DNA of 45,138 bases from Rhodospirillales bacterium (GTDB taxonomy: Bacteria > Pseudomonadota > Alphaproteobacteria > Bin95). Below the pieces are notes generated by a model that had not been told where the DNA came from, ran no database searches, and saw only the letters and a list, made by a program, of their open reading frames with translations. Location of the stretch: the NCBI GenBank assembly GCA_038143065.1, contig JAYQLI010000047.1, positions 1 to 45,138 on the forward strand. The letters run 5' to 3'. Shown piece after piece: positions 1 through 45,138 of the stretch (position 1 is the first letter of the stretch; every line of letters begins with the position of its first letter). A program made the translations under genes and the position numbers.

Positions 1-150
1 AACCAATGGCGGGACAGAGTGTTTGGCGCCACTTAGTTACACAAAAACCTGACAAAAAGCAAAATCTCAGAGCTGATTTTAAAATAGCGGAAGGGTACAG
101 TATTGGTCATGGCTTAATGACTGAACGCGTTTGATTTCAGGCAAGGCGGC

Positions 151-166
151 TTATTCTGACAGCGCC
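151..166. repeat. 16-bp direct repeat, copy 1; possible IS6-family terminal inverted-repeat remnant
   Basis: TTATTCTGACAGCGCC matches 1414-1429 at 15/16. The reverse complement GGCGCTGTCAGAATAA resembles IS6-family ends (the IS26 IR starts GGCACTGT). No transposase is nearby. Confidence 0.4.
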
Positions 167-237
167 TTGCCAACCACTCATCACAAAAACGTTTATGAAG
201 TTCGGAGTGATTGCTACTGGTGTAGCCAGCTACACAA

Positions 238-1228
238 CTATGGTATTAGTACACTTGCACCGAGCGTCGTCCCAGACTCAATCGCGGAATGCGCCCTCAC
301 TGCGTCCTCTAATGCATATTCGTAATTGATATTTGCATCCAAAATTCCATCACCGATGGCCTGAAATAAATCACGTGCTGTCCATTCTAAATCGGATCGT
401 TTCGCAACATAGTGCATGATAGCCGGTCGAGTAATGAAGAGTGAACCTCGGCGTCCCAAATCCTGAATTATATCTATGGGATCAGGTGGTCCAGAAACAT
501 GCCCATAAGCCGCGCAAACACCCATCATTCGCAGGCTATCTAGACTATCACTTAGAGTGTCTTTTCCAATTGCTTCGTAAACAACCGCGGCGCCTTCCCC
601 GTCAGTCACTTCCCGAACAACATCAACAAAATTTTGCTCCGAACGCACTACAGCGTGATGGCACCCAGCAGCTCGTGCTGCCTCAGCCTTTTCATGCGTA
701 GATACTGTACCAACAATCGTAGCTCCCAATGCTTTGGCCCATTGACATAAAATCAAACCCATACCACCAGCAGCAGCATGTACGACAATAGTATCACCAG
801 GTTGCACTGCATATGTCCGATGTAACAAATAATGTGCTGTCATTCCTTTCATAAGAAGCGCAGCCACCTGCTTGTCTTCCAAACCATCAGGCATGTGCAA
901 AAGCTTATCGGCGGGATAGTTTCGAGTTTCTGCATAAGCTACCTAGGGGTGGGATACCGTAAGCAACCTTATCTCCTGTTTTGAAATTTGTGACACCTTC
1001 ACCTACTCCCTCTACTATACCCACACCTTCGAAGCCTATCACAACGGGGGGGGTATCTACCTTCCAAGGATGAGAAATTCCGCCACGGTGATAGGTATCA
1101 GCAAAGTTCACACCAATCGCTGTATGTCTAAGACGAACTTCGCCAGGTGACGGATCAGGAACATGCCAGTCCCTCCATTGCATAACCTCTGGTGATCCAA
1201 ACTCATTTATGACGTGGGCTTTGCTCAT
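238..1228 (-). CDS. NADPH:quinone oxidoreductase family (MDR/zeta-crystallin) protein, split by one frameshift near 940
   Basis: ORF 905-1228 has the N-terminus (GSPEVM, AIGVNFAD, GFEGVG). ORF 238-900 has the C-terminus (GMTAHYLL, HAAAGGMG, VVYEAIG). Confidence 0.85.
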
Positions 1229-1413
1229 CTACATCCTCCAAAACTAACTCTCACTGTTAGACACCAAAAACTACAAATCAATTAAAAATGAGCGTCGCGC
1301 TAACCCAGATAACCGCACAAATTGTCTTGGGGCTGGTTTTGAAATAACGGAAAGATAAAGAATAGGGCATAATTGAGTAGTTTTGATGCATCGCCTGACC
1401 TGATCAACGAGGT

Positions 1414-1429
1414 TTATTCTGACAGTGCC
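1414..1429. repeat. 16-bp direct repeat, copy 2; possible IS6-family IR remnant at the left edge of the high-GC block
   Basis: TTATTCTGACAGTGCC, reverse complement GGCACTGTCAGAATAA. It lies 15 bp from the tdh stop codon. Confidence 0.4.
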
Positions 1430-1444
1430 GGCTGATGTTTAGAG

Positions 1445-2482
1445 TCAATCCCAATCCATAACGACCTTACCAGCTTCACCCGAGATCATGGCAGCAAAAC
1501 CGTCCTCGAAGTTGTCGATGCTCATGCGATGCGTTATCAAATCTGTCAGATCAAGCCCTGACTGCACGAGCGCGATCATCTTGTACCAGGTCTCGAACAT
1601 TTCACGACCATAGATGCCTTTGACATTTAGCATCTTAAAAATGATCTTGTTCCAATCCACGGCAAAACCCGTCGGCGCGATACCAAGAAGCGCAATCTTG
1701 CCTCCGTTGTTCATTTTGTCGATCATGTCGCGCATCGCGGGTGCCGCACCAGACATTTCTAGACCCACATCAAACCCTTCGGTCATGCCCAGATCGGCCA
1801 TCACTTCGCTCAGATTTTGCTCGGTCGCATTCACAACATGTTGCACACCTAATTTGCGCGCCAGATCAATCCGGTAAGGGCTAATATCGGTAATGACTAC
1901 TTTGCGAGCACCGACTTTCTGAGCAACCAGTGCGCCCATAATACCGATGGGGCCTGCGCCCGTGACCAGCACATCCTCGCCAGGAAGATCAAAACTTAGC
2001 GCGGTATGCACGGCGTTTCCGAATGGATCAAAAATGGCTGCGATTTCGTCCGGTATGTCATCGGGGATCGGAACAACATTGGCCTCGGGGATGCAGAGAT
2101 ACTCAGCGAAGGAGCCGGGATGGTTCACGCCAACTCCCTTGGTGTTGCGGCACAAGTGTCCACGCCCGGCGCGGCAATTACGGCAAGTTCCACAGACAAT
2201 ATGGCCTTCGCCCGACACGCGTTGGCCAACGCGAAATTTGGTGGCCGCTTTGCCGCCATCAACGATTTCTCCGCAGAATTCGTGACCCGTCACCATTGGG
2301 ATCGGCACGGTCTTGGCGGACCATTCGTCCCATTTCCAAATATGCACATCCGTCCCGCAGATCGCGGATTTTCTGACCTTGATGAGTACTTCGTCCGGAC
2401 CAGGTTCCGGCATGGGGACCCGATCCATCCAGAGCCCCTCTTCGGCGTGGGCTTTGACCAGTGCTTTCATCAGGTTGGTCAT
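1445..2482 (-). CDS. tdh: L-threonine 3-dehydrogenase
   Basis: [20 protein letters not shown], Zn cluster [29 protein letters not shown] and GKVVMDW. ATGA overlap with kbl. Confidence 0.97.
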
Positions 2483-3676
2483 TGGATGACCCCCATATCC
2501 CGCCCGACCTCGACAAAGGCATCAATGGCGTGGTCGAGTTCCGCGCGGCTATGGGCTGCGGACATCTGAGTACGGATGCGGTCCTGCCCACGCGGAACGA
2601 CGGGGAACGAAAACGGCGCCACAAAAACACCTTTTGCATCCAAACGAGCCGCCATGTTCTGCGCAAGCTTGGGATCACGCAACATCACTGGAATGATCGG
2701 ATGCTCTCCTGGCAACAGATCGAAACCGGCGGCGCCCATACGTGCGCGGAAATGCGTCGCGTTATCCATTAGTAGGTCGCGGCGCTCGGTTGAGCTCTCC
2801 AACATATCAATGACACGTATCGATGTGGCCGCAATCACTGGGGCCAGCGTATTAGAAAATAAGTAAGGACGCGAGCGCTGTCGCAACCAGTCCACAACCT
2901 CGCGCTTCGCGCAAGTATAGCCGCCCGATGCGCCGCCAAGTGCTTTCCCCAGCGTGCCTGTTACAATATCGACGCGCCCCATCACATCGCAATGTTCTAT
3001 CGAGCCGCGGCCTGTCGCTCCCAGAAAGCCCACCGCGTGACTGTCGTCGACCATAACCATCGCATCATAACGGTCTGCGATATCGCAAATTTCGGACAGC
3101 CGAGCGATGTAACCATCCATGGAAAATACGCCATCCGTGGCGATCAGCTTAAAGCGCGCTCCGGATTCTGTAGCGGCCTGAAGTTGCACCTCGAGATCCT
3201 CCATGTCGGAATTTGCATAGCGGTATCGTTTCGCTTTGCACAGGCGCACGCCATCAATGATCGACGCATGGTTCAGAGCATCCGAAATGATTGCGTCCTC
3301 GGGACCAAGAAGCGTCTCGAAAAGCCCAGCATTTGCATCGAAGCAGCTCGAATACAGAATCGTATCCTCAAATCCCAAAAATCCAGATATGCGCCTTTCA
3401 AGCTCAGTGTGTTCTTCTTGAGTACCGCAAATAAATCGAACTGAGGACATCCCGTAGCCATAACGCCCCAGCGCGTCCTGCCCGGCCTCGATTAATTCAG
3501 CATTGTCGGACAAACCAAGGTAGTTGTTGGCGCAAAGATTGATCACTTCTCGACCGCTCTCGAGCGCAACGGTACCAGCCTGCCGAGACGCAATGACCCT
3601 TTCGGATTTGTAGAGGCCGGCGTCCTTTAGGCTGTTAAGCTCCGCATTCAAGATTAGCTAGGAATTTAATGCTCAT
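2479..3676 (-). CDS. kbl: Glycine C-acetyltransferase (2-amino-3-ketobutyrate CoA ligase)
   Basis: [28 protein letters not shown] lysine motif [26 protein letters not shown] and [10 protein letters not shown]. The true start is probably the ATG at 3676 overlapping the thrC stop, which needs one indel near 3651. Confidence 0.95.
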
Positions 3677-5109
3677 GATGTAACTCCTTCTGAGGCAAAA
3701 CTTTGAACTGAACCCTGCGTCAGGCGCGCGTGTTGCAAAATGTATTCTTCGACGCGGGCCCGGTCACTCGTCAGATGAGCGACGGTTTCGGTGCTTCCCG
3801 AGGGAACATCTCCCCAAATCGGAGGACGTGCTGCCTCTCCAGTCGCGTCACGCACCGCGTTGCTGAATTTTGCAGGATGCGCGGTAGAAAGCGTAATCAT
3901 CGGCACGTCCGGGTCTGCATGATCGCGCGCGACCTTGACAGCGATTGCGGTATGCGGATCGGCCAGATAGCCAGTTTCTTTCCAAATCCGCGCAACCTCT
4001 TCCTGCGTTTCAACCTCAGAGACCGCGTCGGCGTCAAAACTGTCGCGGATAAACCGCAGCATTTTGTCGGGCAGGCTGTACCTGCGGCTGTCGTTGAGCG
4101 CCGCCATCAGATCGCGCACCACCGCCGGATCCCGCCCTGCTGCGTCGAACAACAAACGTTCAAAATTCGACGAAATCTGAATATCCATCGAGGGTGTGAT
4201 TGTTGATTTGACGTGCCCAAGCCGATGATCGCCTGTTGCAAGGGTTCGAGCCAGAATGTCGTTCTCGTTGGTTGCGATGACCAAACGATTGATTGGCAGG
4301 CCCATCTGTTTGGCAACAAAACCGGCATATATGTCGCCCAAATTTCCAGTTGGCACGGTAAAGCTGACGGACTGCTCAGGGGCGCCGAGCGCGGTCGCCG
4401 CGGAAAAGTAATACACCACCTGCGCCATCACTCGGCCCCAATTGATCGAGTTGACCGCCGACAACCGGACCGTGCTGGCAAAGGACTGATGTCTGAACAT
4501 GTCTTTCACCATAGATTGGCAGTCATCGAAGCTACCATCGATCGCTATTGCGTGGCAATTTTCAGCGTCAATAGTTGTCATCTGGCGTCGCTGGAAATCC
4601 GACACCTTGCCATTGGGGAACATGAAAAATGTGTCGATGCCGTCGCAGGTTTTGAACGCTTCAAGTGCTGCACCACCTGTGTCGCCAGACGTCGCACCAA
4701 CAATGGTAAGCCGCTCTCCGCGTTCGCTCAGCACGTGATCCATGAGTCTCGCAAGGATCTGCATGGCTACGTCTTTGAAGGCCAGGGTCGGTCCGTGGAA
4801 CAGCTCGAGAAGCCAGTCGTTTGATCCCAACTGCACCAACGGAGTTACGGCGGGATGATGGAAAGTTGCGTAGGCCTCTTCAATCATCCGCCGCAAATTG
4901 ACATCATCAATCTCTCCGCCCACAAAGGGCGAAATCACAGCAAAAGCCACCTCTGCATAGGACTTTCCCTTAAACGATTTCATTTCGCCGAAGCTTAGTT
5001 TTGGCCACGCCTCGGGCACGTAGAGCCCGCCGTCACTTGCCAGCCCCACCAGTAGCGCCTCTTTAAAGGACAGCGATGCCGCCTTTCCGCGTGTCGAGAT
5101 ATATCGCAT
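3673..5109 (-). CDS. thrC: Threonine synthase
   Basis: MRYISTRG, GLASDGGLYVP, ELFHGPTLAFKD (PLP Lys), ATSGDTG, NSINWGR, PSMDIQISSNFERL and TAHPAKF. Confidence 0.95.
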   Translation of the reverse strand: MRYISTRGKAASLSFKEALLVGLASDGGLYVPEAWPKLSFGEMKSFKGKSYAEVAFAVISPFVGGEIDDVNLRRMIEEAYATFHHPAVTPLVQLGSNDWLLELFHGPTLAFKDVAMQILARLMDHVLSERGERLTIVGATSGDTGGAALEAFKTCDGIDTFFMFPNGKVSDFQRRQMTTIDAENCHAIAIDGSFDDCQSMVKDMFRHQSFASTVRLSAVNSINWGRVMAQVVYYFSAATALGAPEQSVSFTVPTGNLGDIYAGFVAKQMGLPINRLVIATNENDILARTLATGDHRLGHVKSTITPSMDIQISSNFERLLFDAAGRDPAVVRDLMAALNDSRRYSLPDKMLRFIRDSFDADAVSEVETQEEVARIWKETGYLADPHTAIAVKVARDHADPDVPMITLSTAHPAKFSNAVRDATGEAARPPIWGDVPSGSTETVAHLTSDRARVEEYILQHARLTQGSVQSFASEGVTS

Positions 5110-5142
5110 ATTTATAATTCCTACGCTATAGGGGCCCTGGCT

Positions 5143-6486
5143 TCAGCCAACTGAAAACAGGCGTTCGTCCAACGGGTAGACTGACATCGTTTCGAAGCCG
5201 TCATTCGTAATGACGCCTTGATCTTCTAGCTTGACCATGTGATCGCCGCCAACCTCACCTACCAGCGCCTCGACGCACAGTGTCAGGCCGGGTTCGAGAG
5301 CTGCGTCAAAGGCACCATCCACCAGTCTGTCTGGATAGGCTATCAAGGGCCATTCGTCACACATGCCAACACCATGCATCGGAGAGGAGTATTTAAGCGC
5401 ATCATACTTGTCCTGAAGGACGTGCAACGACCGCGTTAGGTCTGTCATGTGAAGCCCTGGCCGCAGGAGCGCAGTGTTATAACGGATATGCTCTACCGCT
5501 TCCGCATAGCTTTCGCGCATATGGGCCGGAGCCAGGTCGTCACCGATCCACCACGTGCGGCTTAGATCCGCACAGATACCATAGGGCCCGATCAGATCAG
5601 TGTCGAAGGCAAGAATTTCATTTTCTGAAATGACCCGTGGCCCACATTCCTGGAACCATGGGTTAGTGCGCGGGCCGGATGTAAGCAGCCGTGTTTCGAT
5701 CCACTCGCCGCCACGCTTGATGTTCTCGGCATGGAGCACGGCCCAGACATCGTCCTCAGTCACGCCGCCCTTGGGGATTTCGGTGCGCGCAAAGTCCTCC
5801 ATGACGGACATGGCGCGTTCACAGGAATGGATGGCGCAGCGCATGGCGCGCAGCTCGTGCTCTGTCTTGATGCCGCGCGTGCGTTCGGTAACTTCCTCGC
5901 CATCACGATAATCGAGGCCCGCACGGCGGATCGCGTCCAGCCCCGCCGGCTGAATCTTGTCGATGCCGATTTGTGTATGGCCCGGCGCGTGGCTGGCGAG
6001 CAGGTCCGCGACCTCAGCAGCAAAGGCATCGGCCGCCGGACCGATCCGGTCACCGCGGGCAAAGTAAAACATATCCGCACCTGAACGACTTTCGCGGACA
6101 AGCGGATTGTACTCGGCGAGAAACGGCGCGTTTTTGTAGTCCCAAAGCACCATGTAGCCATCGGCACAAAGTAAGCAGGCCCGGAATGGGTTGTGGGTGT
6201 TCCATAGCTGCATGTTGGTGGTGTCGGTTGCGTAGCGGATGTTCAGGGGATCGAACATCAAAAGGCCCCCGTAGCCGCGCGCCACGATGGCATCGGTCAA
6301 GCGTTTGTGGCGGGCCTTACGCATTTCGGCAAGGTCGGGCAATTCCAACCCTGCCTCGCGCCATTCGGCATGGGCAAGTGCTGTCGGCCCAATCTCGACA
6401 CGGTTGCCGTCATTCTCCGTCCCATCACCAAGGCGTGGGCCCTGGCTTGGGTCAATCTTACGATTATCACTATAATGAACGTTCAT
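5143..6486 (-). CDS. dddP: DMSP lyase DddP (M24 metallopeptidase fold)
   Basis: DddP-type N-terminus (MNVHYSDNRKIDP...RVEIGPTALAHAEW) and FDPLNIRYATDTTNMQLWNTHNPFRA. Metal/catalytic motifs FDTDLIG..ICADLSRT, HGVGMCDEWP, LCVEAL and KLEDQ are present. The ORF could start at 6507. Confidence 0.88.
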   Translation of the reverse strand: MNVHYSDNRKIDPSQGPRLGDGTENDGNRVEIGPTALAHAEWREAGLELPDLAEMRKARHKRLTDAIVARGYGGLLMFDPLNIRYATDTTNMQLWNTHNPFRACLLCADGYMVLWDYKNAPFLAEYNPLVRESRSGADMFYFARGDRIGPAADAFAAEVADLLASHAPGHTQIGIDKIQPAGLDAIRRAGLDYRDGEEVTERTRGIKTEHELRAMRCAIHSCERAMSVMEDFARTEIPKGGVTEDDVWAVLHAENIKRGGEWIETRLLTSGPRTNPWFQECGPRVISENEILAFDTDLIGPYGICADLSRTWWIGDDLAPAHMRESYAEAVEHIRYNTALLRPGLHMTDLTRSLHVLQDKYDALKYSSPMHGVGMCDEWPLIAYPDRLVDGAFDAALEPGLTLCVEALVGEVGGDHMVKLEDQGVITNDGFETMSVYPLDERLFSVG

Positions 6487-6618
6487 ATTCTTCATCTCCG
6501 TAAGCACAATCTGAGATTTTCTTCGTTATCCCGTCGATGTCCCTTGTCTCTCACTCCAAGTAGCAACGCATGTTGGCACTGCTGTTATCCGCGGTAATCC
6601 CATTGCCCTTGTCTCTTG

Positions 6619-7617
6619 TCAGTGCGCGAGCAGCACCTTTTCTTCGCTAGGCGATATCCCGAAGTGCCTCTTGTATCTCTTTGAAAAAAGGAATGGCGTT
6701 GAGAACCCACACGCAATGGCAACGTCAATGATCCGCATTTGGGTATGTTGCAGCAACGCCTGCGCCTTTTCGAGCCTGAGTGTCGTCATGTAGGTGTTGG
6801 GGCTAACTCCCAGGTAGCGAGCAAACAATCGTTCGAGCTGTCGAGTAGATATACCAATCTGACTGGCGATTACCGAGGGTGAAACAGGCTCCTCAATGCA
6901 ATCTTGCATATAGGTTATCGCTTTTAATAACTTTTCGTTTCTTTGTTTCAGGCTGAGCGGGCTTGAATTGCTCTGTCGACAATCCCCATTACGCAGAGAC
7001 CCACAAAGCAGATGATCAGCGACCTTCTCCGAGGTGTCTGGGCCTGCCTTTTGACGGATCAACGCAGAAAAAAGATCCAAGGTGGCAGCGCCTCCGCCAC
7101 AGGAAACGATGTTCGCGTTCTCTTCAAAAATTGTGCAGGACGGTTCCAGATCCAAATATCCTTCATCAAAGGCGGGTTTCATGCGCCAGTGCGTGCTAAT
7201 GCGTCCTTCGGTGACGATGCCGATGCGGGCGAGAAAGAGGGGGCCGCCTCCCAAAGCACAAAGTCGGATGCCTTGTCGCGCGGCGCGCCGCAGCCAAGCC
7301 ACAGCCTTTCCAGATTTGCGGTAGTTTTGTGAATTGAAGGAGCAGCAAACGACGATGCAATCCCCTCGCTGGATATCCGGCAGCGGGCCATCTACGGCTA
7401 CGTTCAAGCCCGAAGAAGAGACGATGCTGTCGCCGGTTTCGCTAACGGTTTTCCAATGAAAGAAGGTCTTGCCCAGCGTGTCGTTCGCCGCAGACAACGA
7501 GTCTAACCCGGATCCCAGCTCCAACGCCGAAAATCCCGGCATCAAAAGAAAAACGAAACGGTTCACCGCGACCAGTTCGCTGACCGCTTCTTCGATGATT
7601 TTTTCTGGTCGCCCCAT
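6619..7617 (-). CDS. GlxA/GbdR-family AraC transcriptional regulator (GATase-like + AraC HTH)
   Basis: FLLMPGFSALE N-terminal domain and STHW. C-terminal ISTRQLERLF...LRLEKAQALL...VAIACGF. Confidence 0.92.
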   Translation of the reverse strand: MGRPEKIIEEAVSELVAVNRFVFLLMPGFSALELGSGLDSLSAANDTLGKTFFHWKTVSETGDSIVSSSGLNVAVDGPLPDIQRGDCIVVCCSFNSQNYRKSGKAVAWLRRAARQGIRLCALGGGPLFLARIGIVTEGRISTHWRMKPAFDEGYLDLEPSCTIFEENANIVSCGGGAATLDLFSALIRQKAGPDTSEKVADHLLCGSLRNGDCRQSNSSPLSLKQRNEKLLKAITYMQDCIEEPVSPSVIASQIGISTRQLERLFARYLGVSPNTYMTTLRLEKAQALLQHTQMRIIDVAIACGFSTPFLFSKRYKRHFGISPSEEKVLLAH

Positions 7618-7630
7618 GGCTCTCCTCCTA

Positions 7631-10083
7631 TTAAGAACGCATGTTCGCGCCGTTGGCGTCGTAGATTGGTCCTGCTAAAATCAGCGCGTTATAGAAGTCG
7701 CCTAAAATTTCTACCTCCAGCTTCGTTCCTGGCGTTGCGAATTCGGTTGCAACGTACCCCATCGCAATCGACTTGCCGACATGATGCGCATAGCCGCCTG
7801 AGCTGACATAGCCGACAGGTTCACCATCTTTTAGGATGGCCTCGTCATGGGCTACGTCGATCCCCTGGACGTCGATTGTCATTGTCACCAACTTCTGCGA
7901 AACACCTTCATCTCGGGCTTTCAGCGTAGCGTCTTTTCCGACAAAGTCCTTTTTCCAGTTGATGAAGACGTCCATGCCAGATTCGACTGCATCAAAGTCG
8001 GGGCGATATTCCATAGTCCAGACACCCCAGCCCTTCTCGAGCCGCATCGAAAGCAGGGCACGCGCGCCATACCAACGGTAGCCCAGATCGGCACCTGCCT
8101 CTTCGATTGCGTCAGCCAGGCGCATAAGATATTGTGGCTTACAATAGATTTCGTATCCCAATTCGCCAGAGAAGCTGATCCGGTTGATGATCGCCGGCAC
8201 GCCGCCAACAAAGGTCTGGCGCAGATCGCGGAACTTGAAGGCTTCGGCGGAAACATCGTCGCGCGTGATCCGGGCCAGCAGCTCTCGCGATTTTGGGACC
8301 GGACAAGGCGATGCCGTGCCAGTCGTCCGAAACATTGGCGTAGGAAACACCTACGGGCAGGTCTTTTTCGAACCAGCGGCGGTGTGCCTCCTGCATCGCA
8401 CCAGACCCAAACAGCATGAAATGATCCTCAGCTAGGCAAGCCACCGTCAGATCGCCGTAGAGTTTGCCCTTAGGCGTCAGCATCGGCGTCAGCGCCAAGC
8501 GCCCAGGCTTGGGAACAAAACCGGCAAGAATGTGGTTCAAGTATTGGCGAATGCCCTGACCTTTGAATTCGTGTTTAGCGAAGTTGGCGATCTCTATGCC
8601 ACCAACGGCTTCACGCACGGCCCTAATTTCCTCCGCGACATAGTTGTGAGAGCGGTTACGCTCAAAGGTCGGAACTTCATATGCATCTTCCGGTCCATCC
8701 GCAAACCAGAGCACGTGTTCAAGGCCAAAACCCTGATCCATCACGGCACCCTTGGCGATCATGCGATCATAGAGCGCGGTCGTCTTTTGCTTACGCCCCT
8801 TGGGAAGAGTTTCGTTCGGGAAGGTCATCACGAACCGGCGTTCGTAGTTTTCCGACGACTTGATTGTGCTCCAGTCAGGTGTCGCGAATTCACCAAAACG
8901 TGCCACGTCCATCGCCCAGACATCAATAGATGGTTCGCCGTCGATCATCCACTCCGCAAGGGTCAAGCCGACACCGCCGCCCTGGCAGAAGCCCGCCATG
9001 ACACCAACAGCCACCCAATAATTTTTCACACCCGGAACAGGACCAATTAGAGGATTGCCATCTGGACCAAAAGTGAATGGACCGTTGATCACATCCTTGA
9101 TCCCAGCATTAGCCATCGCCGGAAGACGTTCGAATGCGGTCTCCAGACGATCTGCAACACGATCCAGATCCGGCGGCAACAATTCATGACCGAAGTCCCA
9201 GGGCGTTCCGTCGATTTTCCAAGGGGTCGCTTTGAGCTTCATAAGTGCCGAGCAACATTCCTTTACCTTCCTGACGACAGTACACGTTGGCCTCAAAATC
9301 AATGCCGTGTGGCAGTTGCTGCCCAAAATTTGCGACTTCATCCATGTGCTCGGTGATCAAGTAATGGTGCTCCATTGGCTGAACAGGCAGGTGAATATCT
9401 GCCATATGGCCGACCTCGCGTGCCCAAAGACCACCGCAGTTCACAACGTGCTCCGCGTTGATCGTGCCTTTCGAGGTGACAATATCCCAGCTTCCGTCAG
9501 GGCGCTGCGTCATATCGGTGGCGCCACAATGGGTGAAATAATGAGCTCCATGCGCTCTGGCCGCCTTGGCAAACGCATAGGTCGTACCGGACGGGTCGAG
9601 ATGGCCGTCCTGTGCGTCCCACAAAACCGCGTGATAGTGGTCAGGATCGATCAAAGGATGACGCTCGGCCAGCTCCTTGGGCGAAATGAATTCTTGATCC
9701 AAACCCATGTAGCGCGCTTTTGATCGCTCACCTTTCAGGTAATCATACCATTCTTTCGTGGAGGCGGCATAAAAACCGCCGGTTTGGTGCAGACCCACAG
9801 ATTGCCCCGACAGCTCTTCGATTTCTTTATACAGATTGATCGTGTAGGATTGCAGACGCGAGATATTCGGATCCGAACTGATGGTATGGATGCCTCCGGC
9901 CGCATGCCAGGAAGACCCAGACGTCAGTTCGTCCCGTTCAAGCAATACCGCGTCTTTCCAGCCAAACTTGGCCAGATGGAACAGGATCGAACACCCAACA
10001 ACGCCGCCGCCAATGACAACGACTTTAGCGTGTGATGGCAGTTTCTTTGCGCCTGTGGTTTCGATTATCTGGATTGAGGGCAT
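7631..10083 (-). CDS. Dimethylglycine/sarcosine dehydrogenase-like FAD + GcvT-domain demethylase, split by two frameshifts (~9200, ~8290)
   Basis: VVIGGGVVGCSILFHL, LTSGSSWHAAG, NGPFTFGPDGNPLIGP, GcvT domain RISFSGELGYE and SMRLEKG. The three ORFs join to ~815 aa. Confidence 0.9.
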
Positions 10084-10138
10084 GTCTCGGTCTTTCTCAG
10101 GTTAAGGCTTGCACTGGCTACCCTTCAGGGCGGGCATC

Positions 10139-11698
10139 TCAAAAATCGGTGGCAGCGCCACCCTCGGCCTTGCGCTTAGTGACAAAGACATCAAGTTCTT
10201 CCCGTATGGCAGGGTCAAGGGCCGGGGCCTCATAGGCGGCAAGACGCTTTTTCCACTCAGTGTTTGCGCGTTCAATCGCAATTGGCGACCCGGCTTCCTG
10301 CCAGGTCTCGAAATTGCGCCAGTCGCTCAGGATCGGAGAATAAAAGGCATCACGATATCGCGTTTGCGTGTGGTCGGTACCAAAGAAGTGACCCGCTGGG
10401 CCCACCTCATTTATGGCTTCCAATGCCAAATCGTCTGGGCTGGTCGAAACGGGTTGAAGGAACTCAGAAACCATCTGAAGCAGGTCAATATCGAGTATGG
10501 CTTTTTCGTATGAACAGCACAGGCCCCCTTCGAGCCATCCGGCCCCGTGCATGAGCATATTGGCACCACCATTTATGGCGCCCCAAAGCGAGAAGACTGC
10601 CTCATATGCCGCTTGCGCATCCACCGTATTGGCTGCGCACACATTCGACGACCGATACGGTATGCCATAGCGCCGCGCCAGCTGCCCACCGATATGCTGA
10701 GCCTTCATGTATTCTGGTGTACCAAAGGCAGGCGCCCCGGTTTTCATGTCAACGTTGGAGGTGAAGCCGCCGTACATCACCGGTGCTCCCGGCCGTACCA
10801 TCTGAGACAAGGCAACACCGGCCAACGCCTCGGCATTTTGCAGCGTCACGGCCCCGGCTATCGTGATTGGCGCCATGGCCCCTGCCAGCGTGAACGGCGT
10901 GATCACAACGGGTTGACCCATCGCGGATAAGGCCATCACGCCCTGCATCATCGGAATATCGAGCTGCAGCGGAGAGTTCGTATTGATGATCGAGAACATG
11001 CAGGCCCGATCACGCATCTGATCATATGTCAAACCATGGGCAATCCGCGTCATCTCAATCGCATCGGCGACGCGTTCTTTCCCGAGAGAGTAGATGCAAT
11101 AGGCCTTGTCGGTCAGCGTTATGTAATCCTGAATGCAATCCAGATGGCGGATTGAGGCATGAATATCCACGGGCTCTACTGGATACCCGCCTGTGACGTG
11201 CAGGACGTTATGCATCTGGGCCAGTCTTAAGAAATTACGGTAGTCCTCTTGGTTGCCTGCGCGACGGCCCCGGTCAGTATCTGAGCAATTCGGTGCGCTT
11301 GCCATCATGTTGAATACGAGGTTGTCGCCGCCCATTGTGACGCTGTGCTGGGCGTTTCGTGCATGCAGCATGAATTCCGACGGCACAGTTGCAATGGTTT
11401 CGTTAATCAAATCGGGGTCGAAGCGCACACGCTCTTCACCGTCCCTCACATCGGCTCCCGCCTTTTTCATCACAGCGCGGGCTCCCTCATGCAGCACATC
11501 CAGGCCCGTCTCACACAGCAATTTAAGAGATGCCAAATGGATATGCTCGACCTGATCATCTGAAATCAGCGCAACAGGGGGATAGGGACGTTTCAGCTGC
11601 GCAAACGGTCGTTGCGTGATAGCGGGTGCCGGTGTTGCCCTTTCGCGGCGGCGCCCATGGCGTCCGCGTTCCTGGTGGGCCAGTTGTTCAATAGTCAT
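10139..11698 (-). CDS. Trimethylamine methyltransferase (MttB/MtgB superfamily), non-pyrrolysine
   Basis: IHLASLKLLCETG, INTNSPLQLD, TPFTLAGAMAPIT, VDMKTGAPAFGTPE, HGAGWLEGGL and VGPAGHFFG. No in-frame amber codon. Alternative start at 11725. Confidence 0.92.
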   Translation of the reverse strand: MTIEQLAHQERGRHGRRRERATPAPAITQRPFAQLKRPYPPVALISDDQVEHIHLASLKLLCETGLDVLHEGARAVMKKAGADVRDGEERVRFDPDLINETIATVPSEFMLHARNAQHSVTMGGDNLVFNMMASAPNCSDTDRGRRAGNQEDYRNFLRLAQMHNVLHVTGGYPVEPVDIHASIRHLDCIQDYITLTDKAYCIYSLGKERVADAIEMTRIAHGLTYDQMRDRACMFSIINTNSPLQLDIPMMQGVMALSAMGQPVVITPFTLAGAMAPITIAGAVTLQNAEALAGVALSQMVRPGAPVMYGGFTSNVDMKTGAPAFGTPEYMKAQHIGGQLARRYGIPYRSSNVCAANTVDAQAAYEAVFSLWGAINGGANMLMHGAGWLEGGLCCSYEKAILDIDLLQMVSEFLQPVSTSPDDLALEAINEVGPAGHFFGTDHTQTRYRDAFYSPILSDWRNFETWQEAGSPIAIERANTEWKKRLAAYEAPALDPAIREELDVFVTKRKAEGGAATDF

Positions 11699-11859
11699 TT
11701 GGGTGCGCTTTCTTAACCACGACATTTGGTCAGAAGCCTATGATGAAGTTTTGAGATTCAGGCAAATGAGTAATAGTAATAGCCATTCATTTTTGTAATG
11801 ACTTGTTCAATTTTTTAGGATTAAAACGCATATAAGCGATGTTATACAACGAGCGGGTC

Positions 11860-12734
11860 ATGACTTCTAAAAATTCTCCCAGCCTCACCTCGCTTAGAGC
11901 CTTTTCCGTTGTAGGAAACTGCCTGAGCATCACCAGTGCGGCTCAACAACTCGGAGTAACCCAAAGTGCGGTCAGCCGACAGATCAAGGCATTGGAAGAC
12001 GCGCTAGAATTCAAATTATTCAACCGCATCGGAAATAACATCAATCTGACGGCAGAAGGCCTGGCCTTTCACCAGAGGATCTTCACAATCTTCGGCCTTC
12101 TCGAGGATGCAACAAACGATGCAACCAATTCCTTCGCGCAGCAAAAAATAAACCTTTTGGCGCCTCCTACCTTAGCTGCCCGTTGGTTAACCCGGCGACT
12201 ACGAGACTATCCTCAAAAGTTCGCGGCCGTTGAACTGGCGGTCCACACAGAGCCATGGCCGAATATCCGAATGGATTGTGTAATCCAATTCGCCAGGTAC
12301 CCAAGCGCAGGTTCAAAGCATGTCCAATTGTTTCAGGAACAGCATGTCGCTGTCTGTTCGCGCGATCTTTTTGAAAATCGGCATGCCATGCGCACGAGCT
12401 CCCCGTTGCATATCTTTGACAAGGGAATCTCGTTTCCCCTTTGGAGTGACTGGCTGGCACACCAACCGAACTTTCCGGACCTGCCCACCGGACCTTTGAT
12501 GAAATTTTCTTCCCTCGAACTTGCAATTCAAGCGGCCAAGAATTCTGTCGGCGTCGCTATAGTCGATCGAAACATGATCGAATATGAATTGGAGGCAGGC
12601 AGCCTTGTCCAGATTTCGCCAATTACGGTTGCAGGACCCAGCGGATACTGGCTTGAAATCATCGCAAGAACAACAGGCCAAGGCAAGCTCCATCCAATTT
12701 TTCCGCTGGCTGAGAAGTGTTTCTGGCCCGACCC
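11860..12734 (+). CDS. LysR-family regulator (GcvA/TrpI-like), divergent from the mttB operon; 3' end joined to the next gene
   Basis: HTH PSLTSLRAFSVV...SITSAAQQLGVTQSAVSRQIKALEDAL. A LysR-type C-terminus (SSIQFFRWLRS) lies in the +1 frame after ~12669. Confidence 0.85.
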
Positions 12735-14383
12735 TACGAACAATTCGCGGATCAAATACAAGGCGCCGCGACTATTTCGCAACAATGGAGTTTCTCCTAA
12801 TCGTTCGGTTGCCATTCTGACCCAGCATACTCCTTCTGCCCAAATTGCGCTTTGGGGCGCTCAAATTGCTGGGGTGGCTTGTCCTATAAACCCATTTTTA
12901 AATCCCGAACATATAGCGGGTCTTATTCGCGCTGCAGATGCAGCAATTGTGATAGTTACGGGCGTTAATCAAGAACTGGATTATTGGTCAACACTCGTTC
13001 CAGCCTTGAGAAAACATGGCATAAATGTCCCCATTTTTTCTTGCGATGCAGATCAAGACAGCCCAGGCTCTGACGGCGTTTTTGAACACCTCATTTCACA
13101 GAGGGGTGATGCCGTCACACCTGAGGGAGATCATACTGCAATTGCTGCTTATTATCACACAGGCGGCACAACAGGCGCACCTAAACTCGTACAGCATACT
13201 CGTTTGAATGAGGCTCACGTCGCAATCTCGTGTGGCCTCATGCATGATCACGGTCCTGATACAGTTATGGTAAACGGATTTCCGTTATTTCATGTCGCTG
13301 GCGCATTCGTTTACGGTCTCTCAGTGTTTTCAGCAGGTGGGCAATTAGTAATTCCAGGTCTCCTCGGGATGCGAAACCAAATGTTTATGAAAACAATCTG
13401 GCGACAGGTGGAACGTTTAGGAATTACGGTAATTGGATGTGTTCCCACAGTTCTTGCAGGCTTGAAAAGTATTCCAGTAGATGCAGACATTTCATCTCTA
13501 AGATGGCTATTAACCGGTGGATCTCCTTTGCCTTCAGAACTGGCAGACGCAGCGGAAGCGCACGTCAATCGACCAGTACGCAATATCCTGGGTATGACGG
13601 AAAGTGCTGGCGCTATCGCGGTCGAACCAGTTCACGGGGAAAGAACTCCTCAGTCATGCGGATTGCGGCTTCCATTCACAGAAATAATTATTCTTGGCGA
13701 AACCAATAACGAGGTAGACCGTAATTTGGTGTTACCACCAGGAAGGACAGGAATATGTGCTGTGAAAGGTCCTAATATTGCAATTGGGTATTCGGATCCT
13801 TCTCGTAATGCTGGAACCTTCGAGAGTGATGGTTGGCTTGTTTCTGGAGACTTAGCACATTTAGATCTAGATCAGCGCCTATTCATTACAGGCCGCAAAA
13901 AAGATGTAATCATTCGAGGCGCCCACAACATCGATCCACAAATGATTGAGGATTGTTTGCTGGCTCATCCAGCTGTCGAAACCGCAGCCGCTGTTGGGAT
14001 GCCAGATGCTTATGCAGGCGAATTGCCTGTTGCATTCGTCAGTCTGTATTCTAATGAGACAATTTCGGGACCTGAGCTGATCGATTTTCTTAGGTCGAAG
14101 ATTTATGATCCAGTTGCATTGCCGAAGCGCATTGAAGTCGTTGAAAGCATACCGCTTACTCCAATAGGGAAAATTTTCAAACCAGCGCTTCGATCTCAAG
14201 CGATCAATTGGGCTATAATGTCGATTGCCGAAAAGCTTGGAATTAAAGCGCAGGTTATGGTTGATGAGAAGTTTACAGCACTAATTCATGTGCCAAAAAG
14301 AAGATTTTTCAAGGTTCAAAGACGCTCTGACAGGAATGCCAGTTAAAGTGGAAATTAATGCGATCTCTCTTACAAATAAGTGA
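12735..14383 (+). pseudogene. Acyl-CoA synthetase (AMP-binding), missing its N-terminal ~50 aa and its own start
   Basis: YYHTGGTTGAPK, FPLFHV, ILGMTE, GWLVSGDL, GRKKDVIIRGAHNIDP and LTPIGKIFK. It begins abruptly at YEQFADQIQGAA(R)LFR. A 3' frameshift probably extends it to the TGA at 14383. Confidence 0.8.
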
Positions 14384-14571
14384 ATTAATATTACGGTACT
14401 GAATAGAGCTAATTACAACACCTTAGTGTCTCCGAAATATTGAACAAAGAAGCGTTTTTTCATTTACACAAATGCAGGTAATACTGCCTTAGCAGGATTG
14501 CTTGAGTCACCAAAGAGAAAGAGACAAAAAGCCACTTAGATTTATGAAGACCATTGAGTCCTATCTATCTA

Positions 14572-14700
14572 TTCGGCTTTTGCCAATACAGCGTGGAGAA
14601 GTTTCTGATGGTGTGATGCAGCGCAAGCTCTACCGGCACAGTGTCGAACCCCGGAGTCTCCGCATAAAAACACACGAAAAAGTGTGTGTTTGGTTTTTGA
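14572..14700. repeat. Collapsed scar of the 34-44 kb integrative element family
   Basis: 14572-14638 matches 34321-34387 (inside the element's leftmost ORF). 14637-14700 matches 17363-17400 and ~44254-44325 (element right end, including ACACACGAAAAAGTGTGTGTTTGG). Confidence 0.85.
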
Positions 14701-14770
14701 GAGTTGGCGTGATCCAAACCGATGTTGATATGACCGTAATAGTTTGAGAGACCGGCAAAATCTGTTAAAC

Positions 14771-15781
14771 TTATGGATCTCGATTTATCTGGTTTTTGCC
14801 CAAATTCATACCAGTGGAGGCAGGCATCGGAATGTCTGAAGCAACCTGAATATTTAGTTTACGCTCTCTATAAACTGCATAAACTCCACCCAACAAAATC
14901 AGACACATACCGAGCCATGAGAGAGCATCTGGCCACTCATTCCAAATAAATATTCCCCATAGAACACTGACTGGTATTGCTACGTATTCAAACGGGGCCA
15001 CTAGTGATGCCTCGGCATTTCTATAAGCGTAAGATGATGCGAAAGAGAGAAACAAAACTGCACACGCACAAATGGCAAAAAAGGTAACCTCGACAAATGT
15101 TGGAAACACCGCTTTTCTCAGCAAAAAATCAAGCGCTTGATTACCTGATAGCTCGTGACTGCTGAACAAATTGTAAGCGACGAATGGCAAGGCAGAGACA
15201 AGGTAACATAAATGTTGAATGGTAATCAGACCTGGAAGATCTCCCATTCCTTTTAATCTTCGGGTGACAACTTGGAATATCGCGTAGCTTACTGCAGACC
15301 CTAGTGCTAATAGCATTTCATACTTAAAAAAACTTGTGCCTGGGCGCATGATCAAAGCAACGCCTATTAGCGCGAGTAGTACCGCCGTAACACGATGCGC
15401 TCCAATTTTTTCGTTTAGAAACACAGCAGATAATGCAGTGATTAATAGTGGTGACAGGAAAAAGATCGATACCACGGTTGAAATTGGCAAAGTTGAGAGT
15501 GCCAAAAAGTACAGATACATCGCGGCAACTAAGCACATACCTCTCATGACAAATAAGGTGACCGTTTTTCGATCTAACATCGAAACCGAACGTATGCCTT
15601 TCGTGAAGATTATTAGTATTCCAAGGGACATTACTGCACGCAGTGCCACTATTTCCGCTAGTGGCAGGCGCTCACTCATTAATTTTATCAGCGCATCGTT
15701 TAGCGGGATAAATGACATACCCAAGACTAAAAGCAATATTGCCTTCAGCGCATGTCCTCCGTCATCAACGATTTTGGGCAT
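14771..15781 (-). CDS. DMT/EamA-family transporter
   Basis: About 10 hydrophobic segments, FLSPLLITALSAVFLNEKIG and AEASLVAPFEY. Confidence 0.9.
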   Translation of the reverse strand: MPKIVDDGGHALKAILLLVLGMSFIPLNDALIKLMSERLPLAEIVALRAVMSLGILIIFTKGIRSVSMLDRKTVTLFVMRGMCLVAAMYLYFLALSTLPISTVVSIFFLSPLLITALSAVFLNEKIGAHRVTAVLLALIGVALIMRPGTSFFKYEMLLALGSAVSYAIFQVVTRRLKGMGDLPGLITIQHLCYLVSALPFVAYNLFSSHELSGNQALDFLLRKAVFPTFVEVTFFAICACAVLFLSFASSYAYRNAEASLVAPFEYVAIPVSVLWGIFIWNEWPDALSWLGMCLILLGGVYAVYRERKLNIQVASDIPMPASTGMNLGKNQINRDP

Positions 15782-15949
15782 TGTTTACCCTCTGACTTAG
15801 AAATCTGAATGATGTTGCGAATTTTAGGTGACGAATGCTTTGCCAAAGACGACAGCCAGAAGCGTCGTGTTTGAACCAGACACATGCTGACAAATGCTCA
15901 TGCTGTTAATTAATGACTGCGCATAGACACACTTTTTAACCACCGGCTG

Positions 15950-16829
15950 ATGAACCAATTCACTTCCAAACATGTTATTATGGCACTTTTTGTACCGCTT
16001 TTGTGGGGCTTGGGGTTCGTATTTGCAAAGTGGGCAATCAATCATTTTCCACCAATTTTGCTGATGGCATTTCGCTTTTCATTAACAGCGTTAGTATTGG
16101 TTTGGTTCACACCATTACCTGTAGGAAAGTTTTTTCAACTTTTTAAAATTGCTATTGTCGCAGCCGCTATTCAATACAGCCTTACATTTACTGGTGTTAA
16201 AGGTTTAGAGGCAGGGCTAGCATCAATAATTGTTCAGCTGGAAGTACCCTTTCTCGTTATTCTTGGAGCATTACTCCTAAAGGAAACGCCTGGTTACAAG
16301 AAGTGGATTGGCATAGGTATATCGTTTGTGGGTGTTGCTATTATGAGCCAACAAGATGAACTGAGCGGAAGTTTTATTTCTATCGCTTTGGTGCTAAGTG
16401 GCTGCTTTGCATGGGCTCTGGGTCAGGTCATGATCAGAAAACTTAAAGATGTTTCAGGAATGCAAGTTACAGCCTGGATAGCAGTTTTTTGCTGCTCCAC
16501 AATTATTTTTCATGTCGGCGATATTTGAGGATGGGCAAGTAGAAGCACTAAAGACTGCTGCCCCATTGGTGTGGTGGACCGTCCTATACCTTGGCTTGAT
16601 AATGACATGCTTAGGTTATTACTTTTGGAACACGTTGATACGGCATCACGATGTAAGTAAAGTCGCACCGTTCTTATTGCTGCTTCCCGTGTTCTCTGTA
16701 TTAGGTGGAAATCTTTTCTTGGGAGAAACAATCACATTAGAGAAGTTTTATGGCGGTGCTACGATATTATTGGGAATTGGGGTAATTACAATAAACGCAA
16801 GACTGAGCTCCGTTTTTTGGCGCCGATAG
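15950..16829 (+). CDS. EamA-family transporter, split by a frameshift near 16490
   Basis: LWGLGFVFAK, PPILLMAFRF, QLEVPF and VAPFLLLLPVF...LFLGE. The likely break is at a T-run around 16484-16490. Confidence 0.88.
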
Positions 16830-16873
16830 TGGACGTAGGGCGATAGAGTTCTGAGCTGGTCGTGAAGCTAAAC

Positions 16874-17309
16874 ATGAGTAAAAAAGAAAAAAAGATGACT
16901 TCACTTAAAACTTCCGCCGCAGAGATGGTCGCGCAAGCACGCGCGAAAATAGAAGAAATTGAAACACCTGACCTAATCACAATGATGGATGATCCAAACG
17001 TGATTATTGTTGATATCCGAGACATCCGAGAACGTCAGTGAAGCGGATACATCCCAGGTAGTTTTCATGCTCCACGCGGAATGATCGAATTTTGGATTGA
17101 TCCAGAGAGCCCTTATCACAAAGACATTTTCGCCCAGGAAGGCAAAAAATATGTGTTTGATTGCGCATCAGGCTGGCGTTCAGCGCTCACTGTGGCAACT
17201 CTGCAGGATATGGGTTTTGAGGCAGCGCACCCATAAAGAGGGTTTCTCCACGTGGGAAAAACAAGGCGGCGCAGTAGAGCAGCACGACCCGAGCAGTAAA
17301 AAATCTTAA
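16874..17309 (+). pseudogene. Rhodanese-like protein with an in-frame TGA (17039-17041) and a later frameshift
   Basis: My translation is MSKKEKKMTSLKTSAAEMVAQARAKIEE...VDIRDIRERQ*SGYIPGSFHAPRGMIEFWIDPESPYH...FDCASGWRSAL. Confidence 0.8.
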
Positions 17310-17339
17310 ACAAAACCGCTACAAAGCACACCAAGTAAT

Positions 17340-17427
17340 GTGTTCTTTCACTAGGTTGTAGACACAGTGTCGAACCCCGGAACCTCCGCATAAAAACACG
17401 CATAGCGTTAGTGTGCGAAAAATTAAG
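17340..17427. repeat. Second scar of the integrative-element right end
   Basis: 26 bp identical to 44231-44256 (GTGTTCTTTCACTAGGTTGTAGACAC), then ACACGCATAGCGTTAGTGTGC..AAATTAAG as at 44331-44361. The middle segment between two ACACG repeats is missing. Confidence 0.9.
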
Positions 17428-17881
17428 TTGCTGCTGGTAAGTAAATCATTCCAGAAATCAAGTTGTGCAATATCCGCCTGAAAACAGCGAGGTCTTCATT
17501 CGAAAATTTTTCCTGCAAACTTGACTCATAAGCACCAGCGTGCCCGCATAAATCCTTGTACACGCTTAGTCCTATTGCTGTCAGTGATAGCCAATCTGTT
17601 CTCTGATCAAGCTGATTGGTATGTCTTTGCACGTAACGCCTTTGTTCAAGCTTTGAAATTGCACGCGACACCTTTGTTTTGTGCAGTGAAGCTTTTTGAC
17701 AGATCTGCTTGGCAGTAATTCTATGATAGAGAGCAATGTGGAAAAGAACCCTCCATTCTGTTCGTAGTATACCGTATTTGCGTTTGTAAGTTAATTGAAA
17801 TGACTGACTACTTTTTTCTGCGGCTTGATTTAGCAAATATGGAAGAAACTGCAATGGATCGAATTCTTGGCCATTAGACAT
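17423..17881 (-). CDS. MarR-family regulator
   Basis: FLPYLLNQAAE, EWRVLFH, LHKTKVSRAISKLE and DQRTDWLSLT. Confidence 0.9.
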   Translation of the reverse strand: MSNGQEFDPLQFLPYLLNQAAEKSSQSFQLTYKRKYGILRTEWRVLFHIALYHRITAKQICQKASLHKTKVSRAISKLEQRRYVQRHTNQLDQRTDWLSLTAIGLSVYKDLCGHAGAYESSLQEKFSNEDLAVFRRILHNLISGMIYLPAAT

Positions 17882-17908
17882 TAGTATAGTCTCTCTTCCT
17901 TACGTCCA

Positions 17909-18706
17909 CTATTGCGTCAAAAACCCACCATCAACCGGCAACATTACACCTGTTACATAGCTTGACATTGGTGATACCAAAAAGAGCAATGGACCAACTA
18001 GCTCTTCGGTATCGCCAAATCTACGCATTGGAATATGCTCAAAATATTTTTGGGCGACTTCTGGATTTTCACGCGTAGGAGCTGTCATTGGCGTAGCGAT
18101 AACACCCGGAGCCAGAGCATTTACTCGAATACCAAAGGGCGCCAATTCGGCTGCAAGGGCCTGTGTCATCAATAAGATACTCCCCTTCGACATTCCATAT
18201 CCAACCCCACCTGTCGTTGGGCGAAAACTTGCGATAGATCCAAGATTAATAATTTTCCCCTTAGTCGCCTTTAATTGTTTAAGTAAGGCTTTTACCATGT
18301 GAACCGAGCCCATAGAATTCACGCCTAACTGCTCCTCGATTGATGCAATAAAACCGTCATCATCAGTTAGAACACGTCGGACTATCCCAGCATTATTGAT
18401 AAGTATTGAAGTATTTCCAACCTCTTTTGAAATTTTATCTGCGAGCGCTGTGCAAGCAGAAATATCCGAAACGTCCATTGGAATATTTATGGCCTTACCA
18501 CCAGCAGAGTTTATCGAATTCACAGTTTTCGACAAAATTTCTGAGTCTCTGTCAACAGCTACTACAGTAGCACCGCACGCTGCTAATGCACGGGCAAAGG
18601 CTTCGCCATTCCCTTGGGCAGCTCCGGTTACAACCGCTATTTCTCCCTCAAGGAGTTTTTGAAAACGGGATATCTCAACTGACTGAACTGGATGTACGCT
18701 TTCCAT
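17909..18706 (-). CDS. Short-chain dehydrogenase/reductase
   Basis: TGAAQGNG, NNAG, catalytic YGMSK, GIRVNALAPG and VDGG. Confidence 0.95.
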   Translation of the reverse strand: MESVHPVQSVEISRFQKLLEGEIAVVTGAAQGNGEAFARALAACGATVVAVDRDSEILSKTVNSINSAGGKAINIPMDVSDISACTALADKISKEVGNTSILINNAGIVRRVLTDDDGFIASIEEQLGVNSMGSVHMVKALLKQLKATKGKIINLGSIASFRPTTGGVGYGMSKGSILLMTQALAAELAPFGIRVNALAPGVIATPMTAPTRENPEVAQKYFEHIPMRRFGDTEELVGPLLFLVSPMSSYVTGVMLPVDGGFLTQ

Positions 18707-18763
18707 AATTTTTCTTCCTTATATATTATAGATTGCTTAGTTGAGTAAATCATTGCCAAACAC

Positions 18764-19435
18764 TCAGGACTTGCCAATTATTTCAACTGGTGACGTCATA
18801 AATGTTGAAATCTCAGCAGCGAACTCATTAGCGTGTATCATCAACGTCTTTCCTGCCGCTGTCTGAAATGCAGTCTCAAAACTGTCATTATCAGGAAACC
18901 AAAGCTCGAGCACACCGTCCACCATCATGTGACCTTTGGCATCTCTTGGACCATCTAAAACTAGATTTTGACGGCATCCTGAAATATGAACTAGCCGCTT
19001 TGCAAGGCTACTATGAAGGTTAAACCAGTGATCCTGAAAGTCCTCTGAACTTATGTCTGGCCGCTTTCTTAGAATTGACATCCATTTTATTCCCCCCTCG
19101 TTCATGGGTGGCGCAACAACAGTGTTTTGGAGACACAAAATAGCGTTTAAATCAGCAATCAACGGGCCAGGTAATCCCATCGCAAGGTTGAATGCACTTG
19201 AAGATGCTGCCGTCATACTTGATGAAATATCGGGAAAGAAAAACTGGCTAATTACATCCAGTTCAATATCAGTTTGTGCATAGTTATACGGGTGTCGACC
19301 GCATTTGATAACCCGATTGAATACGGCTCCTTTTACATCACCTGATGCGGCAATTTGCATGGCGTCAAAATTATTCTCTACGGTTTTTTCCGTGATTTCT
19401 ATCGCCGTTTGGATGAGCGCCATTACGGTTATCAT
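18764..19435 (-). CDS. EthD-domain protein
   Basis: C-terminal LRKRPDISSEDFQDHWFNLH...DGVLELWF. RBS GAAAGGA precedes the ATG at 19435. Confidence 0.75.
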   Translation of the reverse strand: MITVMALIQTAIEITEKTVENNFDAMQIAASGDVKGAVFNRVIKCGRHPYNYAQTDIELDVISQFFFPDISSSMTAASSSAFNLAMGLPGPLIADLNAILCLQNTVVAPPMNEGGIKWMSILRKRPDISSEDFQDHWFNLHSSLAKRLVHISGCRQNLVLDGPRDAKGHMMVDGVLELWFPDNDSFETAFQTAAGKTLMIHANEFAAEISTFMTSPVEIIGKS

Positions 19436-19496
19436 TTGCAGTCCTTTCTCAGCTCCAACATAGATTGTCACACTACAACGCCTGCGGGGCACTAAA

Positions 19497-20486
19497 TTAT
19501 TTTTTTAAGGCTGCTATTAAGTCTGGAAGACCTCTGACCGCAACTGCAATGACGATCGCTCCTGACTGAACCAAAAATTGAACCGCAGTGCCCGCTCCAA
19601 GTGCAAGAACCATTTGCCCAAGCTGCGCCATGAACAAGGCAGCAACACCACTCGCGATAACACTGCCACGCCCACCCGTAAAAGGTGTTCCACCGACAAC
19701 AACAGCAGCGATTGCAGGCAACAAATAGTCTACCCCTGCGGTCTGCGAAGCAGATCCAATAAAACCCGTGAACAACATGCCTGCTACGGCAAAACAAACT
19801 GCAGCAATAGCATATGTCGCTACTTGATATCGTAAAATTGGAATGCCTGCCGCGGTGGCTGCCGATGGATTTGCACCAACTGCCACAAACCTACGTCCTG
19901 CAATTGTCCGTTTTGTTTGACGCTGATAACAATTATAAACAGTAATGCTAGGATCAACGTCATCGGAATGCCGAATAATTCAGAATGCGAAAACTTCTCT
20001 AATTCCAACGGCGCCTTCATCGGGACACCACCAGATACAGCTCTTACACCCCCCATCAAAATCGCGTTGACGGCAAGTGTCGTCACAATTGGTGTAATAT
20101 TGACCTTTGCAACAAGAAGCCCATTGATAATCCCAATGCAAAGCGCAATGAAAAGCGTGATGGGCACCGCACCCAGTGTTGAGTCCAATGAATGACCAAT
20201 TTGCGCAAATAATAGGCCTGAGATTGTCATGATACCGGGTAGTGACATATCAAGGCCCCTTTGCTGGATGACAATAGTCATGCCAACCGCCGTGATCGCA
20301 AGAATTGCCGCAAACGGTAACATCGCACTTATGGCTTTAGGTGTTACGACCCCCGGCGTTACAACAGCACTCACGAAAAATAGCAGGATAGTTCCCAACC
20401 ATATCCAGAAAATTCATTGAAAAGCGTAGTTTTCAAGTTGGCTCCCAAGCCGTGTTTATGGTTTGGTTTTCTATTGGCATACTCAT
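19497..20486 (-). CDS. Sugar-type (RbsC-like) ABC permease, frameshifted
   Basis: GLDMSLPG, GIINGLLV, ITPIVTTLA, AVGANPSAA and IAAVVVGGTPFTGGRG. ATGA overlap with the upstream gene. Confidence 0.85.
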
Positions 20487-22955
20487 GATTGCACGACCTT
20501 TTCACGACTTTTGGAAAACAGAGCAACTGAGGCAAGAATTAAAAATCAAGGAGATACTGCTGCCATTCTTGGCTCAGACGCAAGAAGACAGTCACTGAAC
20601 TGACTTGAGTTATAAATATTGCCCCAAGCAAACTTCCGACAAAAGATCCACGACCGCCGAACAAGCTTGCCCCACCGATCACAACTGCTGCGATTGAACC
20701 CAACGTATAACTTAACCCAGCTCGTGGATCACCGACGCCGACCTGGGCAAACATGGTGATCGCGGCTATACCAGCGAAGACAGAACATCCAACATAGCCG
20801 ATTAAGCGCGTCATTACAGGCCTTACACCTGCTGTACGTGCCGCCTCTTGCAGTGATCCAAGTCCACGCATAGTGCAAGACCCAGTCCCTTACGATAGAG
20901 GATAAATTCCATCAGTAAGGCTATCAAAACAGCACCAATAAATGTGACAGGGAATATTCCAACCTTAGTATTTATTACCTCCATAACTGGCCAATCTAGC
21001 ATGCCTTTTGGCACTGGTCTTAGGAGCAAAGATACGGCCTGAACCGACATGTATGTTGCCAACGTTGCGACCATTGGGTGTAAGCGCAAGCCTTCTACTA
21101 GAAACCAATTTACCAATCCCACAACCATCGCAACGATAAATACCAGTGCCCATCCAGTCATGTGCGACGCAATCCCCTGCATCCGATAAAATAAAGAATG
21201 AGGCAACCACTTGCACCAAGCCCATCGTTGGTCCTACAGAAAGGTCGATCCCACTAACAAGCATTAGAAATTGCTGTCCATAGGCAACAAATGCCAGTGT
21301 CGCAGCCAGCGTCATCATATTTGAAAGGCTTCTTGTTGATAAATAGAATGGGTTCCATGCCCCTGCCACAGCACCCAATAGGATAATCGCAGTTGCAACC
21401 ATAATGAGAGGGGCGGTATTCCCAGCAGCCCATTTCCAAAAAGCACCAATTGATCTGTCGTGCTTATCTCGCTGTTGGGTCGACTTCAGGACGGCAGAGG
21501 TGATATTATCCTCGGTAACCCTATCATCAGATAGCATTTCAACAACACGCCCACGCGAAAAAATAGCAACATTATCTGACAATCCAGCCACTTCCTGCTG
21601 ATCAGATTATACCTAAATGACTGGATCACGAGAACGAGCTGCATCACCTATATCTTTATAAATCTCTGCCCTTGCACCCACGTCGACACCTTGTGTCGGT
21701 TCATCTACCAAAAGAACTTTAGGCTTCATCGCTAGAACACTCGATAAAACAACCTTTTGTTGGTTACCACCAGAGAGCGATTGGATAGGTGTCTCACCAT
21801 TCGGCGTTTTGACCGAAAACTGCTGGATCGCTTTTGAGGTACGTTGACCTTCTGCACTATGACTCACTAAACCAAAAATGAGTCATCTTGTATGCTTCGA
21901 ATTGAAAAGTTTTCTCGAACAGAAAGTTCTGGAAAAATCCCTTCGCGATGCCGGTCGCCAGGTAAATAACTAATACCAATTTTTTTTGCTGCTTGGCTTG
22001 TTTTGATTTGAATTTCTCTATCGTTAAGTGTCACAACACCTCGCCCACGATAGATCCCAGCGAGCGCACGCATGAATTCTCTCTGCCCATTGGCATCAAT
22101 TCCCGCAAGGCCTAAAATTTCCCCAGACCGCACCTGCAATGAAACATCACTAAAACCTGGACCCGAATAATCTTTAGTAGAGAGAACTATTTCTCTGTCT
22201 TGCTTCCTACTTTTGCAGGGAACGTTTGATCTAGGTCACCGCCGACAATCAAGGACACGATTTGATCTTCATCAAGTTCTGTTGCGTCGAATGTTCCCTG
22301 CCCCTCACCATCTCTTAACACCGTTAAGCGATCTGAGATAGCCTGAACCTCCCGAATTCTATGAGAAATGTATACTACGGCAGCACCACGGGCAGCCACT
22401 TCACGCACGCGTCCAAATAAACGCTCCACATCATCGGAGGCTAGGTGCTCTGTTGGTTCATCCAAGACAAGAACCTTAGGATCACATTCCAATGCTTTCA
22501 CAATTTCAACTATAAAACGCTGCTCAGGGTTTAAAAATTGCAATGGGATCACTTGGATCGATCGAAACATCAGAACTCCAATGAGACAGAAGGCCCTGTG
22601 CCCATTCATTTAAACCTGAAAGCGACGGACGCCGTAACTTTGGCAAACCAAGATATAAGTTTTCGGCGACAGATAGATCAGGCATCAGCGCAGGTTCTTG
22701 TCGCACAATTGCAAGACCCAAATCACGTGCAAAATCAGGATCTGCTGCAATCATTTTTCCGTCTATTTTCACATGACCTTCAGTCGCGACCAATGCACCC
22801 GAGGCCCACCCACTCTGTAGACTTACCAGCACCATTTTCTCCAACAAGCCCGTGCACTTCGCCAGCACGTACATCAAATAATGTCATGCAGCGCACGCAC
22901 CGGGGAAATGCTTAGAGACGCCGTCCATCTCAAGAAGCAATTTGGTTGCTGACAT
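20483..22955 (-). CDS. Fused sugar ABC ATP-binding protein (two NBDs) + permease, multiply frameshifted
   Basis: [19 protein letters not shown], a Walker A region, [16 protein letters not shown] and [15 protein letters not shown] 20965-21591 runs in one frame from the NBD tail (FSRGRVV) into the permease (GIDLSVG). [16 protein letters not shown] is also present. Confidence 0.8.
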
Positions 22956-23368
22956 CTAAATTTTCCTCCCAAAAGAATTGAAATTATCAAATTTCAACAA
23001 ATAATACTATGACAATTCTCTTTTTACTGAAGCTATTTGTCAATATAATATATCAAACAAAATGGAATTTTTGATCATTGCCCATCAGAACATCTGCCTC
23101 AACGGCAAATTAATGATCATTAAATTGTCAATAAAAATGCGAAAAATTGCAACTCCAAAAAAATACTTGGATATAATTTTTACTTCGATATAATCTAATT
23201 GATTTGGTACTGTTTAATTATTGATTTGTAAAATAAACTGAACCGAAAGGAAGGTTAGCAGCACAGTTACAGACTGACAAAGTTATCACGAGTGGCTCGG
23301 TGCAGCTGTCCAAGAATTTGCAATAAACCTGCTTCGCCGGTTCGCTGCGGCAAACTTCAGGTTTTAAT

Positions 23369-25087
23369 ATGGAGAAAATAATGACACGCGAAGAAGTAGA
23401 TGTTCTCGTTGTAGGTTCAGGAGCTGGTGGACTTTCTTCAGCAGTATGCGCTGCACACCGAGGACTAAAGGTCATCGTTGCTGAAAAGGAACCGGTTTTT
23501 GGCGGAACCACTGCACGATCAGGTGGCTGGAGTTGGATCCCAAACAACGGGCCTGCGAAACGCGCTGGCGTTGATGACAGCGTGGAAAAAGCGCGGATAT
23601 ACATGCAACATGAAGCAGGAGAGCATTTCGATGCTCCGCGTGTTGATGCATTTTTAGAGGCCGGGCCAAAAGCAGTTGAGTTCTTTGAAAACAACACCTC
23701 GTTACAATTCGACCTTGGTCCAACATTTGCTGATTATCACCCAACTGCCCCTGGCGGCATGGACGCGGGCCGTTCGATAGTAGCGCGCCCTTTTGATGGT
23801 CGCGAACTAGGGAAAGAAATAAAACGATTGCGTCCACCTCTATGGGAGATCACGGTGCTTGGCATGATGATCGGGTCTGGTAAAGAGTTGCTGCATTTCT
23901 TTAACGTGACCCGCTCTATCATTTCTGCATTTTTTGTGACTGGTCTGGTAGCAAAATTTGCGAGGGATGTAACATTTCATGGCCGTGCAATGCGGTTAAT
24001 GAATGGTAATGCATTAATAGCACGACTTGCAAAATCAGCGTTTGATCAGAATGTCCCAATTTGGACGTCTTCGCCTGTAAAATCACTTCTACGAAATGAT
24101 AACAAAGAAGTCATCGGAGCAATTATCAATCGACCTAGCGGACCCGTGGAAGTGATCGCCCGAAAGGGCGTGGTCTTAGCTGCAGGTGGGTTTCCTCAAG
24201 ACCCTGTACGCCGGAAAGAGCTAATGCCTCACGCACCCTCTGGTCATGAACATGTTTCTCCTGCACCGCCCGGAAATACTGGTGATGGCTTACGGTTAGG
24301 AGAATCAGTGGGTGCAACTGTAAACACAGAACTTCCGCACTCAGCTGCTTGGGTACCGATTTCACGGCCACCACGCGGTGACGGCACACTTGGAACATTT
24401 CCGCATTTCGTCGACCGTTCAAAACCAGGTGTCATTGCTGTTACGCGTTCGGGCAAGCGATTTGTAAATGAAGCACAAAGTTACCACGACTTCTGCCAAG
24501 CCATGGTTAAAACATGTCGTGATGAAGATGGTCCAGAAGCAGAAATCGCTGCGTGGTTTGTCGCAGATCACAAGACATTCCGCAAATATGGCCTCGGCTA
24601 CGCAAAGCCAACACCTGTGCCTTATAAGAGCTTGATAAAGAGCGGTTACCTTATTCAAGGAAAAACAATTAAAGATCTTGCTCATCAAATCGGTGCGGAC
24701 CCCAAGCAAATGGTTGAGACTGTAAATGAGTTCAACAAACATGCGATCCGCGGAGAAGATCCACAATATGGTAAAGGATCCACCTCGTATAACCGCTCTC
24801 TAGGAGACCCCGATCATAAGCCAAATCCTTGTGTTGCTCCCTTAAAAAAAGGGCCTTTCTATGCAGTGCGACTGTACGTTGGTGATCTCGGTACGTTCGC
24901 AGGTCTTAAAACCAACGAATACGCGCAAGTGTTGAATGAAGATGGTACACCAATAAATGGCCTTTACTCAGCTGGGAATGATGCTTCAATCATGGGTGGT
25001 AATTACCCAGGGGGCGGCATAACCTTGGGACCCGCATTAACATTTGGATACATCGCAGCAAGGCACATGTCGGGCGCAAATCAATGA
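23369..25087 (+). CDS. FAD-dependent oxidoreductase, 3-ketosteroid-delta1-dehydrogenase / flavocytochrome c family
   Basis: VLVVGSGAGG, GGTTARSGGWSWIP, VVLAAGGF, GNTGDG, GKRFVNE, GPFYAV and YPGGGITLGPALTFGY. Confidence 0.88.
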   Translation: MEKIMTREEVDVLVVGSGAGGLSSAVCAAHRGLKVIVAEKEPVFGGTTARSGGWSWIPNNGPAKRAGVDDSVEKARIYMQHEAGEHFDAPRVDAFLEAGPKAVEFFENNTSLQFDLGPTFADYHPTAPGGMDAGRSIVARPFDGRELGKEIKRLRPPLWEITVLGMMIGSGKELLHFFNVTRSIISAFFVTGLVAKFARDVTFHGRAMRLMNGNALIARLAKSAFDQNVPIWTSSPVKSLLRNDNKEVIGAIINRPSGPVEVIARKGVVLAAGGFPQDPVRRKELMPHAPSGHEHVSPAPPGNTGDGLRLGESVGATVNTELPHSAAWVPISRPPRGDGTLGTFPHFVDRSKPGVIAVTRSGKRFVNEAQSYHDFCQAMVKTCRDEDGPEAEIAAWFVADHKTFRKYGLGYAKPTPVPYKSLIKSGYLIQGKTIKDLAHQIGADPKQMVETVNEFNKHAIRGEDPQYGKGSTSYNRSLGDPDHKPNPCVAPLKKGPFYAVRLYVGDLGTFAGLKTNEYAQVLNEDGTPINGLYSAGNDASIMGGNYPGGGITLGPALTFGYIAARHMSGANQ

Positions 25088-25108
25088 CATAGTGATGTTG
25101 AAAAAAAC

Positions 25109-25144
25109 AAAAAATCCCGTCAGTTCAATCTAACGGGTTTTTTT
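25109..25144. terminator. Probable bidirectional intrinsic terminator
   Basis: An A-run, imperfect stem CCCGTCAG...CTAACGGG and a T-run, between convergent genes. Confidence 0.65.
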
Positions 25145-25154
25145 ATTTCAATAA

Positions 25155-25406
25155 TTAGCCGCCTTTAAGGCGCTGCATCAGAAATATTTCGTCACCTTCA
25201 TTGATCTCATGAAAGCGTGCTCCATTGAAAATCTCTCCATTTATTGAAACAGATACACCTGAGTCTATTATTGGCCCTAGCCCGGGGTACGCATTTTCCA
25301 GGGCAACGAGCATCTGTCCAATCGTTGTTGCTTCAATGCTCACTTTTTCGCAACCATCAGTCAAACGACGCAACCCAGACCATAAGTGAACTTCAATTAA
25401 TGGCAC
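25155..25406 (-). CDS. MoaD/ThiS-family sulfur carrier
   Basis: 83 aa with a ubiquitin-like pattern (VSVSING, GDEI) and C-terminal Gly-Gly. Confidence 0.85.
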   Translation of the reverse strand: MPLIEVHLWSGLRRLTDGCEKVSIEATTIGQMLVALENAYPGLGPIIDSGVSVSINGEIFNGARFHEINEGDEIFLMQRLKGG

Positions 25407-25408
25407 AT

Positions 25409-27648
25409 CTAGCTCCCGGTCGAATTAACCGCTTTTAGCACCTTTTCAGGGGTGATCGGTAAATGACGAACACGAGCTCCGACCGCCGAATGCACCGCAC
25501 TAGCAATCGCAGGCAAAGGCGGTGTTATACCATTTCTCCCCACCACGCACACCATAAGGATGTCCTGGGTTTGGCACCTCAACGATCACGGTTTCAATCA
25601 TTGGCAGGTCAGACGCCAAAGGTATACGGTAATCCAAGAAGGCAGGGTTTTGTAAGCGCCCATCTTGTCCGTATACATACTCTTCGTTCAACGCCCAACC
25701 AATACCTTGTACCGCACCACCTTGAAATTGGCCCTCAACATAAGATGGATGGATCGCGCGCCCCGCGTCTTGTGCGACTAAATAGCGTAGTATTTTTTAC
25801 TCTACCAGTTTCAGGGTCGACTTCTACATCAACCACATGCGCACCGAAGCTTGCGCCAACCCCCTCTGGCAACGATTCATGGTGTCCGGAGATGGGCCCC
25901 CCTGTTTGCCCCATCTTACCGGCAATTTCTGCAATTGACATAGGAGGAAATTTACCTGCGTTAGGTCCCGCTGGTTGTACTGCGCCATCAACCCACTCGA
26001 CAGCATCTTGATCAATGCCCCACTCAAGCGCAACTCGACGACACATTTCCGCGATGGCCTGATCTGCGGCTATAATTGCCGCTTTTCCGCTTGCAAAAGT
26101 TGCCCTACTGCCATGAGTTGGTTCATTAATACCAAGCGAGCCAGTTTCGGCCACGTTCACACGAACATCTTCGTAGCGAACCCCTAAACGCTCAGCAACC
26201 ATCAGACACAACGAAGCTCTACTACCGCCCACATCTGGTGTGCCGACCGAAACCTGCACGGTTCCATCCTCAGAAATTGCCATGGAAACGGATGTTTCAC
26301 CATTGTGGTTAAACCAATATCCGGTGGCAATTCCACGTCCTTGGTTCACCCCTAGCGGAACAGACATGTTAGGATGGCCGCTAATCGCCTCAAGAACTTC
26401 CACCAAACCAATAGATCCAAATGTGGGACCATAACTTGCCACGTCACCTTCGCGAACAGCGTTTTTAAGTCTAACCCTGCAGTGGATCTAGGTTTAATTC
26501 GCGACACAACTCGTCAATCAGACTTTCCACTGCAAAAGCCCCCATTGGTGAACCAGGCGCACGATACGCAGCACATTTTGGCCGATTAGCTAAAACATCA
26601 TAGCCGACATGTTGAACAGCTGGTAATTTGTAAGGTGCAAAACAACAGTATAGCGCCATATCGACTGGTGCTCCCGGAAAGGCTCCGCCTTGCATTCGAA
26701 ACTCTGCGCGGGCGAGAGTTATACTTCCATCTTTTTTCATGCCAATCTTCACATCCAGCGACCCAGACGCTGTTGGTCCAGTAGCGCGAAAGACATCTGC
26801 TCGGCTCATGACAATTTTGACAGGACGCCCACTAGCTTTACGCGACAAAGCTAACGATAACGGCTCCATAAAAACGGTTGTTTTTCCGCCAAAGCCACCA
26901 ATTTCTGACGGTGTTACGCGTAACTGTGATGTTTCCACTCCCAATACAGCCGTACACATACGCCGAATAAACCATTGGCCTTGTGTACAAACCCACATTT
27001 CGCCCTTTCCATCTTCGCCAAGTTGGCCAACGCAGGCATGCGGTTCAATATATCCCTGATGCGTTGCTTCAGTTTTATAGTTACGTTCTAAAACCAAATC
27101 AGCGCTTGCAAAACCAGAGGCCAAATCACCGGTTCCAAATTCCATATAACGTGCCACGTTTCCAGGCATCCCATCGGGAACTGTTGCGTCTGCGACATTT
27201 TCACGAATAACAGGGGCATCTGGTTTGATCGCATCATCGACATCAATTACATGTGGCAATACTTCATATTCAACTTCGATAAGACGCGCAGCATTTTCTG
27301 CAATTAATTTGGACGTCGCAGCAACAGCGGCAACGGCATGACCGTCGTAAAGTGCTTTTCACCTGCAATTGTGTTTTCTTGCAAGTTCCAATCTTCACCA
27401 ACCAATCCTGTTGGAAAGTCAGCTCTTGTCACAATCGACTTTACACCCTCTAGCGCTTCAGCTTTTGAAGTATCGATCTTCACGATCCGCGCGTGCGCAT
27501 GAGGAGAGCGGACGACAGCACCAAACAACATCCCTGGCAACGAAAAATCTGCGCCATATCGAGCACGACCAGTTACTTTGTCTAAACCATCAGGACGGTT
27601 TGGGCGCGTACCTACTAACTTAAAGGTATTCACTTCATCTTTTGCCAT
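25409..27648 (-). CDS. Xanthine-dehydrogenase-family molybdopterin-binding large subunit, frameshifted in several places
   Basis: RPDGLDKVTGRARY, RSPHAHA, HQGYIEPH, IGG(G)FGGK, AYRAPG, VEVDPETG and FLDYRIP. Confidence 0.9.
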
Positions 27649-28127
27649 TATGCAGCCCCCTTGATTTCAGACGCCGCATCTAATACCGCGCGAATGATTT
27701 TGTCGTACCCAGTACAGCGACACAAGTTCCCAGCCAGCCAATATCTGACTTGCTCTTCGGACGGATTAGGATTTTCATCTAGTAAATTTTTAGCTGCTAC
27801 CAAAATTCCAGGAGTGCAAAACCCACACTGCAAAGCAGCATGTTCGATAAATTTCCGCTGCAAAGGATGCAACTTATCACCGTCTGCCATACCTTCGATG
27901 GTACAGACAGATTTACCATTCGCTTCTAAACCCAAAACCAGACAAGAACACACCAATGTGCCGTCAAGTTCGACAGAACACGCACCACAATCACCCGTCC
28001 CACAGCCTTCTTTTGTACCTGTAAGATCAGCATGATCACGCAAACAATCCAACAAAGTTTCTTGTGAATCTGCCAAAAATTCCACTGGATCACCGTTTAT
28101 CGTTGTTTGGACATGAATTTTTTTCAT
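27648..28127 (-). CDS. Mo-hydroxylase [2Fe-2S] small subunit
   Basis: GTKEGCGTGDCGAC, QCGFCTPG and GNLCRCTGY. Confidence 0.95.
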   Translation of the reverse strand: MKKIHVQTTINGDPVEFLADSQETLLDCLRDHADLTGTKEGCGTGDCGACSVELDGTLVCSCLVLGLEANGKSVCTIEGMADGDKLHPLQRKFIEHAALQCGFCTPGILVAAKNLLDENPNPSEEQVRYWLAGNLCRCTGYDKIIRAVLDAASEIKGAA

Positions 28128-28990
28128 CTACTGTCTCCCTTTGCCCGCGAATATGCAAGTTGGGCTGCACGCTTGGCCAACACTCCAATAAGCTCGGTGC
28201 GATATTCTGCGCTTGCTCTCTTGTCATCAATTGGTTTGCTTACCTGTCGAACTACTGACATGAGTTTATCGATGGTATCTTCATCCAATGATGTTCCGAC
28301 AATCGCATCTGCCGCATCTGGCACCAAAATAGCGGTAGGAGCTACAGCGCCGAGCACTACACGTGCCTCAGATATCTTATTTTCACTTAACCGGAGGTTA
28401 ACTGCACAACCCACAACAGCAATATCCATCTCAGTGCGTGGAATAAAGCGGAGGTACGCATCGCCTGCATCTGCACCGCGGTTAGGGATATGAATTGCTG
28501 AAATTACTTCACCTTTTTCCAGTGACGTTTTTCCAGGGCCAACCGGTATGTTTTCAATCGCGATATCACGCGAGCCGTTTAGTTCTGTTATTGTAGCTGA
28601 TGCTCCAGCAGCAATCAGGCCAGGGACACTATCTGCAGCTGGTGATCCATTGCACAGATTTCCAACTAATGTAGCACGCCCTTGTATTTGGGTAGAACCA
28701 ACGACTTCCATTCCTTCAACTACGCCTGGCCAGTCTGCAGAAAGCTTCGAATGCTTTCCTAGTTGAGCTCCTGGGACAGCAGCTCCAATTGTCCAACTCC
28801 CATCAGGATTATTAGTGATATCATACACGCCAGATATATTCTTGATATCAATCAGATCGTCCGGCATCACAGCACCAGATCGTAGTTGCACAAGCACATC
28901 CGTACCACCGGCTAGAAACCGCGTTACTCCTGAAGCTTGAAAAGAAAGGCGTGCAGCCTCTTCGAAAGATGTTGCAGAGTGATATCGCAT
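28124..28990 (-). CDS. Mo-hydroxylase FAD-binding medium subunit
   Basis: LAGGTDV, QIQGRATLVGNLCNGSPAAD, GAVAPT and PIDDKRASAEYR. Confidence 0.95.
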   Translation of the reverse strand: MRYHSATSFEEAARLSFQASGVTRFLAGGTDVLVQLRSGAVMPDDLIDIKNISGVYDITNNPDGSWTIGAAVPGAQLGKHSKLSADWPGVVEGMEVVGSTQIQGRATLVGNLCNGSPAADSVPGLIAAGASATITELNGSRDIAIENIPVGPGKTSLEKGEVISAIHIPNRGADAGDAYLRFIPRTEMDIAVVGCAVNLRLSENKISEARVVLGAVAPTAILVPDAADAIVGTSLDEDTIDKLMSVVRQVSKPIDDKRASAEYRTELIGVLAKRAAQLAYSRAKGDSR

Positions 28991-29158
28991 TTCTCTCCTG
29001 TTCCTAAGTAAAAATTTTTTATGATTAACAATAGTAGTAATGTACTAGAACTTTGTGAATCAAATTCTGAATGCACGCTCTCATTGTAAATGAGGCTGAC
29101 CCAACCAATTCTTTGAGGTCAGGTCAGCACTTCATTGCCAAATTTGAAGCTGTACAGC

Positions 29159-30253
29159 CTAGTTAAACAATGCAAACAGTTTTTCTTCATCCATCAAGGA
29201 AGACAAATCGGCATCGGGAGGTGCAATATCAGAGCACTTAGGGGTCACACCTGTCACACTATCTGCATAAACGTAGGGCACAACACCGAGTGGTTCGTTG
29301 AACTCGATATCATTGTGAGCAGCGAGCGCTTGACGAAGAGCGAAGCGTACATCGCCGGTTGAACCATCAACCGCAAGATATTTCCAGGCGGTGCCGTTTT
29401 CAACTGCAGCATTATACATACAGTTTAGCTCATTACTGGTTGCGATTGTAGCGATAGCAGGGACTTTCACGCCCGCTTGCTGGAATGCCTTGATAGTTGC
29501 TAACGATGTAACGCCATAATCTGATGCAATAGCATCGATCGTATCACCATATTTTGCTATCAAACCTGCCGCTGCTTTTTGTGCATCTGCTGGGTTCCAG
29601 TTCATCGCAATGAAATTGTCGTCTAATAAGTTCAATCCCGGATATTTGGCTAAACCATTTTTAAATCCAGTCAAGAAGTCTGCTGAGGAAGCAGCACCGG
29701 CAGGCCCACCGGACATGAGGACATTTCCCTTACCTTCAAGCGCTACATTCAACCAATCAGCATATTGTTCACCAATAGCGATCGAATCTTGGTATGGATT
29801 AACTGCGTAGTCAACTCCTACTCGACCATTTAGTACGCCGAAGTATGGTACCATAGTTGTGCCATTACCATTTGCTCCTCGATATGTTGGGATGGCGGCA
29901 TCACCGAAATCAGTAAAAGCAAGAATTATCTCATAACCCTGGGTCGCAAAACCATTGATTGCTGCAGAATAGGCTTGTTGATCACCGCCCGCATCAACGT
30001 GATCAGTGACCGTAACATTGGAACACATGGAAGCCTCATCTTGAAGTTCAGCGTAAGTGATTTTCCGCCATGTATCACCACCCCAGCCATCAACAAGTGC
30101 GACACGAATTGGATCAGAACCACACAGAGGCGTAATATCTGCACCCTGGTCGACGCGAACAGTTTCTGCAAGCACAGCAGATCCCATCATCGCGATAGCA
30201 GCGCAAGTGGTTGTCAATCCAACTAATCTTTTTGTAGTTTTTCTATTGGTCAT
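29159..30253 (-). CDS. Periplasmic binding protein, type I (sugar-like), of the ABC system
   Basis: Signal peptide MTNRKTTKRLVGLTTTCAAIAMMGSAVLA-E, DGWGGDTWRK and W.PADAQKA. RBS AGGGAGGA. Confidence 0.85.
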   Translation of the reverse strand: MTNRKTTKRLVGLTTTCAAIAMMGSAVLAETVRVDQGADITPLCGSDPIRVALVDGWGGDTWRKITYAELQDEASMCSNVTVTDHVDAGGDQQAYSAAINGFATQGYEIILAFTDFGDAAIPTYRGANGNGTTMVPYFGVLNGRVGVDYAVNPYQDSIAIGEQYADWLNVALEGKGNVLMSGGPAGAASSADFLTGFKNGLAKYPGLNLLDDNFIAMNWNPADAQKAAAGLIAKYGDTIDAIASDYGVTSLATIKAFQQAGVKVPAIATIATSNELNCMYNAAVENGTAWKYLAVDGSTGDVRFALRQALAAHNDIEFNEPLGVVPYVYADSVTGVTPKCSDIAPPDADLSSLMDEEKLFALFN

Positions 30254-30328
30254 CGTATCCTCCCTAGACCTAAGTTTATTTTTTCTCAAACAGCAATTTT
30301 GAGTGTTTGAAGTTACATGCAGTTTCCG

Positions 30329-31913
30329 TCATGCAGCCGTTTTAATCATGTCAGCAGCTTTTTCTGCGATCATAATTGTTGGTGCATTGGTGTTGCCGCT
30401 TGTGAGGGTCGGCATAATAGAAGCGTCCACGACTCGTAGACCTTCTAAACCCCTAACACGCAGTTCATCATCCACGACAGCCATGTCATCGTGACCCATT
30501 TTACAGGTGCCTACTGGGTGATAAACGCTATTACAGTCTTCTTTGATATACTCATCAAGCTCAGCATCTGATTGCTTTTCAACCCCAGGCAAATACTCAT
30601 CGCCGCGAATGGCATCAAAGGCTTTTTGTGATAAAATTTCACGCGTCATTCGCAGGCCATCACGAAGAACACGCAAGTCATCTGGTACAGATAAAGTTAG
30701 GGTTCAGCTCAGGTAACTGGAATGGATCATCAGATTTTGCCATAACCGTTCCACGACTTTGCGGCCGCGAAATATTAAAAGTAAGGCATGCACCCTCGAC
30801 ATTGATGATTTCACGCCCATGATCTTTGTACATGATATTATTGAAATGCGTTTGAAGATCTGGCGCTTCAAGATCCTCGCGAGTTTTCAAAAAAGACATG
30901 ACTTCAACCCCATGTCCGGCAACTGGACCTTTCCCTGTTGTGTAATACTGGATCAAAGCAAAGGCGGCAGCATAAGGTTTAGTCTGATTCAAGAGTGAAA
31001 CAGGTTTTGACAACCCCTGCTTCACAGAACTAGCAAGGTGGTCTTGTAAATTACGACCCACACCCTTCAATTCATGAACCGTGTTCACACCAATGCTTGA
31101 AAGATGCTCTGAATCCCCGATGCCTGAAATTTGAAGCAGATGCGGAGAGTTGAATGTTCCACCTGACAAAATAACTTCTTTGTCAGCATAAATTGTTTTT
31201 TTCTGACGACCCTGTATGAACTCGACGCCAACCGCGCGCCCAGCTTTCACTAAGATCTTTGAGACCATTGATTTGGTGTAAAATGTGAGATTTTTACGTT
31301 TTTTAACTGGTGTTACGTAACATCGAGAGACACTTGAGCGAATACCGTCACGAACTGTACCATCACAGGGCCCCACACCGTACTGCTCACCCCCATTTAG
31401 GTCTTCATTGTACGGTATACCCATTTGCAAGCAGGCATCTCGATAGGCAACACAAGGCTCCGCCAAGATGTCATTGCGTGTCGTGGCCAAAGGCCCATCA
31501 AAGCCATGAACATCTTCGTCGCCTCCGCCACCCCAATTCTCTGCTCTCTTCATGTAAGGTAGAATGCTCTGGTAGTCCCAACCTTTATTGCCTAGCTGGG
31601 CCCAATTATCATAATCACTGCGGTGACCTCGCGTGTAGATCATCCCATTTACGGTTGTACATCCACCTACACTTTTAGCGCGCGGCACAAACATTACGCG
31701 ATCATTAACATGCTTTTGTGGGACAGTGTAATAGCCCCAATCCAACTGTAATGTTTGCATGAGTCTGAAGTATCCCATTGGCATGTGAATCCACGGACTT
31801 TTATCCCAATCACCTGCCTCGATTACGGCGACTTCTACGTCAGGATTTTCACTTAAACGGTTTACTAAAACACCACCGCCAGAGCCTGCTCCAACAATTA
31901 TATAATCGGGCAT
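30329..31913 (-). CDS. GMC oxidoreductase (choline/alcohol dehydrogenase-like), frameshift near 30680
   Basis: DYIIVGAGSGG, NGMIYTRG, VGRNLQDH, YHPVGTCKMG and GNTNAPTIMIAEKAAD. Confidence 0.92.
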
Positions 31914-32348
31914 ATCACCTCCCTAAACGCGAAAACTATACTCGCAACATGCTTGAACTGTAGAATCTAATGTTCCACTTTTACTAACGTTGAGTTTTTC
32001 ATTGACAAATAGCTTAGTCAATACTTAATTTGTTAAATACGAATAAATTTGTTTAAAATTTAATTCTAAAAAATCTACTTCTGTCTTGGTGGGTAATAAT
32101 CGCAAGATGGGCCTAAGATTAGCCGCTAAGGTTTCGCATTTGTGCAAATCAAGTGGCAAAAATTGAGATTTTTGGCGTAAACTAATAAATAGACTTGCCA
32201 ATGCAGTATTCTTTAATACCCTATTGATGTATCTACTGGAAAAATATCTTGTAACAATTTTTTTTATTTTTTAAGCTAATCGCTACGCATATAACGAAAT
32301 TGAACTATGGTTAGTTTTGAAGTCGTAAAATTGGGGAGTGCGGCTCAA

Positions 32349-33124
32349 ATGGCTAAAAGCACAAGAGGTATCCAATCAGTTGAAGTCAGCGGCCGTATTA
32401 TTCAAGCGCTGATTGCTTCAGGCAGACCAATGATGTTGAAAGATATGGCACGTGAAGCCGAACTCAAGCCAGCGCAATGTCACGCATACCTGACCAGCTT
32501 GAAAAATATAGGATTTGTTCACCAAGACAGCTCGACTGGACTGTATGCTGCGGGAGCTTTAGCACTTGACTCGGTGTTGGTTGGATGAAAAGCGATCCAT
32601 TGATGTCAAATTTGATAATGAAACTAAAGGCCGTAACCGAAGAGTTAGGTGTGATGTCAATAATAACTGTCTGGGGACAGTTTGGCCCCACTATCGTTCA
32701 TATTTATGCCGGCTTGACGCAAGCAGCGCTAAACCTTCGTCATGGATCTTCATTTTCGGTTACAGGTTCAGCCATAGGACATGTATTTGCGGCGCATTAC
32801 GAAGTAGACAAAGTTTCGTCGCGTATAAACGCGGAACTATCAGGCATTGGTGAAAACATTGCACTTGGAGAACAAATGTCACGCGAAAACCTCCATATCA
32901 CAATCCGAAAAATAAAAGCGAATGGTTATTCGATTGAAGAAGGCAGATTTATTCCTGGACTCAATACTGTGGCAGTACCGATATTTACAAACAATCAAAA
33001 GCTATTTGCAGTTGCGTCCTTAATCGGAACTCCCGACAAACTTTCTGTGGCGGTCAACAGTGCACCAATTAACAAAATGCTTAACCTATCTCAGTCGATA
33101 TCAAATTCTCCACAAACAGAATAG
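32349..33124 (+). CDS. IclR-family regulator 1, frameshift near 32570
   Basis: RGIQSVEV, AQCHAYLTSL, VWGQFGPTIV, TGSAIG and IPGLNTVAVPIF. Confidence 0.9.
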
Positions 33125-33177
33125 AACGATCCTTGCTTATCTTGAAAACCCCTTTTCGATATCAGGAAAAACTTTAG

Positions 33178-33982
33178 ATGCCTGGCAAAAAGTTGAATAG
33201 AAACACCAATCAAAAAATCAGTAAGTAGAGGCGTGCAGTCGATCGAGGTAGGATCGCGTCTACTTTACACTCTCCTTCGAGAAGAAGAACCCATGATGTT
33301 AAAAGACCTGGCTCAGATTTCAGGCTTTTCACCAGCGCAAGCACATGCTTATTTAGCGAGCTATCGGAAAATTGGGCTTGTTGAACAAAATGAAGCTTCC
33401 GGTCGCTATCGCTTAGGGAAGTTTGCCTTGGACTGCAGTATAGCCGCTATGCAAACTACTGATCCCATGGACCTAGCTAATGATTTTGTGCGCGATCTTT
33501 CTGAAAATACCGCACTAAACGTTGCTTTAGTAGTTTGGGGCTCATTTGGCCCAACGGTTATTTCTGTGAAAGAGAGCGGCAGACAACTGAATATGAACAC
33601 CAAAACTGGTACCGTGTACTCTATGACTGGCACCGCTAGTGGGCGTATTTTTACCGCATTTTTACCGGAGCAAATTGCAAAGGACGCAATCGCTCGCGAA
33701 AAACGCGAAGTTGTGGGTAGTGGTAGAGTGGGGCAGCCATGTTTCATGTCAAAAGTTGCATTGGACACGATCAGAGAGCAAGGATACTCAACCGTGGAAG
33801 ATCCGCCTGTTCCTGGTATTTCAGCATATGCCGCTCCAGTGTTCGATTATACGGGACAAATAGTAATGGCAATCACGATCATTGGCATGGATAACTATTT
33901 GGAGCCGCGTGCTAAAAACGAATTCATTCCAGCACTGCTAGATACGACAGCCAAATTATCGACTGAGCTAGGTTATATCTAA
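33178..33982 (+). CDS. IclR-family regulator 2; 5' end probably shifted by an A-run near 33215
   Basis: (RG)VQSIEVG, AQAHAYLASY, VWGSFGPTVI, TASGRIF and PGISAYAAPVFD. Confidence 0.9.
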
Positions 33983-34126
33983 AAAGTTACCACCCAACAG
34001 GATTTTATGTTTGTAAGATCACTGTACCGAGTGACTTTGCTATTCCATTTTCCTATTTGTTTTTCAAATTAATTTAAAAATGCCCCTACTGACTTAAGTA
34101 GCCACAATGCATGCAAATGCTACGCA

Positions 34127-34543
34127 CTACCCCATCATTTTAAGCGCCGCTGCTTCACTTGCTCTGATAAAGTCCTGTGCGCGATACCGCCAATCTAGTT
34201 CGCCTAAGCGGAGTTCACTGTTGAGAGGTTCGTTGATATTGCGAGGGATTTTCACACCTGCAAAACCAAACACAGACATCTCCTCTGGCGTGAGATAACT
34301 GCGCACAAAAATCTCTTGGTTTCGGCTTTGCCAATACAGCGTGGAGAAGTTTCTAATGGTGCGATGCCGAGCAAGCTCAGCTGGCAGTGCTAATCTTAAA
34401 TCCCCTCCGTTTGTGTTTGTGTGGTGTGCGTGGATATCATTCCTCTTATTGAAGTGTTCAATCACTGTTTCAAAGAAGCCCTGTACCGCACGCGGGGCTG
34501 TGGCAATTTTTGCATAAAAGTTTTCTCGGCCGAGTTCGCCCAT
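34127..34543 (-). CDS. Hypothetical protein (138 aa)
   Basis: Intact ORF with RBS-like AGGTG. A diverged internal fragment is duplicated at 14572-14638. Confidence 0.65.
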   Translation of the reverse strand: MGELGRENFYAKIATAPRAVQGFFETVIEHFNKRNDIHAHHTNTNGGDLRLALPAELARHRTIRNFSTLYWQSRNQEIFVRSYLTPEEMSVFGFAGVKIPRNINEPLNSELRLGELDWRYRAQDFIRASEAAALKMMG

Positions 34544-34673
34544 ATGTCACCTAATTCGTATTTAACTATGCGTCTTTTGACATAGAGCAACTTAGAACAA
34601 ATTCACTTACAGGCGCCTAAAACTGCACAGTTTTGGCTGAGTTTGCGGCGTAATTCATTGCGGGTGTTGGATT

Positions 34674-35036
34674 TCAACTGCTACCCAGTGGTGCCTGCGC
34701 GCCCTGCGGCTTGAGCCTATCATAATCTGCCTGTGAGATTGCTGTGCTGATCGCTGAAGGCATTCCCGTTGTGGTGTCTTGTGTCTTTGGTGCGTTTGCA
34801 GATTTTGGAATGGAGAGCGCCGGTGGTTTTGATTGCCCCACAGTCTTTGTGGGTTTTGACTTACTCTTCGCTTTGGCGTCTTTGGTCTTAAGCCGCTTAT
34901 CCAGCGCGTTGGCGAGAAAGCTGGCTGTATTTGCGAAGAGTTTTATGTCGTCCACCGCCTGCTCAATACTGGTACTTTTTGCGCCCTTCTCAATAACATC
35001 AATGAGCTTTCGCATTTCTTCTCTAGCATCATCCAT
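34674..35036 (-). CDS. Hypothetical protein with a helical N-terminus and a K/P/S/T-rich tail
   Basis: RBS GAGG. It starts 12 bp after the upstream gene's stop. Confidence 0.65.
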   Translation of the reverse strand: MDDAREEMRKLIDVIEKGAKSTSIEQAVDDIKLFANTASFLANALDKRLKTKDAKAKSKSKPTKTVGQSKPPALSIPKSANAPKTQDTTTGMPSAISTAISQADYDRLKPQGAQAPLGSS

Positions 35037-35048
35037 ACTGTTTCTACC

Positions 35049-35375
35049 TCATGCACCCATGCGCTCTGGTTGCTTCCAGATTGCATGGGACTGTTTGGCG
35101 ATTGCGCTTTCACAGAGATCATTCAGGCGATCAAATGTAACAACCAACGTCTGGTGGGCTGTTTGGTCACTCGATCTCAACTGGTCTGCATAATACCCAA
35201 GTTTGTGGGCACACACACTCAGCACAGCAACACTTGGGTCTAGGTCATGATATCGCAGCGTTCTGATGTACCCCTCGCTGCGCCCAAGCCAGCCATTACA
35301 AAACTCGGGTGTTGAACTCACCACACCCGCCGCCTTCAGCTCGCTCTGTATATGTTCCAATAGTCTAATACTCAT
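35049..35375 (-). CDS. Hypothetical protein, probably DUF6626 family
   Basis: Strong RBS AGGAGAGGAG. The pattern EFCNGWLGRSEGYIRTLR is recalled as DUF6626; I have not searched it. Confidence 0.6.
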   Translation of the reverse strand: MSIRLLEHIQSELKAAGVVSSTPEFCNGWLGRSEGYIRTLRYHDLDPSVAVLSVCAHKLGYYADQLRSSDQTAHQTLVVTFDRLNDLCESAIAKQSHAIWKQPERMGA

Positions 35376-35396
35376 AGATCTCCTCTCCTTGCATGT

Positions 35397-35405
35397 GTAT
35401 TTATC
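35397..35405 (-). promoter_or_regulatory. GATAAATAC motif, T4-late-promoter-like, upstream of the DUF6626-like gene
   Basis: GATAAATACACATGCAAGG, ending 21 bp before the ATG. It aligns with GATAAATACATGTGAAGG at 38997. Confidence 0.35.
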
Positions 35406-35459
35406 TTTGGAACATAGGCTGGTGCCACAGTGGGTGGAGAGACTGTGTCTAGGACAGAG

Positions 35460-36244
35460 TCAGCGCTTATCTCTCAGTGGAAACTGCCCCTTGCCCACAT
35501 TCTCAATGTACTGCTCAGCAATGCGCAGGTGGCGCTGCACAGCCAATTGCTTTCTGCGATAAATCTTCTTTTCGATTTTTGTAGTTGAGAGGTTGAGGCT
35601 GCGTCGAGACTGAAGCGTTTCTCCATCCACAACGTGATTAATACGCAGCCCCACCAGATCAGCCAGCTCTGCGTCTTTGAAGTTTGGATGTCGCTGCTTA
35701 GCGTCCCATACCAGCAAATGCTCATGCAGGGCGGAGAGAATGGTTTGTAGCCACTGGGTATTTGGCACGGCTGGGCATCTTCTGGCGCGCTGCCTTTATA
35801 ATTTGAGGACGTACCAACGCTTGAACTGGCGCGTTGTGATCGCCAGTGATGTTTCAAGGGCACCTTTATGATCAGCGTGTGATCATCCCCCTGCTCTCCT
35901 GCTACAGCTGCGCTTACCTGCCTAATGGGTGGCTCTGCAAAAATCCAATTGTGCGCACGCCACCAATCCCAGAATTCACCGGCATACACATTGCCAAAGT
36001 CCTCATAGAGTTTGGCATAACGTCCACGCCCACCCTGCGCACAGGTACGTTTATAACCTTCATGGCGTCTGAGATACTCCCACCAATAGTAATAGACTGA
36101 ACATTGCCAGGGTTCTGCTTCGGGAAAAGGCGGTGGTGGCAGCTTTCTTTTGCTGCGTTTTGGGTCTTTCACAGGCCACGCATAAGCAAAATGCAGGGGA
36201 CGGTCTTTAAACTTTTCCATAAAATCAGTCTCTAATGATGCCAT
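35460..36244 (-). CDS. Hypothetical protein, possible FseA-like (DUF6499/DUF2285-type) activator; several single-base indels at 35730-35860
   Basis: YYWWEYLRRHEGY near the N-terminus. The repaired C-terminus reads LHEHLLVWDAK...DAELADLVGL...QRHLRIAEQYIENVGKGQFP. Confidence 0.5.
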
Positions 36245-36353
36245 ATATGTATTACTTTAATGCTTTTTCTATCGGCATCAATATTTCTCCTAAGTTTATC
36301 TCATCGACGCGGCAATCCCGCCGTACAGATCAAACTTTATTAGGAGAACACAC

Positions 36354-37169
36354 ATGACAAACCTAACACAAAACACAGCACCAACTTTGACATCCGTGAT
36401 TGATGAGATGATCGCAAATCGCATCAAATGGCAGGAAGGCACCTATGCTGCCAGCAATGCAGAGCTTTATGCACTTCTTGGAGATTGCTTAGAGCTGTTT
36501 AACAAAGCCAAAGACGCCAAAACTGGTTTGGCCAAAGCCATTACAGAGCAATTAGAAGAGCGTGGCATTGCCTATAACAGCTCAACAAGCCTAACTCTCA
36601 AGATTGTGCGCTTGGTCTTCTGTGCTCCAGGTATGGAAGAGAAGATCGTGCACCGTGCCTTCACCTATGCAAAGGTCCTAAAGATTGCCTCTGATGCAGG
36701 ACAAACTGGAGATACACTGTCCAAATATATCACAGACAATCATGGCATTGATGAGATCCGTCGCGCCAACAAAGACGGTCTGACAGAAGCACAAAAGTCA
36801 AAGCTGAACCAAGACTATGCAGAAACGGTTCTAAGTGACTCTGTATCCTTAGTTGATATTGATTTGGTAGATGCCCTGCAGCCCAATGACGGAGAGCAGT
36901 TCAGCCTAGCCCTGATCCGCCGCAATGCAGATGGAACTGGATCTATTGTATTCGGCACCCCCAATGTAGCTGCGATCAAGACTGTGCTTTGCCTAGCGGG
37001 TGGAGAACTCAAAGACGTGGCCAAGCAAGAAGATGAAGCCTCTGTAGCTGAGCGCAGTGAGCAAATGCGCGCGATCAATACGCAGCGCCTTTCACAAGAG
37101 CTGGCAGCCAAACAGGGCTTTGCACCCAGCATCACTGTCAGTGCCGTTGAAGCAGTCCCAGCTGAGTAA
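36354..37169 (+). CDS. Hypothetical protein (271 aa, largely helical)
   Basis: Long intact ORF with RBS TAGGAG. No motif recognised. Confidence 0.8.
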   Translation: MTNLTQNTAPTLTSVIDEMIANRIKWQEGTYAASNAELYALLGDCLELFNKAKDAKTGLAKAITEQLEERGIAYNSSTSLTLKIVRLVFCAPGMEEKIVHRAFTYAKVLKIASDAGQTGDTLSKYITDNHGIDEIRRANKDGLTEAQKSKLNQDYAETVLSDSVSLVDIDLVDALQPNDGEQFSLALIRRNADGTGSIVFGTPNVAAIKTVLCLAGGELKDVAKQEDEASVAERSEQMRAINTQRLSQELAAKQGFAPSITVSAVEAVPAE

Positions 37170-37189
37170 TCACAACATCCCATAACAGT

Positions 37190-37214
37190 GTGAGCAGCCC
37201 TATAGGCTGCTCAC
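37190..37214. other. Perfect 10-bp intergenic hairpin
   Basis: GTGAGCAGCC-CTATA-GGCTGCTCAC, with no U-tract. Confidence 0.7.
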
Positions 37215-37240
37215 CGTTAAACATTGAAAGGAACACACAG

Positions 37241-37931
37241 ATGAAGTTTGAGCACAAACATAGGCCGCACATGCTTGCAGGACATCATCTTCGCTGATGC
37301 GCATGTAGCCGGAGTTATTCAGGATACTGCTTCAGGCATACGTGATAATCACATCATTCTACATGGTCCCCGTGGCAGTGGAAAAAGCGAGACGGCTCGT
37401 TTGCTTCAACAGGCGAGACTGGGCTGCGAGGCGCAAGGCGTCTTTGCGGACCCCATCCATGCCAAGACCTACGAGCACGAGAGTTTTGCACCCATCCTCA
37501 CAACTTGGAACTGGCAGATCATGGCAGGGGCCCGAATGGGCTGCGTGGTGATTGATGAGGTCGACCAGTTCTCAACAGCCATGCAGCAAAAGCTGCGTGC
37601 TTTCGTGGATCGCTACAGCATGGGGCTTATTCTCTGCACCACAAACAATCTTCACGCTGTTGATCAGCCGCTTCAAGATCGCTGCCGCTGTCTAAAGATC
37701 ACTTACCCAACTATTGAGCAGTGGGCACCACGTGCACGGGCAATTCTTGCCAAGCAAGGTATTGAGCTCACTCAACAGCAGACCTGTGATCTTCTAGAAG
37801 GCTTTGAGAATTCGGGGCGCAAGATGATGGATTGGCTGGAAGATACAGTGATTGAGATCAGGCAAAACTGCACACGTTTACTTACAATCTTAGATCAGGA
37901 GCGAGAAAATGCAGTATCGTATAAACGCTGA
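37241..37931 (+). CDS. Clamp-loader-clade AAA+ ATPase (RFC small subunit / T4 gp44-like), lacking the collar domain
   Basis: ATG at 37241 after RBS AAAGGA gives MKFEHKHRP (EKYRP-like box II; one indel near 37268). Walker A GPRGSGKS, Walker B VVIDEVD, sensor-1 TTN and SRC-like LQDRC are present. Confidence 0.8.
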
Positions 37932-38421
37932 TGGCTTCTACTATTTACCAGGCACAGGACGCAATCTTGCTTTGATCTACTCATTTGAAAACATCAATGT
38001 CGCTACTGAGCAAATGGGAATTTTGCTTGAAGAAATTGGAGACAGCTTGTTTCAACTCACAGGCAGTAAGTTCTTTCGCGGCGCCAGTGCATTGGAAAAT
38101 GCGCTTAAGTTTAATTTTTCAAGTGCAATTAATCGATATCTTGCCGTAGATGAACGTTCTGATTTTGTTCAAAGTTTCAATCATATTGTTTGCTGTTCAG
38201 CTCTATACTGGAACTTGCAATGGTTAGACACTGACTTTGCAAACGAATTGCCGGCTTTAGATCGTGAAGACGAATTAGAACTCATTCGTGAATATTTTTA
38301 TCGAAGCCATGAAGCCGGTTACACATCCAACTTGGTCACAAATATTACGAAACATCAATTGACATATTTTGCTAGACCAGAACTCGAAGAAATCTACAGA
38401 AAGCAAAATTGCGAGGAATAA
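37909..38421 (+). CDS. Hypothetical protein (170 aa)
   Basis: RBS AGGAG; overlaps the ATPase 3' end; more AT-rich than its neighbours. Confidence 0.65.
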   Translation: MQYRINADGFYYLPGTGRNLALIYSFENINVATEQMGILLEEIGDSLFQLTGSKFFRGASALENALKFNFSSAINRYLAVDERSDFVQSFNHIVCCSALYWNLQWLDTDFANELPALDREDELELIREYFYRSHEAGYTSNLVTNITKHQLTYFARPELEEIYRKQNCEE

Positions 38422-38439
38422 AATCTAAAGAAGGAAACA

Positions 38440-38985
38440 TAAAACCGAATAAACTTCGTTTCTTCTGAAGCATCAGCTAACGCTTCGCTTGATGTCTTCG
38501 AATTGATTATTTCGAGATTGCAAAGAGCAGTCAGATCAACGCCTAGTGAGGCGTTGATCTCAACAGTTAAACATGAGTTTGCATGTCGCCTGTCAGGCTA
38601 TTTTACTGAACCAAATTGGAAGAGCAGGTTTTGCGATCATCTCTATTACCAGCGTTCACGCACGCATAGGACCCAAACAGCCAGGCACTCCTACACGCTA
38701 GCGGGTCTCTTGCGAGGTTGTCATCCGCTTCACTTTTTAGATGGCGTTCCATCTCAACCATTCCGACTTTGCAAACGTCATATCACTTCCGATGTTTCAG
38801 GATAAAAGGATGTCTCTCCAGTGGGATTGCGTTTAAGGCATCCTGCCAGCAGCAGGGTAGTGCAAAGAAGACGAACAACGGGCAGTTCGTTTTATGCTGA
38901 CGTTTTCAAAGTACATCACCACAGCGCAATTCCATTCGGCGCGCCAACCTTTATCCCATTTGTATAAGCCTAAGTCTTGCCTTCA
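38440..38985 (-). ncRNA. Candidate ~550-nt structured ncRNA and/or replication-origin region
   Basis: No credible ORF. There are at least 7 stems, including a 10-bp helix that pairs fully only on the minus strand via three G-U pairs (38662-38671/38689-38698), a CUC-GCAA-GAG GNRA loop (38707-38716), long-range pairing 38800-38809/38948-38956 and a perfect 12-bp stem at 38533-38560. Confidence 0.55.
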
Positions 38986-39299
38986 CATGTATTTATCAAT
39001 GTGCGCAAAAAGCTCGCAAAAATGGTTTTGATGCCGCCGGTTATTTGTTTTTTGGACGATCTGATCGCGATATAGGCAAAGGTTCTGTTCTTAGACTGAT
39101 CAAGTGGTTTTTGAACCAGATGTACCTGCCCTCTTTCAGAAAGAGTGACGAAGAGCTCTTTCAACATACTATTCGAACCACTTATGCCCACGTGATACAC
39201 AAACTTGGTTTTGGGAGCCGCCTTTTGAACATCTAAAACATATCGACCTAATTCGTCGTGCCGGGGGCGCTCTTTCGACCAGTCGATCATATCCAGCAT
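38970..39299 (-). CDS. Hypothetical small basic protein, phage-like
   Basis: RBS AAGGAG. The pattern FVYHVG...GQVHLVQK...FAYIAIR resembles small alphaproteobacterial phage proteins (recalled, not searched). Confidence 0.6.
   Translation of the reverse strand: MLDMIDWSKERPRHDELGRYVLDVQKAAPKTKFVYHVGISGSNSMLKELFVTLSERGQVHLVQKPLDQSKNRTFAYIAIRSSKKQITGGIKTIFASFLRTLINTCEGKT
38989..38997 (-). promoter_or_regulatory. GATAAATAC motif directly 5' of the candidate ncRNA
   Basis: Same extended motif as 35397-35405. Confidence 0.35.
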
Positions 39300-39446
39300 G
39301 TCATCAGCTCCTTAATCAATATCTTGAATCAACCAAGCCAATAAAACGTCTTCACGCGCAAAAGGAAAGTATCATAGTGAGATATTTTTCGGTCGTCCAA
39401 ACGAAGCCTCAGAAAGTAAACTGAAAGAAAGTTGTTTGGATAGGCT

Positions 39447-39920
39447 ATGGCATCTCTCAAAACCCTCACGTTTAAAACCATAGAGCGCAATCGGCGCGCG
39501 AGTGAGATTATAGCACGGCGCCAAAAGCTCATTGTGAAGCTAGAGGAGCAGCAGAAGGTTCTAGAACACCACGTGAAGAGTGAGCAGTATGTCGTGACCG
39601 GTCCAAAGTGGATGCGGAACAATCACGGTGAGCGTGTACTTGTTGAGAAGCAACGTGTTATTCGTCCTTGGTTCTTTGAGCGCGACGGTGGCTATTACCT
39701 GCAGGTTAAATATGGCACGCGCATCCTATCTGTTGATGGTGTGCACAATGCGATCTTTGTGGAAGCGATTTCAGATCTCAGCGGGAGTGCTTTCGAGCTG
39801 ATTGCAGCCACAGAGGCCGGTGAGTTGGATGCAGCTATCGCGAAAGCTTTGAAGCCTAAGCCGAAGTATAAGCCCGGGGCAGCGAAGTCTGCGGACATCC
39901 ATCGGCTTAAGCGGTCTTAG
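39447..39920 (+). CDS. Hypothetical protein, probably DUF6641 family
   Basis: The pattern RRQKLIVKLEEQ...W...GERVLV...RPWFF...VKYG...NAI is recalled as DUF6641; I have not searched it. Confidence 0.65.
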   Translation: MASLKTLTFKTIERNRRASEIIARRQKLIVKLEEQQKVLEHHVKSEQYVVTGPKWMRNNHGERVLVEKQRVIRPWFFERDGGYYLQVKYGTRILSVDGVHNAIFVEAISDLSGSAFELIAATEAGELDAAIAKALKPKPKYKPGAAKSADIHRLKRS

Positions 39921-39982
39921 GTCTTTAAACAAAAGTTTCACGATCCCATATACGTCACATCAATCACGGTGAGAGGTGAGTT

Positions 39983-40255
39983 ATGGAAGAGTTTAGAACA
40001 AGTGCGCGTGGACAGGTTTCGGTCAGGGGCGCGCTCATGCTGGTTTTTGGTCTTTTGCTTAATCTCGCAATAACCCTAGTAGGGGTGTTGGCCTTTATTC
40101 AATTCTTATGGATGCTAGTCACAACAGATCGGAACCAATTTATTGCTGACATCAGCTCTGATCTGTCTCGTTGGATGTCTGCAACTGTTCAATTCCTTCT
40201 TGGACAGAGCGAAGAAAAACCCTTCCCTTGGTCATCCCTCAAATATGCGCGCTAA
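39983..40255 (+). CDS. DUF4389-like small membrane protein
   Basis: Two hydrophobic helices, IQFLWMLVT..RN and terminal SEEKPFPW. RBS GAGGTG. Confidence 0.75.
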   Translation: MEEFRTSARGQVSVRGALMLVFGLLLNLAITLVGVLAFIQFLWMLVTTDRNQFIADISSDLSRWMSATVQFLLGQSEEKPFPWSSLKYAR

Positions 40256-40678
40256 GATTAAGGTCGCTGTTCTTTTATTGTTTGGGGTCTTTTGGCCGAT
40301 CACATTATTTGCCCAATCAGAATTAACTGGGCAGATAACCCATGTACGGGATGGCGATACAATCGAAGTTGGGGATATTGCGATTAGGCTCAACGGGCTT
40401 ACCTGCGACGAACGCGGCACAGCTTTAGGAGATCGCGCTACAGCGTACCTCCGATTACAAGTACCAGGTAAAACAGCAACCTGCACCTTAAATGGTGAGC
40501 TCACCTATGACCGCCTTGTTGGACGCTGCGCGACAGAGGACCTCGGTGATATTGGAGTGCATCTGATCAAGCAGCAGCTGTGTGGACGCTGCGAGAGATA
40601 TGATCCTGAAGGTGAGTATGCTCAAGCACAGAGAGATGCAGGACCCTATGCTGGGGCAATGCAGAGCATTGCAGATAG
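40245..40678 (+). CDS. Secreted thermonuclease (SNase/TNase family)
   Basis: Signal peptide, HVRDGDTIEV, IRLNGL..DE and TYDRLVGRC. It probably ends at TAG 40678 after one indel; the provided ORF runs on to 40847. Confidence 0.85.
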
Positions 40679-40701
40679 CGCACGGCTCAAAATTTTATAC
40701 T

Positions 40702-40926
40702 TTATTCAATTGAAAGATTATCAATCATCGGAACAAGACGCTCACGAACCCAGCTATAATCGGGCAACTCATCTATATATGCGACAATCTCATCAATTTG
40801 CTCACTTGATAAATCATCTAAAGAATCAACTTTGTAAAAATCCGTGATACTGTCACTGACCCAAGCTTCAACTTCATCAACAATACGATCTTCAAACTTG
40901 TTCCACTTATACAATTCAAAGGCCAT
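40702..40926 (-). CDS. Small acidic hypothetical protein (74 aa)
   Basis: RBS GGAG; very D/E-rich. Confidence 0.6.
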   Translation of the reverse strand: MAFELYKWNKFEDRIVDEVEAWVSDSITDFYKVDSLDDLSSEQIDEIVAYIDELPDYSWVRERLVPMIDNLSIE

Positions 40927-41014
40927 TTTAATTACTCCACGTTTAATTTCTGTTAATGCTCATGAAGCTAGATCTAACTAAGAGAAAGTCATTTTAATCG
41001 TACGTACTAAAATC

Positions 41015-41036
41015 TCATAGAACATACTTTCTATGA
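41015..41036. promoter_or_regulatory. Putative tyrosine-recombinase crossover site I
   Basis: TCATAGAA-CATACT-TTCTATGA: perfect 8-bp inverted arms with a 6-bp spacer, upstream of the small recombinase. Confidence 0.6.
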
Positions 41037-41124
41037 TGTTTTCGCGTATCCCACTGATATCATTGAAGATCATTTCGGGGCAGATTTCGGTCGTCCAACC
41101 AATACCTCAGACTTTATAATAAAA

Positions 41125-41147
41125 GCATAGAAAAGCTTATATTATGC
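41125..41147. promoter_or_regulatory. Putative tyrosine-recombinase site II (degenerate), next to the recombinase start
   Basis: GCATAGAA-AAGCTTA-TATTATGC shares the CATAGAA arm with site I. TATAAT lies at 41115-41120. Confidence 0.45.
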
Positions 41148-41159
41148 GAGGGTTCACTC

Positions 41160-41725
41160 ATGCGCCAAGCTCAAACACTGACAGATGCCCAACTGCGTCG
41201 TGTATTACACTATTGCCGTACTAGACGTCATCCACTGAGAGATGAGACAATCATACTCACAAGTTTTTATGCAGGCCGCCGCAATAGAAATCGCCGCCTT
41301 AAAATATGCAGATGTCTATGATGAGCAAGGCGCTGTACGAGATCAGTTCACACTGCGCGCAACACAAAGCAAAGGGGGCAGAACACGCACTGTATACATT
41401 GGAAGCAAACTGGAAGCGCGCCCTCAAAGAATACCAAGCCAGTATTGTTAGGCACAGAGAGGATATGCCACTCTTCCCCAGTCAAAAAGGTGGACACTTC
41501 TCAGCAAACACCATGTGCCAGCTGTTCCTCGATATCTACAAGGCCTGTGGTCTGAGAGATGCCTCCAGTCACTCAGGGCGGCGCACCTACATCACCAGGC
41601 TTGCCAACAAAGGAGTTGGTGTGCGGTTGTTGGCAGAGCTCGCAGGACATTCGCATATTTCGACCACCCAGAGATACATTGATGTGAATGTAGAGCAGTT
41701 GAAGGAAGCAGTGGAGCTACTCTAG
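41160..41725 (+). CDS. Small catalytic-domain-only tyrosine recombinase (~190 aa), two frameshifts
   Basis: MRQAQTLTDAQLRRV...FYAG(L)RAIEIAAL...SKGGRTRTV...SSHSGRRT...LAGHSHISTTQRY; the full R-K-H-R-H-Y set is present. Confidence 0.88.
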
Positions 41726-42953
41726 CAGCGAGCTTTCATATTCATCTTTACTGAGCTCATATCTCTTACCTGTCAGCATGTCTTTCTTCAGTCGTGGCGT
41801 AAGATGGCTGTAGTGACGCTCAATCATACCAATGGAAGTGCCCATCTGTATGGCGAGAGCATGTATATCCATACCGTCGTTCAGCAGTGCGAATGTCGCG
41901 TAGGTGTGGCGGAGGCTATAAAGCGTTCGATTAAGACCAGTACGTGGGCATTTGATCAGCCCACTTTCTTTCATAAACGCGCGGAAGGTTTGGTGGATGT
42001 TCTTGCTTACAGTCCCATCGGGCAATCTGAACACAGGTAAATCCACACGCTCTTTTAGGAGCTGCTCAAAGCTCATGTGATTGAGGTCTTCTGCACGCTC
42101 ATGGATGCGTTTGAGATAGTTGATCGTACCACTGCGGCAGATGATATCTCGCCTGCCCGTCTTACCAGATACACTCATCTCCAAATATTGAAGATCATTT
42201 TCTTCAAACAGTGTGATGTGTTTCCAATTGAGATTCAGTGCTTCTGTCCCATGCCGCATGCCTGTGTTGGCCAATATCAGCACATAGTCCCGCATGAGGT
42301 ACCGCATATCTGTGGGCTTGCCCGCCTTACCCTGCGTTGATCCAGTGCGGCAGTTTACGGATCATTGTGGCGTATTCTTCACGAGTGAAGTCTGACGGCG
42401 TTCGCTCTTCTCACCTTTGTTTACAAGCATTGGCACATTCTTGTGCCAGAAAGCCACGGGCCACTGCTTCATCAAACACACGGTTCATTGCAGAGTTATG
42501 TGTGTTCAGCGTACTTGCCTTTGGCTCACTGCCCATCTTTGCGCGCCGCCACTCATAGAAGCTTTGTACCTTCTCGTAATCAATGGAGGTCACGTACTGG
42601 GAGCCCAAAGAAGGGAATGAGGTAACGCTCAATACACACGATGTAATCAGCATAGACTTTCTTGCCCAATCCAGCATCCAGCTGTTTGCGCATGTCAGTA
42701 ATTGCAAGCCGCGCTACATCTGAGAACTTCTTGGTAATCACAGGAAGGTCATTCTTATTTCGGAACTTGTATTCTAGATAGGTGTCACGGGCCATTTCTT
42801 TGGCTTCATTGAGGTCTTTCTTACCAGTGCTGATGCGTATGGGCTTACCATCAATGCTGAATGCAGCCTGCCATCTTTTACTGCGTTCGCGACGATACAC
42901 ACGGGACCTTCGCCGTCCAAGATCATCACAGTATCATCTCGCAAGTGTCGCAC
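41717..42953 (-). CDS. Phage-type tyrosine integrase (~410 aa) with N-terminal arm-binding domain, several frameshifts
   Basis: VYRRERSKRWQA...RISTG, NTGMRHGTE, GKTGRR, YSLRHTY and QMGTSIGMIERHY. GTG start after AAGGAG. Confidence 0.9.
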
Positions 42954-42971
42954 GCCAATCTCCTTTAACAA

Positions 42972-43018
42972 ATTATATGGCTCTCAACACCGACAAGTCT
43001 ACCAAAGTGTGTTTTTGA
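42972..43018 (-). promoter_or_regulatory. Sigma70-like integrase promoter with an adjacent arm-type repeat
   Basis: TAGACT-N18-TATAAT on the minus strand. GTGTGTTTTTGA at 43007-43018 is identical to 44314-44325. Confidence 0.55.
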
Positions 43019-43111
43019 TTGTAGGAAAAATATTTGAAAATAGATCTCAATATCTTGTTGGTAATGTGAATTGGAGAAGCTCTATTCTACCCCTAATTCA
43101 ACACGTAAACC

Positions 43112-43806
43112 TCAATTATTATTAATCATTAGAAAAATAATAATAGCTGCAAGCGCAAAACCTGAAAGCGAAGAAAACTTTGCCTCTCAACTCTACTTCT
43201 TTCAGCTTGTTGTTGCGCTCTCGTGTTCCTCCGTTTTTGTTTATCGCGGAAAAAACTCAGCATGCGCCTCCTTCTTTTCAGCCCTTGAATATTTCGCCTT
43301 TCTACCCTTGCAAAAGAACTTTTGATAAATTTTCCTCAGCAGTAATTATTTGTAAATTATCAGGATGGAACCCCACCTGCAAGGGCCGGATATGATCAAC
43401 GTGGGTGCGCTGTGCCCGTTTCTTTTGTTTTTCTACGGGCCTCTCGATAAATTTCATGAAGTTGCATCTCTTCCTGCCTTGATAATTTGACACGTCCTTC
43501 TTTTAATACGTTTGTCTTCAAATTCTTTGAGATACGTGTGCAAACAGGACATCCACTTTCGGTCACTTTTCGCTCTGTTAGATGACCTTTTTTACACTTT
43601 TACCACCACACATCCAAACCATTATGCTTGCGGACGCCTGAGAGAGCGCAAAAGATTTTGTAGGGATACTTTCTGAAATAATCGTACCTGTTCGCTGATC
43701 TCTCTACTAACCGGTCTTCCGCCCGTTTCTTTTTGGTCTTCTTACTTTCTGGATGCCATTTATCATTCCTATAATAAAAGCCAGGCTTCGTAGGATATTT
43801 AGTCAT
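43112..43806 (-). pseudogene. HNH endonuclease (phage type), multiply frameshifted, possible C-terminal TM helix
   Basis: HVDHIRPL...HPDNLQIITAEENLSK. Upstream pieces in other frames are CKKGHL and SGCPVC. The start MTKYPTK follows GGAG and the tail is SGFALAAIIIFLMINNN*. Confidence 0.55.
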
Positions 43807-44230
43807 ACAAATCTCCGTAGTAATCGCTACTACATGAGACCATAAAAATATTCCTACCAGTCCTATCACTGTAAAAAATATTATTACTTTTTTCATCGGG
43901 GAGGATGGCTCATTGGAGTTAAACGCAAGTTCGATTGGCAAGCATAATAAATCCACCACCAATGAAAGAAACAATTGCTGATGCAATGACTGGCATTATG
44001 TAATTTTATGGATCCCAAAATCTCCACAAAAGCGACCAAAAAATGCGGAAATATGCACGATCCATCTAACAGCCAACTAAATTGTCATCGCTCATAAATA
44101 ATTCCTGAAATCCTTTAGGACATTAAGTAACGTGCATGTGCAAATTACACTTCAATATAAGCACCATAGGACTACACATGCATGACTGCAGAAATAATGT
44201 CTGAAAGCTGTTATAAAATGATTAAGAACC

Positions 44231-44379
44231 GTGTTCTTTCACTAGGTTGTAGACACGAGTGTCGAGACCCTGCAGGATCTCTCCCCTCAAACACACGAAA
44301 AAGTGTGTGTTTGGTGTGTTTTTGAATCCCACACGCATAGCGTTAGTGTGCAGAAATTAAGCCATTGATATTGTTTTGG
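44231..44379. promoter_or_regulatory. Element right-end region with arm-type repeats and an IHF site
   Basis: GTGTGTTT repeats and a hairpin at 44291-44325. TAAGCCATTGATA at 44358-44370 matches the IHF consensus YAANNNNTTGATW. Confidence 0.7.
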
Positions 44380-44396
44380 AAAGTGGTGCCCGGGGC
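44380..44396 (-). repeat. att core, copy 1 (duplicated tRNA 3' end, probably tRNA-Leu)
   Basis: AAAGTGGTGCCCGGGGC; the minus strand reads GCCCCGGGCACCA, ending in ACCA. IHF matches lie on both sides (44358-44370 and 44417-44429). Confidence 0.75.
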
Positions 44397-44548
44397 GCAA
44401 CCATACTTTTCGATAATATCAATCAATTATAGTATAGTTAGAAGTTGCTCGAAAATCTGGAAGTGGTCCACAAAGCATGGTCCCAAAATTGGTCCCAGAA
44501 CAAGACAATACTCCTGTTTTCTCGGGTTTTCATCGACGTATTGGCTGT

Positions 44549-44565
44549 AAAGTGGTGCCCGGGGC
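44549..44565 (-). repeat. att core, copy 2
   Basis: Identical 17-mer, 169 bp from copy 1. IHF match TATCAATAGGTTA at 44614-44626 and tandem TGTTATAC at 44659-44677. Confidence 0.75.
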
Positions 44566-45138
44566 AGTCCGTTTTCCTATGCTCCTGCGTCAACTCAAGT
44601 CACCCTTGAGCAATATCAATAGGTTAGACAATCACTGAATCGTGTCAACAGGCACATTTGTTATACTGGTGTTATACCAGCGGAGACTCTGGGACCCAGT
44701 GGATCTGAGGACCCCCAGACGAGGTTAGAGACAAACTGTTTTTCAAAAAGTCCGTTAAAGGGTAGCGTTGGTTGGCTGTTGTCCTTCTACTTGCTTAAAT
44801 CTTCCAACTCAATTCTGGTTTTTTCCTCTGATACAGACCACAAGCTTTTCCATAACAGGCTTATCATAGGCATGCTGGCATTTAGTGTGCCTCTGCACGA
44901 CTGGACCAACAAACCGGATAAGCCCCGTTGGTCCATAAAGAGAGCTAACGTTGCTCTAACCCATCCTTAGTTGCACACATCACACTTGGGTATGAGCACT
45001 TGTTCAGCTGTCTGGACTAAAGGTGTTTTCATCTTAAGGTTAAAGATAAACTTTGTTAAGGCACCACCGCTTGTATCAGTTGGTGAGGTAGCTGATGACC
45101 CAGGATGGCAAACATAGACTTCAACTGCTTTCTTGGCG

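Follow-up and report, generated by a model that had tools for sequence, protein, structure and literature searches.

Genomic islands of the tRNA tyrosine-recombinase type and helper-dependent 'hitcher' elements have a P4-type layout, in which the integrase gene lies beside the 3' end of a tRNA. The locus described here shares this layout, together with displaced tRNA fragments, traces of tandem arrays, small size, sporadic distribution and the lack of transfer genes. With phage satellites (P4-like elements, PICI/cfPICI, PLE, PICMI, tycheposons and marine VEIMEs), it has in common the size range, an integrase, a marine host and a presumed need for a helper, and tRNA-type sites occur in some satellite families. 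The locus occupies positions 34127-44396 of the window, i.e. of the whole stretch of 45,138 nt that was analysed, and constitutes an integrative island (~10 kb) of the tyrosine-integrase type, situated beside 3' fragments of tRNA-Phe. The contig is HIMB11-like roseobacter DNA that was binned with an unrelated chromosome. Taken as a whole, the island probably belongs to a family of small helper-dependent mobile islands of marine roseobacters (Rhodobacterales). What stands out most in it is an RNA of ~470 bases, highly structured and not described before, which accompanies a miniature recombinase.

Gene content of the island

The syntenic core of the family comprises Int, rec2, DUF6626, WEYLRR, p271, a collar-less gp44/RFC-like ATPase and DUF6641. 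The tyrosine integrase Int (41717..42900, minus strand; 411 aa when intact) matched Pfam Phage_integrase and Phage_int_M and is spread over three frames here, with an intact copy in HIMB11. The second recombinase, rec2 (41009..41725, plus strand; 188 aa when intact), consists of the catalytic domain of a tyrosine recombinase only. It is frameshifted in the window, where its C-terminal ORF matched Pfam Phage_integrase at 1.2e-15, and is present in its intact 188-aa form in HIMB11 (1.7e-27, profile positions 2-171). Both the integrase and the second recombinase listed in an earlier note on this DNA were thus borne out.

The DUF6626 protein (35049..35375, minus strand; Pfam PF20331, 2e-37) contains five helices. 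Its AF2 model was all-helical (pLDDT 91.2), and a PDB fold search returned no match at E<=0.001, with the best hits (E ~0.5-3) including HTH-type DNA binders and DGR Avd. Conserved downstream of DUF6626 is a 120-aa ORF, p120 (34674..35036, minus strand), which is intact, differs from HIMB11 in 25 synonymous and 10 non-synonymous codons and has homologs in several loci. It is followed by a 138-aa ORF (34127..34543, minus strand) without Pfam, NCBIfam, PHROG or PADLOC matches. This ORF often accompanies the island at its left end and may lie outside the recombining unit; its homologs (39-94% at the amino acid level) adjoin p120 or DUF6626 in 11 loci (L025, L026, L028, L029, L032, L033, L036, L083, L096, L101; others with a gap). 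The 'WEYLRR' gene (35460..36244, minus strand; 262 aa when intact) is split into two frames (ORFs 35474-36244 and 35460-35768). All of its 269 homologs are unnamed or 'hypothetical', and no Pfam match was obtained even at E<=5; the only lead was PF20109 (Trans_reg_dom), found on 14% of a neighbouring Atlas cluster. DUF6641 (39447..39920, plus strand) matched Pfam PF20346 (2.7e-6) and phrog_31551 (2.9e-13). Informative relatives, by sequence or by fold, were found for none of p271, WEYLRR, DUF6626 and DUF6641.

The orphan protein p271 (271 aa; 36354..37169, plus strand) is always followed by the ATPase. It had 169 homologs at E<=0.001, none of them functionally named except for two evidently automatic JGI labels. 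The gene is intact (36 synonymous and 7 non-synonymous codons relative to HIMB11), and its AF2 model (pLDDT 70) gave no PDB or BFVD fold match at E<=0.001. The ATPase (37184..37931, plus strand; ORF 37248-37931 here, 240 aa in HIMB11) belongs to the clamp-loader clade of AAA+ proteins. Its best PHROG was phrog_168 ('clamp loader of DNA polymerase', 1.4e-19) and its best PDB match T4 gp44 (3u5z_B, 9.7e-11), followed by RFC5 (1.7e-10), in agreement with the lone clamp-loader-type ATPase noted earlier; the match to NF009067 (RFC small subunit, 5.2e-10) lay far under the cut-off of that model. A Walker A (GPRGSGKS), a Walker B (VIDEVD), a sensor 1 (CTTN) and an SRC-like motif (DRCR) were identified by eye. 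Because all matches stop at about residue 178-220, the protein is considered to have no collar domain.

The remaining ORFs are variable. A 170-aa ORF (37909..38421, plus strand) has no family matches and is unmatched in HIMB11 DNA, and a 109-aa ORF upstream of the RNA (38970..39299, minus strand), likewise without family matches, is present in HIMB11 and L025; positions 39026-39386 are skipped in some metagenome contigs. A cargo segment (39983..40926) is common to L025 and not to HIMB11, which has a tRNA-Met instead. It encodes DUF4389 (39983-40255, plus strand; score 2.7e-20), a 200-aa signal-peptide protein (40245-40847, plus strand) and a 74-aa ORF (40702-40926, minus strand). The 200-aa protein shows a thermonuclease-like DGDT...RL.G motif when inspected by eye; it had no match in Pfam, NCBIfam, PADLOC or among PDB sequences, and its only PHROG match was phrog_18798 (function unassigned, 9.4e-7). 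The earlier count of two nucleases did not hold, with this ORF as the only one bearing a nuclease-like motif and no second candidate. Searches of the window element with Pfam, NCBIfam, PHROGs and PADLOC detected no relaxase, T4SS, capsid, terminase, primase or Rep, upholding the claimed lack of these functions and supporting the reading of the island as an integrative element that has neither transfer nor virion genes and no recognisable Rep. Neither a replication origin nor an excisionase was recognised in the island.

Relatives and distribution

HIMB11 carries an intact twin of the island with identical gene order and 91-95% nucleotide identity, located between two att blocks 9608 nt apart. 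Synteny was conserved in the 15 genome loci of named roseobacters that were found with p271: the ATPase was adjacent to p271 in all 15, DUF6626 was present in 14, DUF6641 and rec2 in 13 each and Int in 12. Relatives bounded by tRNA-Phe measure only ~10-13 kb. Among the ten largest unassigned variable-region ORFs of three relatives, no conjugation or virion families were detected. The cargo of relatives includes an SNF2 helicase and an HNH-DEAD helicase. The distribution is sporadic, with p271 in 5 of 301 genomes sampled from the family of HIMB11, two of which hold 2 and 4 copies. Nothing from the island matched the phage, plasmid or virome collections searched: DUF6641, DUF6626 and the RNA were unmatched in 50,697 phage records, and the p271 profile, the ATPase and the RNA motif in 2.9 million IMG/VR viral contigs.

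Structured RNA and conserved upstream box

The region described earlier as long, structured and non-coding was strongly confirmed by covariation. It specifies a large RNA of ~470 nt (about 38520..38960, minus strand) with 12 supported helices, an invariant loop GUAAUAGAGAUGAU(A/C)GCAAAACC at ~38628-38650 and a 3' hairpin at 38534-38559. In an RNAalifold analysis of 45 diverse sequences, 41 of 61 pairs showed compensatory changes. The fraction of paired cells was 96.6% (83.9% after shuffling), double-change cells numbered 375 (106+-13 after shuffling), and the covariation score of 0.433 (0.200 after shuffling) was reached by 0 of 500 shuffles, with slid controls at 0.06-0.09. The alignment contained 312 G-U cells versus 6 A-C cells, which fixes the RNA strand as minus.

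The invariant loop occurs on at least 118 metagenome contigs, and 105 of the 116 accepted contigs carry at least one family gene (counted by hand). The nearest gene on the 5' side is rec2, in divergent orientation, in 32 of 47 loci; on the 3' side it is most commonly DUF6626 (34 of 63 loci). The RNA is present on very many metagenome contigs but in only about a third of the genome loci with p271, being missing from 10 of the 15; the C33 copy lacks it too. It is therefore not essential to the island family. Contigs from RNA libraries span the RNA, although these show neither strand nor ends and may derive from DNA carry-over. No complementarity was found between long conserved RNA segments and the island ends.

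The GATAAATAC motif occurs three times in the window (0.15 expected), twice inside the element, where the RNA and DUF6626 each stand behind the same GATAAATA box. One copy (35397..35405, minus strand) lies 22-30 nt ahead of the DUF6626 start codon and is followed by AAGGAGAGGAG, with a Shine-Dalgarno sequence between box and start codon. The other (TTGATAAATACAT; 38989..38997, minus strand) precedes the first conserved RNA block by 40-60 nt and was not called as a sigma-70 site in an E. coli-type promoter scan. ATAAATA was found in 60 of 72 regions upstream of DUF6626 homologs, the remainder mostly reading GCTAAATA when inspected by eye, and GATAAATA in 68 of 76 unique RNA 5' regions. The placement of the motifs before a gene and a non-coding region, as given in the earlier note, was confirmed, and the box is conserved in relatives. 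The box begins with G (or GC), unlike the T of TATAAATA, and may represent a host-type -10 box; a TTG is found 13-26 nt upstream of it in 42 of 70 RNA promoters.

Borders and integration site

ARAGORN detected no tRNA gene in the window. Two copies of a tRNA-Phe 3'-terminal fragment (..CCCCGGGCACCA) followed by CTTT were found at 44380..44396 (minus strand) and 44549-44565, both at the right end of the island. Each consists of CTTT and the final 12-14 nt of the tRNA-Phe of roseobacters, and in metagenome contigs the sequence after 44395 runs on as the tRNA T-arm. The left border (34127 versus ~34553) is not fixed, because neither this repeat nor the core of the att block is present at the left end. 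The proposed tRNA att repeats thus hold for the two right-end fragments, but not for an intact tRNA or a left repeat.

Between Int and tRNA-Phe lies a conserved att block of ~125 bp, 'X' (44224..44380, plus strand; core GTGTGTTTGGTGTGTTTTTG at 44305-44324). It is present in eight copies in G000 and in two copies in HIMB11, where these flank the 9.6 kb element, and shows very high depth in metagenomes. An intact tRNA-Phe adjoins Int or the att block in L025, L026, L029 and L033, at a distance of ~60 nt from the block in L025 and L033. The att block is separated from Int by a 1.2 kb AT-rich insert (43020..44223) that holds a 128-aa membrane-like ORF (43600-43986, minus strand). This insert is absent from HIMB11, and contigs of X1, X5 and X15 run from position 43019 through 16 other letters into 44224. 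Metagenome contigs fuse the att block directly to 34553. Contigs from two DNA studies contained a joint of 34477 to 44277 that resembles an empty site, as well as a back-joint in which 44256 is followed by 25 other letters and then by 34553, each joint being represented by a single contig, with one short side of only 23 letters. The joints are as expected for excision or tandem copies, the back-joint not being distinguishable from a tandem arrangement.

Proposed mode of action and alternative explanations

The explanation we favour is that of site-specific islands of ~10-13 kb that reside next to tRNA-Phe via the att block and are not self-mobile between cells. Int would integrate and excise the island at the att block, and WEYLRR may serve as its transcription activator. 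p271 and the ATPase could act on DNA, replicating or maintaining the excised circle with recruited host or helper replication proteins. The RNA might assemble with rec2 and/or DUF6626, its constant neighbours, into a ribonucleoprotein that controls recombination or copy number. Spread would depend on a helper, such as a phage, another mobile element, vesicles or transformation.

The window copy itself could be a dead remnant that is decaying by frameshifts and has lost its left att site and an intact tRNA. Int in three frames, the frameshifts in rec2 and WEYLRR, the lack of a left repeat, the two tRNA-Phe copies cut to 12-14 nt, the 1.2 kb insert that parts Int from the att block and the interruption of all of the at least nine Int loci of the bin are in line with this reading. 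However, after frame correction the genes appear to be under strong purifying selection. Relative to HIMB11, Int shows 76 synonymous and 9 non-synonymous codons with 6 indels, rec2 50 and 4 with 5 indels, and WEYLRR 39 and 9 with 3 indels, and no nonsense substitution was found. Moreover, metabolic genes of the housekeeping type on this contig show the same kind of splitting, and low ORF density is limited to the small contigs of the bin (0.31-0.82, versus 0.83-0.87 on the main contig). The window indels in WEYLRR are missing from closely related Illumina-type metagenome contigs, which have one more A after 35815 and one more G after 35857. Decay is thus unlikely; the frameshifts most likely arose as errors in a long-read consensus of low coverage, and the window copy is therefore probably functional.

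The earlier note regards the island as a candidate satellite of large phages, T4-like or other. On this reading, the GATAAATA boxes would be late-type promoters read by a phage gp55-like factor with a sliding clamp, the gp44-like ATPase would join or poison the helper clamp loader, and the helper would replicate and package the island. The inventory on which that note relied was mostly correct, and its interpretation is partly supported: the idea survives the synteny, gene-content and box-conservation results, but no phage link emerged. T4 gp44 is the best solved relative of the ATPase, its best PHROG is a clamp loader, the island has no transfer genes, and the box is conserved family-wide, is placed like a -10 element before DUF6626 and its Shine-Dalgarno sequence and escapes the sigma-70 scan. 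Some marine T4-like phages reportedly use NATAAATA instead of TATAAATA. On the other hand, the lead of gp44 over RFC is trivial, terminase, capsid-remodelling and packaging genes are lacking, the p271 model has no BFVD fold match, and the phage records and IMG/VR contigs yielded no island component. The upstream TTG fits an ordinary host promoter, and the box variants read GCTAAATA, which we take to be close to the alphaproteobacterial housekeeping -10 sequence GCTANAWC. A phage satellite of this kind is accordingly improbable. We hold the same view of an anti-phage defence island, in which the RNA, DUF6626 and rec2, or p271 and the ATPase, would make up a sensor-effector system, with the truncated clamp-loader subunit as a decoy against phage replication and with mobility as a secondary trait. 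Small tRNA-linked islands often bear defence cargo, and large RNAs take part in some defence systems; a collar-less subunit could not form a normal pentamer, and relatives carry the two helicases mentioned above. Yet a PADLOC search with 10 proteins gave no match at E<=0.001, and the candidate genes belong to the constant backbone beside Int rather than to a variable cargo slot.

Comparison with known systems

From phage satellites, the island differs by having no primase/helicase, Rep, terminase small subunit or capsid-redirecting genes and no recognised AlpA or Stl-type regulator, and by its absence from the virome and phage collections searched. A term search of the VEIME paper (PMC9618062) gave no hits for Rhodobacter, Roseobacter, HIMB11 or tRNA. 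Clamp-loader subunits (T4 gp44, RFC small subunits, DnaX/HolB) and the island ATPase have the AAA+ module with Walker A/B, sensor 1 and SRC-like arginine in common. The latter, however, comprises 227-240 aa, ends after the lid domain without a collar, occurs as a single subunit with neither a clamp nor a polymerase in its vicinity, and is constantly paired with p271. WEYLRR has an N-terminal W-W-E-Y-L-R-R-H motif that resembles the YxWEFLRRN motif of the FseA-type activators known from alphaproteobacterial ICEs (Trans_reg_dom PF20109 / DUF2285), but lacks the DUF2285 domain, and the island shows no target excisionase gene. Literature searches found no described island family with this backbone; rec2, DUF6626, WEYLRR, p271, the ATPase, DUF6641 and the large RNA set it apart from other tRNA islands and 'hitchers'. 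Like GOLLD, ROOL, HEARO/omega RNA and the IS110 bridge RNA, the island RNA is long, has multiple helices and invariant single-stranded stretches, is restricted to a mobile element and has a recombinase as its neighbour. It had no Rfam match at the gathering score or at E<=1, and its partners differ from those of the other large RNAs, being a catalytic-domain-only tyrosine recombinase and DUF6626.

Gene content and boundaries of the island

Listing of ORFs and family scans over 34-45 kb gave the order of elements from left to right: a 138-aa and a 120-aa ORF, a DUF6626 gene (PF20331, 2e-37), a gene lying in two reading frames for the protein WEYLRR (262 aa when intact; WWEYLRRH motif), the 271-aa orphan p271, an AAA+ ATPase of 227 aa, a 170-aa ORF, ~0.5 kb devoid of a convincing ORF, a 109-aa ORF, genes for DUF6641 (2.7e-6), DUF4389 and a signal-peptide protein of 200 aa, the C-terminal half of rec2 (a small tyrosine recombinase), a tyrosine integrase gene (Int) spread over three frames, an AT-rich stretch of 1.2 kb and two copies of AAAGTGGTGCCCGGGGC. 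This repeat is composed of the final 12-14 nt of roseobacter tRNA-Phe(GAA) and CTTT. The earlier note had described an integrase, a second recombinase, tRNA att repeats and a lone clamp-loader-type ATPase, and the analyses of ORFs, families and relatives upheld most of this anatomy. ARAGORN found no tRNA in the whole window, and neither the tRNA fragment nor the genuine tRNA-Phe end nor the att core, used as queries, revealed a left att copy in the window. As judged from metagenome contigs, the 1.2 kb at 43020-44223 are an insert peculiar to the window copy. Single contigs from two DNA studies joined 34477 to 44277, and 44256 (with 25 further letters) back to 34553, joints that fit, if weakly, an empty site and either a circle or tandem copies.

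The catalytic domain PF00589 was detected in Int and rec2 (Pfam), and the translation of rec2 contains HSGRR and GHSHISTTQRY, covering the R..HxxR..Y residues; both proteins are tyrosine recombinases by sequence. Rec2 lacks an N-terminal SAM-like or arm-binding domain, with its 188 aa spanning profile positions 2-171. The ATPase, whose translation shows DRCR after sensor 1 as in an SRC-type arginine finger, belongs to the clamp-loader clade of AAA+ proteins but has no collar. Its alignments to gp44 and RFC end at approximately residue 170-221, whereas those chains comprise 319-340 residues; the island protein itself ends at residue 227-240 and, unlike clamp loaders, is devoid of the C-terminal collar that holds the pentamer together. 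For DUF6626, a five-helix fold was confidently predicted that bears a weak likeness to HTH proteins, with no match in the PDB at E<=0.001. An in-frame stop led to the exclusion of L130 from the DUF6626 alignment. The fold of p271 had no match at this threshold in the PDB or BFVD, and both p271 and WEYLRR are still orphan proteins.

Upstream of both DUF6641 and rec2 lies a second shared cis-motif, TTTCGGTCGTCCAA(A/C)CGA (window 39387-39427 and 41085-41125; 13036-13062 and 14078-14104 in the related locus L024), and its reverse complement was also found upstream of the RNA in locus L032. HIMB11, a roseobacter with an intact twin of the island, and two other loci carry a tRNA-Met(CAT) gene within the island, where it separates rec2 from DUF6641 or cargo (L024 13575-13651, L025 12527-12602, L037 16198-16274); the window lacks this gene at the corresponding place (~40660-41010).

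Origin of the contig and nature of the frameshifts

The window is the entire contig C47, one of 52 contigs in its bin. ORF density is normal (0.83-0.87) on the single 2.86 Mb contig of this bin but low (0.31-0.82) on its small contigs. Over window positions 200-12732, a contig of Rhodobacteraceae bacterium HIMB11 aligns at 96% identity. By contrast, 15 kb sampled from the big contig was only 65-72% identical to HIMB11, over few genes, and 66-76% identical to the bin's own genus. HIMB11 is not among the only 37 genomes of the bin's order. Together, the high identity of C47 to HIMB11 and the dissimilarity of the big contig indicate that C47 is, to judge by these alignments, DNA of a HIMB11-like roseobacter binned with an unrelated chromosome. 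The bin is chimeric, with C47 and the 2.86 Mb contig (C35) belonging to different families. Int loci occur nine or more times in the bin, whereas the HIMB11 genome has a single Int and a single RNA; given the chimeric bin, they are likely to be island variants of a population rather than copies within one cell. No DNA shared with either island flank was found in nine genomes of the bin's genus, which are unsuited to defining the borders because the taxonomy of the bin is not that of C47. Similarly, the R1 RNA model (see below) detected no RNA among the 36 other genomes of the bin's order, a result set aside as irrelevant, since the true kin of the contig lie elsewhere.

The frameshifts in the island could reflect gene decay or consensus indel errors. 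When aligned to its intact HIMB11 counterpart, Int differs by 76 synonymous and 9 non-synonymous codon changes and by 6 indels; the corresponding numbers are 50, 4 and 5 for rec2 and 39, 9 and 3 for WEYLRR, while p271 shows 36 synonymous and 7 non-synonymous changes and no indels; none of the four genes has acquired a stop codon by substitution. The bases missing at 35815 and 35857 are present in short-read metagenome contigs, and metabolic genes elsewhere on C47 are split likewise. This combination of synonymous excess, absence of substitution stops, split metabolic genes and short-read bases is the signature of consensus errors, to which the island frameshifts are very probably due, decay being the less credible reading. 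A xanthine-dehydrogenase-type large subunit in three ORFs, a GMC oxidoreductase in two, an IclR protein in two and a LysR protein fused to an AMP-binding enzyme were observed in the window (25735-27648, 30329-31913, 32307-33124 and 11839-14346), and the same errors probably account for them. Chimeric bins and consensus indels can thus mimic gene decay and multi-copy islands, making this contig a cautionary case. For a ~60-nt sequence (window 17339-17401, 14637-14694 and 167-230), dozens of matches at 80-97% identity exist in both HIMB11 and the genome containing L025; it has the appearance of a short repeat dispersed in these roseobacters.

Distribution of the island family

Homologs of p271 (n=169) were found in Rhodobacterales and marine metagenomes, none of them informatively named. 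A profile scan of species genomes recovered 15 p271 loci in named roseobacters (HIMB11, Planktotalea, Nereida, Marimonas, LSUCC0031 and MAGs). The ATPase gene directly follows p271 in all 15; 14 of the loci have DUF6626, 13 have DUF6641, 13 rec2 and 12 Int, with WEYLRR detectable in eight. Family elements measure 10-13 kb, and p271 was present in 5 of 301 genomes sampled from the family of HIMB11. A tRNA-Phe gene lies beyond Int in L025, L026, L029 and L033. The HIMB11 island is flanked by two direct copies of the att block, 9608 nt apart, and in L025, L033 and the window the same block separates Int from tRNA-Phe. Ten unassigned ORFs of three relatives matched helicases, UPF0149 or nothing. 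PLSDB contained no plasmid match to the element (megablast), p271 (tblastn) or the RNA (blastn), and PADLOC returned no matches. The bin holds two further family members with a different gene order, at 82.4-89.4 kb of contig C33 (L018) and 10.4-15.6 kb of contig C8. The former is devoid of the RNA and lies near a 224-aa ORF that resembles a restriction endonuclease and near a copper-resistance cluster; the latter carries the RNA.

A conserved structured RNA

The earlier note had pointed to a long structured non-coding region, and this was borne out by controlled covariation analysis and the strand signal of G-U pairs. The RNA (~470 nt) lies on the minus strand at ~38520-38960. Window positions 38511-39030 share 74-77% DNA identity with loci whose p271 is only 42-50% identical. 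An invariant 23-nt stretch was found on at least 118 metagenome contigs and matched no viral contig; the 118 contigs provided 95 full-length instances of the RNA, reduced to 45 at <92% identity. Two contigs recovered with the 23-nt pattern (L046 and L119) were excluded from the RNA model and later counts; these GC-rich metagenome contigs have only the invariant loop sequence in common with the RNA. RNAalifold predicted 61 pairs in 12 helices, 41 of which pairs showed compensatory changes. Paired cells amounted to 96.6%, compared with 83.9% in shuffles, and double-change cells to 375 versus 106+-13. The covariation of 0.433 was reached by none of 500 shuffles (0.200) and fell to 0.06-0.09 with slid partners. 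G-U cells outnumbered A-C cells 312 to 6, and pairing was therefore 98.1% on the minus strand of the window as opposed to 86.3% on the other strand. With compensatory changes beyond the controls and strand-specific G-U pairs, the region behaves as a structured RNA. Its single-sequence fold (z = -1.58; equalled by 3 of 100 shuffles) is uninformative alone. RNA-library depth was considered as a sign of a discrete transcript and dropped, as only contigs were available and these covered the entire island. Rfam gave no match at the gathering score in the whole window and none at E<=1 over 38300-39500, and no description of the RNA was found in the portion of the literature searched.

A model of 180 positions (R1) matched the RNA in the window, C8, L024, L025, L032, L034 and L035, corresponding to 5 of the 15 genome loci, and in 2 of 151 genomes of the family of HIMB11. 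Neither R1 nor a whole-RNA nhmmer profile with all filters off detected it in L018, L026-L031, L033 or L036-L038. At least one family gene was present on 105 of 116 accepted metagenome contigs. The nearest recognised gene 5' of the RNA is a divergent rec2 in 32 of 47 loci, and 3' a co-oriented DUF6626 gene in 34 of 63. Few bacterial RNAs are both large and elaborately folded, and these have mostly proved to be ribozymes, guides or RNP scaffolds. The RNA described here is new, strongly covarying, common in coastal and marine metagenomes and tied to a defined gene set, and its single intact copy in cultured HIMB11 makes it directly testable.

A further idea is that the RNA is a working partner of rec2, supplying (possibly with DUF6626) the DNA recognition or synapsis otherwise provided by N-terminal domains. 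In its favour are the divergent neighbourhood just described, the invariant single-stranded loops of the RNA and the conservation of rec2, which exceeds that of every other family protein. Against it, some members of the family have rec2 but no RNA, and no complementarity was found between the loops and the island ends. A search of the island and HIMB11 for targets complementary to six long RNA segments returned the RNA locus itself only, a seventh segment being an 8-mer too short to be meaningful. The partnership is a long shot; if true, it would be the first RNA-assisted tyrosine recombinase.

Three copies of the motif GATAAATAC were counted in the window, against an expectation of 0.15, and two of them lie within the island. 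A conserved box precedes both the DUF6626 gene, 22-30 nt ahead of its start, and the RNA, 40-60 nt ahead of the first conserved block, and is kept in 60 of 72 DUF6626 relatives and 68 of 76 RNA relatives. T4-type late promoters consist of TATAAATA at -10 without a -35 element; the box reads GATAAATA or GCTAAATA, and the first T of the T4 motif is not retained. In 42 of 70 cases, the box is preceded by a TTG at a distance of 13-26 nt. An E. coli-type promoter scan did not call the box, which may serve the host as a -10 element or be bound by a factor of the island or a helper. The leader linking the box to the RNA core (window ~38960-38985; columns 40-110 of the RNA alignment) contains two to five AGGCA repeats spaced ~10-12 nt, whose number differs among relatives and which could be protein-binding sites or iterons.

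Comparison with satellites and conjugative elements

Satellites of the PICI, P4-like, PLE and PICMI types carry their own replication initiator (primase-helicase, Pri-Rep or RepA_N), possess packaging or capsid-redirecting genes or signals, are present in phage particles and undergo induction by a helper phage. Searches of every ORF against Pfam, NCBIfam and PHROGs identified none of these initiator families and no terS-, ppi-, sid- or psu-type family. Phage records and IMG/VR gave zero matches, an absence that argues only weakly against a satellite. The earlier proposal that the element exploits T4-like phages gained no support, but may still apply. ICEs and IMEs encode a relaxase, a coupling protein and a T4SS, or at minimum a relaxase with an oriT. 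None of these three functions was recognised in the window or in the 10 ORFs of three relatives, where one weak T4SS-DNA_transf match (3.1e-4) covered only the P-loop of a DEAD helicase. The island family is undescribed, and its backbone is an uncharacterised one among the mobile DNA of a major group of ocean bacteria.

Follow-up and report, generated by a model that had tools for sequence, protein, structure and literature searches.

The stretch of DNA analysed here (45,138 nucleotides in full; the window) raises the question of what is encoded between positions 38440 and 38997, a region that an earlier note, made from the sequence alone, described as densely structured and read either as a large structured non-coding RNA of the minus strand or as an RNA-primed origin. 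To our knowledge, large and intricately folded RNAs are rare in bacteria, and every new class described so far has pointed to new biochemistry. The analyses presented below indicate that the region, read on the minus strand of the window, very probably encodes a large and highly structured non-coding RNA of a new family, for which the functions discussed below are candidates only. Specifically, a conserved core of approximately 470 nt (38500-38965) lies within a predicted transcript of approximately 550 nt (~38985 to 38442) that adds a 5' leader and a 3' tail, and the fold is built from 14 or more helices, one of them a pseudoknot that joins the 5' end to a hairpin loop, and has a conserved loop of 16 nt. 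All of the structural elements listed in the earlier note were found at their given positions on the minus strand, and its interpretation of a large structured RNA is borne out by covariation, by strand asymmetry, and by a conserved promoter-like motif; for its reading as an R-loop primer or RNA-primed origin, there are observations on either side.

Homologs were collected by scans with one conserved 18-mer (38624-38641), which yielded 95 homolog-bearing loci representing 50 non-redundant sequences; because this single 18-mer recovered every homolog, both the apparent breadth of the family and the invariance of the loop in which it lies are biased. A second copy within the same assembly is 75% identical to that of the window, and the two are separated by 10 compensatory and no broken pairs. 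An independent model of the 5' domain added just one more genome among 150 other sampled genomes of a related family, and found none among 36 genomes of the host family. Searches of 60 relatives of the assembly returned one weak 32-nt match and nothing else, plasmid and phage sequences yielded nothing when searched with the region by BLAST, and viral contigs scanned with two conserved blocks gave none either. Going by the labels of the sequence records, the hosts of the RNA are aquatic Alpha- and Betaproteobacteria, and one carrier lineage (L067) is, by its record label, cultured. With at least 95 copies in public data, the family has strong comparative support.

This support derives chiefly from base pairs that are maintained by compensatory change. 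Across MAFFT alignments, the 69 base pairs counted in 14 helices are paired in 85-91% of cells, as opposed to 33-56% when partners are slid, and 54 of the 69 display compensatory changes on both sides, which is the outcome of the covariation test that the earlier note had proposed. For all three domains of the RNA, none of 500 shuffles matched the observed percentage of paired cells, the covariation score, or the count of cells with both-side changes. The choice of the minus strand was also correct: G·U cells outnumber A·C cells by 310 to 90, and the folded strand is therefore the minus strand of the window.

The 5' domain (38866..38965, minus strand) contains the strand AAUGGG (38960-38955), which forms the pseudoknot by pairing to the P4 loop, as well as hairpins P2 and P3. 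Among 49 sequences (alignment A5), 90.7% of cells are paired, compared with 33-56% for slid partners, 19 of 22 pairs have changed on both sides, and no shuffle of 500 scored as high; a covariance model (R1) matches 38866..38965 at 84 bits. P4, noted earlier as ACGAAC/GUUCGU (38871-38890), is 97.9% paired, with covariation at five of its five pairs. The central domain (38728..38873, minus strand) consists of P5 (38862-38867 with 38767-38772), P6, P7 (38830-38834 with 38773-38777), a variable P8 insertion, and P9, and its 42 aligned sequences (alignment A9) are 85.2% paired versus 34-43% when slid, with both-side changes in 13 of 17 pairs. P6 (CCUGC/GCAGG, 38842-38856) recurs as a closing stem of at least 5 bp in 29 of 40 representatives, formed by 26 distinct sequences, and all six pairs of P9 (AGAUGG-AACG-CCAUCU, 38739-38754) covary, with 67.9% paired on the MAFFT alignment. 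The earlier note had additionally proposed a long-range pairing of GGAUAAAGG with CCUUUUAUCC; inspection by eye suggests that this helix is possible in the insertion-bearing subgroup only, and it is not a feature of the family.

The 3' core (38584..38737, minus strand), composed of a conserved AAGUGA and helices P10, P11, P12, P13, P14, and P15, is 88.0% paired among 49 sequences (alignment A8) as compared with 35-47% for slid partners; both-side changes occur in 22 of 30 pairs and amount to 318 cells, against 105 +/- 9 in shuffles. P11 (GCGUGUAGGA/UCCUAUGCGU, 38662-38698) has changed on both sides at nine of nine pairs, while covariation was never seen for P12 in the same alignment. P10 (38700-38729) was confirmed in its outer part, AGCGG/CCGCU, which is 99.6% paired with four of five pairs covarying, but its inner hairpin CUC-GCAA-GAG (73% paired on the MAFFT alignment) exists in part of the family only. 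The loop capping the inner hairpin is of the GNRA type in 11 of 49 sequences (GCAA in 10, GUAA in one), as is the P15 loop in five of 49. P14 closes the conserved 16-nt loop, AUGAUCGCAAAACCUG, the invariance of which is partly by construction, given that the 18-mer at 38624-38641 was the one used to recover all homologs. Lastly, the perfect 12-bp hairpin (38533..38560, minus strand), with which the conserved core ends on its 3' side, is matched in 47 of 50 representatives by a hairpin of at least 8 bp, built from 36 distinct arms, where shuffled sequence averages 6.3 bp.

The description of the region as densely structured thus holds by comparative evidence but not by the folding energy of the single sequence: the minus strand folds at -164.2 kcal/mol (z -1.69), with seven of 100 shuffles equally good, and the plus strand, compared with shuffles of itself, does a little better (z -2.75). 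That the RNA belongs to no known Rfam family was likewise confirmed. Rfam 15 covariance models gave no match in the window, and none at E <= 10 within 38000-39500; ten homologous loci yielded nothing but one tRNA (in L037), and the four matches obtained with the L010 RNA (E 0.4-4.5) are at chance level, all far under the gathering threshold. No coding signal was detected, all six frames being broken in 38440-38997, and the sole open reading frame of 100 aa, which is antisense, encodes a protein 50% identical to its counterpart where the DNA is 75% identical.

Upstream of the RNA on the minus strand lies a promoter-like element (38991..39019) made up of TTGCGA (39019-39014), a 17-nt spacer, and ATAAAT (38996-38991), which forms part of a conserved motif, TTGATAAATA. 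Among representatives, ATAAATA precedes the RNA in 39 of 50 and TTGATAAATA, with at most two mismatches, in 31 of 50. A sigma-70 promoter scan did not list this element; over 38300-39500 the scan listed no plus-strand site, both listed sites being on the minus strand. Judged by its motif and conserved placement, the element is a putative promoter. As the RNA has its own promoter-like motif and occurs in either orientation relative to its neighbours, it is best regarded as free-standing rather than as a leader tied to a single gene. In three studies, RNA libraries gave contigs over 38473-39111, 38473-38894, and 38579-38988, without strand or end information; because these contigs also span other genes of the element and extend beyond both ends of the RNA, they speak neither for a discrete transcript nor for its level. 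Depth in the RNA libraries does not serve to rank the RNA against its neighbours; it is low over 38010-38411, and one run gave no cover left of 38412, neither observation being counted as evidence.

At its other end, the RNA runs into a 3' tail (38440..38505, minus strand) with a longer hairpin tipped by GCGAAGC (38482-38488), and finishes in AAAC-GAA-GUUU / CGAA-GUUUA-UUCG followed by a U-rich run, an arrangement resembling a weak, bidirectional terminator. Folded as DNA, the minus strand of the tail is more stable than its shuffles (z -3.66, 0 of 200), the corresponding value as RNA being z -1.87. GCGAAGC occurs at chance frequency across the window (six copies, with 7.6 expected). In the family, it recurs with constant strand and relative position. 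Of 45 representative loci, 19 have it in the sense orientation within 260 nt past the core and the other 26 lack it in their tails, and it is found on the antisense strand in none of 45, where about 0.7 would be expected. The motif is often extended to a stem of 5-9 bp, and GAA is the commonest triloop in the tails (17 of 233, versus four for TTC). According to a review, GCGNAGC/GCGNNAGC DNA mini-hairpins are located at the priming sites of phages G4, St-1, and alpha3 and at ssiA of RSF1010, and their RNA versions are much less stable (PMC13037366). In the present family, GCGAAGC also falls within the predicted transcript, and a role as RNA is therefore possible.

The RNA is carried by an integrative element of approximately 8.5 kb (34539..43019), which was also found elsewhere with different flanks. 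The element comprises p120, DUF6626, p256, p271, an AAA+ ATPase, p170, the RNA, DUF6641, DUF4389, p234, a small recombinase, and a full-length integrase. In a second genome (G061:C8:43091-51419), the same element is 90-95% identical and the neighbouring chromosome 96% identical, while the flanks of the element differ; five segments of the element are also common to contig C8 of the same assembly. Frameshifts interrupt many of its genes in either of the copies. Searches of the element ends for direct or inverted repeats gave nothing above 11 nt, and the window contains no tRNA genes. A recurrent set of neighbours surrounds the RNA across 96 loci, and it is highly probable that small integrative elements of aquatic Proteobacteria form a family in which the RNA is a core module. 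The AAA+ ATPase, which is similar to clamp loaders and to replication factor C, adjoins the RNA in 27 of 96 loci, and the AAA+/p271 pair is absent within 3.5 kb at seven of 12 well-flanked loci. A convergent DUF3768 gene comes next after the RNA in 25 loci, p170 converging likewise in the window, and in 15-16 loci a DUF6626-like gene oriented like the RNA lies approximately 110 nt downstream; DUF6876, like DUF3768 a small gene of unknown function, is a further neighbour. Searches for p271 and p256 returned no Pfam, NCBIfam, PHROG, PDB-sequence, or fold match, p271 falling into unnamed clusters only in a protein atlas, and PADLOC found nothing among the RNA neighbours beyond one weak AAA match. 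Among the genes of the element, none was recognised as encoding a replication initiator, primase, helicase, relaxase, or rolling-circle Rep protein.

Two further genes deserve closer description. The first encodes a small tyrosine recombinase (INTs; 41160..41725, plus strand, start ~41162; Pfam Phage_integrase), which in the window is split into two overlapping frames (41160-41321 and 41306-41725). Intact homologs have 188 aa and match positions 2-171 of the 172 in the Phage_integrase profile (E 2.6e-28), with the catalytic R, K, H-x-x-R, H, and Y invariant in 21 sequences. INTs aligns with the C-terminal domain only of known recombinases (residues 103-273 of a 292-aa XerC-like protein, 109-287 of XerD, and 138-337 of Cre), and thus lacks the N-terminal core-binding domain of the Xer, Cre, and lambda Int type. 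The gene is present at 36 of 96 RNA loci, usually 200-250 nt from the RNA, either divergent from its 5' end (31 matches) or downstream on the same strand (seven); six of 12 well-flanked RNA loci are without it within 3.5 kb, and INTs relatives occur in eight of 151 genomes, of which only the three closest carry the RNA, whole or as a remnant. Just upstream of INTs lies a 34-bp palindrome (41009..41042; 14-6-14, with core TCATAGAA-N6-TTCTATGA at 41015-41036), for which one match was obtained with 0.22 expected. Similar palindromes flank INTs in 25 loci, a single one per locus with no repeated sites of the attC kind, and cargo of 0.6-2.1 kb starts directly beside them; from this placement, the palindrome may be a recombination site or an operator. 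In most loci, the conserved loop of the RNA has CAAAACCU in common with a palindrome arm, an 8-nt identity that is approximately at chance for one locus and absent in the window itself.

The second, the DUF6641 gene (39447..39920, plus strand; Pfam PF20346), is the most frequent neighbour of the RNA, being present at 40 of 96 loci, at 17 of 25 with at least 2 kb on both sides, and within 3.5 kb at 10 of 12 well-flanked loci; it was found in four of 151 genomes and is missing from one RNA-positive genome (G156). Its AlphaFold model has a pLDDT of 84.6, and fold searches with DUF6641 and p271 returned nothing at E <= 0.001, the weak top rows (YkuJ, SRP14, Bcl-xL) having been set aside. Literature searches, supplements aside, turned up nothing on DUF6626, DUF6641, or DUF3768 and nothing relevant on RNA-guided tyrosine recombinases. 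DUF6641 and INTs have in common an upstream promoter-like motif consisting of a -35-like GGTYGY, a 17-nt spacer, and an A/T-rich box. Since this motif resembles the 5' part of the RNA, antisense regulation of the two mRNAs was considered, and was rejected in view of the promoter-like character of the motif and, by eye, no visible co-variation with the RNA. An invertible switch, suggested by the inversion of the RNA relative to INTs in some clades, was likewise set aside: there is one palindrome per locus, no strand-changing joint was listed for the contigs, and orientation follows clade.

What, then, might the RNA do? Our leading proposal, tentatively held, is that the promoter, the RNA, and the downstream GCGAAGC mini-hairpin constitute a replication-initiation module of the element that is transcription- or RNA-dependent. 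Transcription of the folded RNA would open the DNA or leave an RNA-DNA hybrid, the displaced RNA-like strand would extrude the DNA mini-hairpin as a single-strand priming signal, and, after excision by the integrases of the element, loading functions would come from two adjacent genes, those of p271 and of the AAA+ protein (clamp-loader/DnaC-like). A link to priming is drawn because GCGAAGC is confined to the sense strand, GAA is the top triloop, the tail folds well as DNA, such mini-hairpins have been reviewed at initiation sites, and an AAA+ ATPase is adjacent. Weighing against it are the want of a recognisable initiator, primase, or helicase, the 26 tails that lack GCGAAGC, the seven well-flanked loci without the AAA+/p271 pair, and a pseudoknotted, multi-helix fold with a 16-nt loop that far exceeds what known pre-primer RNAs need. 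Ranked close behind, and somewhat more doubtful, is a partnership with protein, whereby the RNA would be a subunit or cofactor of INTs or DUF6641, either controlling or assisting recombination at the palindrome or otherwise regulating the life cycle of the element in trans; excision, inversion, and cargo capture are the recombination roles proposed. Such a partnership accords with the spacing of INTs from the RNA in both arrangements, with a recombinase that has kept its catalytic residues and not its N-terminal DNA-binding domain, with cargo beginning exactly at a 14-6-14 palindrome, with the proximity of DUF6641 and its INTs-like upstream motif, and with the CAAAACCU identity in most loci. 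However, no one-to-one link exists: INTs relatives mostly occur in genomes without the RNA, half of the well-flanked RNA loci lack INTs nearby, DUF6641 is missing from G156 and has no recognisable RNA-binding fold, and the 8-nt match is absent in the window and near chance for one locus. The more specific proposal that INTs captures or moves cargo at the palindrome with the RNA as its missing subunit for DNA recognition or synapsis appears improbable; if true, RNA-assisted INTs would be a second class of RNA-dependent recombinase, unrelated to IS110.

Rather unlikely, in our estimation, is a self-contained RNA (a ribozyme, a self-assembling particle, or an anti-defence decoy) carried as cargo that benefits the element. 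Its size, pseudoknot, multi-way junctions, GNRA caps, and long conserved loop are typical of so-called ornate RNAs, small genes such as DUF3768 and DUF6876 are among its neighbours, and GOLLD, ROOL, and OLE are reported to form RNA-only assemblies (PMC12286853); yet the RNA resembles none of these or other such families, one cannot point to a substrate, a cleavage site, or an interface for multimers, and its tight placement beside INTs would go unexplained. We consider it improbable that the fold acts solely as single-stranded DNA, serving the element in its single-stranded state as a single-strand origin, as an initiation signal, or as a structure related to transfer, the RNA then being irrelevant. 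Although a strand-specific GCGAAGC is a DNA-type motif, folded DNA tolerates G·T wobbles, and the strand asymmetry would look identical, such a function fits poorly with a promoter-like motif at a fixed upstream place, with the pseudoknot and GNRA tetraloop interchange that are hallmarks of RNA, with the presence of the sequence in RNA libraries, and with the lack of a recognised relaxase or rolling-circle Rep gene. Least probable by far is that the region acts in cis, as leader or riboswitch, on a gene downstream, or that it once coded for a protein and has decayed. The former could be entertained for the loci with a DUF6626-like gene downstream on the same strand, but is contradicted by the convergent genes found elsewhere (DUF3768 in 25 loci, p170 in the window); the latter could invoke the many frameshifted genes of the element, but all six frames are broken and substitutions follow base pairs, not codons, as the poor protein conservation of the antisense frame illustrates.

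Comparison with known systems helps to place the RNA. GOLLD and ROOL, as well as OLE, HEARO, and raiA, are similarly non-coding, several hundred nucleotides long, and rich in covarying helices with pseudoknot-level complexity, and the GOLLD/ROOL type is likewise borne on mobile DNA, known mostly from environmental sequence, and was of unknown function at discovery. The present RNA differs in matching none of the Rfam 15 families by sequence or structure, in its location beside a small tyrosine recombinase rather than phage tRNA genes or an IscB-type nuclease, and in its aquatic proteobacterial hosts. With RNA II of ColE1-type and with pAMbeta1-type origins, it would share a folded transcript of approximately 550 nt with its own (here putative) promoter, and, with ColE1-type origins bearing a primosome assembly site, a priming-type hairpin signal downstream on the displaced RNA-like strand. 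Unlike RNA II, it has no identified antisense RNA I partner, RNase H site, or Pol I site, its fold is far more complex and more conserved, and its host element is integrative and without a recognised Rep. The exact, one-strand GCGAAGC parallels the GCGNAGC/GCGNNAGC mini-hairpins that the review places at initiation sites (G4, St-1, alpha3, RSF1010 ssiA, and N4 promoters; PMC13037366), whereas here the motif is found at 19 of 45 loci only, lies also within the predicted transcript, and is a putative priming signal.

The setting of the RNA, namely a small integrative element with a catalytic-domain-only recombinase, a loxP-sized palindrome with cargo, and a DNA-type mini-hairpin, is sharply defined, and its function is therefore directly testable; the prospect is either a tyrosine recombinase with an RNA partner or an island that, once excised, starts its replication in an RNA-dependent way. 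At a minimum, an Rfam family is merited and approximately 0.5 kb of seemingly empty DNA can be removed from annotations of such elements. Like the bridge (seek) RNAs of IS110/IS1111, the present RNA is a structured non-coding RNA beside a recombinase gene inside a mobile element, but the recombinase here is a tyrosine recombinase and not a DEDD (RuvC-like) enzyme, the RNA is about three times longer, and in place of a programmable pair of loops for target and donor there is only the 8-nt identity with the palindrome arm. We know of no RNA partner for either integrons or FimB/FimE-type invertases, the two remaining systems of comparison. The integron platform (intI, attI, and cassettes) resembles the locus in that variable cargo starts at a site-like palindrome next to a Xer-like tyrosine recombinase, but the IntI-specific insertion and attC-like sites are absent here, and integron-integrase models score 22 and 17 bits against cutoffs of 265 and 435. 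No invertible segment of the FimB/FimE kind is evident, given the single palindrome per locus; in size, INTs, at approximately 190 aa, is similar to these small invertases.

The region at 38440-38997, read on the minus strand of the window, very probably specifies a new family of large structured RNA (conserved core, 38500-38965) that is also a core module of a mobile element. The family is considered new because no Rfam family matches it (none of the Rfam 15 families reached gathering thresholds in the window, and none matched 38000-39500 even at E <= 10) and because the literature searched yielded no description of the RNA, although one may exist beyond that literature. The Rfam result bears out what the earlier note had supposed, as does the coding capacity its view of the region as non-coding. 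Specifically, a 170-aa gene occupies 37909-38421 on the plus strand, and from its stop to approximately 39000 no credible reading frame is present: every frame was broken upon six-frame inspection of the RNA region, and the sole 100-aa ORF (38503-38805, plus strand) is 50% identical as protein to the second copy of the region described below, versus 75% as DNA. The description of the region as densely structured failed when judged by folding energy, by which the region is unremarkable: the minus strand folds at -164.2 kcal/mol (z -1.69), a value equalled in 7 of 100 shuffles, and the plus strand gives a z of -2.75. Thermodynamics alone would have failed to reveal a structured RNA.

The second copy is found at 11187-11621 of C8, another contig of the same assembly, with 75% identity, and in the RNAalifold consensus of the two copies, which comprises 112 pairs, compensatory changes occur at 10 and no pair is broken. 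Searches of plasmids, phages and viral contigs with the region returned no match. Further homologs were sought with one 18-mer, GATGATCGCAAAACCTGC, taken from the longest identical block and thus present in every homolog by construction; it detected 64 loci among one-genome-per-species contigs and at least 119 among metagenome contigs. By nhmmer, 16 of the 64 genome loci contain the whole RNA and 48 are chance 18-mer matches, and at least 95 loci contain a homolog at E <= 1e-10, 81 of these full length and 50 non-redundant. The genome matches are labelled Rhodobacteraceae/Paracoccaceae, other Alphaproteobacteria and, in one case, Limnohabitans, and a search with the 5'-domain model found the RNA in none of the other 36 genomes of the assembly's own family (37 genomes, three genera). 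Two loci carry unusual forms. In L193 (G138:C1:128-325) the RNA is shortened to approximately 200 nt, with nothing but the P4 region fused to the loop domain, and precedes an intact small recombinase; it may be a naturally small version or what a deletion has left. At L060 (1001-1535), on a contig binned, probably wrongly, to a flavobacterial MAG, identity to the window is 96% over the first 165 nt, whereas the remainder belongs to another clade, a mosaic that indicates recombination within the RNA gene.

The structure was assessed by counting proposed pairs in MAFFT alignments of three domains that had not been fitted to structure, and covariation among the homologs bore the structure out. 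In the 5' domain (A5, 49 sequences; pseudoknot PK1 and helices P2, P3 and P4), 90.7% of cells are paired versus 33-56% when slid, and both sides have changed in 19 of 22 pairs, a result reached in none of 500 shuffles. The central domain (A9, 42 sequences; P5, P7 and P9) is paired in 85.2% of cells versus 34-43%, with both-side changes in 13 of 17 pairs, and the 3' core (A8, 49 sequences; outer and inner P10, P11-P15) in 88.0% versus 35-47%, with such changes in 22 of 30 pairs and in 318 cells versus 105 +/- 9 in shuffles. PK1, in which a 5' AACGAG (AAUGGG in the window, 38960-38955) pairs with the loop of hairpin P4, covaries at six of six pairs and P4 itself at five of five; P12 displays no covariation at all, inner P10 is restricted to part of the family, and P14 closes a 16-nt loop, AUGAUCGCAAAACCUG. 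Script checks found a P6 closing stem of at least 5 bp in 29 of 40 representatives and, in 47 of 50, a 3' hairpin of at least 8 bp whose arms come in 36 distinct sequences (shuffles, 6.3 bp). Across all counted pairs, G·U occupies 310 cells and A·C 90, which identifies the minus strand as the folded one, as had been proposed; pairing is 88.3% on this strand versus 81.4% on its opposite. The window's subgroup departs from the family consensus CUGAUGUGA in its P3 loop, and in this subgroup only, 15 nt of that loop and the P5/P7 strand are 93% complementary (38766-38780 with 38898-38912), which may reflect an alternative way of pairing or a contact at the tertiary level.

Upstream of the RNA lies a promoter-like motif, TTGATAAATA, represented in the window by TTGCGA-N17-ATAAAT (39019-38991), with ATAAATA exact in 39 of 50 representatives. 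Among the sequencing-run matches listed, the stretch is represented, at least in part, in at least 20 rows (10 studies), of which 15 contain half or more of its sampled words and nine are recorded as RNA. Three RNA libraries yielded contigs over 38473-39111, 38473-38894 and 38579-38988; these extend beyond both RNA ends and into other element genes, are without strand information, and show presence in RNA libraries and no more. The DUF6641 and small recombinase genes are preceded by the same motif, TTTCGGTCGYCCAA...CCTCAGA (39371-39446; 41090-41130), and at more distant loci a GGTYGY-N17-A/T-rich pattern is common to them. The motif probably serves both genes as promoter or operator and, taken on the strand from which the RNA is read, is similar to the 5' segment of the RNA itself, AAGGUUGGCNCGCCGA.

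As to function, the reading ranked first, tentatively, is that the RNA forms part of a replication-initiation module, in which the promoter, the folded transcript and a downstream DNA-type mini-hairpin on the displaced strand would act together. Homology between RNA copies stops near 38500-38473, and 38473 is the exact point below which the contigs of other variants part from the window. In the 260 nt that follow the core, exact GCGAAGC occurs on the sense strand in 19 of 45 representatives, capping 5-9-bp stems in several loci, and on the antisense strand in none (approximately 0.7 expected); its occurrence at 38482-38488, singled out in the earlier note, is thus no accident. Across the whole window the motif is at chance level (six found versus 7.6 expected). 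GAA is the commonest triloop among tail hairpins of at least 4 bp (17 of 233; TTC, 4). According to a 2026 review, the sites at which replication of single-stranded phage DNA begins often contain GCGNAGC/GCGNNAGC DNA mini-hairpins, which occur also in RSF1010 ssiA and N4 promoters, their RNA versions being much less stable (PMC13037366). No reading other than replication initiation makes use of the strand-specific GCGAAGC, and this reading also fits the neighbouring AAA+ gene; however, no recognisable initiator or primase is present and the fold would be needlessly complex. Relative to shuffles, the window's tail folds better as DNA (z -3.66, 0 of 200 shuffles) than as RNA (z -1.87). A purely single-stranded-DNA structure is improbable. 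A self-contained 'ornate RNA' function is somewhat less doubtful, and a leader or decayed gene, in a region whose frames are all broken, is very improbable.

Ranked just after replication initiation, and likewise only possible, is the reading that the RNA works together with a protein, either the small recombinase or DUF6641. When neighbours were clustered over 96 loci, DUF6641 was present at 40, the small tyrosine recombinase at 36, an AAA+ ATPase at 27, DUF3768 at 25, DUF6626 at 22 and a DUF6626-like family at 16, p271 at 21, p256 at 16 and a full-length integrase at 15; DUF6641 and the small recombinase occur at 17 and 13 of the 25 loci flanked on either side by at least 2 kb, and at 10 and six of the 12 flanked by at least 3.5 kb. 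The recombinase (188 aa) is a bare catalytic domain (Pfam positions 2-171 of 172) with the full set of catalytic residues; its alignment to XerC-like, XerD and Cre proteins is confined to their C-terminal halves. In most loci having it, it starts 200-250 nt from the RNA, diverging from the RNA 5' end in 31 matches and lying downstream on the same strand in seven. Reciprocal searches of one sample, 151 genomes of the related family, found the RNA in two genomes (5'-domain model without the 18-mer), recombinase relatives in eight, accompanied by the RNA or a remnant of it only in the three with the best scores, and DUF6641 in four, with one RNA-positive genome lacking it; the RNA therefore has no obligate one-to-one protein partner.

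The mobile element itself, of approximately 8.5 kb, is delimited by a counterpart of 34539-43019 in the Rhodobacteraceae bacterium HIMB11 genome, located on another contig with other flanks at 90-95% identity; window positions 200-12732 are 96% identical to a different contig of that genome, the source of L067. C8 has five segments in common with the element. The window's copy of the recombinase gene is broken into two frames (41160-41321 and 41306-41725). A 14-6-14 palindrome adjoins the gene (41009-41042 in the window), and at loci where cargo separates recombinase and RNA, the cargo begins exactly at this palindrome. The window's cargo between the two, DUF4389 and p234 (39814-40662), is 87% identical to G061:C1:383520-384368 on another HIMB11 contig and moves independently of the element. 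The conserved loop of the RNA (38624-38641) has CAAAACCU, up to 9 nt, in common with the outer palindrome arm at most loci (L163, L166, L037 and others), a match of doubtful weight that is absent in the window. The p256, small recombinase, full-length integrase and p271 genes are each intact in just one of the two copies, the other having them as overlapping frames (window 35474-36244, 41160-41725 and 41717-42900, with C8 counterparts), reflecting either decay or assembly indel errors. Assembly contamination is 5.5%; the assembly may thus include DNA of a second organism, to which the window's contig, and probably C8, may belong. No tRNA was found in the window, and at L037 a tRNA gene (6467-6540) adjoins the full-length integrase, which fits integration at a tRNA gene. 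Lastly, 44224-44490 and 167-230 recur as short repeats at eight and five places, respectively, in a related genome's contigs (77-92% identity) and constitute a dispersed repeat family.
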